From: Escherichia coli
GTDB taxonomy: Bacteria > Pseudomonadota > Gammaproteobacteria > Enterobacterales > Enterobacteriaceae
Reading direction: 5' to 3' (one strand)
DNA length: 64,000 bases
NCBI RefSeq assembly: GCF_044324785.1
Contig: NZ_CP172127.1
This document shows, in pieces, positions 1-64,000 of the stretch. Positions within the stretch are counted from its first letter, which is position 1, and every line of letters begins with the position of its first letter. The translations under genes were made by a program, and so were the position numbers. Below the pieces are notes generated by a model. The model saw only the letters and a program-made list of their open reading frames with translations. It had not been told where the DNA came from and did not search any database.

Positions 1-199
1 GTGTAAATGGGAGTTTAAAATAGCGAGATGGCTCTTTCACATAAGCAGAGATATTTTCTTTCGGGATAGCGGGTAATACTCCGACTGAGGAAGGCTTATG
101 AATTACTGTATCTGTAGCCGATGCTGTATTTGCCTGGTAAAAACATAGTAACCCCAAGCCAATTATTGCAGCACTTAATCTCAAAAATTTTCTTTCCAT
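1..199 (-). CDS. Partial CDS (N-terminus only; runs off window start): secreted protein with signal peptide, immediately downstream of the BcsA-like gene
   Basis: Reverse strand translates from ATG at 199 as MERKFLRLSAAIIGLGLLCFYQANTASATDTV..., a hydrophobic core followed by an ASA-type cleavage motif; an in-frame ATG also lies at 220. Frame stays open to position 1. Not in the ORF track because it is truncated by the window edge. Confidence 0.4.
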   Translation of the reverse strand, partial: MERKFLRLSAAIIGLGLLCFYQANTASATDTVIHKPSSVGVLPAIPKENISAYVKEPSRYFKLPFT

Positions 200-258
200 T
201 TTAAAAAATTCAACAACCATAATAAATACAAATAATATATTTAATTAGCAATCAGAAA

Positions 259-2379
259 TTAGAACTGACTTTTAGAACTGCCTTTCAGTGTCCGGAGAAT
301 ATAAAAAACCATATTGCAATAACCTTTCAGAGAGATAAAACATATTTCAATAAAACTCTTTAAAATATTGTCTCGTTTAATTTTATCATTCCACTCTTGC
401 CATAGTGAATCACGAGAAAACGTTGCTCTGACATAATTAACATTTTGTTCATGACTCATTGGCATAATCTTCAGACCAATTTTATTATTGTAGGCATGAA
501 CTATTTCTACCGGTATATCACACTTTCCGTTACTATCATCCAGATAAAGAGACAACCGCTGTGTTTTAACAATATTTTTTACGTCGGAGATATTATCAAG
601 GATAACGCCTAATCCTCCTTCGGAAAAATCAAGAACAGAACAAGGATAGCTCCGTCCATCTTCCAGTTGTATAACGCCCTTGAAAGAAACATCAATACGG
701 GGAGAAAAACGCACCTGCTTTTGTTCAATAGAAACAGCCAAAGTTGCGCCAATAATAATTGTATTATAAAACAGCCAAATCAAACAAAAAAAATTCAGGA
801 TGGCGATATGCCCTTGCAAACTATAAACATTAACAATACCTATTATCAGTCCAATTACATTTAAAATGGCAAAAATAAGATAGGGGTAGGAAATTCGCCA
901 GTCAACAAACTTATTTTTTATCAGCCCTCCTTTGGCCGTAACGTTGAAACGCCCTTTTGCTGGTGCAAGTAAAGCTACAAGAGTTGGTAGCGTAATATAC
1001 CAAGCCAGAACCATTTCATAAATCTCATTCCAGAATGAATGTCTGTATTTACCCTGTACTCTTGAATTAGTTAAAATAATAACAAATAAATAAGGTAAAA
1101 CATAAGACATAATATCTGCAACCGATGCTTCGATCAGGTTGACCGAAAAGAAAATAGGACATAACGGTGCGAACAAGAAAATCAGTCGTGGCACACCTGA
1201 TAAAAAATGCATCATGCTGCTGAGATAGCAAAGGCGCTGTGATAATGTCAGCCCCTTGCCCAATAATGGATTGTCAATACGCAAGATTTGAATCATGCCT
1301 CGAGCCCATCGAATCCGTTGTCCAATATGAGCAGACAATGTTTCTGTGGCTAGCCCGGCAGCCAGAGGATAGCGAAGATATGCAGAGCTATAACCTGCAC
1401 GATGCAAGCGTAACGACGTATGCGCATCTTCAGTTACTGTTTCGACTGCAATGCCTCCAACCTCATCCAGAGCAGATCTACGGATGATTGCACATGAACC
1501 ACAAAAAAATGAAGCATTCCATGTATCCGTACCATTCTGGATTAACCCATAAAAAAGGTGTCCTTCATTTGGCTTTTGCCGAAACTGCCCCAAATTTCGC
1601 TCAAAAGGATCGGGGGAAAAAAAATGATGTGGTGTTTGCAACATCGATAATTTTTTATCTGCAATAAACCAGCCCATCGTTTTCTTTAAAAAAGATACCG
1701 AGGGTATATGATCGCAATCGAAAATAGCAACAAATTCGCCATTAGCTATTTTAAGCGCATTATTTATATTTCCGGCCTTAGCATGTTCATGTGTTTCTCT
1801 TGCGACATAGTAAATTCCTGACTCGTTCGCAAATTTCCTGAACTCATCCCTGGCGCCATCATCAAGGATCCAGATATGTAATTTATCCTTTGGCCAGTCT
1901 AAAGCCAACGCACCATAAACTGTATTCTTCACGACTGTAAAAGGTTCGTTATATGTGGGTATTAATATATCTACGATGGGCCATTCTTCTTTATTCTCTG
2001 GTAAAGGTATACTTTCTCTGTTCAGCGGGAAGCAAACCTGAAAGTAACCAAGTAATAAAACAAACCAAGCATACGTTTCAGCAGTTAATAACGTGACTGA
2101 AAATAAGCAGTCTGGAAATTCATTCAGGATGACTGAAGAAGAGTACCGCCACCATAGATATCGGGATGAGATGAGTATTCCAACACCCATTAATATCAGG
2201 GTAATCATCCTTCCCTTGAACAAATTAAGGAAAATGACAGCGATGCAAATAATAATTGAAAATAATATTTGTTGATAAAATCCAAGTGGCTGCTCAACAA
2301 TTGATAAAAAGACAAAACATAGCAATATAGCAACAACCAAAAGGATTTTGTTTAATATTTCTTTATTTTTTAAGATCAT
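259..2379 (-). CDS. Processive family-2 glycosyltransferase, cellulose-synthase (BcsA)-like, with C-terminal PilZ c-di-GMP-binding domain
   Basis: 706 aa with multiple TM segments. Catalytic motifs visible in the translation: IPTYNE, DDG, FDCDH, QTPHHF, FFCGSCAIIRRSAL, TED, QRIRWARG (QxxRW). C-terminal PilZ signature RFSPR...DFSEGG. Gene is visibly AT-rich. Confidence 0.8.
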   Translation of the reverse strand: MILKNKEILNKILLVVAILLCFVFLSIVEQPLGFYQQILFSIIICIAVIFLNLFKGRMITLILMGVGILISSRYLWWRYSSSVILNEFPDCLFSVTLLTAETYAWFVLLLGYFQVCFPLNRESIPLPENKEEWPIVDILIPTYNEPFTVVKNTVYGALALDWPKDKLHIWILDDGARDEFRKFANESGIYYVARETHEHAKAGNINNALKIANGEFVAIFDCDHIPSVSFLKKTMGWFIADKKLSMLQTPHHFFSPDPFERNLGQFRQKPNEGHLFYGLIQNGTDTWNASFFCGSCAIIRRSALDEVGGIAVETVTEDAHTSLRLHRAGYSSAYLRYPLAAGLATETLSAHIGQRIRWARGMIQILRIDNPLLGKGLTLSQRLCYLSSMMHFLSGVPRLIFLFAPLCPIFFSVNLIEASVADIMSYVLPYLFVIILTNSRVQGKYRHSFWNEIYEMVLAWYITLPTLVALLAPAKGRFNVTAKGGLIKNKFVDWRISYPYLIFAILNVIGLIIGIVNVYSLQGHIAILNFFCLIWLFYNTIIIGATLAVSIEQKQVRFSPRIDVSFKGVIQLEDGRSYPCSVLDFSEGGLGVILDNISDVKNIVKTQRLSLYLDDSNGKCDIPVEIVHAYNNKIGLKIMPMSHEQNVNYVRATFSRDSLWQEWNDKIKRDNILKSFIEICFISLKGYCNMVFYILRTLKGSSKSQF

Positions 2380-2463
2380 TATACTTAGCGATTCATTAAC
2401 AATACAGCTTGAATAGTGTGATTTTTATAAACATTGATGACCAATGCCATGCAAATTTAAATA

Positions 2464-3795
2464 TCAACACCACGTTATCTGTGCTCTGCCATTTTGCTTA
2501 CTTTTGTATAACCGTTCATCTGCCAGCAATTTCAACCGTTCAATGTTATTCATGCACTCATCTGTACTGGCAACTCCTATGCTGCAACTACAATTTAACC
2601 CACCGATTGCGAAATGAACAACTCTGTGCAAAATTCTTGATAGTTTATTTTTATCTTTCTCATAATAAATAATAGCAAACTCATCACCGCCAAACCGGTA
2701 TATTTCCCCTTCACGACGGGGTAACTCATCTTTAATAAGGTTAACAAGTTTGATGAGTACTTCATCACCAAACAGATGGCCAAACTTATCATTAATGGTT
2801 TTAAATTTATCCACATCAAATAGACACAGGTAGCCAAAATTCTTGCTCAGCATCTTGATTTCCTTATCAAAACTCCGACGACCAGAAGCCCGAGTTAATG
2901 CATCACAAGTGCCAAAGTCATATATCTCTCGAATTGCATTAATCTCTTCCGTATTAAAGAATAGATTTTCTCCACATAAATCATATTGATGATTCGATAA
3001 TATAGATTCTTTTTCCAATCTACCCTTATTTATAATATTTCGTAGTAATTTAATATAATAAACATACAGTATAACTGCAGATATTGCCGATGCAAAAACG
3101 AATAGCATACATATATAGAGATATTTACTTTTTTTATAGGCAACAATAAACATCATTTCTGGAAGGTAAGAATACGACAGAGTGATAGCTGACATCTCAA
3201 ATACAGCATCATTTATCAAAAAATCATCACCTGTGATTTTCTTTTCATTATCATTAATATCATAAAATGAGATATAGATATCTTCTCGTTCCCCTGACTG
3301 ATTTCTAATCAAAGATAAATAACGTTCAGGATCTACCACTGATATCAAAATTGTTCGTTTGGCAATGGGATGAGCATAATAAACATAGTACTTATCTTTT
3401 AAACCAATAACACCTCTCTCAAATTCGTTCATTACTCGAATAGAGGAAACTATGTCGCCACAAAAATCATCCCCTTTCGTTGTAACTTTGATACATTTAC
3501 CATCGCTAATAATATAAGGACCGAGATCATACAAATATCCAGGATTTTCATAGCCAGCAAAGCTATTGCGTATTTTTTTTACCAATTCTTCTGGGGCAAT
3601 ATCTAGTTCATAAAATATATCATTAGATACTGAGCGGCGATACTCAGAAACATTAGCTATTGCAAGCCCACTATCTACAATAGATACCTTCACCGAATTA
3701 ATGCGGCCCTTAACATAAATGGTGTATAAATAACAAGTTACTACAGCGACGAACAAAAAACAGATTACTGCCGCCTTTTTCTTATATTTGAACAT
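2464..3795 (-). CDS. Membrane-anchored diguanylate cyclase (GGDEF domain) with predicted periplasmic sensor region
   Basis: 443 aa; N-terminal TM, ~190-aa loop, second TM, then a GGDEF domain with an intact RFGGDEF motif. No obvious RxxD I-site immediately upstream of the motif. AT-rich; 4-bp gap to the upstream EAL gene. Confidence 0.8.
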   Translation of the reverse strand: MFKYKKKAAVICFLFVAVVTCYLYTIYVKGRINSVKVSIVDSGLAIANVSEYRRSVSNDIFYELDIAPEELVKKIRNSFAGYENPGYLYDLGPYIISDGKCIKVTTKGDDFCGDIVSSIRVMNEFERGVIGLKDKYYVYYAHPIAKRTILISVVDPERYLSLIRNQSGEREDIYISFYDINDNEKKITGDDFLINDAVFEMSAITLSYSYLPEMMFIVAYKKSKYLYICMLFVFASAISAVILYVYYIKLLRNIINKGRLEKESILSNHQYDLCGENLFFNTEEINAIREIYDFGTCDALTRASGRRSFDKEIKMLSKNFGYLCLFDVDKFKTINDKFGHLFGDEVLIKLVNLIKDELPRREGEIYRFGGDEFAIIYYEKDKNKLSRILHRVVHFAIGGLNCSCSIGVASTDECMNNIERLKLLADERLYKSKQNGRAQITWC

Positions 3796-3799
3796 TGCT

Positions 3800-6148
3800 T
3801 TATTTTCTTTTTTTCGGTTTGCTGTCTATATGCCATTCTGAAAACGGTAGCGGTTTCTGGTATAAGTATCCCTGAACATGAGAGAATCCTAATTTTTGCA
3901 ATTCTCTGGCCTGACTTTCAGTTTCAACACCTTCAGCTATTACCGGCATATTTTCTTCACGAGCAAGGCTGGATATAAAGTACACAATTTTGTTAGTTTC
4001 GTTGAAAATACCAGAGGTAAACTCTGAATCAATTTTAATACTATCAGGTCTTACTTTATAAAGTTTTTTCAGGTCAGCTAATCCACTACCGAAATCATCA
4101 AGAGAAATCTTGATACCGTTTTCTTTTAAAATGTTTATATTATTGTAAAAGCTATCATTTATATCTTTTACTGCTGACTCGGTGATCTCCAGACAGATTT
4201 GTTCAGCATTTACATCAAATGCATTAATTAAAGTAAGAACACGAGTGTGGAAGTCAATTTCATTTAATTGCCATGGAGAAACATTGATATGCAGGAGAAA
4301 ATCGTTAGCAACCTCATATTCACGGCTAAAGGCACCAAATTCGCTAATAGCCGTTTCGAGAATAAAATCACCCAGTTCTTTAATTAATCCTATTTCTTCA
4401 GCAACAGGTACAAAAATTGATGGCGGTATTGCCCCATTTTCGACGGATAACCAGCGGCATAACGCCTCAGCACCGACAACCCTATTATTATCCATATCAA
4501 CAATCGGTTGATATACTAAATAAAGTTCACTACTCAAAATCGCTTTTTTTATATTTCCTGCCACCCAGACCTTTTGATCAAGTTCATGAACTTTGATATC
4601 ATCATAAAACATAAATTCAGATTCTTTATTTTCCCGCATAGCTGTTAATGCCAGTTTCAACTTCCCTTCATAAATCGAAACATTTTCCCCTGAAAAAGTT
4701 TCACAAATGGCAATCTTATGAATATAAATATTTCTTATGCAAAATATATGTTCAGGGAAGTTTAAAACAGATAATCTTTCGATGAACTCTTCGCAGTGCG
4801 TGTGGCACAGCAACAAGTATGTTTCAGTTGAGAATTTTACGATATCACAATATTTTGAATATTTTTGTGAAATCTTCGATTTTATATCATTAACAATTTC
4901 ATAAAATTTCTGACTTCCATATATCGCCTCAACAAACTCTAATCCATAGATGCAAAGCATACCAACTGCCAAATAGGTTTTATTATTAGTTTCAATAACA
5001 GCCTTATTAATATAGAAACAACTTCCTTGTTCATAGGACACAAGATTAAGTAAACGGTCCATACGCTCCTTGTATTTATCACTGATATTATTAATGATTT
5101 TTTTGAGTTCAACAATTTCGCTACTATCATTTTGCACAATATCAATTGTGTCATTGCGATATACTGAGTTAGCTAATTTTTTCAGATGTTCTATTAGTTT
5201 ACTGGATTCTCGTTTAATTTTTTTTGTTATATTTTCAACGATATACCATAATAAACAGAAACAAACCAAGCCACATAAAAACATCAATGTAAAATATTTA
5301 TTGATGTTTGCATCTTCTGCTTTTTGATAGTAAAAGTAATGGAATCTGACATCAGGAAGCCTGGGGAGTGAGATAATATTGTCTGTATAGTTTCCACTAT
5401 TATTACTTATGTTATAACTTCCCGATGACTCACGGACAATAAGATGTAACATTGATTTTTCATTACCTACCATTATCCTTTTATTTTGTTCCATGAATAG
5501 AATATCAGCATCACTACCTAGTTTATTTAAAAAATTACTGAAATATTTTTCATCAAGATCCAGATGCATTAACTTCAGAGCAAATGAATCTTTTTCTTCT
5601 TCGGATGGCCGTAGTGAAAACGAAAAACATTTTTTTCCGGCAATACCATAACAATTATACCATGGTGACCATTTTGAATAAGTCCCTGCCGGTAATTTAT
5701 TCCAGGGGCGTGATTCCGGGTTAAAGTAGTTATCGCTAATATTACCATCGTCCCCAATAAAAGGTTTGCCGGCTTCTGATTTCCCCAGGAATTTTACCTC
5801 ACCATCCTCAGTTCGAATAAAGCTAAGATAGTTTCCATTATTGAGCATTATCCCTACTAAATTAACAGCGTCTATTTTTTTCATGCGATGAAGGACTGCT
5901 CGCTTTATTTCACCTTCATCATTTAACAGATAAATTGCATCTTTTAATGCATCAGCCTCTTTTTCAACTTTAGAAAAAAAATTATTCAAATTGTTATTGA
6001 TGAGTATAAGGTTAATCCGTGAAGAGTTTTCTGCTATTTTTTTATGGAAGTCAATTGCGGTAATAAATGAAAAGACAATATAGACAGTAACAGCTAATAT
6101 AACCGCAGTGTTAAATCTTGAGTTTAATTTTTCGGTAATGCTATACAT
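3800..6148 (-). CDS. Membrane sensor c-di-GMP phosphodiesterase (EAL domain) with large periplasmic region
   Basis: 782 aa; two TM segments flanking a ~260-aa loop. C-terminal EAL domain with conserved YQPIVD, GAEALCRW, EITES, LDDFGSG, IKIDSEF, AEGVETE and QGYLYQKP motifs. First gene of an apparent three- or four-gene minus-strand operon. Confidence 0.8.
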   Translation of the reverse strand: MYSITEKLNSRFNTAVILAVTVYIVFSFITAIDFHKKIAENSSRINLILINNNLNNFFSKVEKEADALKDAIYLLNDEGEIKRAVLHRMKKIDAVNLVGIMLNNGNYLSFIRTEDGEVKFLGKSEAGKPFIGDDGNISDNYFNPESRPWNKLPAGTYSKWSPWYNCYGIAGKKCFSFSLRPSEEEKDSFALKLMHLDLDEKYFSNFLNKLGSDADILFMEQNKRIMVGNEKSMLHLIVRESSGSYNISNNSGNYTDNIISLPRLPDVRFHYFYYQKAEDANINKYFTLMFLCGLVCFCLLWYIVENITKKIKRESSKLIEHLKKLANSVYRNDTIDIVQNDSSEIVELKKIINNISDKYKERMDRLLNLVSYEQGSCFYINKAVIETNNKTYLAVGMLCIYGLEFVEAIYGSQKFYEIVNDIKSKISQKYSKYCDIVKFSTETYLLLCHTHCEEFIERLSVLNFPEHIFCIRNIYIHKIAICETFSGENVSIYEGKLKLALTAMRENKESEFMFYDDIKVHELDQKVWVAGNIKKAILSSELYLVYQPIVDMDNNRVVGAEALCRWLSVENGAIPPSIFVPVAEEIGLIKELGDFILETAISEFGAFSREYEVANDFLLHINVSPWQLNEIDFHTRVLTLINAFDVNAEQICLEITESAVKDINDSFYNNINILKENGIKISLDDFGSGLADLKKLYKVRPDSIKIDSEFTSGIFNETNKIVYFISSLAREENMPVIAEGVETESQARELQKLGFSHVQGYLYQKPLPFSEWHIDSKPKKRK

Positions 6149-7247
6149 ACTGGTGTTCTGACTAAAATGTTATCAATAGCTTTAATATAAGATCGTATAA
6201 AGTTCTGTATATTAGCCGATGTTACCCTCCTCTTTATGACTTTCTTAATTTCATTATCCCCATATAACAAATATGTCATGATGAGAAGATTAATTTTTTC
6301 TTAATTTCCACAAGTGATTATCATGCTTCTTATTTTAACCAGAACAATATTGTTATATGTAACACTCATCTTTGTATCTTTCACCCACGCTACCGCCTTT
6401 CGTTAATCATTCAACGAAATAATTTAGATATGAAAAAATTACCCTGTAACAACACAACTAGCACATCCTGCCGAGTTGTGACATCTACTCTATAATTATC
6501 CAAAAGAGGTATTAGTATCTATTGTCAGTAATCCATTCTGTTTATTTATCTTATTTAAGACATGTGTAATACGACTCTCTTAGCCCAAATATATTAATCA
6601 GTAACTTTAAAGTAAGATTTAGTCAGAAAGTGATCGTGAAAATTTCACTGCCCAGGCTGTAATTTGTCCATCAACCTAACAGATAAATATTTTCAGGAAC
6701 ACACGTTCGATAAAACAATAGATGCAACATTAGAGCACTATTTTATTTTTAAAACAAAAGACTGTGAACTACACCAGGCATGAGAAGATTCTGTCGTGAG
6801 ATGATTTTTTCCAGATTAAAACACTATAAAATATAACTTTTACAGAATATTACGCCAGTAAATCAATATGCCATCTGCATATTCAAACAATAACTGCAAT
6901 CATTCTCAGCAAATTTAACCATAATTAGCAACGTGCAAATTCATTGATGCAGATCAAAAATCCGAGTTTACATTACCAATCTTTGTTGAAAATTTAGCCG
7001 TAAAAATCATGTTATTACTATACGCAAGAGTTTACTCCAGAGCCCAAAATAATAACTTGCAAAATAACCAATAATTAAAACTATCACCATATCTAAAAAT
7101 AAAGGTCTCCGATAACTAAAATTCGTATTATCACGGTAGCGTTGATATTCTTCCATCTCTTAAGAAAAACTTAACTTTTACCCTATCAGGCCTGATCTAA
7201 TTTTAAACTATTTGATATCATAGCCCCGGCGAACCGGGGCATGATGA

Positions 7248-8678
7248 CTATTTTGTATTCGCTTTACGTGCAAGCAGCGGGAATATCAGCCCCAGTCCAA
7301 CGAGGACAAATGGCGTAGTTATGTTCAGTGCCAATTGGAATGTCCACTCTGCAGTGAAGGCTTCCATTTTAGGGAAAATTCCTGTCAGGCAGGCAAAAGC
7401 GGTAAAGGCAAAACACCAAATTCCGACGGTCATTGCCAGCGGCTTATTACGAATAAAGACATATTCCGGCTTATATTTCTGCGCCAGGCGAACAACTGCA
7501 ATAAATGCAACAAATACCCATAAATAACGCAGCGGCATCACTACCGAGTTAAGATTCAACAGCCATTTATAGAGATTGTTCATATCACCAATGCCGAGAG
7601 TCGGCAGCATTATCAGGATCGCCACCAGCACCAGGGTCAGAAAATAGCCATTAACGGGCGTACCAGAAGCGTTGGTACGACATAAACTGGCTGGAATATA
7701 TTTGCTGTCAGCATCGCCTAATAACACTTTAAGCGGCGCATCAATCGAGAATACCAGCGCAGCTACTTGTCCCAGGGTATTCGCAATGGCATAAATCACC
7801 ATTAAAGTATTACCCATGTTGTAATACTCGCCCAGCTTCTGAAAGGCGTAATACTGACCGTTAGTCATTAAGTCATCCGGGATATTACGCGAGTCAAACA
7901 TCATCCCCATCGCCAGTGAGCCCAGAATGGCACAAACCGCAACCATCACCGCCAGACATAACATCCCTTTTGGAAATTCTTTTCCTGGGTTGCGCGTTTG
8001 ATTAACGTAAGGAGAAATCTTCTCTGCTCCGCCAACCGCGAAAACCAGCATTGAAATAGTGGTAATGTAGGTAAAGTCGATATGAGGAATGAACGTTTCC
8101 CAGGTAATGTTTGTGGTCGCAATATGCACTTCAGTAATCGCAGGCGCGGTTACCGCCATCGCCACATACAGGAGCGACATAACAAACATCGCAATCCCTG
8201 CCACAGAACCGACGATTTTCAGCGATTTCATACCGCGTGAAGCAACCCACATAAAGAAGATAAACAGCACCAGCGTTAACCCCTGTAACGCTACGACTGA
8301 ATATTCTTTGATTAGCGAACCGTCGCCTTTCATCGCCCAACCGAGCGCAATCAGTATTGCCTGGGGTTTTTGTGCCAGATAGGGAATATGCACTACCCAG
8401 TAGGTCCACGCGGCGAGGTAAGCCAGTCCGGGTCCCATCGTGTGTTTAATCCAGGTACTGACCCCGCCCTTCCCATCTTTGAAGGTCGAGCCTAACTGAC
8501 CAACAATTAGCGCATAAGGTGTGAAATAGAGCGCAAAGATAAACACCCACGAAAAAACAACCACCAGCCCCTGGTTGGCGTAGTTATTAACAACGTTGCC
8601 AAAACCCCAGACAGTGATAAAAGACATCAGCGCAATGTTGTACCATCGCAGCTGTTTTTCCTGAACATTCCCAGCCAT
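7248..8678 (-). CDS. ycaM: Putative amino-acid/polyamine transporter YcaM
   Basis: The ORF-track frame extends to 8870, but the internal Met at 8678 (MAGNVQEKQLRWYNIALMSF...) gives 476 aa, matching the YcaM length as I recall it. Multi-TM permease. Confidence 0.8.
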   Translation of the reverse strand: MAGNVQEKQLRWYNIALMSFITVWGFGNVVNNYANQGLVVVFSWVFIFALYFTPYALIVGQLGSTFKDGKGGVSTWIKHTMGPGLAYLAAWTYWVVHIPYLAQKPQAILIALGWAMKGDGSLIKEYSVVALQGLTLVLFIFFMWVASRGMKSLKIVGSVAGIAMFVMSLLYVAMAVTAPAITEVHIATTNITWETFIPHIDFTYITTISMLVFAVGGAEKISPYVNQTRNPGKEFPKGMLCLAVMVAVCAILGSLAMGMMFDSRNIPDDLMTNGQYYAFQKLGEYYNMGNTLMVIYAIANTLGQVAALVFSIDAPLKVLLGDADSKYIPASLCRTNASGTPVNGYFLTLVLVAILIMLPTLGIGDMNNLYKWLLNLNSVVMPLRYLWVFVAFIAVVRLAQKYKPEYVFIRNKPLAMTVGIWCFAFTAFACLTGIFPKMEAFTAEWTFQLALNITTPFVLVGLGLIFPLLARKANTK

Positions 8679-8887
8679 AGACAAATCCTTCGCCAAAATT
8701 AAAGGGGCATCTGTAAAACGAGGGATTATGCGCGGCAAATAAGAAGTGCGGAAATAGCGAAATGCAAAATTATAACCTGCTGCACATTTTATTTTGAAAC
8801 GAATAAAATTTGGAAAAAAGCAAGTCAGAGAGAAGAAACAGAAAAGCAGAGTGTGAAACAGTAAGTTCACACTCTGCGTTAATTCAT

Positions 8888-10036
8888 TTACACGTGAGCA
8901 ACGGGTTTCGGCGTATGACCGGCGTTGCGAAGCAGCATCAGCAAATAGATAAACGATACGCTGGCGATCATGATAAACAATAAATTATCGGAGAAATTCT
9001 GCATTAGCATGGCAGTAAATGACGGGCCAAGCAGACTTCCCACAGTATAGCTCAACAGTAAGGCCTGGTTCATCGCCACCAGTTGATGATGTTCAACTTT
9101 CTCGCAAGCCCATGCCATCGCCACCGGATATAGCGTAAAGCCAGCGGCACCGAGGATGAATAACGCTGGGGCCATCGCCGCCTGGCTAAGCATCGCGATA
9201 CTGCCGAGAATGACGACAAAGACCTGAACACGCAACACCAGCAGTCGACCAAACTTATCCGCCAGACGTCCGATCGGCCATTGTCCGAGGATACCCGCAC
9301 TGACCAGTACCGCCATCCAGAAACCAATGCTGGCATTGCTCACCCCTTTGTGATTGAGGTACAGCGGCATCAGGCCATATAGAGATCCCAGCACGATTCC
9401 TGAGATAATGCAGCCATTCACGCCAAGCCGCGCCTGACGGAGTTTTAGCATTGACGTAATTGACGTCGAATCATGGTTTTCAGCCTGCTGATTCAGCACA
9501 CGCGTAAACAACAGCGGTAAGATCCCTGCCAACGTCAAACCTGTAACCCACGGCAATACGCTCATCAGCTCGGTTGAGACTTTGCTGACCAGTAACTGGC
9601 CTAAAAACGTTCCCACGTAATAAACCATCATGTATGCGGCAAGCAAACGCCCACGGTTACGTGACGTCCCACTGCACATCAGCGCGCTCTCAACGACTAC
9701 CCAAATCATGGCACAGCCGACGCCCGCGACAAAACGCCACGCCAACCAGCTCCAGAAACCAATCATCAGGCCAAGGCCGACACAGCCAGCGGCAAAAATG
9801 AAGGAGGCCAGATAATAGCTGCGGTTAAAGCCAATGCGCTTAATGACATACCCTGTCAGCAATGTACCGACCAGGTTGCCGGTAAAATAGGATGAGCTGA
9901 CAACGCCTACCTGCCATGTGGACATGTGTTCCTGGGCGAGCCAAAGCGGCACGAGTGTATTTAACACTGCGATCGCCAGAGTCAACAAAAGCAGGCCAGA
10001 CAGCAAAAGCATGACAGGCCGGGTATACGTGGACAT
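8888..10036 (-). CDS. ycaD: MFS transporter YcaD
   Basis: 382-aa 12-TM protein; sequence and position between ycaM and ycaC match K-12 synteny. Confidence 0.85.
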
Positions 10037-10350
10037 GAATTAAAACCGTGAGGAAGTTCAAATTTCATGCGCATCATGCCACCGCCAAAAACATTGTCAA
10101 TGGGTGAAAATACGCGCATATCGCAGCGGAGGTATTATCGATTTATATTACTCATTCATAACGCTAATGCTGGAGAGACGATTAATCTCATCTGATTGTT
10201 TTTATTGATCTAACACAAATTTCATACGCTTCGTTCAGTCGAAAAATTTCATGGTCACAGCAAACTCATATTTCCCGTCTATGCTTTCAGAGCAATGCAT
10301 CGCGTCTGACCGATTTCAGACGTACCACTGACTCTCGAAAGGAGAAGAGG

Positions 10351-10977
10351 ATGACCAAACCGTATGTTCGTCTTGATAAAAATGATGCTGCCGTTTTGCT
10401 TGTTGATCACCAGGCTGGTTTACTTTCCCTTGTACGGGATATCGAACCCGATAAGTTTAAAAATAACGTGCTGGCGCTGGGTGACCTGGCTAAGTATTTC
10501 AACTTACCAACTATTCTTACCACCAGTTTTGAAACCGGTCCTAACGGCCCATTAGTTCCAGAACTGAAAGCACAATTCCCCGATGCACCTTACATTGCTC
10601 GCCCGGGCAATATTAACGCCTGGGATAACGAAGATTTTGTAAAAGCAGTCAAAGCGACAGGTAAAAAACAGTTAATTATTGCCGGTGTGGTAACCGAAGT
10701 TTGCGTGGCATTCCCGGCGCTTTCAGCCATTGAAGAAGGGTTTGACGTCTTTGTCGTGACTGACGCGTCAGGGACCTTTAATGAAATTACCCGGCATTCG
10801 GCATGGGATCGCATGTCGCAAGCTGGTGCGCAATTGATGACATGGTTCGGCGTGGCGTGCGAGCTGCATCGCGACTGGCGTAATGATATTGAAGGACTGG
10901 CGACGTTGTTCTCTAACCATATTCCTGATTATCGTAATTTGATGACCAGTTATGACACGTTAACGAAGCAGAAATAA
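10351..10977 (+). CDS. ycaC: Isochorismatase-family hydrolase YcaC
   Basis: 208 aa; RBS-like GGAGAAGAGG upstream; conserved position next to dmsC. Confidence 0.85.
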   Translation: MTKPYVRLDKNDAAVLLVDHQAGLLSLVRDIEPDKFKNNVLALGDLAKYFNLPTILTTSFETGPNGPLVPELKAQFPDAPYIARPGNINAWDNEDFVKAVKATGKKQLIIAGVVTEVCVAFPALSAIEEGFDVFVVTDASGTFNEITRHSAWDRMSQAGAQLMTWFGVACELHRDWRNDIEGLATLFSNHIPDYRNLMTSYDTLTKQK

Positions 10978-10982
10978 AAGAG

Positions 10983-11004
10983 AACCGGGGCCGAAACCCC
11001 GGTT
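10983..11004. terminator. Hairpin between convergent ycaC and dmsC (candidate bidirectional terminator)
   Basis: aaccgggg-ccgaaa-ccccggtt perfect 8-bp stem directly after the ycaC stop. Confidence 0.5.
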
Positions 11005-11011
11005 GTTATGA

Positions 11012-11875
11012 TTAGCTTGCGACGGCCATCCCCACGGTCATATGCAAACCATAGAATACGCCACGACCGATTAATTCCCCTGCCAGAAGCAGAATGAATG
11101 ATACGGATAGTAGCGGAACCGCAGGCTGATAACCTTTTAGCTGTGGTGCAATCCACAAACACAGGGCAACAGCCAAAAGCACGATCCGCCAGGACATCAG
11201 CGCACCATAGTCCGGCACCAGCGCTGCGGCCTGCTGCACAGAGCTATGAATAGTCGCCAGCTCTGCGCCCTGCATCACTGACACCACGCCACTCACTACC
11301 AGGGCCAGTACAGAAATGGCTGGCAGCAGACGCATCGCCCAGCCATCGACGCCAGCCAGACTCAGCAACAGGTAACCCAGTAACGGGCCGCCCATAAACA
11401 TCGTCAGGAAGAAGCCCATCGGCGTCCAGATGCTGTACCAGGTCGGAACGGTATCAATGCTGTTATACACACGCACCATCATCCAGACAAAGATGACGCC
11501 AAGAACCATCGTCACTATCAGCCACAGCGTACGCAATGCCGGTGACAGCTTTTTCAGCATTGCCAGCAACCAGCCGATGCCACCAACAGCAAAAAAGATC
11601 GAACCGCTGGCGATTTCGTTACTGAGTGCTGAAGCCCCTACCCGGTTGAGCGAGTTAAAGGCGCGCATCGGTGAACCAAGATGAAGCATAGAGGCGATAA
11701 AGCCAATGCCCATCAGCACCCATAAACCAAACATGCAGGCAATAACACGCTGCTGGGCTTCTGCTCGCAGGTCGCCTTTGAGCAGCGCCAAAGCCAGAAC
11801 GATAAAACTACCCGCTACACATTGCCCGAAGACCGTGAAGATCATCAGCGGCCATTCATGCCATCCACTTCCCAT
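11012..11875 (-). CDS. dmsC: DMSO reductase membrane anchor subunit DmsC
   Basis: Multi-TM protein. Start placed at the internal Met (MGSGWHEWPLMIFTVF...), which overlaps the dmsB stop as in K-12; the ORF-track frame extends to 11938. Confidence 0.8.
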   Translation of the reverse strand: MGSGWHEWPLMIFTVFGQCVAGSFIVLALALLKGDLRAEAQQRVIACMFGLWVLMGIGFIASMLHLGSPMRAFNSLNRVGASALSNEIASGSIFFAVGGIGWLLAMLKKLSPALRTLWLIVTMVLGVIFVWMMVRVYNSIDTVPTWYSIWTPMGFFLTMFMGGPLLGYLLLSLAGVDGWAMRLLPAISVLALVVSGVVSVMQGAELATIHSSVQQAAALVPDYGALMSWRIVLLAVALCLWIAPQLKGYQPAVPLLSVSFILLLAGELIGRGVFYGLHMTVGMAVAS

Positions 11876-11876
11876 C

Positions 11877-12494
11877 TCACACCTCCTTCGGGTTTGCCAG
11901 ATAGCCAGTGGTATCCCCGGTCGGGCGGCTGTTGGCATTGGGTTTGATCACAATATTCGGTTTGGTAAAGTGAGCTCGCGGCAACGGCGCAACGGCCGCC
12001 AGATCGCCATGTTTTTTACGCAGCTCGTCGATAGGGCCGAAATCCAGCGCCCGCAGCGGGCAAGATTCAACACAGATCGGCTTTTTCCCCTCCGCAACAC
12101 GGTCATAACAACCATCGCATTTGGTCATATGGCCTTTCGTTTCGTTATATTGCGGTGCGCCATACGGGCAAGCCATATGGCAGTAGCGGCAGCCAATGCA
12201 CACATCTTCATCGACCACAACAAAACCATCTTCACGTTTATGCATCGCACCGCTCGGGCAGACTTTAGTACAAGCCGGATCTTCGCAGTGGTTACATGAA
12301 ATCGACAGATAGTAGGCAAACACGTTCTGATGCCAGACACCGTTATCTTCCTGCCAGTCACCGCCAGCATATTCATAAATGCGGCGGAAGCTGACTTCCG
12401 GCGTCAGATCTTTATAGTCTTTACAGGCCAGCTCGCAGGTTTTGCAACCGGTGCAACGGCTGGAATCAATAAAAAATCCATACTGGGTTGTCAT
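11877..12494 (-). CDS. dmsB: DMSO reductase iron-sulfur subunit DmsB
   Basis: 205 aa with four Cys-rich ferredoxin-type motifs (CxxCxxCxxxCP). Confidence 0.9.
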   Translation of the reverse strand: MTTQYGFFIDSSRCTGCKTCELACKDYKDLTPEVSFRRIYEYAGGDWQEDNGVWHQNVFAYYLSISCNHCEDPACTKVCPSGAMHKREDGFVVVDEDVCIGCRYCHMACPYGAPQYNETKGHMTKCDGCYDRVAEGKKPICVESCPLRALDFGPIDELRKKHGDLAAVAPLPRAHFTKPNIVIKPNANSRPTGDTTGYLANPKEV

Positions 12495-12504
12495 CGGTTA
12501 CTCC

Positions 12505-14949
12505 TTACACCTTTTCAACCTGAACAAGGTTTGTATGTGACGGATTCCCCTTAGCGAGAGGAGACGGACGTTGAGTGGTCAGTACGTTGATACAACCGCC
12601 CTTATCGACACGTTTTGCATCCGGGTCATACCAGGCACCTTCACCCAGTGCGACCACACCCGGCATCATTCGTGGCGTCACTTTCGCCTCAATATGAACC
12701 TCACCACGGTCGTTAAAGATCCTGACCTTATCGCCGTTGTTGATACCGCGTTTTTGTGCATCAAGCGGGTTGATCCACATTTCCTGACGGCAAGCTGCTT
12801 TCAGCACATCAACGTTGCCGTAAGTTGAGTGAACGCGAGATTTATAGTGGAAGCCAGTAAGCTGCAGCGGATATTGTTTGTTCAGCGGATCCTGATAACT
12901 TTCAAAGCCCGGCGTGTAGATCGGCAGTGGATCGATCACGTCGCCTTCTGGCAATTCCCAGGTAGCGGCAATGTCAGCCAGCGCCTGCGAATAAATCTCA
13001 ATTTTACCCGATGGCGTGGTCAGTGGATTTGCCTGCGGATCTTCACGGAAGGCTTTATAAGCAACGTGATGCCCTTGTGGGTCGCGCTTTTTAAAGATCC
13101 CCTGCTTGCGGAACTCTTCAAACGTTGGCAGTTCAGGAATCGCTTCCCGCGACTGGGCATACAGATGCCGCATCCACTCTTCCTGGGTACGGCCTTCAGT
13201 AAACTGTTGCTCAACGCCAAGACGTTTTGCCAGTTCGCTGGTCATTTCATAGATGGTCTTACATTCAAAGCGCGGTTTAATCACCTGATCGTTGAAAATC
13301 ACGTAAGACATATTCCCGCAGGATGCATCCAGTGCAAAGTCCATCTGTTCGGAAGCGGTGCAGTCAGGTAGCAGGATGTCAGCATATTTCGCCGATGAGG
13401 TCATGTGGCAGTCGATAACCACAATCAGCTCGCACTTCTTATCATCCTGAAGGATTTCATGGGTACGGTTGATTTCAGAATGCTGGTTAATCAGGCAGTT
13501 ACCGGCATAGTTCCAGATCATTTTGATCGGCACATCCAGCTTATCTTTCCCGCGCACACCATCACGCAGCGCCGTCATTTCCGGGCCACGTTCAATGGCA
13601 TCGGTCCACATAAACATAGAAATGCTGGTCTGGATCGGGTTTTCGAGGGTCGGCATACGGACAAACGGTAAGCTGTATGAACCTTCACGCGCGCCGCTGT
13701 TCCCTCCATTAATACCAACGTTACCGGTCAGAATCGCCAGCATCGAGATAGCACGGGTTGCGATTTCACCGTTAGCGTGACGCTGCGGGCCCCATCCCTG
13801 GCTGATAAACGCCGGTTTGGTACTACCGATTTCACGAGCCAATTTGATGATTTTGTCTGCCGGAACACCGGTGATTTGCGAGGCCCATTCCGGCGTTTTA
13901 GCCACGCCATCTGGCCCTTCACCCAGAATATAAGCTTTATAGTGACCATTTTTCGGCGCACTGGCTGGCAGTGTTTTCTCGTCGTAGCCAACGCAATATT
14001 TATCGAGGAATGCCTGATCCACCAGGTTTTCGGTGATCATGACATACGCCAGACCGTTAACCAGTGCGGCATCTGTTCCCGGACGAATAGGGATCCACTC
14101 ATCTTCACGCCCGGCACCGGTGTCGGTATAGCGCGGATCGATGATGATCATGCGAGCATTAGATTTCTGGCGCGCCTGTTCAAGATAGTAAGTCACCCCA
14201 CCGCCACTCATTCGCGTTTCGCCAGGGTTATTACCAAACAGCACTACCAGCTTACTGTTTTCGATATCCGACGGGCTGTTACCATCTGCCCAGCCGCCGT
14301 AGGTATAGTTCAAACCTTCCGCAATTTGCGCGGAAGAGTAGTCACCGTAATGGTTCAGATAACCGCCGCAGCAGTTCATCAGGCGCGCGACCAGGGTATT
14401 TCCCGGCGGCCAGGAGCGGGTCATGGTACCGCCCAGCGTACCGGTGCCATAGTTCAGATAGATAGACTCGTTGCCGTACTCTTTGATAAGGCGCTGCATA
14501 TTGGTCGCGATGATGTCGTAGGCTTCTTCCCAGCTAATGCGCTCGAATTTGCCTTCACCGCGCGCCCCGACTCGTTTCATCGGATATTTCAGGCGGTCCG
14601 GATTGTAGACACGGCGACGCATGGAACGACCACGCAGACAGGCGCGCACCTGGTGCAGGCCGTCATAGTTGTCATCGCCAGTATTATCCGTTTCAACATA
14701 TTTGATTTCACCGTCCACGACGTGCATACGTAGCGGGCAGCGACTACCACAGTTAACTGTACAGGCGCTCCAGATAACCTTTTCGTCTGATTTTGTTGGA
14801 ATGGCGCTATCGACAGCGTGCGCAATCCGACTAAAAGGTAATGTTAATGCGCTGCTGGCCATTGCCAGGCCGCCGATCGCTGTCGTTTTTACCAAACCAC
14901 GGCGACTCACCTCAGCAGCCAATACCGCATCAGGGATTTTCGTTTTCAT
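12505..14949 (-). CDS. dmsA: DMSO reductase catalytic subunit DmsA (molybdopterin oxidoreductase)
   Basis: 814 aa; twin-arginine signal (SRRGLVKTTAIGGLA); molybdopterin oxidoreductase fold. Confidence 0.9.
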   Translation of the reverse strand: MKTKIPDAVLAAEVSRRGLVKTTAIGGLAMASSALTLPFSRIAHAVDSAIPTKSDEKVIWSACTVNCGSRCPLRMHVVDGEIKYVETDNTGDDNYDGLHQVRACLRGRSMRRRVYNPDRLKYPMKRVGARGEGKFERISWEEAYDIIATNMQRLIKEYGNESIYLNYGTGTLGGTMTRSWPPGNTLVARLMNCCGGYLNHYGDYSSAQIAEGLNYTYGGWADGNSPSDIENSKLVVLFGNNPGETRMSGGGVTYYLEQARQKSNARMIIIDPRYTDTGAGREDEWIPIRPGTDAALVNGLAYVMITENLVDQAFLDKYCVGYDEKTLPASAPKNGHYKAYILGEGPDGVAKTPEWASQITGVPADKIIKLAREIGSTKPAFISQGWGPQRHANGEIATRAISMLAILTGNVGINGGNSGAREGSYSLPFVRMPTLENPIQTSISMFMWTDAIERGPEMTALRDGVRGKDKLDVPIKMIWNYAGNCLINQHSEINRTHEILQDDKKCELIVVIDCHMTSSAKYADILLPDCTASEQMDFALDASCGNMSYVIFNDQVIKPRFECKTIYEMTSELAKRLGVEQQFTEGRTQEEWMRHLYAQSREAIPELPTFEEFRKQGIFKKRDPQGHHVAYKAFREDPQANPLTTPSGKIEIYSQALADIAATWELPEGDVIDPLPIYTPGFESYQDPLNKQYPLQLTGFHYKSRVHSTYGNVDVLKAACRQEMWINPLDAQKRGINNGDKVRIFNDRGEVHIEAKVTPRMMPGVVALGEGAWYDPDAKRVDKGGCINVLTTQRPSPLAKGNPSHTNLVQVEKV

Positions 14950-15141
14950 AATGGCTCACTCAAGCTTGCTCACGATTGATTCCAGTAACAAACCGTATTG
15001 TGTAATTATTTCTATAGCAGGTCGCTATATAGGCTTGTATACATCGAATAATTTGAAAATCAAAGAGATAGGTAGATTTTCACTCGAAAGTAGTATTACG
15101 TGTAAGTGAGGAGTAATTATTGTTCGGTATCAAAGGGAGAC

Positions 15142-15167
15142 AAAAAAAGCGCCCGCAGGCGCTTTTT
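15142..15167 (-). terminator. Rho-independent terminator downstream of serS
   Basis: caaaaaaagcgcccgcaggcgcttttt: GC-rich stem with an A-run on one side and a T-run on the other; sits between the serS stop and the dmsA upstream region. Confidence 0.6.
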
Positions 15168-15187
15168 AGATTCAGAAAAATTGGGTA

Positions 15188-16501
<1,314 letters not shown>

Positions 16502-16570
16502 TTAAATGGGAGATGTGGCCACAGCCTGCGACCACAGGGATACAGTAACAACATTACCGCAACGATAACA

Positions 16571-17914
16571 TTAACGGTAGCGTTTTATGGGGCTATTTTG
16601 ATCCTGTTCAGCCAGCCAGGCGAGCTTTTCGCCAATCTTGCCTTCAAGGCCCCTGTTTGTCGGGAAATAATAGCGTGTTTGTGCTATTTCCGGCGGGAAG
16701 TAAACCTCACCGGCAGCATAAGCGTTTGCTTCATCATGAGCGTAACGATATTCCTGCCCGTAGCCCATTTCCTTCATTAATTTCGTCGGCGCATTACGCA
16801 AATGAACCGGCACGTCATAATCCGGACGTTCGCGAGCATCCGCCAGCGCGGCTTTAAACGCAGTGTAGACAGCGTTGCTTTTTGGCGCGCAGGCCAGGTA
16901 AACAATCGCCTGAGCAATGGCGCGTTCACCTTCCGCCGGGCCCACTCGGGTAAAGCAATCCCAGGCCGCAATTGCCACCTGCATCGCTCGTGGGTCAGCA
17001 TTACCAACGTCTTCCGACGCTATCGCCAGACAGCGACGCGCAACATATAACGGATCGCCACCGGCGGTAATAATTCGCGCATACCAGTACAGCGCCGCAT
17101 CGGGTGCGCTACCACGTACCGACTTATGCAGCGCAGAGATCAGATCGTAAAAGCGATCGCCTTTGTTATCAAAGCGGGCGCTACGTTCACCAGCGATTTC
17201 GGTCAGTAATTCAGGCTTCAGGACACGCTTGCCGCAGTCATCAACTTCGGCCATATCCGCCATCATTTCCAGCGTATTCAACGCCCGGCGCGCGTCACCA
17301 TTCACCAGTTCAGCAATGGCGCGTCGCGTTTCATCTGGCAGAACTATATCCTGACCACCATAGCCACGGGTTTTGTCTTCCATCGCCTGAGTAAGCACCT
17401 GCTCAATATCCTCTGTACTCAGGGATTTCAGCAGATAGACACGGGCACGGGAAAGCAGTGCCGAGTTAAGTTCAAACGACGGGTTTTCAGTGGTTGCGCC
17501 AATAAAAGTGATGGTGCCGTCTTCAATATGTGGCAGAAATGCATCCTGCTGGCTTTTGTTGAAACGGTGAACTTCGTCAACAAAAAGAATAGTGCGGCGA
17601 CCAGCATTGCGGTTTTGCCGAGCGCGCTCGATCGCCTCGCGAATCTCTTTCACGCCAGAAGTAACGGCAGAAATACGTTCCACATCAGCGTTCGCATAGC
17701 GGGCAATCACTTCAGCGAGGGTTGTTTTGCCGGTACCCGGTGGCCCCCAGAGGATCATAGAATGCAAATGCCCGGCTTCGATAGCACGCGGCAACGGCTT
17801 CCCCGCAGCCAACAAATGTTGTTGGCCGATATACTGTGCTAAATTTTCTGGCCGCATACGCGCGGCCAGAGGTTGAAAAGTATTATCCGAAAAATCGAGC
17901 GACAGATTGCTCAC
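16571..17914 (-). CDS. rarA: Replication-associated recombination protein A (AAA+ ATPase)
   Basis: 447 aa; Walker [10 protein letters not shown]. Confidence 0.9.
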
Positions 17915-17924
17915 TCAGGTGCCT

Positions 17925-18536
17925 CTACTTACGTTGATCATCTACCGTGACGCCTTGCGGCGGGGTGAAGGTAAATTTCGCTGCATCCACAGCCCCATTT
18001 TGCTGGGATTTCAGTTGATAACTGCTGCGCTGATCGTCCTGCTCCACCGCGCTAAACTGATGGATTGTGCCATCACGTCCCACGTTAATGGTGAACTGCT
18101 TCAGATTGCCATTGCTGGCTTTCGGCGTCAGGACAAAGTCATCGCCATTCTGTTTGATATTGTACTGCTGCCAGTCGCTGGACTGGTTGCGGGCAATCAG
18201 CATAAACGGCGTATTACCGGTGGCATCTTTCAGCCAGGTTGCCGTAGCTTGCTCAACGAACGGGTTATAGAACCACAGTGTTTTACCGTCAGAAACCAGA
18301 ATGCTTTCATCAGGTTGAGTCATATGCCAGTTGAATAAGTTTGGACGTTTCACCCACAGATCGCCCTGACCTTCCTGCACCGCCGCGCCGCTACCGTCAG
18401 TCACTTTTTGTGTGAAGCTGGCGTGGAAGCTGCTGACTTTATCCAGGCGGCTTTTCAGATCGCTTGCGGCATCAGCCCAAACGCTGCTTGCTACTAAGCT
18501 TGAGAGTAATGCACAGGTGATGGCAATTTTTTTCAT
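17925..18536 (-). CDS. lolA: Outer-membrane lipoprotein carrier protein LolA
   Basis: Signal peptide [21 protein letters not shown]; ~203 aa from the second Met. Confidence 0.9.
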
Positions 18537-18666
18537 CATTATTCCTCAAATTACGTCACTCCCGACCGGGAGTTCCCTCTACTCTCTATTCCAGGCTAAT
18601 AATCAGCTTGAGGAAAGAAGAAAATACTGAATTTTCAGTTGATAGAGTGCCGGATGCAACGCTACC

Positions 18667-19421
<755 letters not shown>

Positions 19422-19525
19422 ATCAGCATACTTGTCCTTAGCCTTCTGCAGTGACAGCTGGTAGTACAGCGTGCTTCTGGCCAGCCCTGCAGCCTTTAAC
19501 AGGTCAGACTGGCAGTGTCCGCACC

Positions 19526-20056
19526 TCAGGCTCCGGATGACTTTCGTTTTTTCTCCAGCTCCTGGCGCTTTTTTTCCAGGAGATGCTCCTGCATGGCTTT
19601 CAGATATGCATTTTCTGCGCGAAGATAACGCAGCTCATTCTTCATCTCTTCCGGCGTCATGTTTGCCTCGTTTTCATGGGTATCATCAGAACGGGTCATG
19701 CTTTTCTCCTTCCTGCGCCTGATAAAGGCCTCATTACCAGATTTGCGGTAGCCTTTTATCCAGTTTTTAACCGTGTTGTGGCTGGGAATGTTAAACCGGG
19801 CAGCTACCCGGGGTAGAGACTCAGAATGCCCGAGAGCATAAAGAACCACGCAAAGTTTATCTTCAGGAGAATAGCTACGCTTGTGTCTGCAATCCAGTGC
19901 CCGAGGACCGTGAAGAAGAAAAAGATTAATCCAGTGTGAGAGGCTGGTGTGAGAAAGTTGAAAGAGTTTTGCCGTAGAAATGATGCCTGCATGACCAGCC
20001 AGGTAATGATTTACAGCGGCAAGTTTTACTTCAAATGAATGTTTCATAAACTGCAC
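19526..20056 (-). CDS. IS3-family transposase OrfA (HTH DNA-binding)
   Basis: 176 aa with an HTH region and a C-terminal leucine-zipper-like coiled coil (ELRYLRAENAYLKAMQEHL). Confidence 0.75.
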   Translation of the reverse strand: MQFMKHSFEVKLAAVNHYLAGHAGIISTAKLFQLSHTSLSHWINLFLLHGPRALDCRHKRSYSPEDKLCVVLYALGHSESLPRVAARFNIPSHNTVKNWIKGYRKSGNEAFIRRRKEKSMTRSDDTHENEANMTPEEMKNELRYLRAENAYLKAMQEHLLEKKRQELEKKRKSSGA

Positions 20057-20102
20057 CTTCAGATGTCAGATTATGTCCAACATTTGGGGTGCAGTTCATA
20101 CC

Positions 20103-20123
20103 GCGCCTTATCCGGCCTACGAT
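20103..20123. repeat. REP-like (repetitive extragenic palindrome) remnant just 3' of ftsK
   Basis: cgccttatccggcctacg matches the canonical enterobacterial REP core as I recall it. Confidence 0.4.
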
Positions 20124-20130
20124 GCATTAA

Positions 20131-23100
20131 TTAGTCAAACGGCGGTGGGGCCAGCACTTCACGATTACCGTTGTGCCCCTGTTCGCTGACAATCCCCTGC
20201 GCTTCCATCTGTTCGATAATACGCGCTGCACGGTTATAACCAATGCGGAACTGACGCTGTACGCCAGAAATTGATGCTTTGCGTTTTTCAGTGACAAACT
20301 GCACCGCCTGATCGAACAACGGATCCAGTTCTTCAGCGCCATCGAAACCGCCCGCGCCACCTTCGCTTTCACTGTCGGAGGTGATGCCATCAACATACTG
20401 TGGGCGACCACGCGCTTTCCAGTCCTGCACCACGGCATGAACTTCCTGATCGCGAACAAAAGCACCATGAACACGTACCGGCAACGTGGAGTTCGGCCCA
20501 GAGTAAAGCATATCCCCCATACCCAGCAGTGATTCCGCGCCAGCCTGATCAAGAATGGTACGTGAGTCAATCTTACTGGATACGGTAAAGGCGATACGGG
20601 TCGGAATATTCGCTTTAATCAGACCAGTAATAACATCAACCGATGGACGCTGCGTTGCCAGTACGAGGTGGATACCCGCGGCACGGGCTTTTTGCGCCAG
20701 ACGTGCTATCAGCTCTTCCACTTTTTTACCTACCGTCATCATCAGGTCGGCAAATTCGTCCACCAACACCACAATGTACGGTTCTTTTTTCAGCACCGGA
20801 TGCTGGGCATCCATACTGTCACCCGGCTTCCAGTACGGGTCTGGAATCGGACGCATCATCCTATCGGCTTCAGCAATTTTTTCGTTATAACCCGCCAGAT
20901 TACGCACACCCAGCGCAGACATCAGTTTATAACGACGCTCCATCTCGTTAACACACCAGCGCAGCGCGTTGGCGGCATCTTTCATATCAGTAACGACTTC
21001 CGTTAACAGATGCGGGATGCCTTCATAAACCGAAAGCTCCAGCATTTTCGGGTCGATCATGATGAAACGCACATCTTCTGGCTGTGCTTTATAAAGCATG
21101 CTCAGGATCATCGCGTTCACACCGACAGACTTACCGGAACCGGTAGTCCCCGCAACCAACAAGTGCGGCATTTTCGCCAGATCGGCAACCACCGGCTCAC
21201 CGGCGATATCTTTACCCAGCACCACGGTTAATGGCGACGGATTATCGCGGAATTTGGCGTTATCCAAAACTTCGCGCAGATATACGGTTTGTCGTTTTTT
21301 ATTCGGTAACTCCAGACCTACATAGGGTTTGCCAGGAATAACTTCAACGACACGCACCGCCACCGTCGAAAGTGAACGGGCAAGGTCCCGTGACAAGTTA
21401 GAAATGCGCGCCGCTTTTACGCCCGGTGCCAGGTTCAATTCAAAGCGAGTGATAACCGGCCCCGGAGAATAATTGACGACATCGGCTTTAATACGGAAAT
21501 CAGCCAGACGCGCTTCCACCAGACGCGCCATTTGTTCAAGCGCAAAGGTATCTACCGGCTCCACTTCGCTCGGCGGAGGTGTCAGCAAATCCAGAGAAGG
21601 CAGCGGCGTCGTCGGTTTATGCAACGGACGGCTGTCGCCATTACGCATCAACAGCGGATGAAGCAGGGTATCCTGCGGCTGTGGCGCAACTGGCTGTTGT
21701 GGCTGCTGATACTGCGGCTGCGGTGCAACCGGTTGTTGTGGCTGCTGATACTGCGGCTGCGGCGCAACCGGTTGTTGTGGCTGCTGATACTGCGGCTGCG
21801 GTGCAACCGGTTGTTGCGGCTGCTGATATTGTGGCTGCGGCGCAACCTGCTGTTGTGGCTGCTGATACTGCGGCTGCGGCGCAACCGGCTGTTGCGGCTG
21901 CTGATATTGCTGCTGTGGCGCAACCGGCTGTTGTGGCTGCTGATACTGCTGCTGCGGTGCAACCGGTTGTTGCGGCTGCTGTACAGGTTCAACAATTGGC
22001 GTAAACAACGGTTCGTGTGGACCATCATCCAGCAACGCTTTCATTGGCGAAAATTCAAAATCATCCAGCGAGAACGGATTCGCCCCAGCCGGTTGTTCGC
22101 CGGAATAACGTTGTTGTTGAGTTTGCGCAAACTGACGAGCCAGTTCAGCCTCTGCCGCAGCATCTGCATCTTCTGCGTTTACGGGCACATCATGTTGATA
22201 CTGTTCGCCATAGCGTTGCTGCTGTGTCTGGGCGAACTGACGTGCCAGTTCATCCTGCTGCATCGCATCGATTTCATCATCGTTGTACTGATCGCCAGAA
22301 TCGTACTGATTGCGCTGGGCTTCACGGGCTTTTTCTTCCGCCGCACGCTGTGAGGGCAGCTTAATACCGTAAGACGCCAATTCACGACGAGTTGGCACGC
22401 GGATACGTTTCGGTCGTGGCAACTGCGGGCCAATCCCCTCTTTGACCTGCGGACGCGGTCCAGCGCTATTTGCCAGACTGAAGACTGGCGCGGCAACGGT
22501 TGCGGCAGCCCCCGTCGCCAGTGTCGCTTTTTTCACGCCAGATGCCAAAGGGGAAACAGCGGCAGCGGCTTCCACTGGAGGTACTGCTGCAACAGAAGGT
22601 GCTTTCAGCGAAGATTTGATCGGTTCTGGTTCTTTAACCGGTTCAGGAATCGGTTGATACCAGGCTGCAAGTTGTTCACGTTCACGGGCTCGCTTCTCTT
22701 CCACTTCTTCAAAGTAGTAAAGCGGCGGACGCGCGGGTTTTGTCTCTTCTACAACGGGTTCAGGCTCCACAACAGGCTGCTGTTCAACAGGTTGCGGCTG
22801 TTGGTACAACGGCTCCTGAGCGACTGGCTGCTGATAAGTTTGCTCAGTCTGGTATGTAGACTGTGGAGCAAAAGTGGATTGCTGCTCTTCGGCTTGCCAG
22901 GCGTTACCTGCCACCGATTGTTCTGGCGCAGGGGCGTAATACGGCTGTTGCGCAGACTGTTCCGCCGCAGTTGCATAATACGGCTGCTGAACAGGTTGTT
23001 CCGCCGCAGGCGCATAATACGGCTGCTGTGGCTGTACAGGTTGTTGCAGCGGCTCATTATATTGCACTGCAGGCTGCGCATATTGTGGCTGCTGTGGGTA

Positions 23101-24237
23101 ACCTTCCGGTGCAGGAGCAATCACCGGCTCTCCCGTTTGTGGCCCCGGTACAGGCTGCCAGGCTACTGTAGGTTGTGCAGGTGCAACATCAACAGAGGCA
23201 ACAGATGGCGTCTGAGTCACAGGTTCAACCGGTGCAGCCCAGCTTTGCGTCGCCGTGGTAGCAGCAGCTGCTACAGCAACAGGTTCGGTAATTGGCGCAC
23301 CGTTTAATAATGGATCGTACTCGTCATATTCTGGCTGCGTTGCACGATTGCCCGAAAAGAGGACGTCGTCAGGGTCGGCAGCCACACCGCGTGCAGTGTA
23401 GGTAATCTCTTCGTCATCATCCATCCGCTTACCGGAGAACAACGCAGCGTCTGTTTGCCGCCCCATCGGATTAATGAATTTTTCCGCCAACCGTTTACGA
23501 CGCGCTAGCGCGCCGCGAAGAATACGAGCACGGCGTGATTCATGCTGTTTGCCGTGATTTTCATCTTCATACTCTTCGTCATCTTCATACTCATCTTCAT
23601 CGACCCAGGTATCATCGCGACGGGTACGATTACTGGCGAAGGTGAGAATGTTTAAAATCCAGCCGCCGAGTTTTTCAGCAATGGTCACCCATGACCAACC
23701 GGTGAACAGCGTCAGACCCGCAGCCCAAACGCAGAGCAGCGCAATAGTTCCCCCGCTACTGTGTAGCAGTGGTTGTAGCGTAGTGCTTAGTAAGCTGCCA
23801 ATGACGCCACCGGAGGCAAAATACCAGATATCGTCAGCGTTGATTGCCGCCAGACCACAGGAGGTAAGGATGAGCGCCAAAACGCCAATGATGCGTAGCG
23901 AAACGGCAAAATAATCAATGTATTCGTCGCTGGACTGATGACGCCAGGCAAACCAACAACCGCCGACAATAATGACGGGAATGGTGTAAGCCATCACGCC
24001 AAAAATAAAGAACAGCGTATCTGCCAGCCATGCACCGGGCATCCCACCTAAATTATGGATAGGTTCATGCCAGGCCGTTTGCGACCAGCTGGGGTCCGAA
24101 GGGTTAAAGCTTAGTAAGGCAGCCATCAACCAGACGGCAAACAGGACAATAAGGATCAGCAACGCCTCCAGAAGGCGGCGGCCGCTACTTAACTTTGTCA
24201 ATGTGACTTCTTTGTCTTCAGTGTATTCCTGGCTCAA
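20131..24237 (-). CDS. ftsK: DNA translocase FtsK
   Basis: 1368 aa; N-terminal TM domain, long Pro/Gln-rich linker, C-terminal motor with Walker A GTTGSGKS. Confidence 0.9.
21680..21990. repeat. In-frame tandem 39-bp repeats within the ftsK linker (encoding [13 protein letters not shown] units)
   Basis: About 7-8 near-identical copies of ctgctgatactgcggctgcggtgcaaccggttgttgtgg read directly from the sequence. Confidence 0.8.
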
Positions 24238-24371
24238 GAAAGGCTCTCCAGGTTACAGGCTTTTCCTGCCCGATGCTAAAACGGACAACAGTACCAGGTT
24301 ACCCCAGTACTGTTGCTGTATGGATTAACAGGAGTGTAATCAAAATACGCCGATTTTGCACCTGTTCCGTG

Positions 24372-24866
24372 TTAGCGCGTCTTAATAACCAGACGATTAC
24401 TCTGCTTGACTTCTTCCATAACAACGTATGTCCGTGTGTCATTGACGCCAGGCAGACGCAGCAGGGTTTCCCCCAGCAACTTACGGTAAGCTGACATATC
24501 CGGCACGCGTGTTTTCAACAGGTAGTCGAAATCACCGGATACTAAATGACACTCCTGAATTTCTTCAAGTTTTTGTACAGCGGTATTGAATTGTTCAAAC
24601 ACATCCGGTGCGCCACGATTCAGAGTAATCTCAACGAATACCAGAAGTGATGCATCCAGATAATGAGGGTTCAGCAGCGCCGTATAGCCCTGAATAAACC
24701 CTTGTCTTTCCAGCCGACGCACACGCTCAAGGCACGGCGTTGGGGAAAGTCCCACACGTTTAGAAAGCTCGACGTTAGAAATACGCCCATCCTTTTGCAA
24801 CTCATTAAGAATGTTACGATCGATACGGTCGAGATCTTTGCCAGGGCGCTTCTTGCTATCTACCAT
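24372..24866 (-). CDS. lrp: Leucine-responsive regulatory protein Lrp
   Basis: 164 aa from MVDSKKRPGKDLDRIDRNIL...; the ORF-track frame extends 18 codons further upstream. Confidence 0.95.
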   Translation of the reverse strand: MVDSKKRPGKDLDRIDRNILNELQKDGRISNVELSKRVGLSPTPCLERVRRLERQGFIQGYTALLNPHYLDASLLVFVEITLNRGAPDVFEQFNTAVQKLEEIQECHLVSGDFDYLLKTRVPDMSAYRKLLGETLLRLPGVNDTRTYVVMEEVKQSNRLVIKTR

Positions 24867-25293
24867 TATTATTGTCTCTCTGTATTCCTTCCCTACTCCT
24901 GTCTGACCCTGAAACATCACTGTTCAGAGTCGCTACCCGTCACGATAGACCGAAATCATGAAGATTCACGGCGCGCAATGCCTGGGTCTACGGTGAGAAG
25001 ACCGTTGCCTTGTGGCAGCTATCGACATCACGAATGGCGTCTGTCCACGCCATACGTAGATTTCACTAGCACGGTAAACATGGTATTTACATGCATGGTT
25101 ATGCGCATATAAGAATACTGTTTTTTTTCTTCCTCGAATGTTTTCGCAAAACACCAGGGGATTGTCAAAGCAAAACATCGATTTTTAGTACAACATGCCA
25201 GATATTCATTACCAGGGGCGTTTATTCATCATTTAATCGGCTTATAAAGCGGGAAATTTAAGTAGCAGAGGTGATAATGACGGGAGAATTTGA

Positions 25294-26376
<1,083 letters not shown>

Positions 26377-26405
26377 TTTTACAAATCAGTAACAAAAGTA
26401 AAGAA

Positions 26406-26441
26406 GGCGACACCATGCGACTATGGGTCGCCTTTATTTTT
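26406..26441 (+). terminator. Rho-independent terminator after trxB
   Basis: ggcgac...gtcgcc stem followed by tttatttttt. Confidence 0.6.
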
Positions 26442-26498
26442 TCCTCGTTGTAACATTGCTCTGCAAATAATTCTGATAACTCACCTGCTAAGCGTGCA

Positions 26499-28265
26499 AT
26501 GAATAAATCCCGTCAAAAAGAGTTAACCCGCTGGTTAAAACAGCAAAGCGTCATCTCCCAACGTTGGCTGAATATTTCTCGTCTGCTGGGCTTTGTGAGC
26601 GGCATATTGATCATTGCCCAGGCCTGGTTCATGGCGCGAATTCTGCAACATATGATTATGGAGAATATTCCCCGTGAAGCCCTGCTGCTTCCCTTTACGT
26701 TACTGGTTCTGACCTTTGTACTGCGCGCATGGGTGGTCTGGTTACGCGAACGGGTGGGTTATCACGCCGGGCAGCATATCCGCTTTGCCATCCGCCGTCA
26801 GGTTCTCGACCGTCTGCAACAAGCAGGGCCAGCGTGGATTCAGGGTAAACCGGCGGGGAGCTGGGCGACGCTGGTACTCGAGCAAATTGACGATATGCAT
26901 GATTACTATGCACGCTACCTGCCGCAAATGGCGCTGGCAGTGTCGGTGCCGTTGCTGATTGTGGTAGCTATCTTCCCCTCTAACTGGGCTGCGGCGCTCA
27001 TTCTGCTGGGCACTGCTCCGTTAATTCCGTTGTTTATGGCGCTGGTTGGAATGGGGGCTGCCGATGCTAACCGACGTAACTTTCTCGCTCTTGCTCGCTT
27101 AAGTGGGCATTTTCTCGATCGCCTGCGCGGCATGGAAACATTGCGTATTTTTGGTCGTGGTGAAGCTGAAATTGAAAGTATTCGTTCTGCTTCGGAAGAT
27201 TTCCGCCAACGGACAATGGAAGTGCTACGGCTGGCGTTTTTATCCTCCGGCATTCTCGAATTTTTTACCTCGCTGTCAATTGCTCTGGTGGCGGTCTACT
27301 TTGGTTTTTCCTATCTCGGCGAGCTGGATTTTGGTCACTATGATACTGGCGTGACGCTGGCTGCGGGTTTTCTGGCCCTGATCCTTGCGCCGGAGTTTTT
27401 CCAGCCATTACGCGATCTCGGTACGTTTTATCATGCTAAAGCCCAGGCTGTTGGCGCAGCTGACAGTCTGAAAACGTTTATGGAAACCCCGCTCGCCCAT
27501 CCGCAACGTGGTGAGGCGGAATTAGCATCAACCGATCCGGTGACCATTGAAGCCGAGGATCTGTTTATTACATCACCAGAAGGTAAAACGCTGGCTGGAC
27601 CGCTGAACTTTACTTTGCCAGCAGGCCAACGTGCAGTGTTGGTTGGTCGCAGCGGTTCAGGTAAAAGCTCACTGCTGAACGCGCTTTCTGGTTTTCTCTC
27701 ATATCAGGGATCGCTACGAATCAACGGGATAGAATTACGCGATTTATCACCGGAATCATGGCGTAAGCATCTCTCCTGGGTTGGGCAAAACCCACAATTA
27801 CCGGCAGCAACACTACGGGATAACGTACTACTGGCACGACCTGATGCCAGCGAACACGAGTTACAAACAGCGCTGGATAACGCCTGGGTCAGTGAGTTTC
27901 TACCGCTCCTGCCACAAGGCGTTGATACGCCTGTTGGCGACCAGGCTGCCCGCCTTTCCGTGGGGCAGGCACAGCGCGTGGCGGTGGCCCGAGCATTACT
28001 AAATCCCTGTTCGCTATTACTGTTGGATGAACCCGCTGCCAGCCTTGATGCTCACAGTGAACAGCGCGTAATGGAGGCGCTTAATGCCGCCTCTCTGCGC
28101 CAGACAACGTTAATGGTCACCCACCAGTTAGAAGATCTTGCTGACTGGGATGTCATTTGGGTAATGCAGGATGGTCAGATTATTGAGCAAGGACGTTACG
28201 CGGAATTAAGCGTGGCTGGTGGTCCTTTCGCCACATTGCTGGCCCATCGTCAGGAGGAGATTTAA
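26499..28265 (+). CDS. cydD: Cysteine/glutathione ABC exporter subunit CydD
   Basis: 588 aa; TM domain plus ABC ATPase (GRSGSGKSS, LSVGQAQR). Confidence 0.95.
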   Translation: MNKSRQKELTRWLKQQSVISQRWLNISRLLGFVSGILIIAQAWFMARILQHMIMENIPREALLLPFTLLVLTFVLRAWVVWLRERVGYHAGQHIRFAIRRQVLDRLQQAGPAWIQGKPAGSWATLVLEQIDDMHDYYARYLPQMALAVSVPLLIVVAIFPSNWAAALILLGTAPLIPLFMALVGMGAADANRRNFLALARLSGHFLDRLRGMETLRIFGRGEAEIESIRSASEDFRQRTMEVLRLAFLSSGILEFFTSLSIALVAVYFGFSYLGELDFGHYDTGVTLAAGFLALILAPEFFQPLRDLGTFYHAKAQAVGAADSLKTFMETPLAHPQRGEAELASTDPVTIEAEDLFITSPEGKTLAGPLNFTLPAGQRAVLVGRSGSGKSSLLNALSGFLSYQGSLRINGIELRDLSPESWRKHLSWVGQNPQLPAATLRDNVLLARPDASEHELQTALDNAWVSEFLPLLPQGVDTPVGDQAARLSVGQAQRVAVARALLNPCSLLLLDEPAASLDAHSEQRVMEALNAASLRQTTLMVTHQLEDLADWDVIWVMQDGQIIEQGRYAELSVAGGPFATLLAHRQEEI

Positions 28266-29987
28266 ATGCGCGCTTTGCTACCCTATCTGGCACTGTATAA
28301 ACGTCATAAATGGATGTTAAGTCTTGGTATTGTGCTAGCAATTGTCACGCTGCTCGCCAGTATCGGTCTGTTGACACTTTCCGGCTGGTTCCTCTCCGCC
28401 TCAGCGGTAGCGGGGGTTGCCGGACTGTACAGCTTCAACTATATGCTACCCGCTGCGGGCGTGCGTGGCGCAGCAATCATCCGTACTGCCGGGCGCTATT
28501 TTGAACGTCTGGTAAGTCACGACGCGACTTTCCGCGTGTTGCAGCATCTGCGCATTTACACCTTCAGCAAATTGCTGCCCCTCTCCCCTGCCGGACTGGC
28601 GCGCTATCGTCAGGGCGAATTGCTCAACCGCGTGGTGGCGGATGTTGATACGCTCGATCATCTTTACCTGCGCGTTATCTCGCCGCTGGTGGGCGCTTTT
28701 GTGGTGATTATGGTGGTGACAATCGGGTTAAGTTTCCTTGATTTCACCCTCGCCTTTACGCTGGGCGGCATTATGTTACTGACGCTTTTCCTGATGCCAC
28801 CACTGTTTTATCGTGCGGGAAAAAGCACCGGGCAAAATCTGACTCATCTTCGCGGGCAGTATCGCCAACAACTGACGGCCTGGCTGCAAGGGCAAGCTGA
28901 GCTGACCATTTTTGGTGCCAGCGATCGTTATCGCGCGCAGTTAGAGAATACCGAAATTCAGTGGCTGGAAGCGCAACGTCGTCAATCTGAACTCACCGCA
29001 TTGTCGCAAGCGATAATGCTGCTCATTGGCGCGTTAGCGGTGATCCTGATGCTGTGGATGGCGTCTGGCGGCGTTGGCGGCAATGCTCAACCCGGCGCGT
29101 TAATTGCCCTGTTTGTCTTCTGCGCGTTAGCCGCGTTTGAAGCACTGGCACCAGTAACGGGTGCATTTCAGCATCTGGGGCAAGTCATTGCCTCTGCCGT
29201 ACGGATCACTGACTTAACGGATCAAAAACCGGAGGTCACCTTCCCTGATACCCAAACTCGTGTTGTCGATCGCGTTTCGCTGACGTTACGGGATGTTCAG
29301 TTCACTTATCCGGAGCAATCCCAACAGGCACTTAAAGGGATTTCTCTTCAGGTAAACGCCGGAGAACATATAGCGATTCTCGGGCGAACCGGATGCGGCA
29401 AATCAACACTGTTACAACTGCTGACCCGCGCATGGGACCCGCAACAGGGCGAGATTTTGCTTAACGATAGCCCCATAGCCAGCCTGAATGAAGCGACTCT
29501 ACGACAGACCATCAGCGTTGTGCCACAGCGAGTGCATCTGTTTAGCGCCACGCTGCGTGATAATCTGTTACTCGCCTCGCCTGGCAGTAGTGATGAGGCT
29601 CTGGCGGAGATCTTACGTCGCGTTGGTCTGGAGAAGCTGCTCGAGGATGCAGGTCTCAACAGTTGGTTAGGTGAAGGCGGACGCCAGCTCTCCGGTGGTG
29701 AACTACGCCGTCTGGCTATCGCCCGTGCGCTGTTACATAATGCGCCGCTGGTATTGCTGGATGAACCTACAGAAGGCTTAGATGCCACAACCGAAAGTCA
29801 GATCCTTGAATTGCTTGCAGAAATGATGCATGAGAAAACGGTGTTAATGGTCACCCATCGACTTCGCGGACTCTCTCGTTTCCAACAAATAATAGTGATG
29901 GACAACGGGCAAATTATTGAGCAAGGTACTCACGCAGAACTGCTTACCAGACAGGGGCGTTATTACCAGTTTAAGCAGGGTTTGTAA
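28266..29987 (+). CDS. cydC: Cysteine/glutathione ABC exporter subunit CydC
   Basis: 573 aa; TM domain plus ABC ATPase (GRTGCGKST, LSGGELRR); start abuts the cydD stop. Confidence 0.95.
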   Translation: MRALLPYLALYKRHKWMLSLGIVLAIVTLLASIGLLTLSGWFLSASAVAGVAGLYSFNYMLPAAGVRGAAIIRTAGRYFERLVSHDATFRVLQHLRIYTFSKLLPLSPAGLARYRQGELLNRVVADVDTLDHLYLRVISPLVGAFVVIMVVTIGLSFLDFTLAFTLGGIMLLTLFLMPPLFYRAGKSTGQNLTHLRGQYRQQLTAWLQGQAELTIFGASDRYRAQLENTEIQWLEAQRRQSELTALSQAIMLLIGALAVILMLWMASGGVGGNAQPGALIALFVFCALAAFEALAPVTGAFQHLGQVIASAVRITDLTDQKPEVTFPDTQTRVVDRVSLTLRDVQFTYPEQSQQALKGISLQVNAGEHIAILGRTGCGKSTLLQLLTRAWDPQQGEILLNDSPIASLNEATLRQTISVVPQRVHLFSATLRDNLLLASPGSSDEALAEILRRVGLEKLLEDAGLNSWLGEGGRQLSGGELRRLAIARALLHNAPLVLLDEPTEGLDATTESQILELLAEMMHEKTVLMVTHRLRGLSRFQQIIVMDNGQIIEQGTHAELLTRQGRYYQFKQGL

Positions 29988-30028
29988 GCTATTATTGAAC
30001 GATCCGACTTGCGTGGAGTTTTGCGGTC

Positions 30029-30733
30029 ATGCGCCTGGTTCAGCTTTCTCGCCATTCAATAGCCTTCCCTTCCCCGGAAGGCGCATTACGTGAGCCTAAC
30101 GGCCTGCTGGCACTTGGGGGCGATCTTAGCCCTGCGCGCCTGTTAATGGCTTACCAGCGTGGTATTTTTCCGTGGTTTTCTCCCGGCGACCCCATCCTCT
30201 GGTGGTCGCCCGATCCCCGCGCGGTGCTATGGCCAGAATCACTGCATATCAGCCGTAGTATGAAGCGATTTCATAAACGCTCGCCCTATCGAGTCACGAT
30301 GAATTACGCTTTTGGTCAGGTCATTGAAGGCTGTGCCAGCGATCGCGAAGAAGGAACCTGGATCACGCGTGGCGTGGTCGAAGCCTACCATCGCCTTCAC
30401 GAACTCGGTCATGCCCACTCCATTGAAGTCTGGCGTGAAGATGAGCTTGTCGGCGGTATGTACGGCGTGGCCCAGGGAACGCTATTTTGTGGCGAGTCCA
30501 TGTTCAGCCGGATGGAAAATGCGTCTAAAACGGCGCTTCTGGTATTCTGTGAGGAATTTCTTGGTCATGGCGGTAAACTTATCGACTGCCAGGTCCTTAA
30601 CGATCACACAGCGTCGCTTGGTGCCTGCGAAATTCCCCGCCGGGATTACCTCAATTATCTCAATCAAATGCGCCTCGGACGATTGCCGAATAATTTCTGG
30701 GTACCACGGTGCTTGTTTTCACCACAAGAATGA
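30029..30733 (+). CDS. aat: Leucyl/phenylalanyl-tRNA--protein transferase
   Basis: 234 aa; conserved position between cydC and infA. Confidence 0.9.
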
Positions 30734-31014
30734 ATGTTTTCGGCACATTTCTCCCCAGAGTGTTATAATTGCGGTCGCAGAGTTGGTTACGCTCATTACC
30801 CCGCTGCCGATAAGGAATTTTTCGCGTCAGGTAACGCCCATCGTTTATCTCACCGCTCCCTTATACGTTGCGCTTTTGGTGCGGCTTAGCCGTGTGTTTT
30901 CGGAGTAATGTGCCGAACCTGTTTGTTGCGATTTAGCGCGCAAATCTTTACTTATTTACAGAACTTCGGCATTATCTTGCCGGTTCAAATTACGGTAGTG
31001 ATACCCCAGAGGAT

Positions 31015-31236
<222 letters not shown>

Positions 31237-31275
31237 TTGTTTTACCGCCTGATGGGCGAAGAGAAAGAACGAGTA

Positions 31276-31305
31276 AAAGGTCGGTTTAACCGGCCTTTTT
31301 ATTTT
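31276..31305 (+). terminator. Rho-independent terminator after infA
   Basis: aaaggtcgg-tttaa-ccggccttt stem (one G-U pair) followed by a T-run. Confidence 0.6.
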
Positions 31306-31489
31306 GTGATATGTATGAAGTACTTTGGAAGTATAAATCCATAACTTGTCTCGATGTAGATATACTGCACAACTTGTTTACAGTATGAGCAAACAATAAT
31401 TATCATTAAAATTCTTCTTGACCGTTTTACTCCAACTCCCTATAGTAGCGCCCCGTTGCCACCCATGAGGTTTGGCAGCAAAACAATTT

Positions 31490-31577
31490 GGTGAGGTGTC
31501 CGAGTGGCTGAAGGAGCACGCCTGGAAAGTGTGTATACGGCAACGTATCGGGGGTTCGAATCCCCCCCTCACCGCCA
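31490..31577 (+). tRNA. serW: tRNA-Ser (anticodon GGA)
   Basis: 88-nt sequence GGTGAGGTGTCCGAGTGGCTGAAGGAGCACGCCTGGAAAGTG...GGTTCGAATCCCCCCCTCACCGCCA with a long variable arm and an encoded CCA; adjacent to infA as serW is in K-12. Confidence 0.95.
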
Positions 31578-31583
31578 GATTAT

Positions 31584-31620
31584 AAGCGCATGTTATTGTT
31601 TAACATGCGCTTTTTTATTT
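31584..31620 (+). terminator. Rho-independent terminator after tRNA-Ser
   Basis: agcgcatgtta-ttgtt-taacatgcgct perfect stem followed by ttttttattt. Confidence 0.65.
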
Positions 31621-31726
31621 ATCCTTCCGGACAGTATGCCATCGGGTATGCCATCTGAAACCGGTTTATATGCCCCGCGATCATATCTTATCGGACAATT
31701 TCCGATCTTTGAGCATACTGGCAAAG

Positions 31727-32569
31727 CTATACTGCCAGCATGTCAGGATAGTGTTTTGCGATAATATCATTCAGTCTGTCAACCAGTTCTGGTTTCCTGA
31801 ACGTGATGTGTGCGGAGCCCTTCTTAAAGTATCTGATGCTGAACATCTCATCTTCATAGTCCTCTTTACCCTGAACAGACTGGATGTGGTCATCCAGACG
31901 AAGGGTGATGTTTTCCCGGTTGTCGGGGATCGGTTTGCCGCTGAACAGGTGCAGCATTCTTTCCAGGTCGGCAAGTCGATCTACCTGGTGCCCGGTGATA
32001 AGATGAAATCCCCACCGGTCCCATCTCACCAGATTGTTGACGATAATTTTACTGCCAAATTTACAGGGGCAATTAGTTTTGTAATTCCAGCTCAATCCCC
32101 TGAAGACGTTGATCACCCCTCGCTCAAACACTTCATCTTTGTTCTGGTGCAGTTGTTCAAATGTGCTCAGAATGTTCGCTTCACTGACTTCCGGAAAATT
32201 ATCATACTCCAGTGACCGGTACCATGTATCACGGGCCTGTGCATCCATTAAGGAAAGCATCCCTGAACGTTGCATCAGGTCACGCCAGATTTCTCGGTCA
32301 AGATTCCGGGTAATGGCTTTCATTGCTGTTTCGGGTTTCTCCATCAGCCAGCAACCGCAGCGAAAATCCTGTTTCATGGCCCAGTCCGGGGCGGTTTTAC
32401 CTCCAATACTTTCTGTCATTGATGAGATTTCAGCCAGTTGCCGGATAAGTGTGTCGATTTGCAGCAGTGTACTCTTTCGTACAGCCAGAATGTGGCTGAC
32501 TGAGGTTGAGCAGATAACGTCCGTATGCCCGTTGACCACTTCCGGATGGGAGAGTGTGATTGCAGACAT
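31727..32569 (-). CDS. Island-associated DUF4942-like protein (methyltransferase-like), distal end of the CP4-44-like module
   Basis: 280 aa; resembles the protein that follows cbtA-linked genes in E. coli islands (recalled from memory, not searched). Confidence 0.6.
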   Translation of the reverse strand: MSAITLSHPEVVNGHTDVICSTSVSHILAVRKSTLLQIDTLIRQLAEISSMTESIGGKTAPDWAMKQDFRCGCWLMEKPETAMKAITRNLDREIWRDLMQRSGMLSLMDAQARDTWYRSLEYDNFPEVSEANILSTFEQLHQNKDEVFERGVINVFRGLSWNYKTNCPCKFGSKIIVNNLVRWDRWGFHLITGHQVDRLADLERMLHLFSGKPIPDNRENITLRLDDHIQSVQGKEDYEDEMFSIRYFKKGSAHITFRKPELVDRLNDIIAKHYPDMLAV

Positions 32570-32653
32570 AATTGATATTCCTTTTGGTTTATAAACGAAA
32601 ACGCCAGCCGTATTCAGGCTGGCGTCAGTGGAATGAAGTCTGGTGAGTAAGAC

Positions 32654-32851
32654 TCACCTGTTCTGTTGCAGAAGCTGCTGTTGGCGCAGGGTACGGATAT
32701 CTTCCCTGGCCTGTTCAATGCAGGGCAGCAGTGCTGCTGAATCCGTTTTATCCTCATCGTTGTCGAAGATAATCCCTGATTCGCAGTCAATATTGTCCTG
32801 CAGCCACGCAATCAGAATATCCAGCGCCGTTTCTGTGGTTAATGATTTCAT
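32654..32851 (-). CDS. Small island protein (DUF957-like)
   Basis: 65-aa acidic protein; position in the CP4-44-like gene order. Confidence 0.45.
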   Translation of the reverse strand: MKSLTTETALDILIAWLQDNIDCESGIIFDNDEDKTDSAALLPCIEQAREDIRTLRQQQLLQQNR

Positions 32852-32867
32852 GTTGTGAATTTACGGG

Positions 32868-33356
32868 TTACCAGTCGAAAGTGGGGAACCCCGGCAGACA
32901 TTCTGCGCCGGCGTCCAGATGAATGAGACTGACGCCATAACGCCGGGTGAGAGTGACGACCAGACGACGGAACGTTCTTGACAGGCCCAGGCGTTTAAGC
33001 CGCAGAACCGGGTACGACCATGCATCGGTACGTAACAGATAGCCGCTGCCTGTAAAATGAATCCATTCTGTTTCGCCGTCGTCATTAGTCTGGTGTGACA
33101 GCGAGTACAGCCAGGCGTTGTCCGTTTCCGTGATATGTGCGGTACTGCAACGTATGCCGGTAAGGGTTGTTAACGGTGGTGGTGTACTGGTTGACTGCTG
33201 GTCGGATTTATCGACCACGCGGAGTGAATAACCGTTTTCAGAGACCTTGTTAATCAGTTCAGCGAGATTAACACCATCGACGTCAACGACAATGCGCCCC
33301 ATGTTCAGCGCCTGCATGTTAATGCTGTCGGCTTCCGGCGTCAGGGAAAGGTTCAT
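32868..33356 (-). CDS. YeeW-like protein (DUF5983-like) downstream of cbtA
   Basis: 162 aa; start overlaps the cbtA stop by 4 bp, suggesting translational coupling. Confidence 0.5.
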
Positions 33357-33736
33357 TGTTTCGCCTCCTCCGGATGCTTGCCCAGGGTAATGTTATTTAC
33401 CATTCTGTAATTGTCCCGGGTCATCAGGCCGGTCGCCCTGCGAGCCCGGAGAATATCAATGCTGTTGATTAACTGAGACGACGGGGCTCCTGCGCTGAAT
33501 CCCGGCTGGTCAGTTCGTACCAGCACGTATTTTTCAACGAGAAAGTTCACCGCGTCACACAGTGAAATCCCTGCCTCAATATGCTGCTCAATCACACGTT
33601 CATCAGCGAACGGTGTGTCATTCAACGTAAGGCCATAGTGCTGGTCCAGCAGTCGGGTGAGCAGTGTCTGCCAGATTTCAACCGGAGACGGGCAGCGCGA
33701 TGCCGCCCGTACGTGTGTGTCGGGTAATGTTTTCAT
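33353..33736 (-). CDS. cbtA: Type IV toxin-antitoxin toxin CbtA (YeeV family; cytoskeleton-binding toxin)
   Basis: Start at the internal Met ([59 protein letters not shown]...), which closely matches K-12 YeeV as I recall it. Confidence 0.85.
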
Positions 33737-33812
33737 ACTGAAGGTTTTCCTGATATGCAGAGATGAAAAATGGAAAAGTGGCGTGGTGAAAGCACCAGGC
33801 CGGAGCAGAAGG

Positions 33813-34193
33813 CTATTCCGGAGGGTTACTTTCCGTTTCGGTCGCAGGATAAACAGCCAGATAAACGTAACCACAGGAGCCGAGGGTGTCGGCATCGCAG
33901 GTCAGCCCTTTCGCATACAGCGTGACGGTATGCTGATGCCGGGGATTCAGTTCACCGCTGGTGAGCATGAGTTCCAGTTGTTTCATCAGCAGTGGAAAAG
34001 CCTGGTCCAGATGGTATGCATCCGCATTGCTGAACCGGCCTCTGATACCGGCGCGGTCTGCAAGGTAATGCAACCGGTTACCCTCCTGCACCAGACGTGC
34101 CCCGAAACAGGGCGTCACGATGCAGGGCAGCCCCCACCAGGGGCGGTCTTTGTTGTCGTCGGGAAGCGTTGTCCCGGGGAGTGTGTCTGACAC
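33813..34193 (-). CDS. cbeA: Type IV toxin-antitoxin antitoxin CbeA (YeeU family)
   Basis: GTG start at 34193 gives [49 protein letters not shown]..., matching YeeU as I recall it. Confidence 0.85.
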
Positions 34194-34203
34194 GATAAAA
34201 TCC

Positions 34204-34887
34204 TCACAGAAAATCGGTGAATGATAGTTTAACGATGACGGGGCAGCCGGCGCGCAGACCGGCTTCGGTGAAGGTATATTCGTTGATGAGAAGGGCCTCA
34301 TCCACAGCGGCGTCTGAGGTCAGCCAGTCGTACTCGTTTTCCAGTTGACGGTACAACCAGAAGGCCAGGTCGCGCAGGGCTTCGCTGACTGCGGCTTCCG
34401 CATCGGTTGTCATAGCCTGACCAGTCGGACTGTTCCGGGTGACGGTGATATCCATGCAGTACGGATGGCAGTAACGTCCCCGGTGGTGGATTTCAGCCTG
34501 CAGTTGCCAGAAGTTACGCTTCTGCACCGCCTGCAGGGCATCCGCGATACGATGAAGCTCACGGTCCTGCGGGGCATACACCCCGACTCTCCTGGCTGTT
34601 GCTGACTGCCAGTGCCAGCGTCCTTCAAAACAGGCTCCGTCCCCCTGGCTGCAGAATCCGCTGAACCAGATGCACGGCTCTTCCATAAACCTGCCGTTGC
34701 TGAGCCGGATAACACGCTGGCGGAGGTCAATCCCGAAAATGCCACAGACCTCCCTGAAGTCCCCATACACGTTTTCATACCAGTTGCTGTCAGCATGATG
34801 CTGACGGTACCAGTCGCGGGCTTTTTCCTGTGCGGTGGAGGATAGCTCATTCAGTGTATACACAGTGGTGGTGATAATTCTGCTCAT
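34204..34887 (-). CDS. Hypothetical protein (227 aa), no family recognised, inserted between yeeT and cbeA
   Basis: Uninterrupted ORF tightly packed between yeeT (stop 34906) and cbeA (start 34193). I recognise no motifs. Confidence 0.5.
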   Translation of the reverse strand: MSRIITTTVYTLNELSSTAQEKARDWYRQHHADSNWYENVYGDFREVCGIFGIDLRQRVIRLSNGRFMEEPCIWFSGFCSQGDGACFEGRWHWQSATARRVGVYAPQDRELHRIADALQAVQKRNFWQLQAEIHHRGRYCHPYCMDITVTRNSPTGQAMTTDAEAAVSEALRDLAFWLYRQLENEYDWLTSDAAVDEALLINEYTFTEAGLRAGCPVIVKLSFTDFL

Positions 34888-34905
34888 CAGAGTGCCCTTA
34901 CTGAC

Positions 34906-35127
34906 TCAGTTCAGAGTGACGTTCATCAGCCGGACATACGGGCCAAAACTGTCCTTACGGCGTTCAGCAAACACGGCCAGCACACCGGGAATATCCTGCA
35001 CTTCACGACCGGTATACGCCTCAGCACTGCCGTGCCAGCGGTATTTGCCGGTACAGAAAGGAAAAAGACGGGATGCCGGATGTTGTTGGTGAATACGCAT
35101 GGCTTCACCACGGGTGATGATTTTCAT
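34906..35127 (-). CDS. yeeT: YeeT-family protein (DUF987)
   Basis: 73 aa MKIITRGEAMRIHQQHPASRLFPFCTGKYRWHGSAEAY..., matching YeeT as I recall it. Confidence 0.8.
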   Translation of the reverse strand: MKIITRGEAMRIHQQHPASRLFPFCTGKYRWHGSAEAYTGREVQDIPGVLAVFAERRKDSFGPYVRLMNVTLN

Positions 35128-35189
35128 AGTGTGATACCTCTGAAGACAGAAGATAAAAGTGCAAACAAGCGTGATGTGGTTGTGACGGG

Positions 35190-35681
35190 TTAAAGCAGAC
35201 CATGTTCGGCAAAGGAGAAAACCTGGTTGCCACCGACTATCAGATGGTCCGGCACCCGGATATCCACCAGGCCCAGTGCCTGTACCAGACGTTCCGTGAT
35301 AAGGCGGTCTGCCTTGCTGGGTGTGACTTCACCGGACGGGTGATTGTGCGCCAGCACCACGGCAGCGGCATTGTGGTACAGGGCGCGTTTAATCACTTCC
35401 CGGGGATGGACTTCCGTGCGGTTGATGGTGCCGGTGAAGAGGGTTTCACCGGCAATCAGCTGATTCTGGTTGTTCAGATACAGCACCCGGAATTCTTCAC
35501 GCTCCAGTCCCGCCATGTTCAGAATCAGCCATTCCCGTGCCGCACGGGTGGAGGTGAAGGCCACGCCGGGTTCATGAAGATGGCGGTCCAGAGTTTTCAG
35601 GGCCCGCAGAATGAGACTGCGCTCGCCGGGCGTCATCTCTCCGGGCAGAAAGGAAAGCTGCTGCATTGTCCCTGCCTCCAT
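35190..35681 (-). CDS. yeeS: RadC-like JAB-domain protein (YeeS family)
   Basis: JAB/MPN metalloprotease-like motif HNHPSGEVTPSKAD; the true start may be the Met at 35666. Confidence 0.8.
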   Translation of the reverse strand: MEAGTMQQLSFLPGEMTPGERSLILRALKTLDRHLHEPGVAFTSTRAAREWLILNMAGLEREEFRVLYLNNQNQLIAGETLFTGTINRTEVHPREVIKRALYHNAAAVVLAHNHPSGEVTPSKADRLITERLVQALGLVDIRVPDHLIVGGNQVFSFAEHGLL

Positions 35682-36167
35682 TCAGTCGATGATGCGCATA
35701 ATGGCGCTGCATTCCGGATGCTGCAGGGCGTAATCCCGCAGCCGGTAATAATGGACCGTCATGGCATAACACTCCGTACGACAGGCGTGATGACTGTACG
35801 TCATCAGACAGGCAGCAATGCCGGCAGCTTCCGGACTCATTTCAGCGCGGTTACCGTTCATGGCATTGAACAGTACCCATGTTTCGTCATCATCGTCATC
35901 CGGTTCGGGTGCCATAAATGCCCCGCCGTTGTTCAGGGTGTACAGATTCCAGATACCACCGCAGTAGTCTTCACACAGACGGTCCATCCAGCCGAAGACA
36001 CGGGGCTCCAGGGCCACCCACTGTGGAATGAGGCCAAAGTGCTGCGGCCAGAAGCTGATGCGCTGTTCATCAGGGACTATGGTGGCAACCAGCTGAGGCT
36101 GGTCATTCCCTGATGCAGCGGTTACGGAAACAGAAGGAGTGGTGGAATTATGCAAGACGGTTGTCAT
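35682..36167 (-). CDS. Antirestriction-like protein (YfjX/KlcA-like family)
   Basis: 161-aa acidic protein containing a DDDDDE stretch; position upstream of radC-like as in CP4-type modules. Confidence 0.65.
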   Translation of the reverse strand: MTTVLHNSTTPSVSVTAASGNDQPQLVATIVPDEQRISFWPQHFGLIPQWVALEPRVFGWMDRLCEDYCGGIWNLYTLNNGGAFMAPEPDDDDDETWVLFNAMNGNRAEMSPEAAGIAACLMTYSHHACRTECYAMTVHYYRLRDYALQHPECSAIMRIID

Positions 36168-36258
36168 GAGATTATTCCTTATAAAAAGTAAATGAATGGA
36201 AGAAATCCCGGGGGAAGGGACAGACGTGAGTCAGAACTGCGCTTTCAGGGAAACGGCA

Positions 36259-37077
36259 TCAGCGCATACTCTCCAGCAGCGTTTCAGCCATCACCCACAA
36301 TGCGCGGTTGAGCTTAATGTCGGTGTCGATGCTGTGAATGGCACGGGTATGGATACGTTTTCCTCTGGCACTGCGACCGGAAATCCCGCCTTTCAGCATA
36401 TTCTCCTGAATGGTCTGATAAGCACTCCACAGGTCCTTACCGTAATCCTCCCGGCGTCGTGGCGTCAGAATGTCGGCGGTGGTGACGGGCCGATGTTCGT
36501 CACCATAACGGTAAGTCAGTGCCGCCTGTGCCAGCGCCTGGCGTGCCGGTGGCGGCAGAATCAGCGACTGCATGGCATCACGCTTTTCCTCAATCCGGTC
36601 AAAAACCCCCACCACCTCGTAAGCCCCTTCAATAACTTTCTCCACCACATTTCCCCGGTGCGGAACACGCACTTCCCCCAGAGACTGACCACAGACGCAT
36701 CCGTTCTGACAGACGAACCTGAAGTAACCCGGCAGCATCTGGTAGCTGGAGGTACCGTCATGGGAGTTGAGCAGAATGATTTCAGGGACATGTTCTCCGT
36801 TTATCTCTCCGGCCCGCCGCAGACGCAGCATATGTTTTGTGTATCCCCGGCGGCCCGGGTCGCGCACACGGGTCTGGCAGGCGAAGAATGGCTGAAAGCC
36901 TTCCCGCTGCAGGCTTTCCAGTACGGTGATGGTGGGAATGTACGCATATCGTTTACTGCGGGAAGTATGCCGGTCTTCACCGAAAATACTGGGAACATAG
37001 TGCATCAGTTCTTCGTGTGTCAGCGGACGGTCACGGCGTATCTGGTTCGTATAACCAAAACGACTGGCTAGTCGCAT
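36259..37077 (-). CDS. DUF932-like island protein (YafZ family)
   Basis: 272 aa; position within the CP4-type module. The overlapping plus-strand ORF 36196-37071 is taken as an artefact. Confidence 0.65.
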   Translation of the reverse strand: MRLASRFGYTNQIRRDRPLTHEELMHYVPSIFGEDRHTSRSKRYAYIPTITVLESLQREGFQPFFACQTRVRDPGRRGYTKHMLRLRRAGEINGEHVPEIILLNSHDGTSSYQMLPGYFRFVCQNGCVCGQSLGEVRVPHRGNVVEKVIEGAYEVVGVFDRIEEKRDAMQSLILPPPARQALAQAALTYRYGDEHRPVTTADILTPRRREDYGKDLWSAYQTIQENMLKGGISGRSARGKRIHTRAIHSIDTDIKLNRALWVMAETLLESMR

Positions 37078-37403
37078 AATTTGCTCCTTATGAATGAGTT
37101 AGCGGTATAAATGAAAAAGCCGCGTCTCCCGGAGAAGACACGGCCTGACAGATGAAATGAATGACGTTTATTGTCTGAGAAGCCCTTCACTGGCGAGCTG
37201 CGTATTTTTATGGAAGGAGATCACCCAATAACCCCATCGGGATCGGGTAATAACCGGCCAGACTGTGATCGATTCAGATGCCATTTGGCAGCAAAAGAGC
37301 CTTCGGCAATAAACGTGATGTACAACCCGGCATATCTGTTACTCCCTGAAAGTAAAAGGCCCCGGTCATTATGACCGGGGCCTGAAGGGGAGTGACCTGA
37401 TTA

Positions 37404-40250
37404 TCAGAAAGTCACATTCAGCGTGGCCTGACCGTTATAGCCTTCGGCGCTGCTGCCGCTGACGCTGTGGGCATAACCGGCCTGAACGCCCAGGGTGATA
37501 TTTTCCCGGACACGGGCTTCCAGTCCGGCCTGCAGGTCCAGTGACGTGCCATTCTGGGACGGTGAGAACGTCATGTTACTGCCGGCGGCGGCTGTCCCCA
37601 TGCTCATGTCACCCCGGGAACTGAAGGTGCGGATAACAGAAGGCTGTACCCACCAGTTCACCGGCAGTTCACGCACACGGTGTTTTGCACTGTCGCGCAG
37701 GGTGTCACGGGATGAGGTGCCTTCACCAAAGCTCATATCGTTGTGGCTGCCCAGACGGAAGCCGGCACGCATATGTTGTGCACTGCCATGCCCGAACTTC
37801 ACATAACCGGCGTTATCCTGGCCGTCATCCAGGGAAAGTCCCTGCCAGGTGTACTGCAGTTGTGGTTCCAGCATCAGGTTGTCAGTGATACTGAAGGGCA
37901 GACCGGTTTCCAGTGAGCCCAGCCAGCCCCAGCCCCGGGCGCGGAAGTCGTTATTGTCCGATGACGCTTTCATGCTGTGGCGGGTTCCCTGTGCCATAAT
38001 GTCAGCCCACAGGCCGGAGGACGTGTGTACCAGATTCAGGTATCCGCCCAGGCTGCCGGCATCATCCCGGACCGTGCCGGCGCGGGAGCCGTCATCATCC
38101 TTAACATCAACGGAAGAATGGCCAGCAGCACTATATACCCCCGCGGTCACAGACATACCGGCAACCTCTGTTCTCAGCAGGTCACTCTCCAGACGGACGA
38201 AGCCATAGCTGCCGCTGCTTTCCGGCGTGGCCCCACGGGCAATACCGCCGTTGTTATCGTGACCGAGATGACCGCCCTGAATGCTGAGACGGACGCTGTT
38301 ATTTTCACCGTTTACACCGGTCTGATGGCTGCGGGAGCCTGCCAGAATCCGGTCATAGTCCATTGCCTGTGTCAGCATGGAGGCATACAGGGGGACTTCA
38401 GCACGATAAGCATTTTCACTGCGCAGGTACCAGTCTTCATCGCTGTCACGGTTCAGGGTGTAGTTAAAGGCACCGGCCTGAAGCGGGCGACTCAGGGCAA
38501 ACGCACCTTCTTCTGTGGTGGCACCATTCTGTGCATCCACAACCCGGATACCCTGTCCGGAAGTTGCCACCCCGAGGTTACTGTTTCCGACATTTGTGAA
38601 CGCAAGCCAGGTTTTGCCGGTTGCCTGACCACCATTAATCACCAGCTGGTCAGAGGCATTGCTGCCATCAAGGCGAACACGCATATTGATGGTGCCACCC
38701 TGACCGGTGAGGTTACTGGTGGTCAGTTTATGGAACGTTACCGGGGCGTCGCCTTTTGCAACAGCACGGCTCAGGACGGCATCCTGTGTCGTCTGATTAT
38801 CAAAGCGAATCTCCCCTGCGTTAACAATATCGCCGGTACTGACCACATCACCATTCAGTACCATGCTGGCGCCTTTACTGAGCTGTGTTCTGCCACTCAG
38901 ACTTCCCCCGGCAGCCAGCGTCAGTGTTCCACGATGTCCGACAGTGGTGTTGCCAGCCTGTCCCCCGGCATTAACCGTAAAGCTGCCGCCATTTTCCAGC
39001 AGCAGGCCGCTGGCCTGACCGGATATGCCATCAATACTGAACTTACCGCTGGCATTGGTCCCCTCAACAGTGGCACCACTGTCTGCAATCAGGGCACCAC
39101 CGGATGTCATGGTGACACCTGTCGCCTTACCACCGGCAGACACTGCCAGGGTACCGCCGTCATCCACCCGTGTTTTCTGCGCTGAATGACCCTCCAGTAC
39201 ATCCAGACGACCGCCGGACTCCAGAACAACACCGTCAGCCTTACCGTTTTCCACCGCGAAATTGCCCAGACGGTTGCTGCCGGTGACGGTTGCCGCCGTA
39301 CTGGTGACCAGTGCGCCTCCCTGCTTCAGGGTGACATTCGTGGCTGTACCACCGGCGTTCACCTGCAGTTTGCCTTTCTGGTTAACGGTGGTGAAATCCG
39401 CCAGACCACCTTCCTTGATAATCTGCCAGCCGTCACTGTTCACAACAGTGTCAGACGTTGTACCGCCGTTGTGTACATACTGGTTACCGCCATTCAGCGT
39501 GGTATCCAGTGCGTGGCCATGTACCGTCTGGTCGCCGCCGGCATAAACCACAGTGGTATTTGCTGTTCCTTCAACAGTCACAATCTGACGACCATTTTTA
39601 TTGATGGTGGTACGTACGGCATTTCCGCGAACAAACTGCCCGGTATCACCATTTTCTGCATCCGGTCCTCCTTCTGCGCCGGTATTCACAACGGTGTCTG
39701 TTGCCACTGCGCCGGGTTTGACGACCTGCCAGCCCTTATCATTAATGACGGTTCCTGTGGCTATCGCACCTTCATGCATCCACTGCTCGCCACCATTCAG
39801 CGTGGTGTTCAGTGCCAGTCCCTTCAGGCTTTGTCCGCCTCCTTCATTGATTATTGTGTCTGTAGCCTTTCCCCCGGCACCTACAAACTGGAGCCCGCCG
39901 CTGCTGATGGTGGTATTACTGGCTGTGCCGCCATCCTGTACCCATTGCCCGCCGGTATTGGCCTCGTTATCCGTCCCATACTCCAGCCCGGTACTGATGG
40001 TCATTCCGTTGGTCGTACCGAAGACAATCTGGTTGTCATGATTTGTCAGTGTTCCGCCGTTCACGGTTTCTCCCGCCTCTACAACCGTGTCAGCAGCCAG
40101 TGCCGGGACTGGCGTGACAGCAGCAAGAGACAGCGCAACCGCCACACCGGCGCGTTTTCCCCGTGAGCGGGCCAGTTCGGAAGCCACCACCAGGGTGCCC
40201 GTAATGTGATTCCATACCAGCCTGTAGCTGGTGTTCAGATGTCGTTTCAT
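37404..40250 (-). CDS. flu: Antigen 43 (Ag43/Flu) self-associating autotransporter adhesin
   Basis: Start taken at MKRHLNTSYRLVWNHITGTLVVASE... (extended autotransporter signal peptide); Gly/Thr-rich beta-helix passenger; C-terminal beta-barrel ending ...GQATLNVTF. The ORF-track frame extends 25 codons further upstream. Confidence 0.9.
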   Translation of the reverse strand: MKRHLNTSYRLVWNHITGTLVVASELARSRGKRAGVAVALSLAAVTPVPALAADTVVEAGETVNGGTLTNHDNQIVFGTTNGMTISTGLEYGTDNEANTGGQWVQDGGTASNTTISSGGLQFVGAGGKATDTIINEGGGQSLKGLALNTTLNGGEQWMHEGAIATGTVINDKGWQVVKPGAVATDTVVNTGAEGGPDAENGDTGQFVRGNAVRTTINKNGRQIVTVEGTANTTVVYAGGDQTVHGHALDTTLNGGNQYVHNGGTTSDTVVNSDGWQIIKEGGLADFTTVNQKGKLQVNAGGTATNVTLKQGGALVTSTAATVTGSNRLGNFAVENGKADGVVLESGGRLDVLEGHSAQKTRVDDGGTLAVSAGGKATGVTMTSGGALIADSGATVEGTNASGKFSIDGISGQASGLLLENGGSFTVNAGGQAGNTTVGHRGTLTLAAGGSLSGRTQLSKGASMVLNGDVVSTGDIVNAGEIRFDNQTTQDAVLSRAVAKGDAPVTFHKLTTSNLTGQGGTINMRVRLDGSNASDQLVINGGQATGKTWLAFTNVGNSNLGVATSGQGIRVVDAQNGATTEEGAFALSRPLQAGAFNYTLNRDSDEDWYLRSENAYRAEVPLYASMLTQAMDYDRILAGSRSHQTGVNGENNSVRLSIQGGHLGHDNNGGIARGATPESSGSYGFVRLESDLLRTEVAGMSVTAGVYSAAGHSSVDVKDDDGSRAGTVRDDAGSLGGYLNLVHTSSGLWADIMAQGTRHSMKASSDNNDFRARGWGWLGSLETGLPFSITDNLMLEPQLQYTWQGLSLDDGQDNAGYVKFGHGSAQHMRAGFRLGSHNDMSFGEGTSSRDTLRDSAKHRVRELPVNWWVQPSVIRTFSSRGDMSMGTAAAGSNMTFSPSQNGTSLDLQAGLEARVRENITLGVQAGYAHSVSGSSAEGYNGQATLNVTF

Positions 40251-40459
40251 CAGCTTTTCCTTACAGAGGGTGAATAAAAAAGCCGGTACCCACAAATGTG
40301 GATACCGGCAGGTACAAAACAGCATGGTCAGATAAAGTGGTTTTTCCCGGACATAAATGCTTCCCCTCTCTCATCCGCCAGAGAAGTATCAGTCCGTTGT
40401 GTGCAATTCCGTTCTGCATGATGAAGAGATTCAGCTGCCTTTTCGCAGACCATTAACCA

Positions 40460-40510
40460 CCATAAACGATCGATGACAACGATCGATACCTGTTTTATCG
40501 ATCGTTTTAT
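40460..40510 (-). promoter_or_regulatory. Ag43 phase-variation switch: cluster of three GATC (Dam) sites in the flu upstream region (expected OxyR-binding region)
   Basis: GATC at 40468, 40481 and 40500 within ~35 bp, 210-260 bp upstream of the flu start. Confidence 0.6.
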
Positions 40511-40621
40511 TCTATTAACAGCAAGGCAGTCACGCAAGAGAAAGAGGTGGGTATGAGGTGTTTGTATCATGTTTTCAGTTGGTTAACGCAATGTAATCAG
40601 GCATTTCCCCTGGCAGAATGT

Positions 40622-41494
40622 TCAGAAGAAAATCCAGTTCCATACAGCGCGGGCAACAGAGACCACCGTGTCACGGACGACACGCAGAACCGTACGAGCC
40701 ACAGAGGCAACACAGACGCTCTCCGCCGTGTCAAATATCCGGTCCACCGCACCGGTAAACTGTTCACGGGCCTGCCCCCGGACAGATTCCGTGCACAGCT
40801 CGTCCTGCAGGCGGGTCATCAGGGGACTGGCGGCATGGTCGGGAAGTGCTGTCATGAGCGCACTGACCAGCGTATCCAGTTCCCAGCCGGTGCGGGCCGA
40901 TACGGCCACAACCGGATGTACGGGCCGGAACAGACGGAATACCGCCTCCGTTTTTTCGCGAATGTTCTGTGCCTGTGCGGGAGAAGGCTGAATACCGGCC
41001 ATATCCCATTCATGGCAGGGCTCCGTTTTATCGGCCTGCGTCACCACAAACAGCACCTGCTGATGTCCCCGGTGCAGGATGTGTCGCCAGAAATACTCAT
41101 CCACAGACAGGGCACGGTCATCGGCTTTAATCAGCCACAGTACCAGGTCAAGTTCAGGCAGAATGTCACGGTACAGGGCTTCATACTCTGCATCCCTGTC
41201 CCGGCTCTCGCCCACCCCGGGCAGGTCAGTGATAACCATGCTGTGACCGTGGCCACTCAGACGGAAGCGCCGCACTTCCCGGGTGCCGGCGTGAACATCA
41301 CTGACCGGGGTGACCTCCCCCTGAAACAGTGCATTACAGAGTGAGGATTTACCGGCCCCGCTTTTCCCCATAATGCCAATCACGGGTTCGTGACTGGTGA
41401 GTTTACGCAGATGTTCCAGGATGTGACGGGAAAGTGAGTAAGGCAGGGAAGAAAGTGGTTTTTCAATTGCCTCAATGGCATCAGACGGATTCAT
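40622..41494 (-). CDS. YeeP/YkfA-like GTPase (50S ribosome-binding GTPase family)
   Basis: P-loop GIMGKSGAGKSSLCNALF and DLPG G3-like motif; start taken at MNPSDAIEAI... Confidence 0.75.
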   Translation of the reverse strand: MNPSDAIEAIEKPLSSLPYSLSRHILEHLRKLTSHEPVIGIMGKSGAGKSSLCNALFQGEVTPVSDVHAGTREVRRFRLSGHGHSMVITDLPGVGESRDRDAEYEALYRDILPELDLVLWLIKADDRALSVDEYFWRHILHRGHQQVLFVVTQADKTEPCHEWDMAGIQPSPAQAQNIREKTEAVFRLFRPVHPVVAVSARTGWELDTLVSALMTALPDHAASPLMTRLQDELCTESVRGQAREQFTGAVDRIFDTAESVCVASVARTVLRVVRDTVVSVARAVWNWIFF

Positions 41495-41757
41495 ACATGT
41501 ATTCCCGGTGAAAAAAGACAAAACCCCGCGCACCGGAAAGGTGGCGGGGGATTCACGGAGATAATATCTGTCTGAAATTATTTAGAATGCACCTGGTGCA
41601 CTGCAAAGGAAAGGCAATATTCCGTTCCTCCTCCTTGTCGTGAATACCCCAGGTATCTCACAATGTACACCGACTTACTCCGGGGCTGCCTGAACCACAA
41701 GATTGCTGTAGAATTGCCCCCAATGATTCAGGTCCAAACCAGGAAAATGGATTAAAA

Positions 41758-43167
41758 ATGACAAGTATTCAACAACGAGCAGAACTGCACCGCCAGATAT
41801 GGCAAATTGCCAATGATGTCAGAGGTTCTGTTGACGGATGGGATTTTAAGCAATACGTTCTGGGCGCGCTTTTCTACCGTTTTATCAGCGAAAATTTTTC
41901 CAGCTATATTGAAGCCGGTGATGACAGTATCTGTTATGCGAAACTGGATGACAGCGTAATTACTGATGACATTAAAGACGATGCCATCAAAACTAAAGGC
42001 TACTTCATCTACCCAAGTCAGCTTTTCTGCAACGTAGCTGCGAAAGCAAATACCAATGACAGACTGAATGCAGATTTAAACAGTATCTTCGTTGCTATCG
42101 AAAGTTCTGCTTACGGTTACCCTTCAGAAGCTGACATCAAAGGTTTGTTTGCTGATTTCGATACCACCAGTAACCGCCTGGGTAACACCGTTAAGGATAA
42201 AAATGCCCGCCTGGCTGCGGTTCTGAAAGGGGTTGAAGGGTTAAAACTTGGTGACTTCAACGAACATCAGATTGACCTGTTCGGCGATGCCTATGAGTTC
42301 CTGATTTCTAACTATGCGGCGAATGCTGGTAAGTCAGGCGGCGAGTTTTTTACACCGCAGCATGTCTCTAAGCTGATTGCACAACTGGCTATGCACGGGC
42401 AGACCCACGTTAACAAAATCTACGACCCAGCCGCAGGTTCCGGTTCGCTGTTGTTACAGGCGAAAAAGCAGTTTGATGACCATATCATCGAAGAAGGCTT
42501 TTTTGGTCAGGAGATCAACCATACGACCTATAACCTGGCGCGTATGAACATGTTTTTGCACAACATCAACTACGACAAGTTTGATATCAAGCTGGGCAAT
42601 ACGCTGACTGAGCCGCACTTCAGAGATGAAAAACCGTTTGATGCCATCGTTTCTAACCCGCCGTATTCAGTGAAATGGATTGGCAGCGATGACCCGACGC
42701 TGATTAACGATGAGCGTTTTGCCCCGGCTGGCGTCCTGGCCCCCAAATCAAAAGCTGACTTCGCGTTTGTATTACATGCGCTGAACTATCTTTCGGCCAA
42801 AGGTCGCGCCGCGATTGTCTGCTTCCCGGGTATTTTTTACCGTGGCGGCGCAGAGCAGAAAATCCGTCAGTATCTGGTCGATAATAACTATGTCGAAACC
42901 GTGATTTCACTGGCACCGAACCTGTTCTTTGGCACCACCATTGCCGTAAACATTCTGGTGCTGTCTAAACATAAAACGGATACCAAAGTTCAGTTTATTG
43001 ACGCCAGCGAACTGTTCAAAAAAGAGACTAACAACAATATCCTGACCGATGCCCATATCGAACAGATTATGCAGGTATTTGCCAGCAAGGAAGATGTTGC
43101 TCATCTGGCGAAATCTGTTGCGTTTGAGACTGTTGTCGCGAATGACTATAACGGCTTTGTTGAATAA
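41758..43167 (+). pseudogene. hsdM: Type I restriction-modification methyltransferase subunit HsdM (IC/EcoR124-like), 3'-truncated by IS903; no hsdR or hsdS present
   Basis: N-terminus [47 protein letters not shown]; SAM-binding motif [10 protein letters not shown]; catalytic NPPY motif ([11 protein letters not shown]). The last 4 codons plus stop (GFVE*) are encoded by the IS903 terminal repeat starting at 43153. 469 aa versus ~520 expected. Confidence 0.75.
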
Positions 43168-44209
43168 ATCAGATTTCGGGTAAGTCTCCCCCGTAGCGGG
43201 TTGTGTTTTCAGGCAATACGCACGCTTTCAGGCATACCTGCTTTCGTCATTTTGTTCAGCGCTCGTACCAGGGCCATAGCCTCCGCAACCTGACCATCGT
43301 AGTCACGCAGCGTCAGTGAACCCCCGAACAGCTGTTTTACCCGGTACATCGCCGTTTCCGCTATCGAGCGACGGTTGTAATCTGTTGTCCATTTCCACCG
43401 CGCATTACTCCCGGTCATTCGCTGATTAGCCACTGCACGGTTACGGTCTGCATATTCACCGGGCCAGTAACCCGCACCTTTTCGGGGAGGGATAAGCGCG
43501 CTGATTTTCTTACGCCGCAGTTCATCGTGACATAGCCGGGTATCGTAAGCGCCATCGGCGGCGGCTGACCTGATTTTCCGGTGGGTTTGCCGGATTAACC
43601 CGGGGAAGGCCTCTGAGTCCGTAACGTTGTTCAGCGACAGGTCAGCGCAGATGATTTCATGTGTTTTACTGTCAACGGCGAGATGCAGCTTACGCCAGAT
43701 ACGGCGGCGTTCCTGGCCATGCTTTTTGACTTTCCACTCGCCTTCACCGAAGACCTTCAGCCCGGTGGAATCAATTACCAGGTGTGCGATTTCACCCCGG
43801 GTGGGCGTTTTGAAACTGACATTAACCGACTTTGCCCGCCTGCTGACACAGCTGTAATCCGGGCAGCGTAGCGGAACGTTCATCAGAGAAAAAATGGAAT
43901 CAATAAAGCCCTGCGCAGCCCGCAGGGTCAGCCTGAATACGCGTTTAATGACCAGCACAGTAGTGATGGCAAGGTCAGAATAGCGCTGAGGTCTGCCTCG
44001 TGAAGAAGGTGTTGCTGACTCATACCAGGCCTGAATAGCTTCATCATCCAGCCAGAAAGTTATGGAGCCACGGTTGATGAGGGCTTTATTGTAGGTGGGC
44101 CAGTTGGTGATTTTGAACTTTTGCTTTGCCACGGAACGGTCTGCGTTGTCGGGAAGATACGTGATCTGATCCTTCAACTCAGCAAAAGTTCGATTTATTC
44201 AACAAAGCC
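43153..44209 (-). mobile_element. IS903-like insertion sequence (IS5 family), 1057 bp, without target-site duplication
   Basis: 18-bp terminal inverted repeats GGCTTTGTTGAATAAATC at 43153-43170 and, inverted, at 44192-44209. Length equals IS903 as I recall it. The 9-bp flanks differ (gactataac vs gttacccgc). Confidence 0.85.
43209..44132 (-). CDS. IS903 transposase (DDE)
   Basis: GTG start at 44132 gives a 307-aa product (VAKQKFKITNWPTYNKALINRGSITFWLDDEAIQAWY...); the ORF-track frame extends to 44177. Confidence 0.85.
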   Translation of the reverse strand: MAKQKFKITNWPTYNKALINRGSITFWLDDEAIQAWYESATPSSRGRPQRYSDLAITTVLVIKRVFRLTLRAAQGFIDSIFSLMNVPLRCPDYSCVSRRAKSVNVSFKTPTRGEIAHLVIDSTGLKVFGEGEWKVKKHGQERRRIWRKLHLAVDSKTHEIICADLSLNNVTDSEAFPGLIRQTHRKIRSAAADGAYDTRLCHDELRRKKISALIPPRKGAGYWPGEYADRNRAVANQRMTGSNARWKWTTDYNRRSIAETAMYRVKQLFGGSLTLRDYDGQVAEAMALVRALNKMTKAGMPESVRIA

Positions 44210-45339
44210 GTTACCCGCTCTTCAATCTCATGCAATTGATTATGCAATATCGCATTTTCATCCTTTTGCCCGGCTAATGAGTGGGTAAGCGTCTCAACTT
44301 CTTGCTGTAATGCGGAGCTCCTGGCCTGGAAAAACTCAAGTTCCTTCAGAACCCGATCTTTAAGAGAGAATAGGTACTCTTCAGCTGACAGCGTGGTGAT
44401 CCTATGATGGGCGGCGGCGATAAATTCATCATAAAAATCATCACTCTTTGCATCCAGGGCAACAACAAACTCTTTCACTTGCTGATAAAACGGGTGAAAT
44501 GCCGGACCAGAAATCGTGTTTAAATGCCACTCAAGGAACACGACAACATAGTTTTTATAATCTCTGAGACGGTGTTCCATCATCCCCTGCTGACAGATAA
44601 ACGCTTTAAGCGCCACCAATGCTTCAACAGCACAGCGGTGCGACTCTGCTCGCGTGGCGGATAGGGATTCACTACGGTTGATGGTATGAGAAATTAACGT
44701 TTCATTTAAGACCGAAATTCTGTTCGCCATGAGCATAAATGCGCAGACGAAGAAAAGATCGTTGGTCGTCCTGATTTCCTGAAAGCGAAGCTGATGACTA
44801 GTAATAAATTGACGCCTGAGAAGCTTGTCCCATGGCCACCAGACAAAGGTGCGGAAAAAGTCAGAGGGAATATCCTGGGATGAAAAAAACTTGAGATCAG
44901 GTAACAGCTCCTGGCGCACTGACCACGGCATCGGAGCATAAACCTGCAAGGCGGGATCAAAAGACTGGCTGCGACAGATAACGACATCCGCTTGTATATC
45001 GCTAGCACGTGCGTACATGCGCTCCAACATCATGTTATCGACATAATCGTCGTCATCAAGAAAAATAACGTACTCACCGGTAGCAGCATCCAACCCGATG
45101 TTTCTTGAGCCTCCCCCACCAAGATTTGTCGTGTTGTTAATGACTCTAATTCGTGAATCAGTTTCAGCCAGCGCCGAGACAATCTCTAAGGTATTATCGT
45201 CAGAACAATCGTTGACAATAATGATTTCAATATCATTTAATGTTTGCGACAAAACAGTGCTCAATGTGTCGGAAATATATCCCGCCGCATTGTGCACAGG
45301 GATAATAACGGAAACAGCTATACTCTCTTTTTCAGACAT
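44179..45339 (-). CDS. Family-2 glycosyltransferase; C-terminus replaced by IS903-derived codons
   Basis: N-terminal GT-A fold (VIIPVHNAAGYISDTLSTVLSQTLNDIEIIIVNDCSDDNT ... FLDDDD). The last 9 codons and the stop lie inside the IS903 right inverted repeat (IS boundary 44209). Confidence 0.7.
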   Translation of the reverse strand: MSEKESIAVSVIIPVHNAAGYISDTLSTVLSQTLNDIEIIIVNDCSDDNTLEIVSALAETDSRIRVINNTTNLGGGGSRNIGLDAATGEYVIFLDDDDYVDNMMLERMYARASDIQADVVICRSQSFDPALQVYAPMPWSVRQELLPDLKFFSSQDIPSDFFRTFVWWPWDKLLRRQFITSHQLRFQEIRTTNDLFFVCAFMLMANRISVLNETLISHTINRSESLSATRAESHRCAVEALVALKAFICQQGMMEHRLRDYKNYVVVFLEWHLNTISGPAFHPFYQQVKEFVVALDAKSDDFYDEFIAAAHHRITTLSAEEYLFSLKDRVLKELEFFQARSSALQQEVETLTHSLAGQKDENAILHNQLHEIEERVTALLNKSNFC

Positions 45340-45460
45340 GCAATCACCTTGACGCTTAGCTTATAAACGTAATTATATTTATTTATGGGTAGCGTTTAAT
45401 TTGTAGGTTGCCAGTTTATTAAGGATGGGTAAGATGAAAGCGACTGAGCTTCATCAAAAA

Positions 45461-46606
45461 TTACTCTTCAACAACATCACGATATGTTTTTAATGTTTTA
45501 TTAATGATCATCACACTCGAGAATTTATCTTGAATGCGTTTTCTGCCATTGATACCCATTGCGACGCGCGTTTCTGGGTTATCCAACAGGAAACCGAGTT
45601 TCTCCGCTAATTCCTCGACAGATTTACTTTTTACAATCAACCCATTATAGTTATTGATAATTAAGCTATCACAGCCACCAACATCATAAGCGATACAAGC
45701 GCGCCCGACAGAGGAAGCTTCCAGCAAGATACGCGGTACGCCTTCGGCGTAGACCGACGGCAAAGCAACGATATTTGATTCTTCAATTAAATCAAATACA
45801 TTAGAGCAATGACCGAGCCAGTTAATCACGCCTTCGCTTTGCCACTTCTGTATCGTCGCCAGCGGAATTGCGTCTTTATCATTCTCAACTAAAATACCGG
45901 CAACATTCAGCGTAAAGTGAATATTTTTATTACTCAGTATTTTTTTGGCTTCAATCAGGTCACCCAGTCCTTTACTCCACAGCATACGGCTGGCAAAAAG
46001 GACGACCGGAACATCACGCTGCTGCTCCAGAGAGTATTTGTAAATCTCTGGATTAATACCCGCGCCATCAATAACAATAGTCTGTTTGTAATCGATACCA
46101 ACCAGATCGGCAAGTTTAGCTCTGTCTTTATCATGTTCGAACATAAACAAACTGCATTTGTTACTGGCGATATACTTATATGCCATAACAGTAAAACTTC
46201 GCAGCAGCTTAAGACAGGCAGACTCTGCGGAAAATACTCGGCCCAAACCGACAAAACTCAGAATAACAGGACGATGGGTACTTTTAGCCAGAAAACCGCC
46301 GATCAAACAGGGCTTGATGGTAATGCAGTGCAACAAATCTGGATTGATGTTTTGAATAATTTTCCGAGCCTTAGAAAAGGCCCGAAAGAAAATCAAAACG
46401 TTGAATGATTGGGCGACAAGTGGAATGTTATGGCAAACAAAACCTAATGTCCTGAATTTTTCCGCTATTTTATCATCGACAAAATGGCTAATAATGTGAA
46501 TCTCATAACCGGCATCTCGGGCGGCAATTGCACGATCGGTCCAATGCAAATCAAAATACCAATCCGAATTTATGAAATAACACAGTTTTTTCATTGCTAT
46601 GTCCAC
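45461..46606 (-). CDS. wbbO: GT4-family glycosyltransferase, WbbO-like (galactosyltransferase of D-galactan I pathway)
   Basis: 381 aa; GT-B C-terminal signature EGVPRILLEASSVGRACIAYDVGG; position matches the last gene of the Klebsiella wzm-wzt-wbbM-glf-wbbN-wbbO order. Confidence 0.75.
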   Translation of the reverse strand: MDIAMKKLCYFINSDWYFDLHWTDRAIAARDAGYEIHIISHFVDDKIAEKFRTLGFVCHNIPLVAQSFNVLIFFRAFSKARKIIQNINPDLLHCITIKPCLIGGFLAKSTHRPVILSFVGLGRVFSAESACLKLLRSFTVMAYKYIASNKCSLFMFEHDKDRAKLADLVGIDYKQTIVIDGAGINPEIYKYSLEQQRDVPVVLFASRMLWSKGLGDLIEAKKILSNKNIHFTLNVAGILVENDKDAIPLATIQKWQSEGVINWLGHCSNVFDLIEESNIVALPSVYAEGVPRILLEASSVGRACIAYDVGGCDSLIINNYNGLIVKSKSVEELAEKLGFLLDNPETRVAMGINGRKRIQDKFSSVMIINKTLKTYRDVVEE

Positions 46607-48666
<2,060 letters not shown>

Positions 48667-50559
48667 TTAGCCAAGAATCGAACGGCGAACTTTATAATAA
48701 TATTTGATGAGCTTATTTCTTCTTGGCGAACCGACAGGAGCATATTTGTTAACATATGGCATTAAAGCTCTTTTAATCTTTGTCTGCAGTAACACGGTTT
48801 GCTGCAGTTCAGTATGTTGGTTAGGTACTACCGTGGCCACAGGTAACTGGCGATAGTAGATTTCTTTCTCCCATGGCGTACTTAAAACATTCTCAAGAAA
48901 ATCATCATAGAAATCGACTTTCTCAGTATTCCATGGTTTGTTTTCACCCGCATAGTGAATCATTTTTGGATTTCTTCTGGCTTGCAAAAAGCGCATATAG
49001 GTTGAAAACTTGAGATTCGGGAAGAAATCATCGGTATTACCATTACCATGGTACACGTTCCATTCTAATGGTAAGAATTTGACTCGGCCAAAGAAGACTT
49101 TGTTCATGATATCCTGATCTAAGAACCAATACTTTTTGGCTTTCAATGCTGACATCAATTGAGCAAAGGTATTCTCTGTAACCATTTGTTCGACATTAAA
49201 AACAATAATCCCGGCCTGAAAATATTCGTCAGGATTAGTCATTCCTAATGTCTTTTTCAGGTATTGCTCTGCAGGCATAATGCCATCATCTGATTCTGAC
49301 ATGGTACCAAACTTCACAAACCCTTCCATGACGATGTCTTTAACAGCGGCAACCAGGTTAGTGCCGATCTCGACATCCAGAAGTGTCGCCAAATCAGCCT
49401 TCACCACGGTGTCAGAATCGATAAACACAACTTTTTTATACTCGCGGAAAAGTTGCGGGATGAACAAGCGCGCATAGGTCGACGCACTAAAATGTGCACG
49501 GGTATGAACATCACTCATCTCAGTGAATGAATTCACATCAAAAAAGCGCAATGATATGTTGTTATGACCAGCAACTAGCTTGATAAGGCGTTGTTTATTT
49601 AAATGACTGACCTTATTTTCCAGAACAACGATATCATAGTTTCTGCTCGCATCAGAATGGAGAACAATTGAATTGATTAATGCCCCGCCACTTAATGCAT
49701 AGTTATTATCAAAACTAATAACAACCGGTACGCTTTCGTCAAAAACGGGCTTTAATTTACCATTAAATGTTTCAGCAGTAACAAACGTGCGCTGTAGTTC
49801 TTTTATTTTTAGCTGTTTATCTTGTTGACATTTGATGATATAGATATTGAATAAACGCTCAGCAATGTGTCCTATAACTCGTTTTTCTTGAGCGTTGTAG
49901 TTATTCATCGAAATCCGATCTTCAAGATTAGACAAAATAGCAAAAAGCCATTCAGAATAATCCAGGAACATGTCTTTGCGCATAACAAACATGTTCGTAT
50001 AATAACCATCAGTTGCATTATTGAATTGTTGAATCGCAGCTTTATATTGTGGATACAGCTCTTCAACGACATCCAGGGCAGACTGATAGTCTTTAATGTG
50101 TAAAAACTCACCTTTTGCATAATGATCAAGGTTATTCTTACTTCCTGCCGATGTTACCGACCATTTTTTGGGTAACAGCAGATCATATCCATCGACGCAG
50201 GTGCTTATGGATTCATCACTTAATCCAAACTGGCTTTCGTATTCGGCATTGATGAGCGGGTAGTTGACTACCCCCCAGTTATCCTCAGGATGATTTTGTT
50301 GTTCTGCAAAGTTCAAGTGTCTGCGGTAATGCATGAATCCCACATAGTCAGCCAGAGATTCATTCTTCCACACCCAGTAGTGGGCCGTCAGCTCACAATA
50401 GAAGGGGTTTTTAAAGGAAATGTTGTCTCCGCTATCATCCCCTTCACAGCCAATATCATTATAAGTATTAGCCTTCCCGACATGCAGTGGTTTAATAATA
50501 GAGGCATTTAGAAAAGCACTGGGTTTGTGGTGACATGTATAAATTTTGATACTATTCAT
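48667..50559 (-). CDS. wbbM: WbbM-like bifunctional glycosyltransferase (N-terminal DUF4422-like domain + C-terminal GT8 domain)
   Basis: 630 aa; C-terminal GT8-like region (VVISFDNNYA...FIDSDTVV). Size and position match Klebsiella WbbM. Confidence 0.8.
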   Translation of the reverse strand: MNSIKIYTCHHKPSAFLNASIIKPLHVGKANTYNDIGCEGDDSGDNISFKNPFYCELTAHYWVWKNESLADYVGFMHYRRHLNFAEQQNHPEDNWGVVNYPLINAEYESQFGLSDESISTCVDGYDLLLPKKWSVTSAGSKNNLDHYAKGEFLHIKDYQSALDVVEELYPQYKAAIQQFNNATDGYYTNMFVMRKDMFLDYSEWLFAILSNLEDRISMNNYNAQEKRVIGHIAERLFNIYIIKCQQDKQLKIKELQRTFVTAETFNGKLKPVFDESVPVVISFDNNYALSGGALINSIVLHSDASRNYDIVVLENKVSHLNKQRLIKLVAGHNNISLRFFDVNSFTEMSDVHTRAHFSASTYARLFIPQLFREYKKVVFIDSDTVVKADLATLLDVEIGTNLVAAVKDIVMEGFVKFGTMSESDDGIMPAEQYLKKTLGMTNPDEYFQAGIIVFNVEQMVTENTFAQLMSALKAKKYWFLDQDIMNKVFFGRVKFLPLEWNVYHGNGNTDDFFPNLKFSTYMRFLQARRNPKMIHYAGENKPWNTEKVDFYDDFLENVLSTPWEKEIYYRQLPVATVVPNQHTELQQTVLLQTKIKRALMPYVNKYAPVGSPRRNKLIKYYYKVRRSILG

Positions 50560-50573
50560 CTTATTACCAATTA

Positions 50574-51314
50574 TTAAGCCATTGCTTGCTTGTAAAGTTC
50601 AATGATTCTCTCTGCTGAGCCAATTTCGCGGAGTTTATGGTTTTCGATCCAAACAACTCTGTCACAGATTTTTTCAACATCACTCATATTGTGGCTAACG
50701 AATAATATCGTTACACCCTTATTTTTGAAGTCTCGTATTGTTTGTATACATTTGGCCTGGAACGAAATGTCACCGACAGCAAGTACCTCATCGATAATAA
50801 GTATATCGGGTTCTACCTGGCTGATGACAGAGAATCCAAGCTTCGCAAGCATACCACTTGAGTACACGCGAATAGGTTCGTCAATGAAATCACCCAGCTC
50901 GGAGAACTCAATTATCCGATCCATCCGTTGCTGAACCTCTTTGCGGCGTAGCCCAAGCAGGGTCGCATTGAGATAAATATTTTCTCGCCCGGTTAATTCA
51001 GGGTGAAAACCGCCGCCTAGCTCAAGCATTGAGGCAACGCGTCCCTGGGTTGTAACAGTGCCTTTTGTAGGCTTAATGACGCCGGCCACCAGCCCGAGGG
51101 AGGTACTTTTCCCTGCGCCGTTACGACCAATCAGCGCTACGGCCTCGCCTTTACCCACGGTGAAGGTAATGTCTTCGATCGCAAGATATTTACGCCCTTT
51201 TAACAGCTGAAAAGCTCTTTTAGGGTGAAATACGAGATCCTTAATTCCTGAGCCAATATGGTGGTAAAGAGGATACTCTTTCGTAACGTGACTAAAGTTT
51301 ATTACTGGTTCCAT
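50574..51314 (-). CDS. wzt: O-polysaccharide ABC transporter ATP-binding protein Wzt (short form, no carbohydrate-binding extension)
   Basis: 246 aa; Walker A GRNGAGKST, signature YSSGMLAKL, Walker B ILIIDE. Confidence 0.9.
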   Translation of the reverse strand: MEPVINFSHVTKEYPLYHHIGSGIKDLVFHPKRAFQLLKGRKYLAIEDITFTVGKGEAVALIGRNGAGKSTSLGLVAGVIKPTKGTVTTQGRVASMLELGGGFHPELTGRENIYLNATLLGLRRKEVQQRMDRIIEFSELGDFIDEPIRVYSSGMLAKLGFSVISQVEPDILIIDEVLAVGDISFQAKCIQTIRDFKNKGVTILFVSHNMSDVEKICDRVVWIENHKLREIGSAERIIELYKQAMA

Positions 51315-52093
51315 TACAAAATCTCTGCAAATCGATATTTTAATTTATTAAAAATACTCAGGCCCACAATTGTCAGGACTAAACCTGTAATGTAAAGGAT
51401 TGAAATATATTCATAATTTAAGACGCCATCCATGAACAGCTGCCGCCAGCTGAGGATCATGCTTGCCAGAGGATTATAGGTAATAATCCAGCTAAATTTT
51501 TCAGGAATCATATCTGACGCATATAATATCGGCGTGCAATAAAACATGAGCATGATACCAAGGCTGACAAATCGCTCTAAATCCCTGAAGAACAGATTTA
51601 GCGTAGAAAATATGATTGAAATACCAAATGTAAAAATCACCTGACCAAGCGCAATAATTGGTACGCCCCAGAGCCATGAGAGCGATGGACGCATACCATA
51701 CACGAACAGGAATGCAATAATCACAGGAATTGTACACAAGAAATGTACCCCTTCCATCATGACATTACTCAATGGAATAACTGAGCGCGGAAAAACTGTT
51801 TTTTTGATTATTTGCGCATTGGCTATAAACGAAAACAAGGAATTTGTCGCCGAGCTGGCAAACCATTGCCACGGAAATAAACCGGTAATCAAGAAAAGGG
51901 TATAATTCGGGATCTGCACTCGCATAACGAGCTTAAAAATGAAATAATATATCATTGCAAAAAGCAGTGGATTCGCAATTGACCATAAGTAACCAAATAC
52001 GCTGCTTTTATAACGTACCTTTAAATCTTTGTTTGTTATAACAACAAGAAGATCAAACAAATACCCTATATTATACTTCATTTTTATACTCAT
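51314..52093 (-). CDS. wzm: O-polysaccharide ABC transporter permease Wzm
   Basis: 259 aa; six-TM ABC-2-type permease; stop overlaps the wzt start. Confidence 0.9.
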   Translation of the reverse strand: MSIKMKYNIGYLFDLLVVITNKDLKVRYKSSVFGYLWSIANPLLFAMIYYFIFKLVMRVQIPNYTLFLITGLFPWQWFASSATNSLFSFIANAQIIKKTVFPRSVIPLSNVMMEGVHFLCTIPVIIAFLFVYGMRPSLSWLWGVPIIALGQVIFTFGISIIFSTLNLFFRDLERFVSLGIMLMFYCTPILYASDMIPEKFSWIITYNPLASMILSWRQLFMDGVLNYEYISILYITGLVLTIVGLSIFNKLKYRFAEIL

Positions 52094-52390
52094 AAATTAT
52101 TCTACAAAAAATTCCGTACGTAATATGTATCAAACAGAATTATCGATAAGATCTGCTGTGCTCGAGAGACGAACAGCTATTCCCATAAACAAAGACCAAT
52201 TGTAACATCATTTTGCACAAGCAATATGTAAACAATCTTTCCTGCGCATTAGCACTCCGGAATCGGAGATGATCGCTAACCTCAGTAACCGCTGAATGAA
52301 AATGTGATTCTCGTGGAAGATACATAAACCATCCTTTAAGATTGTAAATAAAATGTTAAATCGAACAATGAGTTTATTCTAAAATTCAGA

Positions 52391-52402
52391 CACGCTACCG
52401 CC
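52391..52402 (-). promoter_or_regulatory. ops element (RfaH recruitment site, part of a JUMPstart) in the leader of the wzm operon
   Basis: Plus strand reads cacgctaccgcc; its reverse complement is the exact ops sequence GGCGGTAGCGTG, on the operon strand about 300 bp upstream of wzm. Confidence 0.7.
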
Positions 52403-53051
52403 ATTGGCTATCGCAACCAAAATGCGGACTCCCCTCTCTAAAGTGTCTGTCTTACCCGGTCTTACCGTAACGAAGAGGATACGCTCGTCGTTAGCTCCAC
52501 AAGCATTACCGGCGCAGCATTCATGAAGCCACAAACAGCCTAGTCAGCGTTCGGCAAAAAAGCTAAAAACAAACGGATATCTGTACTCAGCGCCCCTCTC
52601 CGGACTCACATCCATCGCTACACCGCAACAAATGCACCGCTACTTTCCCCAGTTTATGGCATCCTATCCATCAGGACTTTCTCATTTCACCCTTGAAACC
52701 AACAAAAAGCGTCACTCTCGGCAGTATGACTTCAACAGCCATGTAGCTGGGCGCTCCGCATCTCTACATGAGTCAGGCAGAGTATTAAGTTCGCGGGCAG
52801 GCAGCGGCAACACCACCAGGATAACGTACTTCCTCATCCTATCTTGCATAAAAGTGAATTTGACTTTTCTTCAAAAGTGGTCAAATCCGAGCGTCGTAGG
52901 GTACGTTTGCTGCGCATTATCAATAATGCATCCGTAGGACGTGAATTACGCGCGCATTATAGCTCTGGTCTGGAAGAATAAAAATGAAAAAGCATGACCA
53001 ATCCATCCAGCCAAAAAATACTGAAGTGGTCAACAAAAACTGGCCACCGAG

Positions 53052-53455
<404 letters not shown>

Positions 53456-53640
53456 GTAAGCGTCGTCTGAGTACCGTCTGGTCCCGAATCCAGGATCCTG
53501 TAACTTAAGCACCCACTTATTTTGCAGGTGGACACCTCATGCGCACCAAAGAACGACTCCCCCGGAAACGCTATTCTCCTGAATTTAAAATGGAACTGGT
53601 CAGGCTGGCCCTTGAACAAGATGTCACGAACGGTGCAATA

Positions 53641-55366
53641 GTGGTTCTTCCGCAACTTGGGTGGAAGAAAATGGATGAAACTTTCTGGTGAACAAGGATC
53701 TAAGCTGTTTTAAGTTATGGGCAACGCAATGCACTCTCTTAAGACACTTCTACAGTTACCTTGCGGATGGCGATGCAGTCGACAAATTATTAGCTCTGAC
53801 GGTATCACCCTCCATCTCCACGGAAAACGCAAAACAGCACAATGTCCTGAATGCTCTAAGCGTAGCGACTCTGTTCATAGTTCTCGTCGGCGCCGGATAC
53901 AGCATCTACCCTGCTCCGGGCAGACGCTATGGCTTGTATTTTCCGTCCGCCACTGGTACTGCCGTAACCCTGTTTGTTCACGAAAAATTTTTGCCGAGTC
54001 GCTTGCTCCCTTCGCCGGTTCACACCAGCAGTCTTCACAGGCGTTACAAAATTTACAACGTCAACTGGGATTAATAGCCGGAGGTGAGGCTGGAAAACGG
54101 GCTGCAACGGCAGTGGGTCTCCGTTGCAGTGCAGATACTCTTCTTCGCAGGGTTATCAATACCCCGGGGACGAAACAGTCAGGCGCGCCTCATGTCGGTA
54201 TTGATGAGTGGGCGTGGCATCGGGGCCACCGTTACGGTAAGTTAATCGTCAATCTTGATACTCACCGTCCCCTCGTCCTGCTTCCCGGTCGTGATCAGCG
54301 TACGCTGGCGACCTGGTTCAGAAAATATCCGGAAATACAGGTTGTCTCGCGTGATCGCAGTGGAGTCTATGCAACAGCAGCACGTGAAGGTGCACCTCAG
54401 GCCAGACAGGTGGCCGATCGATGGCACCTGCTAAAAAATATTGGCGATGCGCTTGAACGAATGATGTACAGACATATACCTCTGATACGTCTTGTTGCCA
54501 GTGAGTTGTCACTAAAGAAATCACCTGAGCCAGAACTGTCTGTGCCTGCAGTATCGCTCCGTCGTCCGGAACGCCTTAAACAGCAAACCCGCAAAAAACG
54601 GCATCAGCGTTGGACAGAGGTTATGGCCCTGCATAACAAGGGATGTAGTTTCAGGGAAATATCCCGTATTACAGGCCTGTCGCGTGTGACAGTCAGTCGC
54701 TGGGTGCGTTCAGGAACATTCCCTGAAATGTCAACCCGACCTCCAAAGCGAGGGCTTCTGGACCCATGGAGGGAGTGGTTAAAAGAGCAACGAGAAAGCG
54801 GTAATTATAACGCCAGCCGGATATGGCGGGAAATGGTGGCCCGGGGGTTTACAGGCAGTGAAACCATCGTCAGGGATGCTGTTGCCAAATGGCGTAAAGG
54901 CTGGATCCCACCGGTTACTACTGCCGCCAGACTTCCTTCAGTGTCCCGGGTAAGCCGGTGGTTGATGCCCTGGAGAATAATCAGGGGGGAAGAAAATTAT
55001 GCTTCCCGATTTATTAGTCTGATGTGTGAAAAAGAACCGGAGCTGAAAATAGCGCAGCAACTGGTACTCGAGTTCTACCGTATTCTGAAAACCCAAAATA
55101 AATCACAGCTTAGCAGCTGGTTCACTCGAGTCCACGAAAGCGGCTCAGCAGAACTTCGGCGCGTGGCTGCGGGGATGGAAGCTGATGCTGCGGCTATATG
55201 TGAGGCAATCAGCAGTCGCTGGAGTAATGGTGTTGTCGAAGGTCATGTAAATCGCCTGAAGATGTTGAAACGCCAGATGTATGGTCGAGCCGGATTTGAA
55301 CTGCTCAGGCAGAGGGTCATGAGTCCACTGGCATGAAAATCTCCACCCAAGTTGCGGAAGAACCAC
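53641..55366 (+). mobile_element. ISL3-family insertion sequence nested inside the IS66-like orfA
   Basis: 25-bp perfect terminal inverted repeats GTGGTTCTTCCGCAACTTGGGTGGA at 53641-53665 and, inverted, at 55342-55366; encloses a single transposase gene. Confidence 0.75.
53717..55336 (+). CDS. ISL3-family transposase
   Basis: 539 aa; N-terminal zinc-finger-like region (CGWRC...CPEC); ISL3-like architecture. The second Met at 53729 is an alternative start. Confidence 0.8.
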   Translation: MGNAMHSLKTLLQLPCGWRCSRQIISSDGITLHLHGKRKTAQCPECSKRSDSVHSSRRRRIQHLPCSGQTLWLVFSVRHWYCRNPVCSRKIFAESLAPFAGSHQQSSQALQNLQRQLGLIAGGEAGKRAATAVGLRCSADTLLRRVINTPGTKQSGAPHVGIDEWAWHRGHRYGKLIVNLDTHRPLVLLPGRDQRTLATWFRKYPEIQVVSRDRSGVYATAAREGAPQARQVADRWHLLKNIGDALERMMYRHIPLIRLVASELSLKKSPEPELSVPAVSLRRPERLKQQTRKKRHQRWTEVMALHNKGCSFREISRITGLSRVTVSRWVRSGTFPEMSTRPPKRGLLDPWREWLKEQRESGNYNASRIWREMVARGFTGSETIVRDAVAKWRKGWIPPVTTAARLPSVSRVSRWLMPWRIIRGEENYASRFISLMCEKEPELKIAQQLVLEFYRILKTQNKSQLSSWFTRVHESGSAELRRVAAGMEADAAAICEAISSRWSNGVVEGHVNRLKMLKRQMYGRAGFELLRQRVMSPLA

Positions 55367-55467
55367 TTTTCATCCGTCGTTGACACAAGAGGGCAGTATC
55401 GCTGCTCTGGCCCGTCAACATGACGTCAACGATAATCTGCTCTTTAAATGGATAAGGCTCTAGCAAC

Positions 55468-55695
55468 GTGAAGGGCGGGCGGGTCTGTCGACCCCGAAAA
55501 AATGCATCGTCGCTTCCTACCCTGATACCCGTGCAACTTCAGGCGGAGCCTTCTCTCCCGGAATTCGAACCACTATCCTGTTCACCTCCCACTGCCTGCC
55601 ACATAAAATGTCGGGGCGGAGAAATAACGCTGACCTCTCCCTCAGTTGAGCTTATGAGCACTGTCCTGCGCGAACTGATGCGGGGGTCTGTATGA
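55468..55695 (+). pseudogene. IS66-family OrfA C-terminal fragment
   Basis: 75-aa ORF ending ...LMSTVLRELMRGSV, whose stop overlaps the orfB start in the typical IS66 arrangement. Confidence 0.5.
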
Positions 55696-56057
55696 TAAAT
55701 CTTCCCGCAGGCACAAAAATCTGGCTGGTTGCCGGTATCACCGATATGCGCAACGGCTTCAATGGTCTCGCCGCAAAGGTGCAGACAGCGTTGAAAGATG
55801 ACCCGATGTCCGGCCACGTCTTCATCTTCCGGGGCCGCAGCGGCAGTCAGGTCAAACTGCTGTGGTCCACCGGCGACGGACTGTGCCTGCTGACCAAAAG
55901 GCTGGAGCGTGGCCGCTTCGCCTGGCCGTCGACCCGCGATGGCAAAGTGTTCCTGATGCCGGCGCAGCTGGCGATGCTGATGGAAGGTATCGACTGGCGA
56001 CAGCCAAAGCGGTTACTGACGTCCCTGACATGTTGTAGCCCAGGTCTTCTTCGTTGA
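55692..56057 (+). CDS. IS66-family accessory protein TnpB (OrfB)
   Basis: MINLPAGTKIWLVAGITDMRNGFNGLAAKVQTALKDDPMSGHVFIFRGRSGSQVKLLWSTGDGLCLLTKRLERGRFAWP matches the IS66 OrfB family as I recall it. Confidence 0.8.
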   Translation: MINLPAGTKIWLVAGITDMRNGFNGLAAKVQTALKDDPMSGHVFIFRGRSGSQVKLLWSTGDGLCLLTKRLERGRFAWPSTRDGKVFLMPAQLAMLMEGIDWRQPKRLLTSLTCCSPGLLR

Positions 56058-56877
56058 TAAAGTTCACATCCAGAGGATGGATACTTCCTGTAGCCCGTAA
56101 TATCGTCGATTCAATATCCTGCACATTCATCGGGATCACCGATGCAAGAAAAGCCCATTGATCAGAATAAGGCTGGAAATTAATATCAACAAAAACGCTT
56201 CCCCCCGATGCACGCGGTCTTTTTTGCAGAGGTAACGCGATAAGATTACCAAATCCTCCTTTTGGCATAGTATCCTGATTAGGAAATAATCGGTCATAAG
56301 AACTCAATTGCAGCTGTCGGGTCCGGCTGCACGTATAGCTAATAATAGCAGTCCCCAGACGGCGAGCTTCGCGGGCCGAAACTCGTGAAGCAAAAAATAT
56401 CCAGACATGCGCTCCCTGACGTGAGCGGGATATTTCCAGCGCAGCAGGTACACTCAGCTCATCACAGGCTCGCATGAACGCGGATGCATCCTTCTGCCAT
56501 TCAGCTTTATCAAAATCAACAGCCAGAAAATAACAGGAATCATCTTCCAGCAACGGATATAACCCGGCAGTATGCGTGCCTGCCAGATGCTGGTAGATGA
56601 CAAGATCAGATACAGGGAGTAACTGACGGTGCGTACAGTCCCCGCATTTTATCCGGGGTTTACCGCATATTCTCGCCTGCCATTCGTTAGCGCAGGCAGG
56701 AGAGTACCCTGATTTGCCGCTGGTTTTACTTTCCCAACGAAGGGCCCATATATCATCACGCCCACGAAACAACCGACGAAATAATGCAACCTTCTCGTCG
56801 GTGGATAATACGGAAACGCGCTGCACAGGGCTCGGCGGTTTACGTCGCCATTCCAAGTAATGAGACCAGACGGGCAT
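56058..56877 (-). pseudogene. Primase-like protein (archaeo-eukaryotic primase / prim-pol type N-terminal domain), 3'-truncated at the IS66 boundary
   Basis: Motifs LAVDFD (DxD) and RQGAHVWIFF (H-containing motif). The reading frame continues into antisense IS66 orfB sequence (to 55852), so the native C-terminus, where a helicase domain would be expected, is missing. Confidence 0.5.
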
Positions 56878-57080
56878 TTTCTGCCCTCAATGCAGCTAAT
56901 TCATCGCTGTCAGATTTATGAACCATATTCGTTACCTGTATCCGATCCACTGAGGCACCACGGCAGAAATTCGGGTCCCCTACACTGATGACAAAGCGCC
57001 CCGCCCTCTTCTGCCTATTAACTCAAGCACCTCCCAACAACTTACAGAAACTTAATTCTAATACCTAATACAGCTGTAAT

Positions 57081-57644
57081 TCAGTTGTGTCGTGGTCGGC
57101 CCCGGTTACTTTTTTCGGGAAGCCTGCTACGGCCCAGAATAATACCGTGTTCTTTCTGATCCTGTTTAGCCAGGTAGCTGAGGGCGTAACGTAAGTCGTC
57201 TACTGCGGACTTATCACTATAGTGAATCACGTGATCGATACGCACCGGGTATTTATCTTTAGCCCGGCACAGATGAAAATAACCCTCCCCTTCCGTGATC
57301 CGCCTCCAGATATCCCCCAGTTGCCTGGATATCTGATAAGAGTTCTTGTGACGTTGCCCATCCAGATAGCCGATAAAATGAATATGAAGCCCTTTGTCTG
57401 GTGTATATTCCATAACCCAGTAATATCCTGCCAACATCGTCTGGGTTTCGCTAAGTAAACGGTATATTTCCATACACATACTGTGCTTACAGGAATGCCC
57501 GAAACTGGGCGTGTCTTTCCTGTAGGCAAAATCAATTCTGAAAGGTAACAGTTTAGAAAAACGTTGAAACAATCCCTCCATGTGTTCATTCACATCTTTC
57601 AGAATCGCGAAATTCATTTCGTAATTGGGATTGGCATTATACAT
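57081..57644 (-). CDS. Inovirus Gp2-family protein (YfjJ/YagK-like), typical of CP4-57/P4-like elements
   Basis: 187 aa; resembles the YfjJ family recalled from CP4-57. Confidence 0.65.
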   Translation of the reverse strand: MYNANPNYEMNFAILKDVNEHMEGLFQRFSKLLPFRIDFAYRKDTPSFGHSCKHSMCMEIYRLLSETQTMLAGYYWVMEYTPDKGLHIHFIGYLDGQRHKNSYQISRQLGDIWRRITEGEGYFHLCRAKDKYPVRIDHVIHYSDKSAVDDLRYALSYLAKQDQKEHGIILGRSRLPEKSNRGRPRHN

Positions 57645-58775
57645 TTTATAGTCCTTAATTTATAAAACTCACAGGAAGAGGAAATTATGTAAATACTGAG
57701 AGAACATAAACGCCGTAGCACGGCATTAATAAACGAAGTAAACCAGCAGCACAGACACCCTGATAAAACTGTTTTGTATTACCGCATCGCTGTAACGAGG
57801 TAATACTTCAGAATTCAGTGAGGCTCTCTTAAACAGAGGACCAGTAAGAATTACAATGGTAAAAACACACCTCATAGAATTGAGTTTAAGGAAGCACCAT
57901 TCACTCAACCTGACATTCACAAAAGTCAGTACCAGGTGGCCTCAGGTAACATCGCTATTAATATTATCCTGCCATTAAGTAAAAACAGAAACTCTGTGAG
58001 GAAGTCTCACCAATATTTGACCAGTAGCATAAAGAATAACGATATGAGAGATACGCCCACACCAGAGATGATTACCCCATACAAAAAGATAATATTTATT
58101 AATACCACCGCACCTCAATAGACTAATAACACACTAATAGCGTTTTGGTACACACTTAACACTAACTATGCACCAGACACATACTCAGGATTAACATTCC
58201 CAACATTTATGGTACTCTCAAAGAGTATAATTCACCACACAGGTAAACTCTCACACCAGTAGTATGGAGATAATGCTGTACACATACTTACAGAGTAAAG
58301 TGTACAGTTAGCATACAGTGGCGAGCAGACATTACAACATAAAGACATAAGATAGCATAATAAGAACATAACAAAACTCCCACTAATAATACTAATTAAC
58401 CTTAATTCTTTTTTGAACAGGAAATCAACATAGCTCCAGACCTCTTCAGGTCATACACTTTTGTATTGGATGTTCAATGTGTACTTCTGCACAAACAAAA
58501 AAATAAAACCCGCAAAATAAAATATCAGCCCCAAAAATACAGCGTGAAACACCACGTTATGGATATGTTTTCATATCACCAGAAGCATATTTCACACATA
58601 CAATACAGAAACAATTCATCATATAATCAGGGTTACTGTTCACTCCTCTCGGTTATCCGCGAGACGATAAAACATGACACTAATCACAAAAACGAGAGAT
58701 AGTATTTGCGAAATATAAACAACATAAAAATCAATGCGTTGCGATTTTTTATTTTTTCAGACATGCATGCCCCCT

Positions 58776-58811
58776 CTGCTATTGTTGCTAGCCGGCTAGC
58801 AACAATAGCAG
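58776..58811. repeat. Perfect 36-bp palindrome (18-bp arms, no spacer) just downstream of the 607-aa gene
   Basis: ctgctattgttgctagcc|ggctagcaacaatagcag read directly; preceded on the plus strand by tttttatttttt. Confidence 0.7.
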
Positions 58812-58853
58812 GGATATACAAACATCGGATGCCAAAAACACGTTCCGATAATA

Positions 58854-60677
58854 TCATCGAGGATCTGACTGGTTGTTTTTAGTATCATCACCACAAATGA
58901 TGGTTAATGCGTTGTAGATCAGTCTGCGTCTGTTCTTGTTTTCAGCATTATTTCCATACAACATCATGACGTTTTTAATATCATCAACCGGTGATATTAC
59001 ATAATCAACCAATACGCCAAGCTTCTCAATACATTGCAGTAAAGTATATTTGTGTCTGCCCGTAAATAATCCTATCAGGTTTTCTTTACTTTCACGACTG
59101 GATAATATTTTGTTCTCTGTAATTAATTCAGCCAACGTTTCACCATCGTAAACACGTTCTTTATCTATCAGAATATTTATCTTATCTAACGCCCTCTCTA
59201 CATTATCAAGAAGACCTGTAATATACGGAGGCTGAATATCTGACTTTGTACTAATATTTGCAAGCATCGAATTATACATTTTAATGACACGCATCAGAGT
59301 AAAATTATTCGCATCATATTGTATTTCATCTTCATTATACGCAGGATCCGTCACGACCCTTAAGTCCATAAATGCATCCTGATAAGCTTTTACATAATCA
59401 AGTAATTCGAACAGTGAACCATGCTTTATTTTCTCCCTGTTTAATTTGATCTCCAGCGCTATCCTGAGAACTGAAAAAGCGCCGGGAAGATACCCAGAAG
59501 GTAACTCGTATTTTGGGGATTCATCATAAAACCGAAGAGCTTTGTGGAGTTTGTTCCGCCGAATCAGATAAATAAGGACGGCCAGTAACATGTAGCACCT
59601 GGTCACATAACCACGGGCATTCTGCAACTGTTCAAAATAATTAATAATGTTTTCCAGATATACATCATCATAACTTTTCTTATCAGAAAGATTAAACACC
59701 ATATCTTTTAAAGATTCGATATATTCTTGTGATTTATCATCAAGTGACACAATATAACGAGTTAATGCTCCTTTGGGGCCACTCTCAAACTCATGAAACC
59801 GTTCAAGTAATGCTCTTGCATAAGGCGTTGTGTCAAAAATATTAAAATCATAAAGATAGCGTGCAGCGTAGCCATACAACCCATGTACCCAAAGCCCTTC
59901 TCTTATCAGCACTCTGAGATAATATGCAATACTGTCAAGTATCTTTACCTTCCGTTGCATATCAAGCAAAATACTTAATGAATAAAATGCATAATAGAAC
60001 TTGTCAATGTTGTTGAGTATTCTGTCCAGCTCACTCTTATCAAGCTTCTTCTCTCTGTAATCCTTCTTGTATTCATTCTTACAGGCCTTTATATATTGTT
60101 TCATAAGGCTCTTCCTTTTACCGTACCCTTTTCGAATAGTTCCCTGGTATTTTCCCAGCTCATACATTTTTCCGTTTTCCCGAAAATCTTCTCTGTTAAA
60201 TCCCAGTTCAGCAAGATACTCCCGGAGATAACGTTTAACGGCAGCCTCATCGCTTTCTGTACCAGAGTAATCCAGGCAGGGACAATATGATTTTTGCAAA
60301 AAATTATAGATATGATAATAAAACCCTGTTTCATTCTCCGGACGATATGTGTTATATATATCCAGCACAATAAAAACAACTCCAAAGCTTTTCAGAAAAT
60401 AGTTACGGATATATTCGGACTTTAATGTTGAATACACAGGGTAAGAATTCATCATGTAATAAAAATATTCATACCGGGAAAATATAATTCGCCGTTGTTC
60501 CAGACTATACACCCCTTCAGCATCAATAATTTGACTGAGCTCATTATAACGTTGATCCCAGAATCTTTGATGCGCTCCAAAATCAGTACTCTTCCGCTTA
60601 TCTCTCGGACTCTCTCCTTCCTTAAACAACTCAAAAACTGTACAAATATCATACAAAAGATTTGTAAACATGCGCAT
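58854..60677 (-). CDS. Hypothetical protein (607 aa), no recognisable domain; AT-rich orphan gene in a P4/CP4-57-like module
   Basis: Long uninterrupted ORF in a visibly AT-rich block; Lys/Tyr/Asn/Glu-rich; no P-loop or nuclease motif identified by eye; divergently arranged with alpA. Confidence 0.6.
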   Translation of the reverse strand: MRMFTNLLYDICTVFELFKEGESPRDKRKSTDFGAHQRFWDQRYNELSQIIDAEGVYSLEQRRIIFSRYEYFYYMMNSYPVYSTLKSEYIRNYFLKSFGVVFIVLDIYNTYRPENETGFYYHIYNFLQKSYCPCLDYSGTESDEAAVKRYLREYLAELGFNREDFRENGKMYELGKYQGTIRKGYGKRKSLMKQYIKACKNEYKKDYREKKLDKSELDRILNNIDKFYYAFYSLSILLDMQRKVKILDSIAYYLRVLIREGLWVHGLYGYAARYLYDFNIFDTTPYARALLERFHEFESGPKGALTRYIVSLDDKSQEYIESLKDMVFNLSDKKSYDDVYLENIINYFEQLQNARGYVTRCYMLLAVLIYLIRRNKLHKALRFYDESPKYELPSGYLPGAFSVLRIALEIKLNREKIKHGSLFELLDYVKAYQDAFMDLRVVTDPAYNEDEIQYDANNFTLMRVIKMYNSMLANISTKSDIQPPYITGLLDNVERALDKINILIDKERVYDGETLAELITENKILSSRESKENLIGLFTGRHKYTLLQCIEKLGVLVDYVISPVDDIKNVMMLYGNNAENKNRRRLIYNALTIICGDDTKNNQSDPR

Positions 60678-60765
60678 CTGCTCTGATCTCCGGTTGGTTT
60701 CCGTTTTATCACAGGGGACATTCTGGCCTTAACGTAGCAAATTAATGACATAGCCTTCAACTCAC

Positions 60766-61026
60766 ATGGAGAACAATATGTCAACCCAGACCGGACATTT
60801 TTATACCCCCTCACGCATCCTGCGTATGGCTGAACTTACCCGACTCCTTGGTATATCAAGATCGACCATCTACGAAAAAATGAATCCGGCATCAAAATAC
60901 TACGATGCCACCTTTCCCCGGCCTGTCCGGCTTGGGAGTTCGGCTGTAGGCTGGCGGGCATCTGCCATTGATGAGTGGTTAACTTTACATACAACACCAA
61001 CCAGATCCGTAACTAAGGATAAATAA
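60766..61026 (+). CDS. alpA: AlpA-family transcriptional regulator (prophage/island excisionase-like HTH)
   Basis: LRMAELTRLLGISRSTIYEKM...FPRPVRLGSSAVGWRASAIDEW is the AlpA signature; immediately upstream of the DUF3987-like gene. Confidence 0.7.
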   Translation: MENNMSTQTGHFYTPSRILRMAELTRLLGISRSTIYEKMNPASKYYDATFPRPVRLGSSAVGWRASAIDEWLTLHTTPTRSVTKDK

Positions 61027-61041
61027 GGAAAACTGTACGCC

Positions 61042-62607
61042 ATGACAAAATTATCCCCCCCTGAACTTGACATAACTAAACTGCCTGACAGGTGCCAGGC
61101 ATTACTTGATGAAATGCATGAAGAAACGGGAATAAGCCGTGAAATACTGCTGTCTGTTATGCTGACGGTCAAGGCTGTCTCGGTCCAGGATACGCATGAA
61201 GTTGAACTTTCTGGAGGGCAGCGTACCAGTCTTCAGATATATATGTGTCTTTCATCAGCATCAGGCAGTGGAAAAACCTCTGCCTGCGCAAAATTAATCG
61301 CCCCTGTTCATGAAACAGAAGAAGAACTACATCAGGCATATATCGACGATAAAAAAAACTATGATCGCATGATGGAAATGTGGACAACAGATAAAAAAAT
61401 CCTGGAGCGGAGATATAAAAAGGAAATGGAAAGATCCCCGGAAAATGCTGCTGCTGCACGAGCAGCGCTTGAAAAGTGTATAGCAAATAAACCCGTACCT
61501 CCCGTACAACAGGTTCTCATCGTGAATGACGCGACACCAGAAGGGATAGCTTTGAAACTCAGCCAGTCACCTTCTCTTCTGTTGCTGTCTGATGAAGGAG
61601 GAACTATTCTGGATAAGCGTTTCGAACGCAAATCGGCGCTGTACAACACATTATGGAGTGGGCAACCAGTCACCGTAGAACGGGCATCCAGACCCGGGTT
61701 CCGGGTAAAGGATTCCCGTCTCACTATGCTTATACTGACTCAACCGGTAATATTTGATAAGTTTTTTACTCTCACTGGCGACCAGATCCGGGGCAATGGC
61801 TTTCTGGCCCGGGTGCTATTTTGCGAACCCGGAGCAAATAAAATAATGACGACAGAACCGCATACTGCCACTCCTGTTGTAACGCAGCAATGTGCAACCT
61901 GTTTTCATGAGAAAAGTTTTGGCAGTCAGATCAGAGACTCTCTGAGAGCGTCCCGGGAAAGGCGTGCAAAAGGTGAGCAACGCATCCGCATGACATTATC
62001 ACACGCAGCATCCCACGATCTGGAAATCTTTCACGAAGAAAATATGAGTGCTGTCAGGCAGAACCCACGTATGACCACTTTCGAAGACATTATCGTCAGG
62101 AAAAGAGAACAGGCTGTTCGAATAGCCGCACTTCTGGAGCTGGAGAACAATCCACATGGTACAGTAATAACACGAGAAAGTATCAATAGTGCTATTTATC
62201 TCGTTGATTTTTATTTTCAGCATCTTATATCCAAACTGGAATCACTTCGGGAAATATCTCCTGCAGAAAAACTGGATAAATGGCTCAGAGAAAATATCAT
62301 CCGGGTAAAAGGATACGAATATCAAAAAAGCCATATACTACAATATGGTCCATATGCTCTCAGGAATAAATGTGTTCTTGATGAAGCACTTGATATACTT
62401 GCAGAACAGAAAAAAATCGTAATTGATTATTCAATCGGCCAAAAAATCATTTATATCGGTGACGCGATTACACCTTGTGAATTAGCAAATGAGGCAAACA
62501 TCCCGATAATGGAGCGTGGAATGTTTATAGTCTGTTGGGACCATAAGCTGAATAAGTACAGAAATGAAGAACAGACTAAAATATGGAACATAACTACAAA
62601 AAATTAA
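61042..62607 (+). CDS. DUF3987-like protein (YfjI-like), typical partner of alpA in P4/CP4-57-like elements
   Basis: 521 aa; operon position after alpA as in CP4-57 (alpA-yfjI), recalled from memory. Confidence 0.65.
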   Translation: MTKLSPPELDITKLPDRCQALLDEMHEETGISREILLSVMLTVKAVSVQDTHEVELSGGQRTSLQIYMCLSSASGSGKTSACAKLIAPVHETEEELHQAYIDDKKNYDRMMEMWTTDKKILERRYKKEMERSPENAAAARAALEKCIANKPVPPVQQVLIVNDATPEGIALKLSQSPSLLLLSDEGGTILDKRFERKSALYNTLWSGQPVTVERASRPGFRVKDSRLTMLILTQPVIFDKFFTLTGDQIRGNGFLARVLFCEPGANKIMTTEPHTATPVVTQQCATCFHEKSFGSQIRDSLRASRERRAKGEQRIRMTLSHAASHDLEIFHEENMSAVRQNPRMTTFEDIIVRKREQAVRIAALLELENNPHGTVITRESINSAIYLVDFYFQHLISKLESLREISPAEKLDKWLRENIIRVKGYEYQKSHILQYGPYALRNKCVLDEALDILAEQKKIVIDYSIGQKIIYIGDAITPCELANEANIPIMERGMFIVCWDHKLNKYRNEEQTKIWNITTKN

Positions 62608-62830
62608 AGTTCCCGTCTTTTATCATTCAGTTACCAACCTGAATATCTGAAACAATGCCAGACATCGGTTACAAACTGGCATTGTTTTTATCATTCAATT
62701 TATAAACTACAATATTACGTATTATTTTTACATTTATGTCATTGCAAATATCAGACAAACAAGCATTATAACTCAATAAGTATATTTTTCGTGATTACAG
62801 ACGACATCTGCAAATCTGTGAGATGTGATT

Positions 62831-63985
62831 TCATCGCTGGTTTTCCATAATCTGAGACATCACATAATCCGCCCATGCCTGCATCATCGGTATACGCTGA
62901 TCCAGCAGATCAGTCCGGTGATATGCCGCCTCAACCTTATTTTTCAGCGTATGGGCAAGCGCCCTTTCCGCCAAATCCCGCGAATATCCCTGTTCGCTAC
63001 ACCAGTCCCTGAATGTTGAACGAAAACCATGTGCTGTAGCCACTCGTCCGGGTATATCACTGATGGCCTTCTTTTTACGCAGAAAACTCGTCAACACCAT
63101 ATCTGAAAGGATCTGCTGCTTTCTGGGAGAAGGAAACACCAGTTCGTCATGCAGACCACGTATATTTTCCAGAACGTGAATGGCCTGTCGGGATAAAGGA
63201 ACACGATGCTGTATCCTGGCTTTCATTCTTTCTGCGGGTATCGTCCATATCCGCTTATGAAAATCAATTTCAGCCCAGCGCATTCCCCTTGCTTCGCCCG
63301 AGCGGGTTGCTGTCAGTATCACCATTAATAACAGTGCCCGGGTAACATTATAAGGTTCATCTGTATACACACTGGTCGCCACAAAAAGCGGTAACTGCCT
63401 CCAGGGCATTGCCGGCTGGTGTTCATCACGTCCTCTTGATTGCTGTGGAAGCAAATGATCAACCACATCAACAGGATTCGCCACACAAAAACCATGCGCC
63501 CAGCCCCACTGCATAACAACATGAATGCGCTGTTTAACCCGGCTTGCCGTTTCTGACAAGGTTAACCAGACTGGACGCAGTGTTTCTGCCACGTCCGCAG
63601 CCGTAATCGAATCCAGCGTTTTTGCTCCCAGTTGAGGAAACGCGTAATTCTCAAGCGTCGATAACCACTGCCTTACATGCTTTGGATTTTCCCATCCAGG
63701 AGACAGTTCTGCATGTACACGCCTGGCTGCATCGGCAAATGTTGGGATAACAACTTTTTCAGCTTCAGCCTTTTTAATCTCCAGAGGATCATCACCTGCA
63801 GCAAGTTGCTCTCGCATTATCCGGGCAGTACGTGCAGCTTCAGCAATACTGACCTCAGGATAAGTTCCCAATCCAGCATTACGCCTTTTTTGTGTCACCG
63901 GACTTACATAACGAAAAACCCATTTACCCCTCCCCTTTACTGAAGAAGGATGAAGAGTCAGTCCTGTAATTCCCCCATGGGGCAA
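62831..63985 (-). CDS. int: Tyrosine recombinase / P4-type integrase (N-terminus may extend beyond the window)
   Basis: N-terminal arm-binding region (GGITGLTLHPSSVKGRGKWVFRY), AYPEVS-like motif (GTYPEVS) and C-terminal catalytic region (HGFRSTFRDW ... AYHRTDLLDQR). The ORF-track start is a TTG and the frame is still open at position 64000. Confidence 0.85.
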   Translation of the reverse strand: MPHGGITGLTLHPSSVKGRGKWVFRYVSPVTQKRRNAGLGTYPEVSIAEAARTARIMREQLAAGDDPLEIKKAEAEKVVIPTFADAARRVHAELSPGWENPKHVRQWLSTLENYAFPQLGAKTLDSITAADVAETLRPVWLTLSETASRVKQRIHVVMQWGWAHGFCVANPVDVVDHLLPQQSRGRDEHQPAMPWRQLPLFVATSVYTDEPYNVTRALLLMVILTATRSGEARGMRWAEIDFHKRIWTIPAERMKARIQHRVPLSRQAIHVLENIRGLHDELVFPSPRKQQILSDMVLTSFLRKKKAISDIPGRVATAHGFRSTFRDWCSEQGYSRDLAERALAHTLKNKVEAAYHRTDLLDQRIPMMQAWADYVMSQIMENQR

Positions 63986-64000
63986 TGGTTTGTCATCAGG

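Follow-up and report, generated by a model that had tools for sequence, protein, structure and literature searches.

Adjacent deletions and cointegrates have been reported as products of IS903 (PMC11708052; PMC12670165). In the adjacent deletions and inversions of IS903 and IS903B, which arise by intramolecular replicative transposition, the element stays in place, one of its junctions is preserved while the other is new, no 9-bp duplication is present, and the deleted DNA is contiguous with one end of the IS. We observed the same features around a single IS903B within a 64-kb window (the whole stretch of Escherichia coli DNA analysed, 64,000 nucleotides). The deletions in the literature come from laboratory plasmid assays, whereas the window holds a natural, chromosomal and strain-specific case, with no mechanistic difference visible.

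The genes on either side of this IS also have well-described counterparts. EcoR124I/II is a type IC restriction-modification system, and residues 1-465 of the HsdM encoded in the window are identical to EcoR124II HsdM at 463 of 465 positions, including both catalytic motifs. HsdS, HsdR and the HsdM C-terminal tail are missing from the window, however, and the gene is therefore a remnant rather than a system. The tail of type I methyltransferases forms a four-helix bundle with HsdS, and assembly depends on it (PMC9613975). In Klebsiella, wbbY-wbbZ decide the presence of D-galactan II, a difference that distinguishes serotype O1 from O2 and influences serum resistance (PMC4237132), and IS effects on the O1/O2 phenotype are described there (PMC7556023). 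The window has likewise lost wbbY-wbbZ and kept the D-galactan I operon including wbbM, but here the genes belong to a serW island of E. coli and come on top of the normal O-antigen locus.

Structure of the locus

The tRNA-Ser gene serW (31490-31577) is the site of the CP4-like genomic island carried in the window. To the left of hsdM, in a conserved position, lies the YeeP-like GTPase gene of the CP4-type island (40622..41533, minus strand). The EcoR124-type hsdM itself (41758..43152, plus strand) retains 465 of 518 native codons, with both the AAGSGS and NPPY motifs present. These residues align with residues 3-467 of the 520-aa EcoR124II HsdM (PDB 7bst_D) with 2 mismatches and cover positions 1-480 of 515 in the TIGR00497 profile. 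A natural HsdM read from the same start codon is 518 aa long (locus L010), leaving 53 native residues missing at the C-terminus (LSVSSYVE...EVQK). Beyond codon 465 the frame continues for four IS-encoded codons (GFVE) to a stop, so that the chimeric reading frame ends at 43167. The initial annotation, which had described an hsdM with intact SAM-binding and NPPY motifs shortened by about 50 C-terminal residues, was thus accurate, and the alignment shows that this HsdM is not naturally of this length. Its statement that hsdR and hsdS are absent also held: tblastn of the whole 64-kb window with HsdS and HsdR proteins from two intact relatives returned zero matches. Measured against type I restriction-modification systems, the locus has the HsdM motifs and lacks HsdS, HsdR and the HsdS-binding tail of HsdM.

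Directly adjoining hsdM is IS903B (43153..44209, minus strand), 1057 bp long with perfect 18-bp terminal inverted repeats (GGCTTTGTTGAATAAATC; 43153-43170 and 44192-44209) and an intact transposase reading frame (43209-44177, minus strand). Its length, repeats and single intact transposase gene all agree with IS903B (IS5 family, IS903 group), and it is base-for-base the element annotated by RefSeq as 'IS5-like element IS903B' in SMS-3-5, CREC-2, F1053, EC21, CUVM53 and ET120 (0 of 1057 mismatches to the annotated copies, with transposase WP_000654812.1, at loci L001, L005, L009 and L014-L018). One copy was found in the window; in many E. coli genomes the element is multicopy, and the median genome has 2-3 places that match it. 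The 9-bp flanks are unlike, the left one being GACTATAAC and the right one GTTACCCGC, and the 9-bp target-site duplication looked for at the two ends was absent, as the initial annotation had reported. Perfect 9-bp duplications were found at other IS903B copies (GCGCTGAAC at locus L003, CAGCAGAGC at locus L010). A later rearrangement explains the missing duplication in the window. Just outside the element there is a 4-bp inverted symmetry (TAAC before the IS and GTTA after it), which we treated as chance, since the two flanks stem from events of different ages.

The left junction (43152..43153), the recent one, joins hsdM nt 1395 to IS903B at the outer edge of the repeat that follows the transposase gene. 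The right junction (44209..44210) joins the transposase-proximal end to codon 377 of a family-2 glycosyltransferase gene, here called GT2 (44179..45339, minus strand), and this codon straddles the boundary. As had been noticed before, the last 9 codons of GT2 are read from the IS; 377 native residues are followed by ALLNKSNFC, giving a chimera of 386 aa. The intact allele encodes 413 aa on plasmid pF3_13_1_3-1 (locus L011), and 36 residues are consequently missing in the window. By reading of its sequence, the C-terminal tail of GT2 appears coiled-coil-like. The RefSeq entry for the chimeric protein, WP_001290565.1, should be understood as a truncated, IS-chimeric glycosyltransferase.

GT2 is followed by the remaining genes of the D-galactan I-type, ABC-transporter-dependent O-polysaccharide operon (45461..52081, minus strand). 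From the annotation of sequence-identical loci it consists, all on the minus strand, of wbbO-like (45461-46606), wbbN-like (46607-47497), glf (47494-48648), wbbM (48667-50559), wzt (50574-51314) and wzm (51314-52081). The D-galactan I set of wzm, wzt, wbbM, glf, wbbN and wbbO, assigned by gene order and annotation and for WbbM also by a match to PDB 6u4b (1082 bits), is the same set as in Klebsiella O2a (PMC11294581).

Missing DNA and junctions in other genomes

We compared the window with the island of E. coli SMS-3-5, and the flanks were 100% identical, the left one for 3,015 bp and the right one for 14,348 bp. Between the two points joined in the window, SMS-3-5 carries 8,985 bp, containing the last 52 native hsdM codons, an IS1, wbbY, wbbZ and several IS remnants. 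The wbbY and wbbZ genes of this stretch, absent from the 64-kb window, match the homologues EcSMS35_2255/2256 (740 and 269 aa), which have been published as 99% identical to K. pneumoniae proteins. The window thus kept the IS, with one ancestral and one new junction, and in SMS-3-5 the missing DNA is contiguous with that IS end, as in an adjacent deletion.

The two junctions were surveyed in 5,426 complete E. coli genomes, and the hsdM junction also in 72,556 plasmids. As a contiguous sequence, the exact joint between hsdM nt 1395 and IS903B was absent from all 5,426 genomes and from all 72,556 plasmids. The IS903B-GT2 junction was identical in 44 of the 5,426 genomes, and GTTACCCGC was the flank at the GT2 end of every IS903B copy examined. 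Given 44 genomes with one junction and none with the other, the GT2 truncation is a separate and much older event than the hsdM junction. The opposite end of IS903B had at least 13 different neighbours, including nested hsdM truncations and one inversion, an apparent one-sidedness that is partly an ascertainment effect because the GT2 junction was the search query. In other strains IS903B and more of GT2 had been lost through other elements.

In islands of the SMS-3-5 type the variable endpoints are nested, lying in an IS3 (SMS-3-5, EC21), downstream of wbbZ (23CRST042), in an IS1 (CREC-2) and at hsdM nt 1395 (the window). In islands of the F1053 type they lie successively nearer to hsdM (CUVM53, F1053, GDSC2239PM) and then at hsdM nt 1029 (WCHEC050613), and in W444 the endpoint is at about hsdM nt 372. 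In ET120 there is a pair of identical IS903B copies that face opposite ways; each keeps one old junction, and the 9-bp target AATTGAATG lies inverted at the two new junctions. This is the inversion counterpart of the deletions, with an inverted 9-bp duplication, and the same IS copy has thus been active in relatives. The endpoint 9-mer of WCHEC050613, GCGCTGAAC, is also the 9-mer duplicated by a simple IS903B insertion in the hsdM of a P1-like plasmid; these are independent events, since 41 of 1029 nt differ between the two hsdM alleles. By this reuse the endpoints look like transposase targets.

The initial annotation had called for a search for the intact ancestral forms, and both were found, with alleles near-identical to the truncated genes: the order GTPase-hsdM-hsdS-hsdR is intact in a sister island, and the intact GT2 is the plasmid allele above. 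Full-length hsdM is present in six island relatives (SMS-3-5, CREC-2, F1053, GDSC2239PM, CUVM53, ET120), and in all six the next annotated feature is an IS1 or IS1 remnant. Where the junction was read, in F1053 and CREC-2, IS1 begins directly after hsdM codon 517, which is 3-4 nt ahead of the overlapping hsdS start codon of the intact system. Hence hsdS and hsdR had already been lost at the IS1 boundary, and hsdM adjoined the polysaccharide genes before the IS903B event of the window. An IS903-mediated deletion or recombination had been proposed to account for the unlike flanks and the truncated genes, and this part stands; that it also removed the rest of the type I system does not, and the idea that it fused that system to the polysaccharide cluster was wrong.

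Origin of the hsdM junction

We consider the following stepwise history, ending in an IS903B adjacent deletion, to be probably the best explanation, the one-step mechanism being inferred. The island would once have held an EcoR124-type hsdM-hsdS-hsdR operon downstream of the YeeP-like GTPase gene. An IS1-associated event would then have cut the operon at hsdM codon 517, thereby setting a Klebsiella-type galactan module (wbbY-wbbZ ... GT2-wbbO-wbbN-glf-wbbM-wzt-wzm) beside the orphan hsdM, and IS903B would separately have become fixed at GT2 codon 377. Finally, in the lineage of the window, the resident IS903B would have deleted the 8,985 bp adjoining its transposase-distal end, with IS903B and the GT2 junction staying in place and a new target inside hsdM (9-mer GACTATAAC) being joined. 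The presumed mechanism is intramolecular transposition, in which both IS ends attack a nearby target on their own DNA molecule, the stretch in between leaves as a circle, and the retained element keeps one old and one new flank, so that no target duplication would result. The reused target 9-mer and the ET120 inversion lend indirect support to such a one-step, transposase-dependent event. The immediate ancestor was, we infer, SMS-3-5-like, 23CRST042-like or CREC-2-like; since it could be any of these, the deletion may have taken place in several nested steps.

The same structure, identical in sequence to the one-step product, would arise if a second IS903B had inserted at hsdM nt 1395 in the same orientation, with a 9-bp duplication, and RecA-dependent recombination between the direct copies had then removed the 9 kb. 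IS903 transposes mainly by simple insertion and replicative events are the minority, simple IS903B insertions with perfect duplications do occur in such an hsdM (GCGCTGAAC) and in hsdS (CAGCAGAGC), and the multicopy state noted above would favour this route. The intermediate it calls for, an IS903B end followed by GACTATAAC and downstream hsdM, was found in 0 of 5,426 E. coli genomes, however, and each of the 13 or more neighbours seen at the variable end of the one resident copy would require its own insertion and recombination. We regard this two-step route as possible but less likely. Much less probable is a false junction made in assembly by the collapse of repeated IS903B copies of the source genome. 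Misassembly classically occurs at IS copies and the exact junction is unique among the genomes and plasmids surveyed, but the window holds only one copy, SMS-3-5 is otherwise perfectly collinear with it on both flanks, and many genomes that were finished independently have one-sided junctions of the same kind. That IS903B simply inserted at a pre-existing hsdM-glycosyltransferase junction, or that both genes are of natural length, has the bare adjacency in its favour; this reading is refuted by the missing duplication, by the shortening of both proteins and by the greater age of the GT2 junction, and we give it practically no weight.

Plasmid sources for the junctions were also considered and rejected. 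Recombination with the hsdM::IS903B of a P1-like plasmid was suggested by an initial collinearity that proved misleading; the plasmid IS903B sits elsewhere (at hsdM nt 1029, or in hsdS), and the plasmid hsdM is ~95-96% identical whereas that of the window follows the island allele at 100% as far as the junction. Derivation of the old GT2 junction from the arrangement on pF3_13_1_3-1 by a single inversion did not fit the orientation of the IS, and the IS of that locus is 96.5% identical. Compared with the plasmids, the chromosomal forms have neither the GT2 tail nor the acyltransferase gene, and their wbbY-wbbZ is inverted.

Consequences for hsdM and the surface polysaccharide

Whether by the classic IS903 adjacent deletion that we prefer or by an equivalent IS-IS recombination, the rearrangement is of an already known and well-understood kind. 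Its value is mainly one of bookkeeping, explaining the missing target duplication at the IS903B of the window, and for teaching the relatives offer a clean natural example in which IS903 deletions are nested, one IS903 inversion is present and a target hot spot is used again. An HsdM without HsdS would already have been useless, and the C-terminal tail on which HsdS docks has now been lost as well; we take the hsdM of the window for a dead remnant rather than an orphan methylase that merits a methylome experiment.

The removal of wbbY-wbbZ is the one item of possible biological consequence. With these genes deleted and the D-galactan I operon kept, the strain is predicted to have lost D-galactan II and to retain D-galactan I. 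A broader proposal is that the GT2-anchored IS903B is a recurrent generator of one-sided deletions and inversions that diversifies the surface polysaccharide, with a functional and selected chimeric GT2 and with deletions that are adaptive antigenic change rather than neutral decay, which we think doubtful. If it were true, strains that keep wbbY-wbbZ would be O1-like, with D-galactan I and II, and strains like that of the window would have D-galactan I only.

The IS903B element and its truncated neighbours

The window is E. coli chromosome, with a CP4-like island extending from the tRNA-Ser gene serW (31490-31577) to past the window end. Island contents were identified via annotated near-identical loci. 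The left portion contains DUF4942, a CbtA/YeeU toxin-antitoxin pair, an antirestriction gene, DUF932, an Ag43 adhesin and a YeeP-like GTPase, while the middle runs from hsdM to IS903B. An ABC-transporter-type O-polysaccharide operon follows (the family 2 glycosyltransferase gene GT2, wbbO-like, wbbN-like, glf, wbbM, wzt, wzm), and the far end carries IS debris, P4-like genes and an integrase adjoining clpA. The operon holds the Klebsiella D-galactan I gene set (PMC11294581), and its WbbM matched the solved Klebsiella WbbM (6u4b) with 1082 bits. The integrase (window end, about 62800-64000) is about 32 kb away from serW and not tRNA-adjacent, and the island could consist of two parts, in tandem or as a composite: a CP4-like element and a P4-like one (integrase, AlpA, DUF3987, inovirus Gp2-like genes). 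Elsewhere in the window, a 1.43-kb IS3-family element (18667-20098; orfA of 176 aa plus orfB) was observed between lolA and ftsK, at a site empty in strain CREC-2. Upstream of ycaM, a block of low-GC appearance (259-6148) had no alignment to CREC-2 at that position; its translations read as a BcsA-like glycosyltransferase (706 aa), a GGDEF protein (443 aa) and a GGDEF-EAL protein (782 aa).

The single IS903B copy in the window (43153-44209, 1057 bp) has perfect 18-bp terminal inverted repeats (GGCTTTGTTGAATAAATC) and an intact transposase ORF (43209-44177, minus strand), and matches at every base the RefSeq-annotated IS903B copies from several complete E. coli genomes. No target duplication was detected on comparing its two 9-bp flanks, since GACTATAAC and GTTACCCGC differ, as the initial annotation had stated. 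The 4 bp outside each end (43149-43152, 44210-44213) are inverted complements, TAAC / GTTA; because the flanks date from events of different age, this symmetry is probably chance or the reflection of a symmetric target preference.

Left of IS903B, the EcoR124-type methylase gene hsdM (41758-43152) retains exactly 465 native codons, including the SAM-binding (AAGSGS) and NPPY motifs, and its frame extends 4 codons into the element (GFVE-stop). These 465 residues correspond to residues 3-467 of the 520-aa EcoR124II HsdM (PDB 7bst_D) with two substitutions, and span positions 1-480 of the 515-position TIGR00497 hsdM profile. An intact hsdM was found in a sister island at another tRNA-Ser, in strain SWYHX138, with the order GTPase-hsdM-hsdS-hsdR. 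There hsdS is split by an IS903-like element with a perfect 9-bp duplication on its flanks, and HsdM is 518 aa (C-terminus ...EVQK), its stop codon overlapped by the hsdS ATG. The window copy is therefore short by 53 residues (LSVSSYVE...EVQK), close to the 50 or so proposed initially. hsdR and hsdS are absent, as reported: HsdS and HsdR queries taken from intact relatives had no tblastn match in the 64-kb window. In type I methyltransferases the HsdM C-terminal tail and the HsdS coiled coil form a four-helix bundle, and M-S assembly is abolished when the tail is deleted (PMC9613975). Because this orphan HsdM, already without a specificity subunit, now also lacks the HsdS-docking tail, we infer that no methylase activity is to be expected.

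On the right side, GT2 (44179-45339, minus strand) crosses into IS903B at codon 377 and continues for the nine IS-encoded codons recognized earlier (ALLNKSNFC). All elements of the initial observation thus prove correct. The intact gene, encoding 413 aa and followed by an acyltransferase gene, was found on three E. coli plasmids (L011, which is pF3_13_1_3-1, L022 and L023); the window form lacks its last 36 residues. RefSeq WP_001290565.1 ('glycosyltransferase family 2 protein', 386 aa), labelled intact in all inspected IS903B-terminated loci, is a truncated protein whose last nine codons derive from the IS903B inverted repeat (window 44179-44209), and the 413-aa form (WP_016247608.1) was seen on plasmids only. 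In strain fS54a (L019 3856-4341) and an ET220 plasmid (L020 3723-4744), IS903B is gone and more of GT2 is lost, with the truncated gene adjoining ISKpn26 or IS4321/Tn3-family transposase genes. The GT2 region is a general hot spot of IS-driven erosion.

Age of the junctions and earlier loss of hsdS and hsdR

The IS903B-GT2 junction recurs unchanged in 44 of 5,426 complete E. coli genomes, with the flank GTTACCCGC in all copies inspected. The hsdM-IS903B junction was observed in none of these genomes and in none of 72,556 plasmids; CREC-2 was the sole full-coverage match, but 296 extra bp separate the two halves. The two junctions thus differ greatly in age.

The annotated feature directly after a 523-aa hsdM is IS1 or an IS1 remnant in SMS-3-5, CREC-2, F1053, GDSC2239PM, CUVM53 and ET120. 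Where the junction was read (F1053 and CREC-2), codon 517 is the last native hsdM codon before the frame passes into IS1 (...EVQ, then VMTPTY-stop), 3-4 nt ahead of the expected hsdS start. The IS1 boundary is therefore where hsdS and hsdR were lost, and hsdM already lay beside polysaccharide genes, so the initial proposal that the IS903 event removed the remainder of the system and fused it to the polysaccharide cluster is not sustained. IS1 abuts codon 517 in both island sequence lineages, which are 2% divergent in hsdM (SMS-3-5, L009 3172-3940; two further relatives, L001 21824-21949 and L005 4810-5580). Beyond IS1 the lineages differ, with wbbY-wbbZ in one and an integrase gene in the other, and an IS1-wbbY-wbbZ-IS903B-GT2 module was also found beside dsdC in BY63 and TUM1881. 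The shared IS1 boundary, the differing far sides and the same module at dsdC suggest that the polysaccharide module was moved by IS1.

IS903B as the probable agent of the deletion

The window and SMS-3-5 are 100% identical over 3,015 bp left of IS903B and 14,348 bp right of it, and SMS-3-5 holds 8,985 bp (L009 3016-12000) between hsdM nt 1395 and IS903B. This stretch contains the hsdM tail, IS1B, genes for a glycosyltransferase (740 aa) and a pyruvyl transferase (269 aa), an IS256 fragment, a frameshifted ISKpn26, transposase fragments, an IS3 and a second, truncated IS3.

While the GT2 junction stays the same, the other IS903B end has at least 13 different neighbours. SMS-3-5-type islands, whose hsdM is identical to that of the window where compared, have endpoints at IS3 (SMS-3-5), further into IS3 (EC21), downstream of wbbZ (23CRST042), inside IS1 (CREC-2) and at hsdM nt 1395 (window). 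F1053-type islands (21 of 1029 nt different in hsdM) end after two small ORFs (CUVM53), inside an integrase gene (F1053), deeper in the same gene (GDSC2239PM) and at hsdM nt 1029 (WCHEC050613). The endpoint in W444, of uncertain affiliation, is near hsdM nt 372, and further variants occur in BY63 and TUM1881. Together the endpoints form nested deletion series. The initial proposal of an IS903-mediated deletion, a textbook phenomenon, is right in outline.

Strain ET120 carries a pair of identical IS903B copies in opposite orientations (L018 15440-16496, L017 4001-5057); one retains the left junction of SMS-3-5 (GGCTTCACT), the other the GT2 junction. The island DNA between them, about 20 kb, is inverted and the 9-mer AATTGAATG is present at both new junctions in inverted orientation, an arrangement that represents the IS903B-mediated inversion counterpart. 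The endpoint 9-mer in the chromosomal island of WCHEC050613, GCGCTGAAC (L007 4279-4287), is also duplicated by an independent simple IS903B insertion in hsdM of a P1-like plasmid (L003 7033-7041, 8099-8107). Since 41 of 1029 nt differ between the plasmid and the chromosomal hsdM allele, the shared 9-mer reflects target reuse and not shared ancestry, which suggests a hot spot for IS903 targeting.

Adjacent deletions and cointegrates are documented products of IS903 activity (PMC11708052, PMC12670165), and we consider it highly probable that IS903B mediated the event by one route or another; an assembly collapse at the hsdM-IS903B junction is unlikely. The best-supported reading, which we favor with some reserve, is an adjacent deletion through intramolecular transposition, in which IS903B would remove the stretch from hsdM to itself in one step. 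If a second IS903B copy had first entered hsdM in direct orientation, homologous recombination between the pair would yield a product identical in sequence, and we regard this two-step route as possible but doubtful; its predicted intermediate was found in 0 of 5,426 genomes, which is weak evidence against it.

Loss of the D-galactan II genes

In SMS-3-5, wbbY (740 aa) and wbbZ (269 aa) occupy L009 4042-7171; they are missing at window 43152/43153, and neither was found elsewhere in the window. A published study, which describes these D-galactan II genes for K. pneumoniae O1 and E. coli SMS-3-5, identified EcSMS35_2255/2256 as wbbY/wbbZ and reports 99% identity to their K. pneumoniae counterparts, which suffice for adding D-galactan II to D-galactan I (PMC4237132). 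Based on lengths and product types, we infer that the 740-aa and 269-aa SMS-3-5 genes are EcSMS35_2255/2256. The wbbY product is 804 aa on plasmid pF3_13_1_3-1 (L011 4504-4828) versus 740 aa in chromosomal copies (L009 3981-4305), a gap of 192 bp at an internally repeated segment.

Because the window retains the D-galactan I operon without wbbY-wbbZ, we predict that this strain still makes D-galactan I but no longer D-galactan II, so that its accessory polysaccharide would have shifted from O1-like to O2-like. This loss would be a more relevant consequence of the deletion than the HsdM defect.

Follow-up and report, generated by a model that had tools for sequence, protein, structure and literature searches.

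The ops element, when placed in an untranslated leader, recruits RfaH, whose targets lack a Shine-Dalgarno sequence (PMC6391919, PMC7819879). These targets are long, horizontally acquired envelope operons that have an ops in the leader and weak ribosome-binding sites and are silenced by Rho/NusG and H-NS unless RfaH has been loaded (PMC6391919, PMC7819879, PMC9765446). In the E. coli strain CFT073 RfaH was bound at 8/8 of the leader ops sites on the non-template strand, while ops-like sites within coding regions were unbound, and start codons followed ops at distances from 40-67 nt up to ~600 nt (PMC9765446). Thus, an exact ops in a leader can be regarded as a good predictor of RfaH control. 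A well described polysaccharide example is region 3 of the kps cluster, whose promoter PR3 lies 741 bp upstream of kpsM, is recognized by sigma-70, and has a consensus -10, no -35 and an ops in its leader; this leader ops gives RfaH-dependent read-through into the ABC-transporter polysaccharide operon (PMC8960920). The ops is also found at the end of the JUMPstart element, whose stem Weinberg et al. reported in 2010 (PMC2864571).

Here, we analysed a stretch of 64 kb of Escherichia coli chromosomal DNA (called the window below), and in it the interval 52094-53051, which precedes the wzm gene. We consider it likely that this interval serves a horizontally acquired galactan O-antigen operon of the ABC-transporter type as its 5' regulatory leader, and this estimate covers the whole explanation, including the predicted loading of RfaH. 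The transcription start, the dependence on RfaH and the expression in E. coli are what we infer from the sequence and its conservation. The features on which the argument depends are collected in Table 1.

Table 1. Coordinates of the features of the leader and of the operon within the window.
Feature	Position	Strand	Remarks
Terminal inverted repeat of an IS911/ISEc52-like IS3-family remnant	53022..53055	-	matches tested up to 53051
Block A, promoter-like TTTTTCATTTTTATTC-N5-GACCAGnGCTATAATGCGC	52952..52991	-	invariant across four divergent leader types
Second promoter-like site, TTCACG-18-GATAAT	52916..52945	-	carries second copy of ATAATGCGC
Block B, TGrGAAAkTCCTGAT	52669..52684	-	conserved leader element, ~265 nt upstream of ops
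JUMPstart element	52391..52427	-	RF01707 alignment; stem arms 52420-52416 and 52408-52404
ops element, GGCGGTAGCGTG	52391..52402	-	exact match and conservation; predicted RfaH recruitment/pause site, non-template strand
Third promoter-like site, TTGTTC-16-TACAAT	52368-52341		downstream of ops; score 9.1; not conserved
Post-ops spacer	52082..52390	-	309 nt, AU-rich, 37% GC
Putative operon of seven tightly spaced genes	44179..52081	-	followed by IS903B
wzm	52081-51314	-	ABC-transporter permease; ORF extends to 52093
wzt	51314-50574	-	RefSeq: 'O-antigen export ABC transporter ATP-binding protein RfbB'
wbbM-like DUF4422 gene	50559-48667	-
glf	48648-47494	-
GT2 glycosyltransferase gene	47497-46607	-
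GT4 glycosyltransferase gene	46606-45461	-
Second GT2 glycosyltransferase gene	45339-44179	-

The ops element and its JUMPstart context

The 12-nt ops consensus, GGCGGTAGnnTG, is matched without any deviation by GGCGGTAGCGTG at 52402-52391, on the minus strand, from which the wzm operon is read as its coding (non-template) strand. The distance between ops and wzm is 297 nt if the ATG at 52093 is used and 309 nt for the ATG at 52081, and no conserved ORF extends over the site. The CFT073 distances reach ~600 nt, and the gap of 309 nt is therefore within precedent. The original prediction had placed an exact ops on the operon strand about 300 bp upstream of wzm, and both its strand and its distance were borne out. 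The analytic expectation for the exact 12-mer is ~0.008 per window, and it appeared in none of 100 dinucleotide-preserving shuffles. The window itself contains two exact copies (52391-52402 and 6386-6397), both on the minus strand, and each of them closely precedes a polysaccharide operon, outside any gene and on the strand that codes for the operon.

The match at wzm closes a full-length JUMPstart element on its 3' side. In a permissive local Rfam scan, the complete RF01707 model (1-38/38) was aligned at 52427-52391 with 25.6 bits and an E value of 0.0039. This is below the gathering score of the family (25.6 vs 35 bits), and no JUMPstart was reported when the whole window was scanned with gathering thresholds; the low score is explained by a shorter loop and by a UUGG/CCAA variant of the stem. 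We then looked at the stem in 22 distinct sequences taken from orthologous loci. Its five base pairs, which end one base before ops, are paired in 100% of these homologues, and two of the pairs are altered on both sides (C-G/U-A, 11:11, and U-A/A-U, 20:2). The covariation score was reached by 0/500 shuffles, and slid controls were paired in 16-59%. Since the stem had been reported before (PMC2864571), its covariation confirms membership in practice and is not new. Alignment of the leader with JUMPstart sequences had been proposed as a check of the original prediction, and the full RF01707 alignment together with the stem covarying among the 22 homologues gives it a positive outcome. The location also agrees, as the element lies upstream of wzm-wzt-wbbM-glf and glycosyltransferase genes. 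Thus, although the curated score is missed, the element, judged by its structure, position and ops sequence, is the JUMPstart/ops leader of an O-antigen operon.

JUMPstart is reportedly a general feature of rfb leaders, as Hobbs and Reeves are said to have noted in 1994. In ~600 other E. coli genomes the match to our leader was limited to 42 nt (52426-52385). In O8-type rfb clusters this stretch precedes manC by ~70 nt, and it was also present upstream of a plasmid-borne rfbBADC-ABC-transporter cluster; identity to the JUMPstart of the O8-type manC and plasmid rfbBADC loci amounts to 40-45 of 42-46 nt. Among the species carrying orthologous loci, the 8-nt ops core is kept in its JUMPstart context, on the operon strand and 5' of wzm, in ~20/26. 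The distance to wzm in these loci is 60-390 nt if wzm is the first gene, and it is greater when other genes intervene.

The other exact ops of the window (6397-6386, minus strand) precedes an accessory EAL-GGDEF-bcsA-bcsB-bcsC operon by 238 nt. This operon has ycaM and pflA on either side of its insertion and is present in only 9/5426 complete E. coli genomes. Together with a 6-bp hairpin (TTCGTT/AACGAA) that ends one base before it, this ops is invariant in bcs leaders which are ~74% identical overall. The CFT073 RfaH regulon is without an accessory cellulose-synthase operon of this kind (PMC9765446), and in the literature searched, none of the partial matches listed had a title or abstract connecting RfaH with a cellulose-synthase operon. 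RfaH control of the bcs operon is, as a prediction from sequence, more unusual than that of the wzm operon.

Origin, extent and composition of the leader

The first 31.5 kb of the window carry core genes (ftsK, serS, dmsABC and others) and end at tRNA-Ser(GGA), 31490-31577. From this tRNA gene a mosaic island extends to a tyrosine integrase gene (62831-63985) adjoining clpA. The leader is 100% identical in 40-odd complete E. coli genomes, including SMS-3-5; a rarer region of the window has a 100% match to E. coli strain N3. The cluster is carried by ~1% of complete E. coli genomes, and no description of it in its island-borne form was found in the literature searched. The search brought up only the O89m locus, which is flanked by nfsB and ybdK (PMC6128206), and the O8-to-OgN5 switch in ST410 (PMC10786849), both unrelated to our cluster.

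At the DNA level, the segment 53021-46317 shares 99.3% identity with Raoultella ornithinolytica and 95.6% with R. planticola. As this segment includes the leader, the whole leader must have been imported with the operon. A scan with Wzm, which covered one genome per species, gave 100% amino acid identity for R. planticola and R. ornithinolytica, 93% for Klebsiella michiganensis and K. grimontii, and 67-85% for Serratia, Pantoea, Tatumella and others; within this sampling no K. pneumoniae sensu stricto locus was recovered. The leader makes up, in Raoultella, the proximal 941 nt of a divergent intergenic region of ~1.37 kb, adjoining a gene for an NAD-dependent epimerase and ugd. E. coli obtained the operon from a donor similar to R. 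ornithinolytica, and it carries it on an island that has an integrase gene and is bordered by tRNA-Ser(GGA) and clpA.

The homology to Raoultella begins at 53021, which sets the junction with the insertion sequence at 53021/53022. IS3-family elements of hundreds of genomes have ends that match query positions 1-33/39. In RefSeq, a DDE transposase pseudogene is annotated at this remnant; it is frameshifted, its own promoter end is missing, and it has the same orientation as the operon. Judged by this junction, the DNA derived from Raoultella is bounded upstream by the IS terminal repeat, which is outside the leader. The top 30 nt (53022-53051) of the interval thus belong to the terminal repeat, which leaves 52094-53021, i.e., 928 nt, as leader-type DNA.

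No conserved ORF was found in 52094-53051. We considered as genes the ORFs of 101 aa on the plus strand and of 61, 51 and 45 aa on the minus strand, and rejected them: they have no NCBIfam match and are not conserved in R. planticola, whose 91%-identical copy interrupts both the 101-aa and the 61-aa frame. A short ORF starting from Block B (ATGGAT...) was also discarded, its ATG being absent from rfbB-type leaders. A repeat search of the leader gave only short, chance-level repeats. Upstream of ops the leader is rich in G and poor in C, with a C/G ratio of 0.3-0.9 over most of its length, and RNA of such composition is a poor substrate for the loading of Rho. The spacer downstream of ops is not conserved beyond Raoultella, except for the last ~30 nt. 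When folding was compared with shuffled sequences, neither the 548 nt before ops (z -0.80) nor the 333 nt after it (z +0.44) were exceptional; these values give no sign of a riboswitch-like or unusually structured leader RNA. Scans of the leader and of the operon for intrinsic terminators were at or below chance, and on these scans we rejected the classic model of read-through of an intrinsic terminator. For the same reason, 'antitermination' is best understood here as elongation control against Rho and H-NS combined with recruitment of ribosomes.

The gene order wzm-wzt-DUF4422/WbbM-like-glf-glycosyltransferase is the one known from the Klebsiella D-galactan I O-antigen cluster. The operon has 7.9 kb and 41.5% GC. 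The start of wzm at 52081 is the one annotated by RefSeq in identical genomes and the sole start conserved in 24 orthologues, all of which begin with MKY(N/S)xGYL. Its Shine-Dalgarno sequence is weak, with only a 3-nt GAG core conserved, and the best duplex with the anti-Shine-Dalgarno sequence has -2.2 kcal/mol vs -10.3 kcal/mol for cydC in the same window. A long, AT-rich, horizontally acquired envelope operon with a weak Shine-Dalgarno sequence at its first gene corresponds to the profile of RfaH targets.

Conserved blocks of the leader and promoter candidates

Comparison of the E. coli/Raoultella leaders with those of the K. oxytoca complex shows that they are essentially unalignable save for discrete islands, while the coding regions are ~75% identical. 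Just three islands are shared by the four mutually divergent leader types of Klebsiella/Raoultella, which precede wzm or rfbB: Block A (52991-52952), Block B (52684-52669) and JUMPstart/ops (52426-52388). Inside these islands 77/94 columns do not vary, vs 7% outside. We also scanned metagenomes with Block A, which gave 38 loci, 35 of them with enough downstream sequence. In all of these informative loci (35/35) a JUMPstart/ops in the orientation of Block A is found 329-559 nt past the -10, and the exact Block B motif, GAAAnTCCTGAT, lies between them in 33/35, with all leader types represented. The first gene at the metagenomic loci is either wzm or rfbB. In E. coli, IS-adjacent rfbBADC O-antigen clusters that are plasmid-borne or plasmid-derived also have Block A, at ~430 nt before rfbB, and the rfbB-type leaders keep the order of Block A, Block B and JUMPstart despite the different first gene. 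Block B is absent from the leaders of Serratia, Pantoea and Tatumella.

Block A contains an invariant -10 hexamer, TATAAT, at 52961-52956, 559 nt upstream of ops, and a weak -35, TTTTTA (3/6), at 52984-52979; a looser conservation reaches upstream to ~53009. It is the top sigma-70-like site by PWM in each leader. With a perfect TATAAT but only 3/6 in the -35, its score is 10.4, compared with a mean best score of 10.8 in shuffles, and the promoter call therefore rests on conservation and orientation. A simple consensus promoter scan did not list Block A; the output contained TTCACG-18-GATAAT alone, which is fewer sites than in shuffles. Only leaders of the Raoultella and L060 types conserve this second site (52945-52916), and those of the K. 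oxytoca complex lack it, which makes the evidence for it weaker. We find Block A the most likely promoter candidate, with a predicted start of transcription at ~52949, ~7 nt 3' of TATAAT. It could, instead or besides, be the site of a regulator, because GACCAGnGC is invariant in the promoter spacer and the conservation extends to -60.

If the start at Block A is right, the transcribed leader would be ~868 nt long, with ops near +548. The original prediction assumed an untranslated leader of ~950 bp and a promoter farther upstream, near the IS remnant. The untranslated character of the leader stands, as no conserved ORF is present, and its length has to be shortened to the 928 nt of leader-type DNA and to the predicted ~868 nt of transcript. 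The position proposed for the promoter agrees with the conserved TATAAT, a candidate -10 that the IS junction approaches to ~60 bp and the one promoter-like site kept across the divergent leaders.

Three other explanations have to be weighed against RfaH loading from a start at Block A. Ops-like sites do occur within genes (34/42 in CFT073; PMC9765446), and GGCGGTAGCGTG might on this ground be taken for a chance match without regulatory meaning; given the 0/100 shuffles, the JUMPstart context, the covarying stem and the conservation across genera, we give this practically no credence, and the conservation data effectively refute it. It is also quite improbable that ops and JUMPstart are an unused relic in E. 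coli, with RfaH never loaded and the main promoter located downstream, e.g., at 52368-52341. A promoter-like site scoring 9.1 does sit there, 23-50 nt 3' of ops, and in K. michiganensis a comparable TACAAT is located about as far from wzm. However, the score is under the mean best score of shuffles, the -10 of R. planticola reads TACAAC and has lost the key final T, and the K. oxytoca-type spacer is unalignable at this position. A start downstream of ops is thus unlikely, since the promoter-like site is not conserved and ops is. The conservation of ops far beyond its surroundings implies, moreover, that it was transcribed and used in the donor lineage.

The neighbouring IS raises the remaining alternative, in which transcription comes from the IS (by read-through or from an outward TTGACC -35) or the cluster is silenced by H-NS/Rho, and the leader has no current role. 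The IS3-family remnant, co-oriented with the operon, ends 60 bp from the -10, TTGACC is present at 53033-53028 in the IS911-type terminal repeat, and plasmid copies exist with IS5 directly 5' of JUMPstart, so that IS-adjacent layouts evidently persist. We nevertheless hold this to be unlikely: there is no acceptable -10 at 16-18 nt after TTGACC, and the IS fragment is a frameshifted pseudogene deprived of its own promoter end. Even with a start driven by the IS, ops would stay downstream of the start, inside the transcript, and would still load RfaH; the central claim is therefore unaffected. A natural variant touches the same question. In a copy of the operon on an IncFII plasmid, IS5 is inserted at the equivalent of 52494; Blocks A and B are lost, and 65 nt followed by JUMPstart/ops are kept. 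Since this copy persists without Block A, the block is dispensable for persistence of the cluster. The variant is informative, not decisive.

Beyond loading of RfaH, one may ask what the other conserved blocks do. The leaders of Klebsiella/Raoultella O-antigen clusters may form a distinct three-part control module, in which Block B, invariant over 12-16 nt, and the conserved spacer and upstream part of Block A would be putative sites for a regulator or an RNA factor; we put this forward tentatively and consider it rather doubtful. If it were true, such a factor would gate the number of polymerases reaching ops, which would be an undescribed layer of O-antigen control upstream of RfaH loading. 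A search by eye for an RcsAB box or a CRP site in Block B and in the upstream half of Block A gave unconvincing matches which needed a change of spacing.

Proposed mechanism and comparison with known systems

In the mechanism we favour, with Block A as the promoter, transcription would start ~7 nt 3' of a TATAAT that is a good -10 accompanied by a poor -35. RNA polymerase would then cross ~550 nt of the G-rich, C-poor leader containing Block B, transcribe the JUMPstart hairpin and pause at ops (52402-52391). According to the established mechanism of RfaH, the non-template DNA of ops would fold into a small hairpin which recruits and activates RfaH, and RfaH would remain on the polymerase and exclude NusG. 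Bound in this way, it may suppress Rho- and H-NS-promoted termination over the AT-rich 7.9-kb operon and aid the loading of ribosomes at wzm with its vestigial Shine-Dalgarno sequence. The rfaH gene is a core gene of E. coli; it lies outside the window, and we assume its presence in the host.

The finding itself is ordinary. This is the textbook setting of JUMPstart/ops, and what is known of RfaH or JUMPstart is unchanged by it. Slightly beyond the textbook are, as far as the predicted start holds, the position of ops in the middle of the leader, ~550 nt after the start and ~300 nt before the gene, and the architecture of Block A, Block B and JUMPstart, which appears to be common to Klebsiella/Raoultella O-antigen clusters with different first genes. 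An imported Raoultella O-antigen operon, on an island or a plasmid, brings the JUMPstart/ops leader of its donor along. As the donor leader travels with the operon, a foreign surface antigen is predicted to be plugged into the RfaH elongation control of the recipient. This helps to understand how expression of foreign, AT-rich polysaccharide clusters could be possible in the face of silencing by Rho and H-NS. For expression studies of the galactan cluster, the leader is now mapped, with a candidate promoter, Block B and ops.

The closest counterpart of the element is found in the leaders of E. coli O8/O9-type (Klebsiella-derived) rfb clusters, which have the same 12-nt ops and the same TTGGTTGCGATAGCCAAT hairpin, with 40/42 nt identical, on the same strand and at the same place in the untranslated leader of an O-antigen operon. 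They differ in the distance between ops and the first gene, which is 309 nt here and ~70 nt in the O8/O9-type rfb clusters, and in their location, which is the his-gnd rfb locus and not the tRNA-Ser/clpA island (or, in other strains, IncFII plasmids).

In its layout, the predicted leader resembles that of PR3-kpsMT in the group 2 capsule cluster, which is also long and has a good -10, a poor or absent -35 and an ops within. However, ops is 28 bp from kpsM in the kps cluster and in the middle of the leader here (~+548 of ~868), the two leaders have no sequence similarity apart from ops, and control by H-NS/SlyA is a feature of kps PR3. The hlyCABD leader of CFT073, with ~600 nt between ops and the start codon (PMC9765446), is a precedent for the 300-nt gap; it belongs to a toxin operon, its sequence is unrelated, and it has an intergenic terminator without a counterpart here. 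As for the genes themselves, the Klebsiella O1/O2 D-galactan I cluster (wzm-wzt-wbbM-glf-wbbN-wbbO) has the same gene order and the same protein families as our operon, which carries in addition an extra GT2 gene after the sixth gene, and whose closest Wzm relatives are those of Raoultella (100%) and of the K. oxytoca complex (93%).

Conserved elements of the O-antigen leader and its insertion-sequence border

Between the promoter-like TATAAT block (Block A) and the JUMPstart element of the wzm leader lies a further conserved element, Block B, which is invariant in every Klebsiella/Raoultella-type O-antigen leader that we examined and always has the promoter-like block before it and JUMPstart after it. 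It is missing from the leaders of Serratia, Pantoea and Tatumella. Three candidate identities of Block B were considered, namely a sigma-70 promoter, the start of a conserved open reading frame and a conserved hairpin, and each of them was ruled out.

Closer to the predicted transcription start, the motif ATAATGCGC is present in two copies spaced by 39 nt, both on the minus strand. The copy at 52952-52960 is part of Block A, while that at 52913-52921 belongs to a second promoter-like site (GATAAT). The presence of the motif in both sites suggests that Raoultella-type leaders may carry tandem promoters. The predicted start itself is straddled by an inverted repeat (52923-52936 / 52947-52960).

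We also inspected the insertion-sequence end upstream of the leader. The terminal repeat of the IS911-type element contains a -35-like hexamer, TTGACC (53028-53033, minus strand), facing outward, toward the leader. Since no usable -10 was found 16-18 nt past this hexamer, it forms no obvious hybrid promoter with the leader.

Coordinates of additional features in the window
Feature	Position	Strand	Remark
Block B (TGrGAAAkTCCTGAT)	52669-52684	-	Short invariant element, mid-leader
Second exact ops	6386-6397	-	1.1-kb AT-rich region
Accessory operon: EAL phosphodiesterase, GGDEF, bcsA, bcsB, bcsC	6148-259, on past window start	-	
Other island cargo (autotransporter, IS102 RNA, HsdM, PrimPol-like), jointly	37404-40325, 40269-40505, 41758-43167, 55852-56877	-, -, +, -	
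STnc130, enterobacterial sRNA	15040-15174	+	Full-length match, high score (140 bits)

A second ops upstream of an accessory cellulose-synthase operon

The region holding the second ops is flanked by ycaM and by an accessory EAL-GGDEF-bcsABC operon which is rare in E. coli (9 of 5426 complete genomes), and the ops precedes the start of the EAL gene by 238 nt. A 6-bp hairpin (TTCGTT/AACGAA) adjoins it, ending 1 nt before ops, and both are invariant among leaders sharing only about 74% overall identity. This arrangement predicts that the second cellulose-synthase operon would be under RfaH control. Our literature search returned no paper combining RfaH, cellulose synthase, ops and bcsA. Elsewhere in the window, the STnc130 match is placed between dmsA and serS.

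Related leaders and the origin of the galactan cluster

A different ABC-transporter O-antigen cluster, rfbBADC-GT-wzm, occurs on E. coli plasmids and on a chromosomally integrated plasmid segment (loci L030, 5001-5434; L031; L003, 4001-4097). Upstream of it we found either the same Block A, Block B and JUMPstart leader or JUMPstart alone, and these leaders directly adjoin fragments of IS26, ISEc36 or IS630.

In E. coli the galactan O-antigen cluster is located not at the rfb locus but in a mosaic island lying between tRNA-Ser(GGA) and clpA (window 31578-64000). The island also carries an autotransporter adhesin of the Ag43/Cah family, just upstream of which Rfam gives an "IS102 RNA" match, a type I restriction-modification HsdM subunit adjoining IS903B, and a PrimPol-like fragment, labelled in RefSeq as a "TOTE conflict system" pseudogene, which is broken up by IS66/ISL3 elements.

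About 45-49 of 5426 complete genomes have the galactan cluster with an identical IS junction. The same operon is plasmid-borne in other strains; among these plasmids is one of the IncFII type, in which an IS5 cuts the leader short at the position corresponding to 52494. Compared with Raoultella ornithinolytica, the galactan cluster shows 99.3% identity.

Follow-up and report, generated by a model that had tools for sequence, protein, structure and literature searches.

Identification of a probable non-functional remnant of iee, the IS-excision enhancer gene of SpLE1-like elements, in an Escherichia coli island

In this study, we identify a gene in the window (the whole 64,000-nucleotide stretch of Escherichia coli DNA that was analysed) as a non-functional remnant of iee (ECs1305/Z1568), the gene for the IS-excision enhancer (IEE) of SpLE1-like integrative elements, an assignment to which we give a probability of about 90%. 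The remnant lies on the minus strand at 56039..56926 and, according to alignment with the intact genes of strain M70 and O157:H7, Pfam and the PGAP annotation, consists of codons 1-24, a frameshift and then the equivalent of IEE residues ~30-300, with the whole AEP (Z1568-like / AEP-TOTE) domain retained. The gene is an iee allele with two lesions, a short deletion near its 5' end and a 3' truncation at a joint with an IS66-family element, and it is on record only in this truncated state. In part this is ordinary and already known, as the gene family has been characterised and the locus is flagged as a pseudogene in RefSeq; what is added here is that the 'TOTE AEP' label stands for iee, the exact anatomy of the two lesions, and a reading of the joint as an internal, putatively homology-assisted deletion. 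The RefSeq label names only a 'TOTE conflict system AEP domain' pseudogene, and what it covers appears to be a dead iee allele.

The IEE of SpLE1 is attributed to Kusumoto et al. 2011, as cited in the later papers, and iee is carried by SpLE1 and SpLE1-like integrative elements (PMC9397093; bioRxiv 10.1101/2023.06.07.543989). Calvo et al. 2023 (PMC9943667) describe IEE of O157:H7 as a protein of 786 aa in which residues 1-290 form a Z1568-like AEP domain and residues 291-786 a helicase-like domain of the SF2 type. According to that paper and to bioRxiv 10.1101/2023.06.07.543989, IEE acts with an active transposase to promote the excision of elements of the IS3, IS1 and IS30 families, and deletions next to them are generated as well; copy-out-paste-in ISs are removed in the presence of the transposase, and the donor DNA is rejoined through microhomologies. 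PMC9943667 presents the AEP domain as a Mn2+-dependent error-prone polymerase and the C-terminal domain as a DNA-dependent ATPase that, in purified IEE, shows no unwinding activity. It further states that joining of 3' overhangs with at least 4 bp of homology (microhomology-mediated end joining, MMEJ) requires both domains, and that the engineered AEP-Dom 1-288 (stop at codon 289) polymerises and fills gaps and fails in synapsis and strand displacement.

The minus-strand open reading frame at 56877..55852, which encodes 341 aa according to the ORF list and its translation, matched Pfam PF22548 (AEP-TOTE) with E=5.5e-100 (334 bits, cut-off 27), the match covering profile positions 1-229 of 230. 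The sequence-only reading had proposed an AEP-type, primase-like gene here and suggested a profile search as a check, and this search bore it out. The frame was also matched by PF01896 (DNA_primase_S, DNA primase small subunit) at 2.1e-08 and by a PADLOC PrimPol model, labelled cas-associated, at 3.9e-128; 6,402 homologues were obtained in the database search, and full-length orthologues are present in hundreds of E. coli genomes. Intact homologues, which that reading had wanted as a measure of the loss, were found in strain M70 (788 aa, 95.4% nucleotide identity to the window copy) and in O157:H7 strain 8368 (786 aa, 93.7%). In both alleles AEP-TOTE covers 49-277, ResIII/DEAD 423-565 and Helicase_C 639-738, and set against them the window copy lacks codons ~301-786. 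In the O157:H7 homologue Y128, D142, D144, S171, Q175, G176, H178, D216, K451 and R735 all stand at the positions published for IEE, and the gene adjoins the urease genes of an SpLE1-type island; on sequence grounds the retrieved 786-aa protein is IEE, because residue positions, length and urease-side location all agree with the published protein. The window protein shares ~92% amino acid identity with it over residues 30-300 (249/271, counted from the difference list). Orthology and synteny with iee of SpLE1-like elements were both found for the window copy: it has in common with the O157:H7 SpLE1 gene the AEP family, the catalytic residues, the upstream Gp2-like gene, the spacer between the two, the type of element and the integrase. 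It differs from the O157:H7 gene in lacking ~301-786, in a 14-bp frameshifting deletion at codon 25, in substitutions at conserved positions and in being a pseudogene.

The catalytic core (56293..56517, minus strand), mapped onto the published IEE residues, has kept all its motifs. Motif A (hDhD) is the DFD at 56517-56509, with D121-F-D123 corresponding to IEE D142/D144; motif B (sxH) has H157 (56409-56407), which is IEE H178; motif C (hD) has D195 (56295-56293), which is IEE D216; and the tyrosine is retained as Y107, which is IEE Y128. The DxD and histidine motifs noticed in the unaided reading are the true catalytic residues, as the four positions D/D/H/D are invariant in 36/36 homologues and preserved in the window copy. 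On the other hand, three changes specific to the window, E145K (beside catalytic D144), G163S and P278S, fall where at least 34 of 36 homologues agree and are putative signs of decay. The lineage-specific dN/dS was 0.35, a value that is uninformative since it rests on 17 changes (9 non-synonymous, 8 synonymous), too few to show relaxed selection. It is no higher than on the branch of the intact M70 allele, and therefore sequence decay alone is no demonstration of lost constraint.

The first lesion lies near the 5' end. Alignment with the intact M70 and O157:H7 genes placed the native start at 56926, and in the three-way DNA alignment (columns 239-252) 14 bp, AAGCTCATGGGATT, are missing from the window between 56853 and 56854 (minus strand), after CDS nucleotide 73 / codon 24. 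Three-frame translation showed that the native frame stops soon after the deletion, at 56842-56840, leaving a 28-aa peptide. The 341-aa frame opens instead at an internal, natively out-of-frame ATG (56875..56877, minus strand) with GAGGG six nucleotides upstream, which is in the IEE frame only because of the 14-bp deletion; its first 8 residues (MPVWSHYL) are foreign to IEE. Inspection of the three-way alignment found no microhomology at the 14-bp deletion, and a scan upstream for promoters and terminators found sites no commoner than in shuffled sequence. PGAP/RefSeq annotates the pseudogene at 56926..56038 as 'TOTE conflict system archaeo-eukaryotic primase domain-containing protein; frameshifted; incomplete; missing C-terminus'. 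The extent 56058-56877 assigned to the gene from the letters alone has to be corrected at both ends, to 56926 for the native start and 56039 for the end of iee homology, and the 5' frameshift had escaped notice.

The second lesion is the loss of the 3' part. Homology to iee stops at 56039, about codon 300, so that 486 of the 786 residues are gone, including the entire SF2 domain with motif I K451 and arginine finger R735. The earlier proposal that a C-terminal helicase was lost holds for this extent, while the lost part is of SF2 type (ResIII/Helicase_C) and not a replicative helicase of D5/SF3 type. Directly adjoining is the right piece of a decayed IS66-family element (55380..56038, plus strand), comprising the 3' part of tnpA and tnpB (NCBIfam IS66_TnpB, 3.6e-34) with 97.6% identity to the MEI3O-23 copy and 90% to the MRSN352231 copy. 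Alignment with intact IS66 and intact iee sequences puts the joint at 56038..56039, between iee codon ~300 and the tnpB stop codon; the matches to the MEI3O-23 and MRSN352231 copies both end exactly at that stop codon, and the element in the window has neither tnpC nor the right inverted repeat. The plus-strand ORF 55692-56057 is IS66 TnpB (PF05717, 1e-37), which confirms the proposal that the primase-like frame runs into antisense IS66 orfB. The tnpB stop itself has been abolished by the loss of 1 nt shortly before it, and the frameshifted tnpB reads 19 nucleotides into antisense iee, through positions 56039-56057, which are iee sequence; because of this extension the boundary had been drawn at 56058. 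Conversely, the last 61 residues of the 341-aa frame (55852..56038, minus strand) are an artefactual tail, an antisense translation of tnpB.

How the two genes came to be joined is suggested by the joint itself. It falls within an imperfectly homologous patch, TCCCTGACCATGTTGTAGC versus TCCCTTCCCATGGCGTA-C, and beside it the retained IS66 sequence matches the deleted iee sequence at 14/20 positions with one gap, a match reached by 0.03% of random breakpoint pairs (p ~3e-4), the reference sequences being relatives and no true progenitors. The joint is best read as an illegitimate, homology-assisted (microhomology-type) deletion and not as an IS insertion, because it is placed at the tnpB stop inside IS66, with no IS end, and on the homology patch. 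Truncation by IS66, as originally proposed, is correct in so far as the gene is cut at IS66 sequence, and needs revision in that the cut would be a deletion joint inside the element with no IS inserting. The layout in O157 is likewise convergent, with an IS66-family element downstream (iee, then ISEc8 tnpC-tnpB-tnpA on the opposite strand). In the window the deletion would have taken iee from codon ~301 onward together with tnpC and the right end of the convergent element. By analogy with O157 the lost segment may have been about 3.7 kb; its size is not measurable directly because no intact copy of the allele occurs among the complete E. coli genomes.

It is tempting, though in our view unlikely, to ascribe the deletion to the IEE/transposase reaction itself, as a 'self-inflicted' loss. 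A copy-out-paste-in IS lying between iee and the IS66 element would have been excised with flanking deletions on both sides, and the ends would then have been rejoined at the imperfect homology patch at 56038|56039; relics of IS3 and ISL3 elements do lie alongside the joint. If true, the host's enzyme for IS removal would have been destroyed, with the loss fixed across the whole lineage. It is mildly ironic, in any case, to find the gene of an IS-excision enhancer dead amid the relics of ISs.

The region to the left of the joint, 53052-56038, is a nest of such relics. The left piece of the same IS66 element (53455..53621, plus strand), with its left end GTAAGCGTC... and the 5' part of tnpA, shares 98.8% identity with the copy at L004:3344-3510, and an IS3-family relic lies beside its left end. 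The IS66 tnpA is split by an ISL3-family element (53622..55379, plus strand; Pfam DDE_Tnp_ISL3, 6.6e-35) that is complete within the nest, with 44-nt inverted repeats and a transposase at 53717-55336; IS66 sequence resumes on either side of it with ~10 bp overlap.

The distribution of the allele was surveyed in a database of 5,426 complete E. coli genomes. A 2.1-kb query from the window had matches of 100% identity in E. coli chromosomes, that of SMS-3-5 among them. In at least 45 of the 5,426 genomes, SMS-3-5 included, one place covers at least 80% of this query together with the junction. Among the matches listed, the same tnpB joint was present in 44/44 copies at 99.9% identity or more, the band at 99% identity or more held 51 records, and the nearest intact allele was 95.4% identical; no intact copy of the window allele was found among the 5,426 complete genomes. 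All records of this allele are of a pseudogene, passed down within one strain group whose carriers came from poultry, pigs, humans and water. At least some similarity to the AEP part was found in 1,758/5,426 genomes, in line with the presence of iee in over 30% of E. coli assemblies given in PMC9943667.

Window positions 43153-64000 are 100% identical to SMS-3-5. The preceding stretch, 32000-43152, matched SMS-3-5 and 11 other genomes in two pieces spanning ~33-35 kb for a 24.5-kb query, and the window strain therefore lacks ~9 kb present in those listed genomes; this extra ~9 kb is IS-rich in SMS-3-5.

We infer that the remnant is inactive in IS excision, since the C-terminal domain is required in vitro both for end synapsis and for MMEJ, and since in O121:H19 the iee-dependent phenotype is abolished by IS insertions in iee (PMC9397093). 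Being frameshifted and without the helicase domain, the window copy would be unable to enhance IS excision, and the locus is best classed as a pseudogene of the IEE / Z1568-like AEP-SF2 family and no functional member of it. The iee alleles of STEC O121:H19 (PMC9397093) are likewise cases of natural, IS-associated inactivation; they differ in being simple IS insertions into iee, whereas the window has a truncated IS and an internal deletion joint. Strains of the carrier lineage are therefore most likely without IEE-driven IS excision, unless a second element is present, and loss of IEE could influence the accumulation of ISs in carrier strains.

At most, translation from the internal ATG could conceivably yield an AEP fragment without the helicase, and the remnant may not be 'completely inert', because AEP-Dom 1-288 is active in vitro and the AEP domain of the window is complete. 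Expression from ATG 56877 would yield an AEP polymerase without helicase and with 61 junk C-terminal residues, whose residual or altered activity might lie in error-prone gap filling or in interference with full-length IEE of another element. The catalytic residues are intact, a GAGGG motif precedes the ATG, 58 database members have a protein call for precisely this 341-aa ORF, and a few remnant-carrying genomes hold a second iee-like place. The engineered AEP-Dom, which polymerises and fills gaps efficiently in vitro (Calvo et al. 2023, PMC9943667) and is an active Mn2+-dependent polymerase, ends at 288, close to ~300 in the window. Compared with it, however, the remnant lacks the N-terminal 29 residues, ends in the 61-residue antisense-IS66 tail and carries E145K beside the active site, with G163S and P278S at further conserved positions. 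No promoter-like site above chance was found upstream, MMEJ and synapsis need the C-terminal domain (PMC9943667), and that the carriers are 100% conserved is a matter of recent shared ancestry and not of selection. We consider an active product quite improbable, and the non-functional remnant is preferred.

Going by the Pfam and PGAP names, the gene would instead belong to a TOTE conflict system or encode a CRISPR-associated PrimPol, and would serve in defence against phages with no part in IS control. The match to the PADLOC cas-associated model points the same way, and the nearest solved AEP structures by sequence are those of CRISPR-associated PrimPol (CAPP; PDB 7nqd/7nqf, 6.7e-08). Yet the NCBIfam CRISPR PrimPol_Msp model (NF040561) gave 89.4 bits against a cut-off of 200, no cas or other partner genes adjoin the gene in the window, M70 or O157, and the sole experimental function in the orthologue group is IS excision. 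No definition of the 'TOTE' conflict system was found in the literature searched, and we regard a defence role as very improbable compared with an iee remnant.

Many mobile genetic elements use AEP PrimPols as their replicases, and we know of no origin or replication role for IEE. It had been proposed that the gene belonged to the replication module of a satellite-like island, as a primase-helicase replicase, and that its truncation ended autonomous replication. An AEP-family enzyme is indeed carried here by an integrative element that also has an integrase and an AlpA-like regulator, there are weak PHROG 'primase' matches at 1.2e-09, and many replicases of mobile elements are AEP PrimPols (PMC11724360). 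Primase-helicases of the pRN1 ORF904 and P4 alpha type (AEP PrimPol with SF3/D5) resemble IEE in that an AEP-fold polymerase is fused to an NTPase on a mobile element, but the NTPase of IEE is SF2, and in the PDB search its top matches were XPB, RAD25 and RadD and not D5/SF3. The intact homologues carry ResIII, DEAD and Helicase_C and no SF3 (D5/P4-type) helicase. PMC9943667 reports the SF2 domain to be without DNA unwinding in vitro and describes IEE as a polymerase, with no de novo priming reported in the sections consulted. As an iee allele the gene belongs with an experimentally defined and different role in IS excision and MMEJ, and the island keeps an intact DUF3987 protein of 521 aa that matches a phage 'DNA helicase' family (2.4e-40), together with the AlpA-like regulator and the integrase, which runs past the window end. 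Nothing shows that IEE drives replication of the element, the claim that autonomous replication was lost is unsupported, and the gene is extremely unlikely to have been a replicase. The case suggests that for an AEP domain on an island the partner domain be checked before a replication module is called. An antisense or chance artefact, the outcome that had been named as a refutation along with lack of primase similarity, can be dismissed for all but the last 61 codons, which alone are antisense IS66, in view of the profile match of E=5.5e-100, the 6,402 homologues and the intact orthologues in hundreds of E. coli genomes.

The island that holds the iee remnant is located at the serW tRNA-Ser gene, and its integrase has 94.8% nucleotide identity to that of the O157 element. 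Upstream of iee the constant neighbour in the window, M70 and O157:H7 is a YagK/YfjJ ('inovirus-type Gp2') gene (57081..57644, minus strand), separated from iee by a spacer of 154 bp (~155 bp; 56927..57080, minus strand) common to the three. This spacer is 99-100% identical among the three alleles, whose own coding regions differ by 5-7% and whose flanking coding regions differ by 5-13%. RNA folding of the spacer gave no signal (z = -0.39), and an Rfam search of 52000-64000 gave no match. Between the Gp2-like gene and the next long gene, 57645-58853 (~1.2 kb) has no long ORF and no annotated feature, and part of it (to 58428) is ~87-89% conserved in the M70 and O157 islands.

That next gene is an ORF of 607 aa (58854-60677, minus strand), for which Pfam, NCBIfam, PADLOC and PHROG gave no match; the O157 island has a hypothetical protein of similar size at the equivalent place. 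Compared with O157 SpLE1 (L003:5363-10616), the block 58854-62607, consisting of the ~605-aa hypothetical protein, the AlpA-like HTH and DUF3987, runs the other way round in its place between the Gp2-like gene and the integrase, and the only DNA similarity to O157 in this block is ~74% over the HTH gene, so the module may have been either inverted or replaced relative to O157 SpLE1.

In the lower part of the island, ~43000-52100 (L001:25620-33522) holds an ABC-transporter-type polysaccharide cluster (permease, RfbB-like ATPase, glf and several glycosyltransferases) as IS-flanked cargo inside the serW island. We rejected the polysaccharide genes as the breakpoint of a chromosomal inversion, since they lie inside this island, between Ag43/type I RM and the IS cluster. 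The equivalent of the lower window part in SMS-3-5 (L007:33375-45214) is the tRNA-proximal island end with a CP4-44-like module (Ag43 adhesin, YeeP-like GTPase, CbtA/YeeU toxin-antitoxin and an antirestriction protein), where the M subunit of a type I RM system abuts IS1. The integrase is at the island end far from the intact tRNA-Ser gene, adjoining clpA, and the O157 locus, where the integrase adjoins ycdU, is consistent with that arrangement.

A distant IEE homologue was also found in Azotobacter chroococcum (CP010415; L006:8001-9808), with an AEP domain 71% identical. There too the gene is broken up, with AEP and DEAD/ResIII in separate ORFs that overlap, and IS transposase genes come after it. 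Its 465-aa product was considered as a natural stand-alone AEP and rejected, as the copy is frameshifted and IS-cut; short homologue lengths in general were likewise rejected as a separate split architecture, being fragments. The Azotobacter case shows that iee-like genes undergo IS-associated decay outside E. coli as well.

Follow-up and report, generated by a model that had tools for sequence, protein, structure and literature searches.

A strand-asymmetric non-coding gap upstream of an inovirus-type Gp2 gene in an Escherichia coli integrative island, and the conserved 23-nt motif that it contains

Transcription is reportedly associated with strand asymmetry, the non-template strand being said to carry an excess of G and T. 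[quoted passage not shown] Pseudomonas islands that integrate at the tmRNA gene share a core module made of a Gp2-like protein and AlpA (bioRxiv 10.1101/2024.08.29.610337). Here we describe a non-coding region from a related setting in Escherichia coli. It lies in a stretch of 64,000 nucleotides from contig NZ_CP172127.1, hereafter called the window, in which an earlier note made from the sequence alone had pointed to a strand asymmetry between a YfjJ-like gene and a 607-aa gene. A search of the literature on this locus found nothing.

The gap without open reading frames spans 57645-58853 (1209 bp) and separates two genes of the minus strand. Downstream lies a 187-aa gene of the YagK/YfjJ family, annotated 'inovirus-type Gp2 protein' (HUH Rep-like; 57081..57644), and upstream an orphan gene coding for a hypothetical protein of 607 aa (58854..60677). 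The host element is a P4/CP4-57-like integrative island of E. coli, which carries an integrase and adjoins clpA. Between 54000 and 64000 we found transposases, a TOTE primase remnant, the Gp2-type gene, the 607-aa orphan, an AlpA-family gene (60766-61026, with a PF05930 match at E=7e-19 for 60766-61023), DUF3987 and the integrase. Other islands display the order AlpA-HTH, YfjI (DUF3987), a gap of 820-1010 bp, the Gp2-type gene and then cargo, for example TOTE primase, on a single strand throughout. In more than 40 loci, the gene directly after Gp2 is a conserved AlpA-like gene of 68 aa, and AlpA-like genes were present in 47 of the 66 loci that were fetched. The Gp2-type protein contains near-invariant HxH and YxxxY motifs; its AF2 model is confident (pLDDT 90) and resembles HUH nucleases among generic ferredoxin-like folds, while searches of PDB sequences with the Gp2 family and with the 607-aa protein returned no relatives. 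The gap is 100% identical to positions 2296514-2297722 of E. coli SMS-3-5 (NC_010498), which bear no annotation, and it is also 100% identical in more than 100 other complete genomes. In K-12, the yfjI-yfjJ gap of CP4-57 measures 152 bp and is devoid of the motif described below, as is the K-12 yagK locus, so that K-12 transcript maps are not transferable to this region.

The earlier note had described 57930-58750 as A/C-rich and G-poor on the plus strand. In this segment we measured A.393, C.216, G.139 and T.252 (A+C.609), corresponding to a GC skew of -0.216 and an AT skew of +0.219. Windows of 821 bp taken over the whole 64 kb have a mean A+C of.514 (sd.033); just 0.45% of them get as high as.609, and the highest value of all (.619) belongs to the one starting at 57913, within the 57930-58750 finding. 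Binomial p values against the window mean were 5e-8 for 57930-58750 and 2e-9 for the whole gap, and sliding composition profiles gave the same picture, confirming the asymmetry. The segment does lie in the non-coding gap, but the true ORF-free interval is wider, as given above, with A.385, C.215, G.151 and T.248 on its plus strand. The description as A-rich and G-poor also stood, whereas that as C-rich did not: taken by itself, the share of C is not raised (.216 in 57930-58750 versus.249 in the window), and the asymmetry consists of A exceeding T and C exceeding G, i.e. of a G-poor, A-rich plus strand. The window has 20 ORF-free gaps of 150 bp or more; of these, the present one ranks second in length and first in A+C (.600, the others ranging from.44 to.59). 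Its skews of -0.17 to -0.22 (GC) and +0.22 (AT) compare with window-wide values of -0.05 and +0.01, which are far too small for a replication-associated skew to be the cause.

Read on the minus strand (T.385, G.215, A.248, C.151), the same skew is an excess of T+G (.600) on the strand that encodes the two flanking genes in sense orientation. In the 607-aa gene, third codon positions have the composition of the gap (A.25, C.13, G.22, T.40; T+G.613), and T+G reaches.647 at third positions of the integrase and.625 at 4-fold sites of the Gp2 gene, the range for third positions of the flanking genes being.61-.65. The two genes of the plus strand, read on their own sense strand, are unskewed (T+G.47-.49). 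The skew is atypical of intergenic DNA in this window, as had been claimed, but silent sites of the flanking genes have the same composition, and no special function is needed to account for it. Codon usage also shapes third positions, so this match is not a pure mutational read-out.

In order to delineate the parts of the gap, it was compared with 5426 complete E. coli genomes by megablast and blastn. The whole gap occurs in only about 156 genomes, those with the 607-aa gene, whereas the portion from the Gp2 start codon up to 58428 is present in about 1500. Homology with the widespread Gp2 module ends at 58428, 20 nt upstream of the motif, and the sequence upstream of this point travels with the 607-aa gene. 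A junction seen at 58446 in strain J2 was merely an IS3 insertion. No match to the gap was found in a phage collection, and a plasmid collection yielded only E. coli chromosome-like 'plasmid' records. Homologues were aligned in Gp2-sense orientation, that is, along the minus strand of the window, on which the parts follow one another as given here. The 3' flank of the 607-aa cargo gene (58409..58853, 445 nt, T+G.587) is followed by the 23-nt motif (58386..58408), by the variable middle of the leader (57997..58385, T+G.630), which is rich in indels and, even among E. coli sequences, no more than about 74% alignable, and by the proximal leader (57645..57996, T+G.585), with about 84% identity in roughly 1300-1500 E. 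coli genomes. The block with the Shine-Dalgarno sequence AAGGA and the ATG of the Gp2-type gene (57642..57656, minus strand) is identical in 11 of 11 Escherichia-type homologues. From the motif to the start of the Gp2-type gene that it serves, the leader measures 741 nt in the window and is untranslated. The distance from motif to ATG is 566-770 nt in the Escherichia lineage and about 1000 nt in a metagenomic sister clade, in contrast to 100-200 nt outside Escherichia; the long leader is thus an expansion specific to its lineage.

The motif itself, TAATTAAGGTTAATTAGTATTAT, or (G)AATTAAGGTTAATTAGTATTAT, is located on the minus strand upstream of YagK/YfjJ 'inovirus-type Gp2' genes across genera. 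It is laid out as an imperfect palindrome, TAATTAA-GG-TTAATTA, followed by GTATTAT, and its segments include AGGTTAATT and the -10-like TATTAT. It occurs once in the window, where chance would give 0 occurrences. We scanned 43 Gp2-type loci from other Enterobacterales and further contigs and found the core TAATTAAGGTTAATT[A/G][G/A]TATTAT on the sense strand of the gene, in otherwise unrelated surroundings, with 0-2 mismatches in Citrobacter, Buttiauxella, Edaphovirga, Brenneria, Lelliottia, Serratia, Cedecea, Yersinia, Enterobacter and Erwinia and with 4-5 mismatches in Budvicia; altogether, conservation of the motif upstream of Gp2-type genes extends to at least 12 genera. Information content is high across the 23 nt and collapses on either side, the 5' flank being A-rich. 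A weaker GRAGT element follows 5-6 nt downstream (58376-58385), and the sharply conserved block of the alignment covers 58376-58408. The hexamer with which the conserved block ends on its 3' side varies as TATTAT, TATAAT, TGTTAT or TGTAAT, in keeping with a sigma-70 -10 element. No conserved -35 accompanies it, the positions 17 nt upstream being A-rich and unconserved, and a scan with promoter consensus sequences passed over the motif. Another sigma-70-like arrangement, TTGAGG-18-TATTAT at 58118-58089, was discarded as a robust promoter: two homologues show a deletion of 6 nt in its spacer. Variants of the left arm of the palindrome (TAATTTA, GAATTAA, TAATAAA, GCATTAA) are not matched by compensating changes in the right arm, indicating that hairpin formation is not what is conserved. 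The motif is the only strongly constrained element of the stretch. It is best read as a promoter/operator or, with lower probability, as a site nicked by the HUH-type protein, and it probably serves the Gp2-type/AlpA module as control site.

We then examined whether the remainder of the leader forms structured RNA. The minus-strand leader RNA folds more stably than its shuffled versions (z=-2.96, 20 shuffles), whereas the plus-strand RNA does not (z=-1.28). RNAalifold applied to 11 Escherichia-type leaders, which are only 9% divergent, gave a covariation term of -0.36 kcal/mol. The number of pairs with a compensatory change, 5 compared to 3.9 in shuffles (161/500), was not significant; double-change cells numbered 10 compared to 4.8 (3/500), and cell-based covariation measures exceeded those of the shuffles (3/500 and 2/500), values that stay in the range that relatedness alone can give. 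Several individual elements were recognised on the minus strand. Two local hairpins (57945-57969 and 57994-58011) are the sole helices with two compensatory pairs each; a conserved hairpin or palindrome at 57776..57806 reads TATTACCTCATT-ACAGC-AATGAGGTAATA in most homologues; and a terminator-like hairpin with a weak T-tail, AATGCCGTGCTACGGCGTT (57709..57727), stands 65 nt upstream of the ATG, with one pair showing a compensatory change. A scan of 57000-59200 detected 5 terminator-like sites versus 1.2 expected. Two of them are on the minus strand within the leader (58064-58040 and 57727-57709), with weak T-tails and imperfect conservation. Upstream of the motif, a terminator-like hairpin followed by CTGTATTTTT (58543..58556, minus strand) may be the 3' end of the 607-aa transcript, and a perfect 18+18 palindrome lacking a T-run (58776..58811) is found 43 nt past the stop codon of the 607-aa gene. 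A small ORF of 26 hydrophobic amino acids after this palindrome was rejected, as it is frameshifted in a 94%-identical homologue. Altogether, local hairpins may matter, and a large structured RNA is unlikely.

Several observations bear on the origin of the skew. The proximal leader shows identities of.83-.86 compared to.75-.91 at 4-fold sites of the adjacent gene and evolves at about the 4-fold-site rate. Evolution of the region is near-neutral or faster, and the skew peaks (.63) in the fastest-evolving segment, the other parts having.585-.594. Substitutions polarised by a crude majority rule on 8 sequences occurred from A or C to T or G at.368 per site and in the opposite direction at.243 per site (Fisher p=.013), while the numbers of events were roughly equal (53 and 50). 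The equilibrium T+G implied by these rates is.603, equal to that observed, and T+G of.59-.61 is kept in eight diverged versions of the gap from other E. coli and E. albertii islands. The silent-site match, the rate, the polarised substitutions and this persistence point to stationary strand-biased substitution on weakly constrained, co-oriented DNA. On this basis, we propose, with a confidence slightly better than even, that the gap is a weakly constrained non-coding spacer whose skew results from strand-biased substitution. It would be composed of the 3' flank of the 607-aa gene and of the untranslated leader, the latter running on the minus strand from the promoter/operator-like motif to the Gp2-type start codon (57644), and the strand with the excess of T+G is the sense strand of all three units. 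The spacer is probably transcribed, and we infer that transcription of the region starts at the motif and that mutation, not selection, produces the bias. Its likeliest source would be an asymmetry of C-to-T deamination and repair on the non-template strand of the leftward-transcribed unit, to which a small leading-strand bias may add. Transcription reportedly raises C-to-T deamination of the non-template strand in E. coli, which would give exactly the polarity seen in the gap.

The explanations put forward in the earlier note, namely a structured or repetitive non-coding RNA, the remnant of a former gene or a regulatory region, fared differently. The short ORFs are spurious, as it had assumed: each frame of the gap contains 16-30 stop codons, a Pfam search of the five longest ORFs gave no credible match, and indels between homologues (1, 2 and 13 nt) are not multiples of three and break the frames. 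That the gap, on either strand, is what is left of a protein-coding gene has in its favour a gene-like length of about 0.8-1.2 kb, the T-rich sense strands known in membrane-protein genes and a weak match of one spurious plus-strand ORF to RnlA_toxin (E=0.05, 14 bits against a Pfam cut-off of 27). We nevertheless regard this as highly improbable: besides the stops, the indels and the lack of any Pfam family at a meaningful score, RefSeq annotates neither a feature nor a pseudogene beneath the gap match in about 1500 genomes, leaders of similar length in other lineages contain no intact ORF resembling the gap, and the 100-200 nt interval found outside Escherichia indicates that the ancestral state was short. 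A known class of defence-associated RNA, such as a retron msr/msd or a type III antitoxin, would fit the defence-type cargo of the islands (the TOTE primase remnant here, McrB and restriction-modification genes in relatives). It has next to no chance in our view, as there is no reverse transcriptase within 10 kb (ORFs and annotation, 54000-64000), a scan of 56500-61000 on both strands gave 0 Rfam matches at E<=1, and the region is poorly conserved. Nor is it repetitive: TRF reported 0 arrays at a score of at least 30, the direct-repeat families have two copies each, of 13-21 nt, no more than chance would give, inverted repeats, considered also as a possible a1/a2 pair flanking a retron RNA, are short, scattered and imperfect apart from the perfect 36-nt palindrome, and k-mer enrichment is limited to a modest excess of CTGGT/ATTAGT. 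Esr41 and other sRNAs of EHEC islands were discarded as candidates, as Esr41 belongs to a different island, OI-43, where it maps between z1181 and z1182. With no Rfam match, repeat, open frame, Pfam domain, annotation or reverse transcriptase, the retron, repeat-RNA and decayed-gene readings are left unsupported, and the covariation described above is weak. The suggestion of a regulatory region was supported in part, in that the gap holds the 23-nt motif conserved across Enterobacterales upstream of one gene family, together with the leader of that gene.

Two other accounts give the motif or the leader a larger role. In one, which is possible but unlikely, the leader is a functional long RNA: the motif would be a promoter whose spacer holds the binding element for the AlpA-family protein of the island, the modified polymerase would read through the terminator-like hairpins to express the Gp2-type gene (antitermination of the Q/AlpA type), and the U/G-rich, C-poor composition would be selected so that the untranslated RNA escapes Rho. 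The element does encode an AlpA-family protein (the PF05930 match), such genes belong to these islands, including the 68-aa gene after Gp2, and the Gp2/AlpA pairing is reported in Pseudomonas islands too. The conserved bases fill the spacer just 5' of the -10-like hexamer and conservation stops at the hexamer, a position that suits a putative AlpA site between -35 and -10; the sequence, however, is unrelated to the Pseudomonas element GGGACGN5GGTA (PMC7969949), and an antiterminator role of the AlpA of E. coli islands is putative. The excess of terminator-like sites, the fold and the two hairpins with compensatory pairs are consistent with such an RNA, and C is at.15 versus G at.22 in the leader RNA, the complementary strand being the one that would be rut-like; but the T-tails are weak, one terminator-like hairpin has uncompensated mismatches in some homologues, covariation and compensatory pairs do not stand out, and the leader evolves no slower than silent sites, its middle being replaced or indel-ridden. 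Outside Escherichia, the short leaders of the Gp2 family have the opposite skew (sense-strand A+C.6-.7, G down to.07), while third positions of Gp2 have a mean T+G of.53. The composition of leaders in this family thus need not track that of silent sites and may be shaped by something other than silent-site drift, which weighs against a passive origin of the skew and keeps the functional RNA alive as an explanation, and local RNA or DNA structure may be functional in part. In the other account, the motif is the nick site of the HUH Gp2-type protein, a rolling-circle or transfer origin; the T/G-rich stretch would be the first to be displaced as a single strand, and repeated deamination of its cytosines would leave C-poor, T-rich DNA. 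The adjacent protein has the HUH motif and catalytic tyrosine(s), the motif stands directly upstream of this rep-like gene in all lineages, the inverted repeat, about 7 conserved nucleotides and abrupt loss of conservation on the 3' side reproduce the layout of many HUH nick sites, and the polarity of the skew is that expected for the motif-bearing strand. We consider this quite improbable all the same: the left arm of the repeat beside the 7-nt tail varies uncompensated, homology breaks 20 nt upstream and not at TATTAT, no circular or excised junction was seen at the motif, and the skew is present to the same degree in 58409-58853, upstream of the motif, as well as at silent sites in the upstream gene, which would not be expected had it begun at a nick. 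TATTAGTGG resembles the f1 gpII nick site and TAGTATTAT the CRESS nonanucleotide, but both likenesses were rejected as evidence, the shared bases being AT-rich and the TAGTGG part not being conserved outside Escherichia. A combination of these ideas would make the HUH Gp2-type protein and AlpA a control module, central to a very widespread class of enterobacterial defence islands, that loads or nicks at the motif, and the skewed leader expanded in Escherichia a barrier that gates activation of the island, either as a terminator-studded, Rho-immune RNA or as the first single-stranded DNA exposed after nicking. This seems to us fairly improbable; if true, the skew would be a selected or mechanistically produced signature and not the product of passive drift. 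Beyond strand-biased substitution in a spacer, a functional leader and an HUH origin, we leave very little room for any further explanation.

Taken alone, the skewed stretch would thus be ordinary, if extreme, island DNA under weak constraint, and recognising it as such guards against misreading it as a retron or a large non-coding RNA. The motif, by comparison, hardly varies between Escherichia and such genera as Yersinia, Serratia, Erwinia and Budvicia and always stands upstream of an uncharacterised YagK/YfjJ (HUH-like) gene, which mostly has an AlpA-like gene as its partner. It offers a handle on the switching of the common integrase-AlpA-DUF3987-Gp2 islands, whose phage-defence cargo includes TOTE primase, McrBC and restriction-modification systems.

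The gap shares with the long untranslated 5' leaders and the intergenic spacers of E. coli operons gained by horizontal transfer that it is non-coding, AT-rich and co-oriented with its flanking genes, with a sense-strand excess of G+T, a silent-site-like composition and near-neutral evolution. Compared to other intergenic DNA of E. coli, it is unusual in its length (the 741-nt leader plus the 445-nt 3' flank) and in the size of its skew, and its transcription is putative. The alpA-PalpB system of P. aeruginosa (PMC7969949, PMC9371919) is alike in having an AlpA-family gene in the same element, a conserved element in the promoter spacer next to a -10-like hexamer and terminator-like hairpins downstream; it differs in that the island motif is unrelated to GGGACGN5GGTA and has no recognisable -35, that the terminators are weak and that the role of enterobacterial AlpA is putative. 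The HUH origins and oriT sites of phiX174 gpA, f1 gpII, pC194-type plasmids and TrwC likewise place a small protein with an HUH/Y2 motif beside an inverted repeat with a short invariant tail, and lose conservation 3' of the putative cleavage point, whereas the symmetry of the island palindrome is not kept by compensation and single-stranded replication or transfer of the island is hypothetical; likeness to the nick sequences of f1 (TAGTGG) or CRESS elements (TAGTATTAC) is limited to a few AT-rich bases. In the Pseudomonas islands (bioRxiv 10.1101/2024.08.29.610337), for which no cis element has been described, Gp2 and AlpA form the core module, whereas in the Escherichia lineage alpA has another location within the island and a leader of 570-770 nt has been gained by the Gp2-type gene. 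Both kinds of island nevertheless pair an inovirus Gp2-like protein with AlpA and combine an integrase with phage-defence cargo.

In loci L009-L049 and L060, a 68-aa AlpA-family gene was found about 100 nt downstream of their inovirus-type Gp2 gene. This small gene is 66-88% identical between genera, while the Gp2-type proteins of the same loci share 33-59% identity with the window's protein (encoded at 57081-57644, minus strand), far below the conservation of their AlpA-family neighbour. The occurrence of such a well conserved gene directly 3' of the Gp2-type gene across genera suggests that the two make up a conserved operon. The Escherichia lineage differs in that its alpA is located elsewhere in the island. 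Downstream of the window's Gp2-type gene, the 203-bp spacer at 56878-57080 is likewise T+G-rich on the minus strand (.591, with G at.31), which fits a bias spanning the whole leftward unit. At 55852-56877 (minus strand) and 53717-56057, the gene of a TOTE conflict-system archaeo-eukaryotic primase is cut off after ~341 codons by IS66-family (tnpB) and ISL3 insertions, whereas other strains (L003, L050) have a full-length 786-aa version behind the Gp2-type gene.

The 607-aa ORF (58854-60677, minus strand) had no match in Pfam, PADLOC, NCBIfam or PDB sequences. It is present in ~156 complete E. coli genomes, with alpA on one side and the Gp2 module on the other, and relatives of the island that carries it bear defence cargo. 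We consider this orphan ORF a candidate gene for defence or other cargo. A perfect loopless palindrome of 18+18 nt (CTGCTATTGTTGCTAGCC/GGCTAGCAACAATAGCAG, 58776-58811) lies 43 nt past its stop codon and is kept in the homologous locus L002 (94% identical). No T-run follows it on either strand, and the palindrome may represent an atypical terminator or be bound by a protein.

Several words are over-represented on the minus strand of the ORF-free gap (57645-58853): CTGGT occurs 8 times (expected 1.9), CTGGTG 4 times (0.55) and ATTAGT 5 times (0.75). These words are G/T-rich and resemble the Chi core; the full Chi site is absent. Inside the leader of the Gp2-type gene, a sigma-70-like TTGAGG-18-TATTAT (58089-58118, minus strand) has its -10 element kept in homologues. 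As an internal promoter it is doubtful, because L004 and L008 lack 6 nt of its spacer.

The conserved 23-nt motif of the leader (58386-58408, minus strand) is absent upstream of the K-12 paralogues yagK (L068) and yfjJ (L006), where the related sequences TAGGTATTATATAAT and TAGGTAATATATAGG are found, possibly a diverged form of the same control site. In non-Escherichia islands (L012, L028, L031, L034-L040, L043 and L060), short leaders occupy the 100-200 nt before the Gp2 start codon, and their sense strand is markedly rich in A and C and poor in G (T+G.28-.44, with G as low as.07). This composition is rut-like, or else fits an unstructured 5' UTR. Compared to the Escherichia leader, their skew is reversed.

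Follow-up and report, generated by a model that had tools for sequence, protein, structure and literature searches.

A conserved four-repeat palindrome lies just past an orphan gene in mobile chromosomal islands

The core origins of polyomaviruses and papillomaviruses are built on short initiator-binding repeats, exemplified by the four GAGGC pentamers of SV40 site II and by the E1 binding site. The ITR of parvoviruses and AAV carries Rep-binding tetramer repeats in a hairpin stem. At the RNA level, stems of 16-25 perfect bp fall in the size range of RNase III substrates. In Enterobacterales, anti-phage defence genes are commonly carried by islands that combine integrase, AlpA and DUF3987 genes, and the same gene set also forms the core of the PICMI satellites (PMC10803314). 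A PriCT-DUF3987 protein is a demonstrated 5'-3' helicase, and the domain has been placed in superfamily 6 (PMC11724360). In Gram-negative PICIs, the known origins are found immediately past pri-rep, where two iteron sets surround an AT-rich region (PMC6092414). Here we describe a palindromic element that is previously undescribed, deeply conserved and always located just past one orphan gene in mobile chromosomal islands. Besides a P4-type integrase and AlpA, the backbone of this island family contains a DUF3987 helicase, an HUH protein of the YagK/YfjJ type and a TPR-like orphan protein of ~600 aa.

The stretch of DNA analysed, hereafter the window, covers 64,000 nucleotides of an Escherichia coli genome (NZ_CP172127.1) and includes part of a chromosomal island; its final 20.6 kb are identical to E. 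coli SMS-3-5. From the window end inward, the island presents the integrase, DUF3987 and AlpA genes, the divergent 607-aa gene and then the palindrome (Table 1). Past the palindrome there are 1.2 kb of AT-rich non-coding DNA and the 187-aa Gp2/YagK-like gene, followed by a truncated AEP primase of a TOTE system and by IS elements.

Table 1. Coordinates of the palindrome, its repeats and the neighbouring island features in the window.
Feature	Position	Strand	Remarks
Perfect palindrome, 36 bp	58776-58811	.	E. coli variant of the four-repeat element
Left arm, outer TGCTA repeat	58777-58781	+	KGCTA-N4-KGCTA pattern match
Left arm, inner TGCTA repeat	58786-58790	+	9 nt after the outer repeat
Right arm, inner TGCTA repeat	58797-58801	-	TAGCA on the + strand
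Right arm, outer TGCTA repeat	58806-58810	-	TAGCA on the + strand
A/T tract TTTTTTATTTTTT (+ strand; A-rich on the gene strand)	58745-58757	.	18 nt past the palindrome, gene-distal side
187-aa Gp2/YagK/YfjJ-like protein with HUH endonuclease motifs	57081-57644	-	RefSeq 'inovirus-type Gp2 protein'
607-aa orphan gene, element always 3' of its end	58854-60677	-	predicted all-alpha, TPR-like
AlpA-family HTH gene	60766-61026	+	Pfam PF05930, E 7e-19; divergent from the 607-aa gene
DUF3987 protein, candidate replicative helicase of the island	61042-62607	+	Pfam PF13148, E 3e-63
P4-type tyrosine integrase	62831-64000	-	gene runs past the window end

The two arms, CTGCTATTGTTGCTAGCC (58776-58793) and GGCTAGCAACAATAGCAG (58794-58811), are 100% complementary over 18+18 nt with a spacer of 0 nt, confirming the perfect 36-bp spacerless palindrome that a first-pass annotation had described 3' of the 607-aa gene. 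The palindrome begins 42 nt 3' of the stop codon of this ORF (58854-58856, minus strand) and occurs once in the window, where no further copy was found with up to 3 mismatches allowed. Scanning the whole window for perfect hairpins with loops of at most 10 nt ranked it as the longest, with a stem of 18 nt vs 13 nt for the runner-up, and bore out the earlier remark that it is longer and more perfect than a typical terminator stem; in 30 block-shuffles of the window, the maximum perfect stem was 8-10 nt. Its KGCTA-N4-KGCTA pattern has no other match in the window and, across 17 loci, matched at the palindrome only. Likewise, the repeat pair was absent elsewhere in the window and the islands, and extra copies of the repeat were not enriched in promoters or other island regions. 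When folded as RNA, either strand is predicted to form a stem of 16-18 bp with a CCGG loop (z about -5), and the gene-strand hairpin is predicted to be strong (-43.6 kcal/mol for a 121-nt region, z -4.8). No Rfam covariance model matched at the palindrome (E <= 1, region 55000-64000). In E. coli 47-1826, six flank differences lie within 130 nt of sequence and the palindrome is intact. A 57-aa ORF (58684-58857, minus strand) that contains the palindrome and forms an ATGA overlap with the 607-aa stop was rejected as a gene because its peptide is of low complexity, it carries two indels in strain 47-1826 and it is not conserved as coding sequence in Shigella.

Outside the window, 158 of 5426 complete E. 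coli genomes contain the identical palindrome, in each case in the same island and as one copy per island (the "two places" counted for each genome are the two strands of one palindrome). The search elsewhere in genomes that the first-pass annotation had proposed thus placed the sequence in this island only, with no dispersed copies outside it in the 5426 genomes. The 24-nt core gave 0 matches in both the genome_contigs and the viral_contigs collections, and a BLAST search of the palindrome region against plasmids and phages found nothing. A literature search for the core sequence GCTACATGTAGC did not find this string, and the RefSeq records of the examined islands carry no annotation at the element. 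Among the cargo of these islands are restriction-modification-like genes of types I and III, conflict systems of the SLATT/GTPase kind and a TOTE primase; genes for capsid, packaging and Fis were not seen in the examined island parts. The K-12 element CP4-57 (intA-yfjH-alpA-yfjI-yfjJ) was considered as a relative and set aside, given that it has no comparable palindrome and that YfjH is unrelated to the 607-aa family. Since CP4-57 contains alpA-yfjI-yfjJ and lacks both a member of the 607-aa family and the palindrome, the element is specifically associated with the 607-aa gene.

A sister island with the same gene order encodes a 611-aa protein with 72% identity to the 607-aa protein of the window; this protein is widespread in Shigella flexneri and among E. 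coli strains, for example O104:H4 and E2348/69. Its element, 39 nt past the 611-aa stop, reads CCCTGCTAATTTTGCTAA-cca-TTAGCAAAATTAGCAGGG. Between the two island types the non-coding surroundings are about 60-65% identical with many indels, and the homologous 16-bp stem shows 3 differences, all of them double compensatory changes (T:A->A:T, G:C->T:A, G:C->A:T). At the centre, CCGG in the window is replaced by a 3-nt loop in the Shigella type. Within the Shigella-type lineage, the outer stem also changes pairwise (ACCC/GGGT vs CCCCC/GGGGG). The loop is CCA in most of these islands and TGG in strain 550, which is the reverse complement and hence a flipped loop.

Conservation was further assessed in 11 lineages chosen by protein, comprising the window, the Shigella type and nine loci from an exhaustive HMMER search, in which full-length relatives of the 607-aa protein were recovered at 23-33% identity and no DNA criterion was used. 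The nine fetched loci share the order (integrase, 157-aa protein,) YagK/YfjJ <- DUF3987 <- AlpA, then a divergent 607-aa homolog. In all 11 lineages, a near-perfect palindrome of 30-50 nt was located 10-57 nt past the stop of the 607-aa homolog, and these homologs are 26-72% identical to the window protein. A homologous palindrome at the same position was thereby found in every related island examined, which answers the earlier suggestion to search related islands. In the distant lineages, identity to the window falls to 28-36% for DUF3987, 26-31% for the 607-aa family, 58-75% for AlpA and mostly 71-73% for the integrase, a divergence at which neutral non-coding sequence should be randomised. 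The GCTA(CA) repeats nevertheless stay at fixed positions while the flanking non-coding DNA is unalignable.

The shared plan consists of two (T/G)GCTACA copies per arm, 9 nt apart, and the arms are inverted, so that two of the four repeats face the other two. Most lineages have (T/G)GCTACA as the repeat, and E. coli and Shigella have TGCTA with other bases after it; the repeat variants comprise TGCTACA, GGCTACA, TGCAACA and TGCTAT/TGCTAG. Representative palindromes are formed by TTTCCCCTCTGCTACACCTGCTACA and TGTAGCAGGTGTAGCAGAGGGGAAA (25+25 nt, L023), CTCCGGCTACAATGGCTACA and TGTAGCCATTGTAGCCGGAG (20+20 nt, L019), ATCTATGCAACAGCTGCTACA and TGTAGCAGCTGTTGCATAGAT (21+21 nt, L021), and TGCTACACATGCTACA and TGTAGCATGTGTAGCA (16+16 nt, L017). 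Stems across the homologous sites have 15-25 perfect bp around a centre of 0-4 nt, and the inner inverted repeats are separated by 14 bp in the window, 13 bp in Shigella and 12 bp in the other lineages. Most lineages have a self-complementary centre (ACATGT, ACGCGT, GCCGGC), and some centres are non-palindromic. The lack of a spacer, which the first-pass annotation had noted, does not characterise the family, given the 3-nt loop of the Shigella relative and central mismatches in others. The constant features are the four repeats, two facing two, together with the pairing of the arms. The element is thus conserved in position, repeat sequence and dyad symmetry, with its arms kept identical.

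For a broader census, the pattern GCTACA-N3-GCTACATGTAGC-N3-TGTAGC was used; because it demanded the repeats, repeat conservation was judged from the 11 protein-led lineages only, and the census informs the free positions. Among representative genomes, matches came from Pseudomonas nitritireducens, Providencia vermicola, Providencia rettgeri, Citrobacter koseri and Salmonella enterica subsp. diarizonae. The consensus pattern had 0 matches in viral contigs, and with a free central dinucleotide it was found at 52 metagenome loci. At ~38 of roughly 57 sites, a homolog of the 607-aa family ends 16-100 nt upstream in the correct orientation; the sites without one mostly lie where a contig ends or where the context has decayed. 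Many sites, though not all, have a central CATG or CGCG.

Covariation was observed between the arms. The three linker pairs are Watson-Crick at 26/26 distinct sites with 3-4 pair types each, and the pair outside the outer repeat is U:A at 19 of these sites, G:C at 6 and other at 1. The 15-bp core is free of G-U pairs (0 among 130 cells at the covarying positions). The covariation score was 0.322 compared with 0.119 in shuffles, 0/500 of which reached 0.322, and sliding the partner columns by 1-3 abolished the pairing. Symmetric double changes also separate close loci, namely AAT/ATT vs AAC/GTT in the linkers of the P0093 lineage and CC/GG vs TC/GA between L073 and L085. None of the sites with asymmetric linkers (L037, L044, L055/L082, L056, L060 and L070) has an intact neighbouring gene, which is what one would expect if they were decaying remnants of a site that is otherwise actively maintained. 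The repeats can also multiply, with 4+2 copies in L031, 3+3 in L044 and, at the second site of L078, five direct copies. Furthermore, remnant sites outlast the 607-aa-family gene after its destruction by an IS (L075, L037 and L031).

Several explanations for this element were weighed. Its position just past a stop codon recalls an intrinsic terminator. Beyond the palindrome, however, the gene strand reads AGGGGGCAUGCAUGUCUGAAAAAAUAAAAAAUCG, and the absence of a U-run on the gene's strand, as stated in the first-pass annotation, holds for both strands of the window; a terminator scan did not call the window palindrome. With a T-run defined as at least 5 T within 8 nt on the gene strand, starting 0-2 nt past the stem, 5 of 30 distinct oriented sites have one and 25, the window included, do not. 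In addition, stems of 15-25 bp are far above those of terminators (about 5-12 bp with a loop of 3-8 nt). Canonical terminators lie further downstream in two lineages, as a canonical stem with a T-run ~80-100 nt beyond the palindrome in P0091 (class A) and as GAGTGAGG...CCTCACCCTTTT about 200 nt beyond it in P0089, which means that the palindrome is probably transcribed there within the 3' UTR and is not the terminator. The element is not a canonical terminator. Chance formation is excluded by the shuffles and by conservation in 11/11 lineages and at >40 metagenomic loci, and the repeat sequence is kept at 26-31% protein identity. We consider it very improbable that the palindrome is an ordinary intrinsic terminator of the 607-aa gene or a functionless product of chance. 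The first-pass annotation had listed protein binding, recombination or cruciform formation, and an unusual terminator as alternatives. Overall, the evidence points towards a sequence-specific, dyad-symmetric site over a canonical terminator, and accommodates both a DNA-level and an RNA-level role.

The main rival to a DNA-level role sees the palindrome as an RNA structure of the 607-aa 3' UTR, whose stem would block 3' exonucleases and stabilise the mRNA or serve as an RNase III site that controls it, as lambda sib does for int. In a variant of it, an RNA-binding protein could recognise the GCUA(CA) repeats, and the alpha-solenoid 607-aa protein might be this protein. An RNA element best explains the constant distance of <60 nt from the 607-aa stop, because in every lineage the element lies 10-57 nt past the stop of this same gene and of no other. 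It also agrees with the strong hairpins predicted for the gene strand, with the 16-25 perfect bp of stem that match the size of RNase III substrates, with the downstream terminators that imply transcription of the palindrome in two lineages, and with L021, where the element sits between convergent genes and a T-run follows the stem. Against it, G-U pairs are missing from all 130 cells at the covarying core positions, self-complementarity spans the centre where an RNA loop cannot pair, and the repeat sequence is conserved far beyond the needs of a stem. Moreover, loop inversion and changes in repeat number are DNA-level events, remnants persist where an IS has destroyed the gene, and no Rfam family matches. 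We regard such an RNA role as possible, if rather unlikely. A double-stranded operator or roadblock, bound by a symmetric oligomer of AlpA or of the 607-aa protein and controlling or insulating expression of the downstream cargo, would suit AlpA as the most conserved DNA-binding protein of the backbone, and the predicted fold of the 607-aa protein weakly resembles the RRNPP regulators NprR, AimR and PlcR; the 1-2 bp variation in inner spacing would be awkward for a rigid duplex-bound dimer, and we consider this role unlikely.

The flanks of the element raise the question of recombination, in which the palindrome would be a recombination or fragile site for exchange of downstream cargo, either site-specific (for example HUH- or integrase-mediated) or through palindrome-induced breakage, and could be likened loosely to an integron attC or to the 3' hairpin of IS91 or Helitron. 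Homology between close islands stops exactly at the distal edge of the palindrome, and the far-side cargo consists of varied defence genes. In the P0091 lineage two downstream classes part after ...TGTAGCCG, and in the P0093 lineage each of the two linker variants is found with each of the two downstream flank types. A second copy lies ~260-310 bp downstream in the P0089 lineage, where the segment between the two copies is conserved and homology ends right past the second one. However, the last functional element of a conserved module always marks the end of homology, and there is usually one copy per island, with no arrays and no target duplications. Two sites were seen to flank a 14-kb cargo in RWZE01000083.1 (L037); the second proved to be a remnant of another, decayed backbone copy with an IS-disrupted 607-aa-family gene, as in L075, and the pair was discarded as an example of flanking sites. 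The border pattern fits recombination at or near the element and also fits the element being the last constrained feature of the module, and we rate a recombination or fragile site as quite unlikely. A protelomerase target (telRL-type, as in phage N15) with the 607-aa protein as resolvase would account for a spacerless perfect palindrome beside a ~600-aa gene and for arm symmetry, which is expected to be maintained if hairpin ends replicate. Nevertheless, the fold predicted for the 607-aa protein is TPR-like and not that of a protelomerase or tyrosine recombinase, the sole tyrosine recombinase is the P4-type integrase, and a spacerless dyad is not universal, as the Shigella type with its 3-nt loop illustrates, so that a protelomerase target is extremely improbable.

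The proteins encoded by the island were examined for candidates that might act on the element. The 607-aa protein has no match in Pfam, PADLOC, PHROG or NCBIfam, and its predicted model (pLDDT 84.7) matches TPR-like folds only. The DUF3987 protein has PHROG matches to helicase and primase families and is named a DNA helicase there; its AF2 model is weak (pLDDT 67.5), with best Foldseek matches to MCM5/MCM7, ORC1 and winged-helix proteins at E 2e-3 or weaker. In an alignment of 11 YagK/YfjJ-family proteins, an HUH motif (H87-I-H89 in the 187-aa protein of the window) is invariant, as is YxxKxxxK (Y157-x-x-K160-x-x-x-K164). Pfam matches of the 187-aa protein to REP_ORF2-G2P and YagK_YfjJ_C are weak. 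These shared motifs are the hallmark of HUH endonucleases. Sequence-profile searches of the PDB with the 607-aa, DUF3987 and YagK families returned nothing significant.

The reading that we favour, tentatively and with somewhat less than even confidence, is that the palindrome is a hairpin/cruciform or symmetric-duplex DNA site for the HUH protein and/or the DUF3987 helicase of the island, most simply an origin. We infer that DNA is the active form, that one or both of these proteins bind it and that initiation of replication is the outcome. The island would excise before the element comes into play. The whole element can form a long hairpin on each strand, i.e. a cruciform, and its repeats, in the paired stem or in the symmetric duplex, would be recognised by the HUH nickase and/or the winged-helix end of DUF3987. 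These proteins would open or nick the DNA at the element and replication would start, with the two-fold symmetry allowing loading in both directions. If the element is an origin, the adjoining A/T tract of the window would be a candidate easily melted region; such a tract is not uniformly kept in the other lineages.

A DNA-level role is favoured because symmetry continues through the centre, because G-U pairs are not tolerated in the core and because the repeats are conserved beyond what a stem needs. The variation of 1-2 bp in inner spacing would be harmless at a hairpin tip, and the loop inversion and repeat-number changes show the arms interacting as DNA. The island also encodes the right kinds of enzyme, namely an HUH protein and a DUF3987 helicase, and the layout resembles hexameric-helicase origins and parvoviral Rep-binding elements, analogies that do not count as tests. 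Several points argue against an origin. The constant neighbour of the element is the 3' end of the 607-aa gene, not the helicase or HUH genes, and so close an association would be expected of a 3' element that acts in the transcript. PICI origins differ in layout (PMC6092414), and no conserved nick-site motif was found beside the palindrome in the flanks of the homologous sites. In addition, template-switching during replication could keep the arms of any palindrome perfect, whatever its function. A bolder version of the favoured DNA-level reading, which we think improbable, takes the element as the origin or hairpin-resolution site of an unrecognised type of island replicon, where a stand-alone HUH nickase and an MCM-like DUF3987 helicase would act on the extruded hairpin and the site would double as the junction for swapping defence cargo. 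Passage through a hairpin would keep the arms identical and yield loop-flip variants, providing a bacterial parallel to parvovirus and polyomavirus origins.

A cis element of 30-50 bp together with its partner genes (TPR-like, HUH and helicase) offers a handle on replication, regulation and cargo exchange in these islands. It is also a natural example of bacterial chromosomes stably maintaining a long perfect palindrome, apparently with its symmetry preserved. On the practical side, short-read assemblies often break or fold back at the element.

Compared with described systems, the element resembles purely RNA-level stabilisers in some respects. Like lambda sib and other 3' UTR stabilisers, it forms a long stable stem 3' of a mobile-element gene with no need for a U-run, and in some lineages a canonical terminator follows further downstream. 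Unlike a purely RNA element, it has conserved repeats, a self-complementary centre, no G-U pairs and arm events at the DNA level. With protelomerase targets (N15 telRL, TelK and TelA) it shares the spacerless perfect palindrome beside a ~600-aa gene and differs in its TPR-like neighbour and in the non-palindromic centres of some sites. It is unlike integron attC in being mostly single-copy and without arrays, the second copy being confined to P0089, and in having a P4-type integrase instead of IntI. Unlike REP/BIME sequences, it occurs as one copy per genome and not as many dispersed ones. As in SaPI/PICI satellites, the host island contains an integrase, AlpA and a primase/helicase; those satellites carry iteron origins (PMC6092414), whereas the repeats here abut as one palindrome 3' of a 607-aa gene divergent from the helicase operon.

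The likeness to HUH hairpin origins (parvovirus/AAV ITR, double-strand origins of rolling-circle plasmids and REP/RAYT) extends to a hairpin stem with tandem short repeats and to an element-encoded HUH protein, with invariant HUH and YxxK motifs, plus a helicase; the loop-flip variant of the Shigella type resembles the flip/flop forms of such origins. In contrast to them, the element is internal to an integrated island and not terminal, and the HUH gene lies 1-4 kb away. With SV40/E1-type core origins it has in common a perfect or near-perfect palindrome of four short repeats, two facing two, and an adjoining A/T tract (in the window). Those systems encode their own hexameric AAA+ helicase, and by analogy the DUF3987 protein is the candidate here. 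It differs from them in that the helicase is bacterial (DUF3987, SF6/MCM-like) and not SF3, the repeat unit is 9 nt, the site lies 3' of an unrelated TPR-like gene, and linker and flank bases are also symmetric, which is not required in the viral origins. On the strength of these sequence features, the element would belong among the repeat-bearing palindromic sites of mobile-element replicons, with a function that is predicted.

The 36-nt palindrome belongs to an element built from 9-nt-spaced (T/G)GCTA(CA) units, two in each inverted arm, and the number of copies of this unit varied between related sites. The site in Providencia rettgeri PROV023 (L031) carried four direct and two inverted copies, the second site of locus L078 carried five direct copies, and L044 had a 3+3 arrangement. 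Judging from the sequences, this variation suggests that slippage between repeats underlies the changes in copy number. The centre of the hairpin varied as well. In the Shigella-type islands, the sister islands encoding a homolog of the 607-aa protein, the 3-nt loop was TGG in E. coli strain 550 (L009), whereas it was CCA in the others compared (L005, L008, and L010-L012). The two loops are exact reverse complements, indicating that the hairpin centre was flipped between identical arms in strain 550. In the P0089 lineage of these islands, two copies of the element were found ~260-310 bp apart (L013, and also L040, L048, L050, L058, L069, and L078). The segment between them was ~90% conserved and contained a canonical terminator-like hairpin, and the homology shared by these loci stopped directly after the second copy.

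The palindrome also coincided with contig ends and with one inverted duplication in assemblies. Six short-read Logan assemblies (L015, L016, L018, L022, L024, and L025) had contigs ending inside it, ~48-87 nt past the stop codon of the gene, as expected from de Bruijn graph breakage where a palindrome exceeds the assembler k-mer. If longer-than-k-mer palindromes do break such assemblies, elements of this kind would be under-represented in contig interiors. In addition, the 1980-nt locus L062 (metagenome contig ERZ1035032 NODE-147) was a perfect inverted duplication with the palindrome at its exact centre and no less than 616 nt in each arm. This represents either an assembly fold-back at the palindrome or a genuine inverted duplication seeded by it.

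Coordinates of the features described in this section
Feature	Location	Strand	Remark
Hairpin, next-longest perfect	window 37357-37383		12-13 nt stem
Hairpin, next-longest perfect	window 8846-8877		12-13 nt stem
Hairpin, next-longest perfect	window 31584-31612		12-13 nt stem
mir-1002 match	window 62625-62712	minus	34 bits, E 0.003
57-aa ORF	window 58684-58857	minus	start in ATGA overlap with 607-aa gene stop codon
Element copy 1, P0089 lineage	L013 7840-7873
Element copy 2, P0089 lineage	L013 8147-8182
Hairpin with TGG loop	L009 3101-3133
Repeat site, PROV023	L031 446-493
Second repeat site	L078 ~6795-6850
Repeat site	L044 2145-2200
Upstream of Gp2/YagK-like gene	window 57645-58100		~450 bp
Palindrome-proximal stretch	window 58100-58770
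AEP primase gene	window 55692-56877		truncated
O-antigen-type cluster and ABC transporter	window ~43400-52100 (L001 1-8682)		SMS-3-5 annotation

Other perfect hairpins of the window were shorter, for example AGGCCCCGGTCAT-T-ATGACCGGGGCCT. A weak match to the Rfam microRNA precursor family mir-1002, located where the DUF3987 and integrase genes converge, scored far below the gathering score of 85; it is almost certainly merely a hairpin, possibly a bidirectional terminator. The 57-aa ORF reads through the palindrome in the frame AIVASRLATIA. It contained two indels in strain 47-1826 and was unconserved in the Shigella-type island, and by this comparison it is probably spurious.

The 1.2-kb "non-coding" gap between the palindrome and the HUH gene is a mosaic, since the stretch upstream of the Gp2/YagK-like gene was >90% identical to the Shigella-type island, whereas the palindrome-proximal stretch was ~60% identical with several large indels. 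The conserved portion could act as a promoter or leader for the HUH gene. Next to the integrase, an RtT sRNA feature was annotated in 47-1826 (L002) versus clpA in SMS-3-5 (L001), and therefore the island may occupy different chromosomal sites in different strains. The island region that holds the element also harbors an O-antigen-type cluster (glycosyltransferases, glf, rfbB, and a permease) bordered by IS903B and other IS remnants. Its TOTE-conflict-system AEP primase gene was truncated by an IS66-family tnpB, and in L011, the island of E. coli O104:H4, this gene was intact (~786 aa). Primases of the AEP type are known to partner DUF3987 helicases (PMC11724360).
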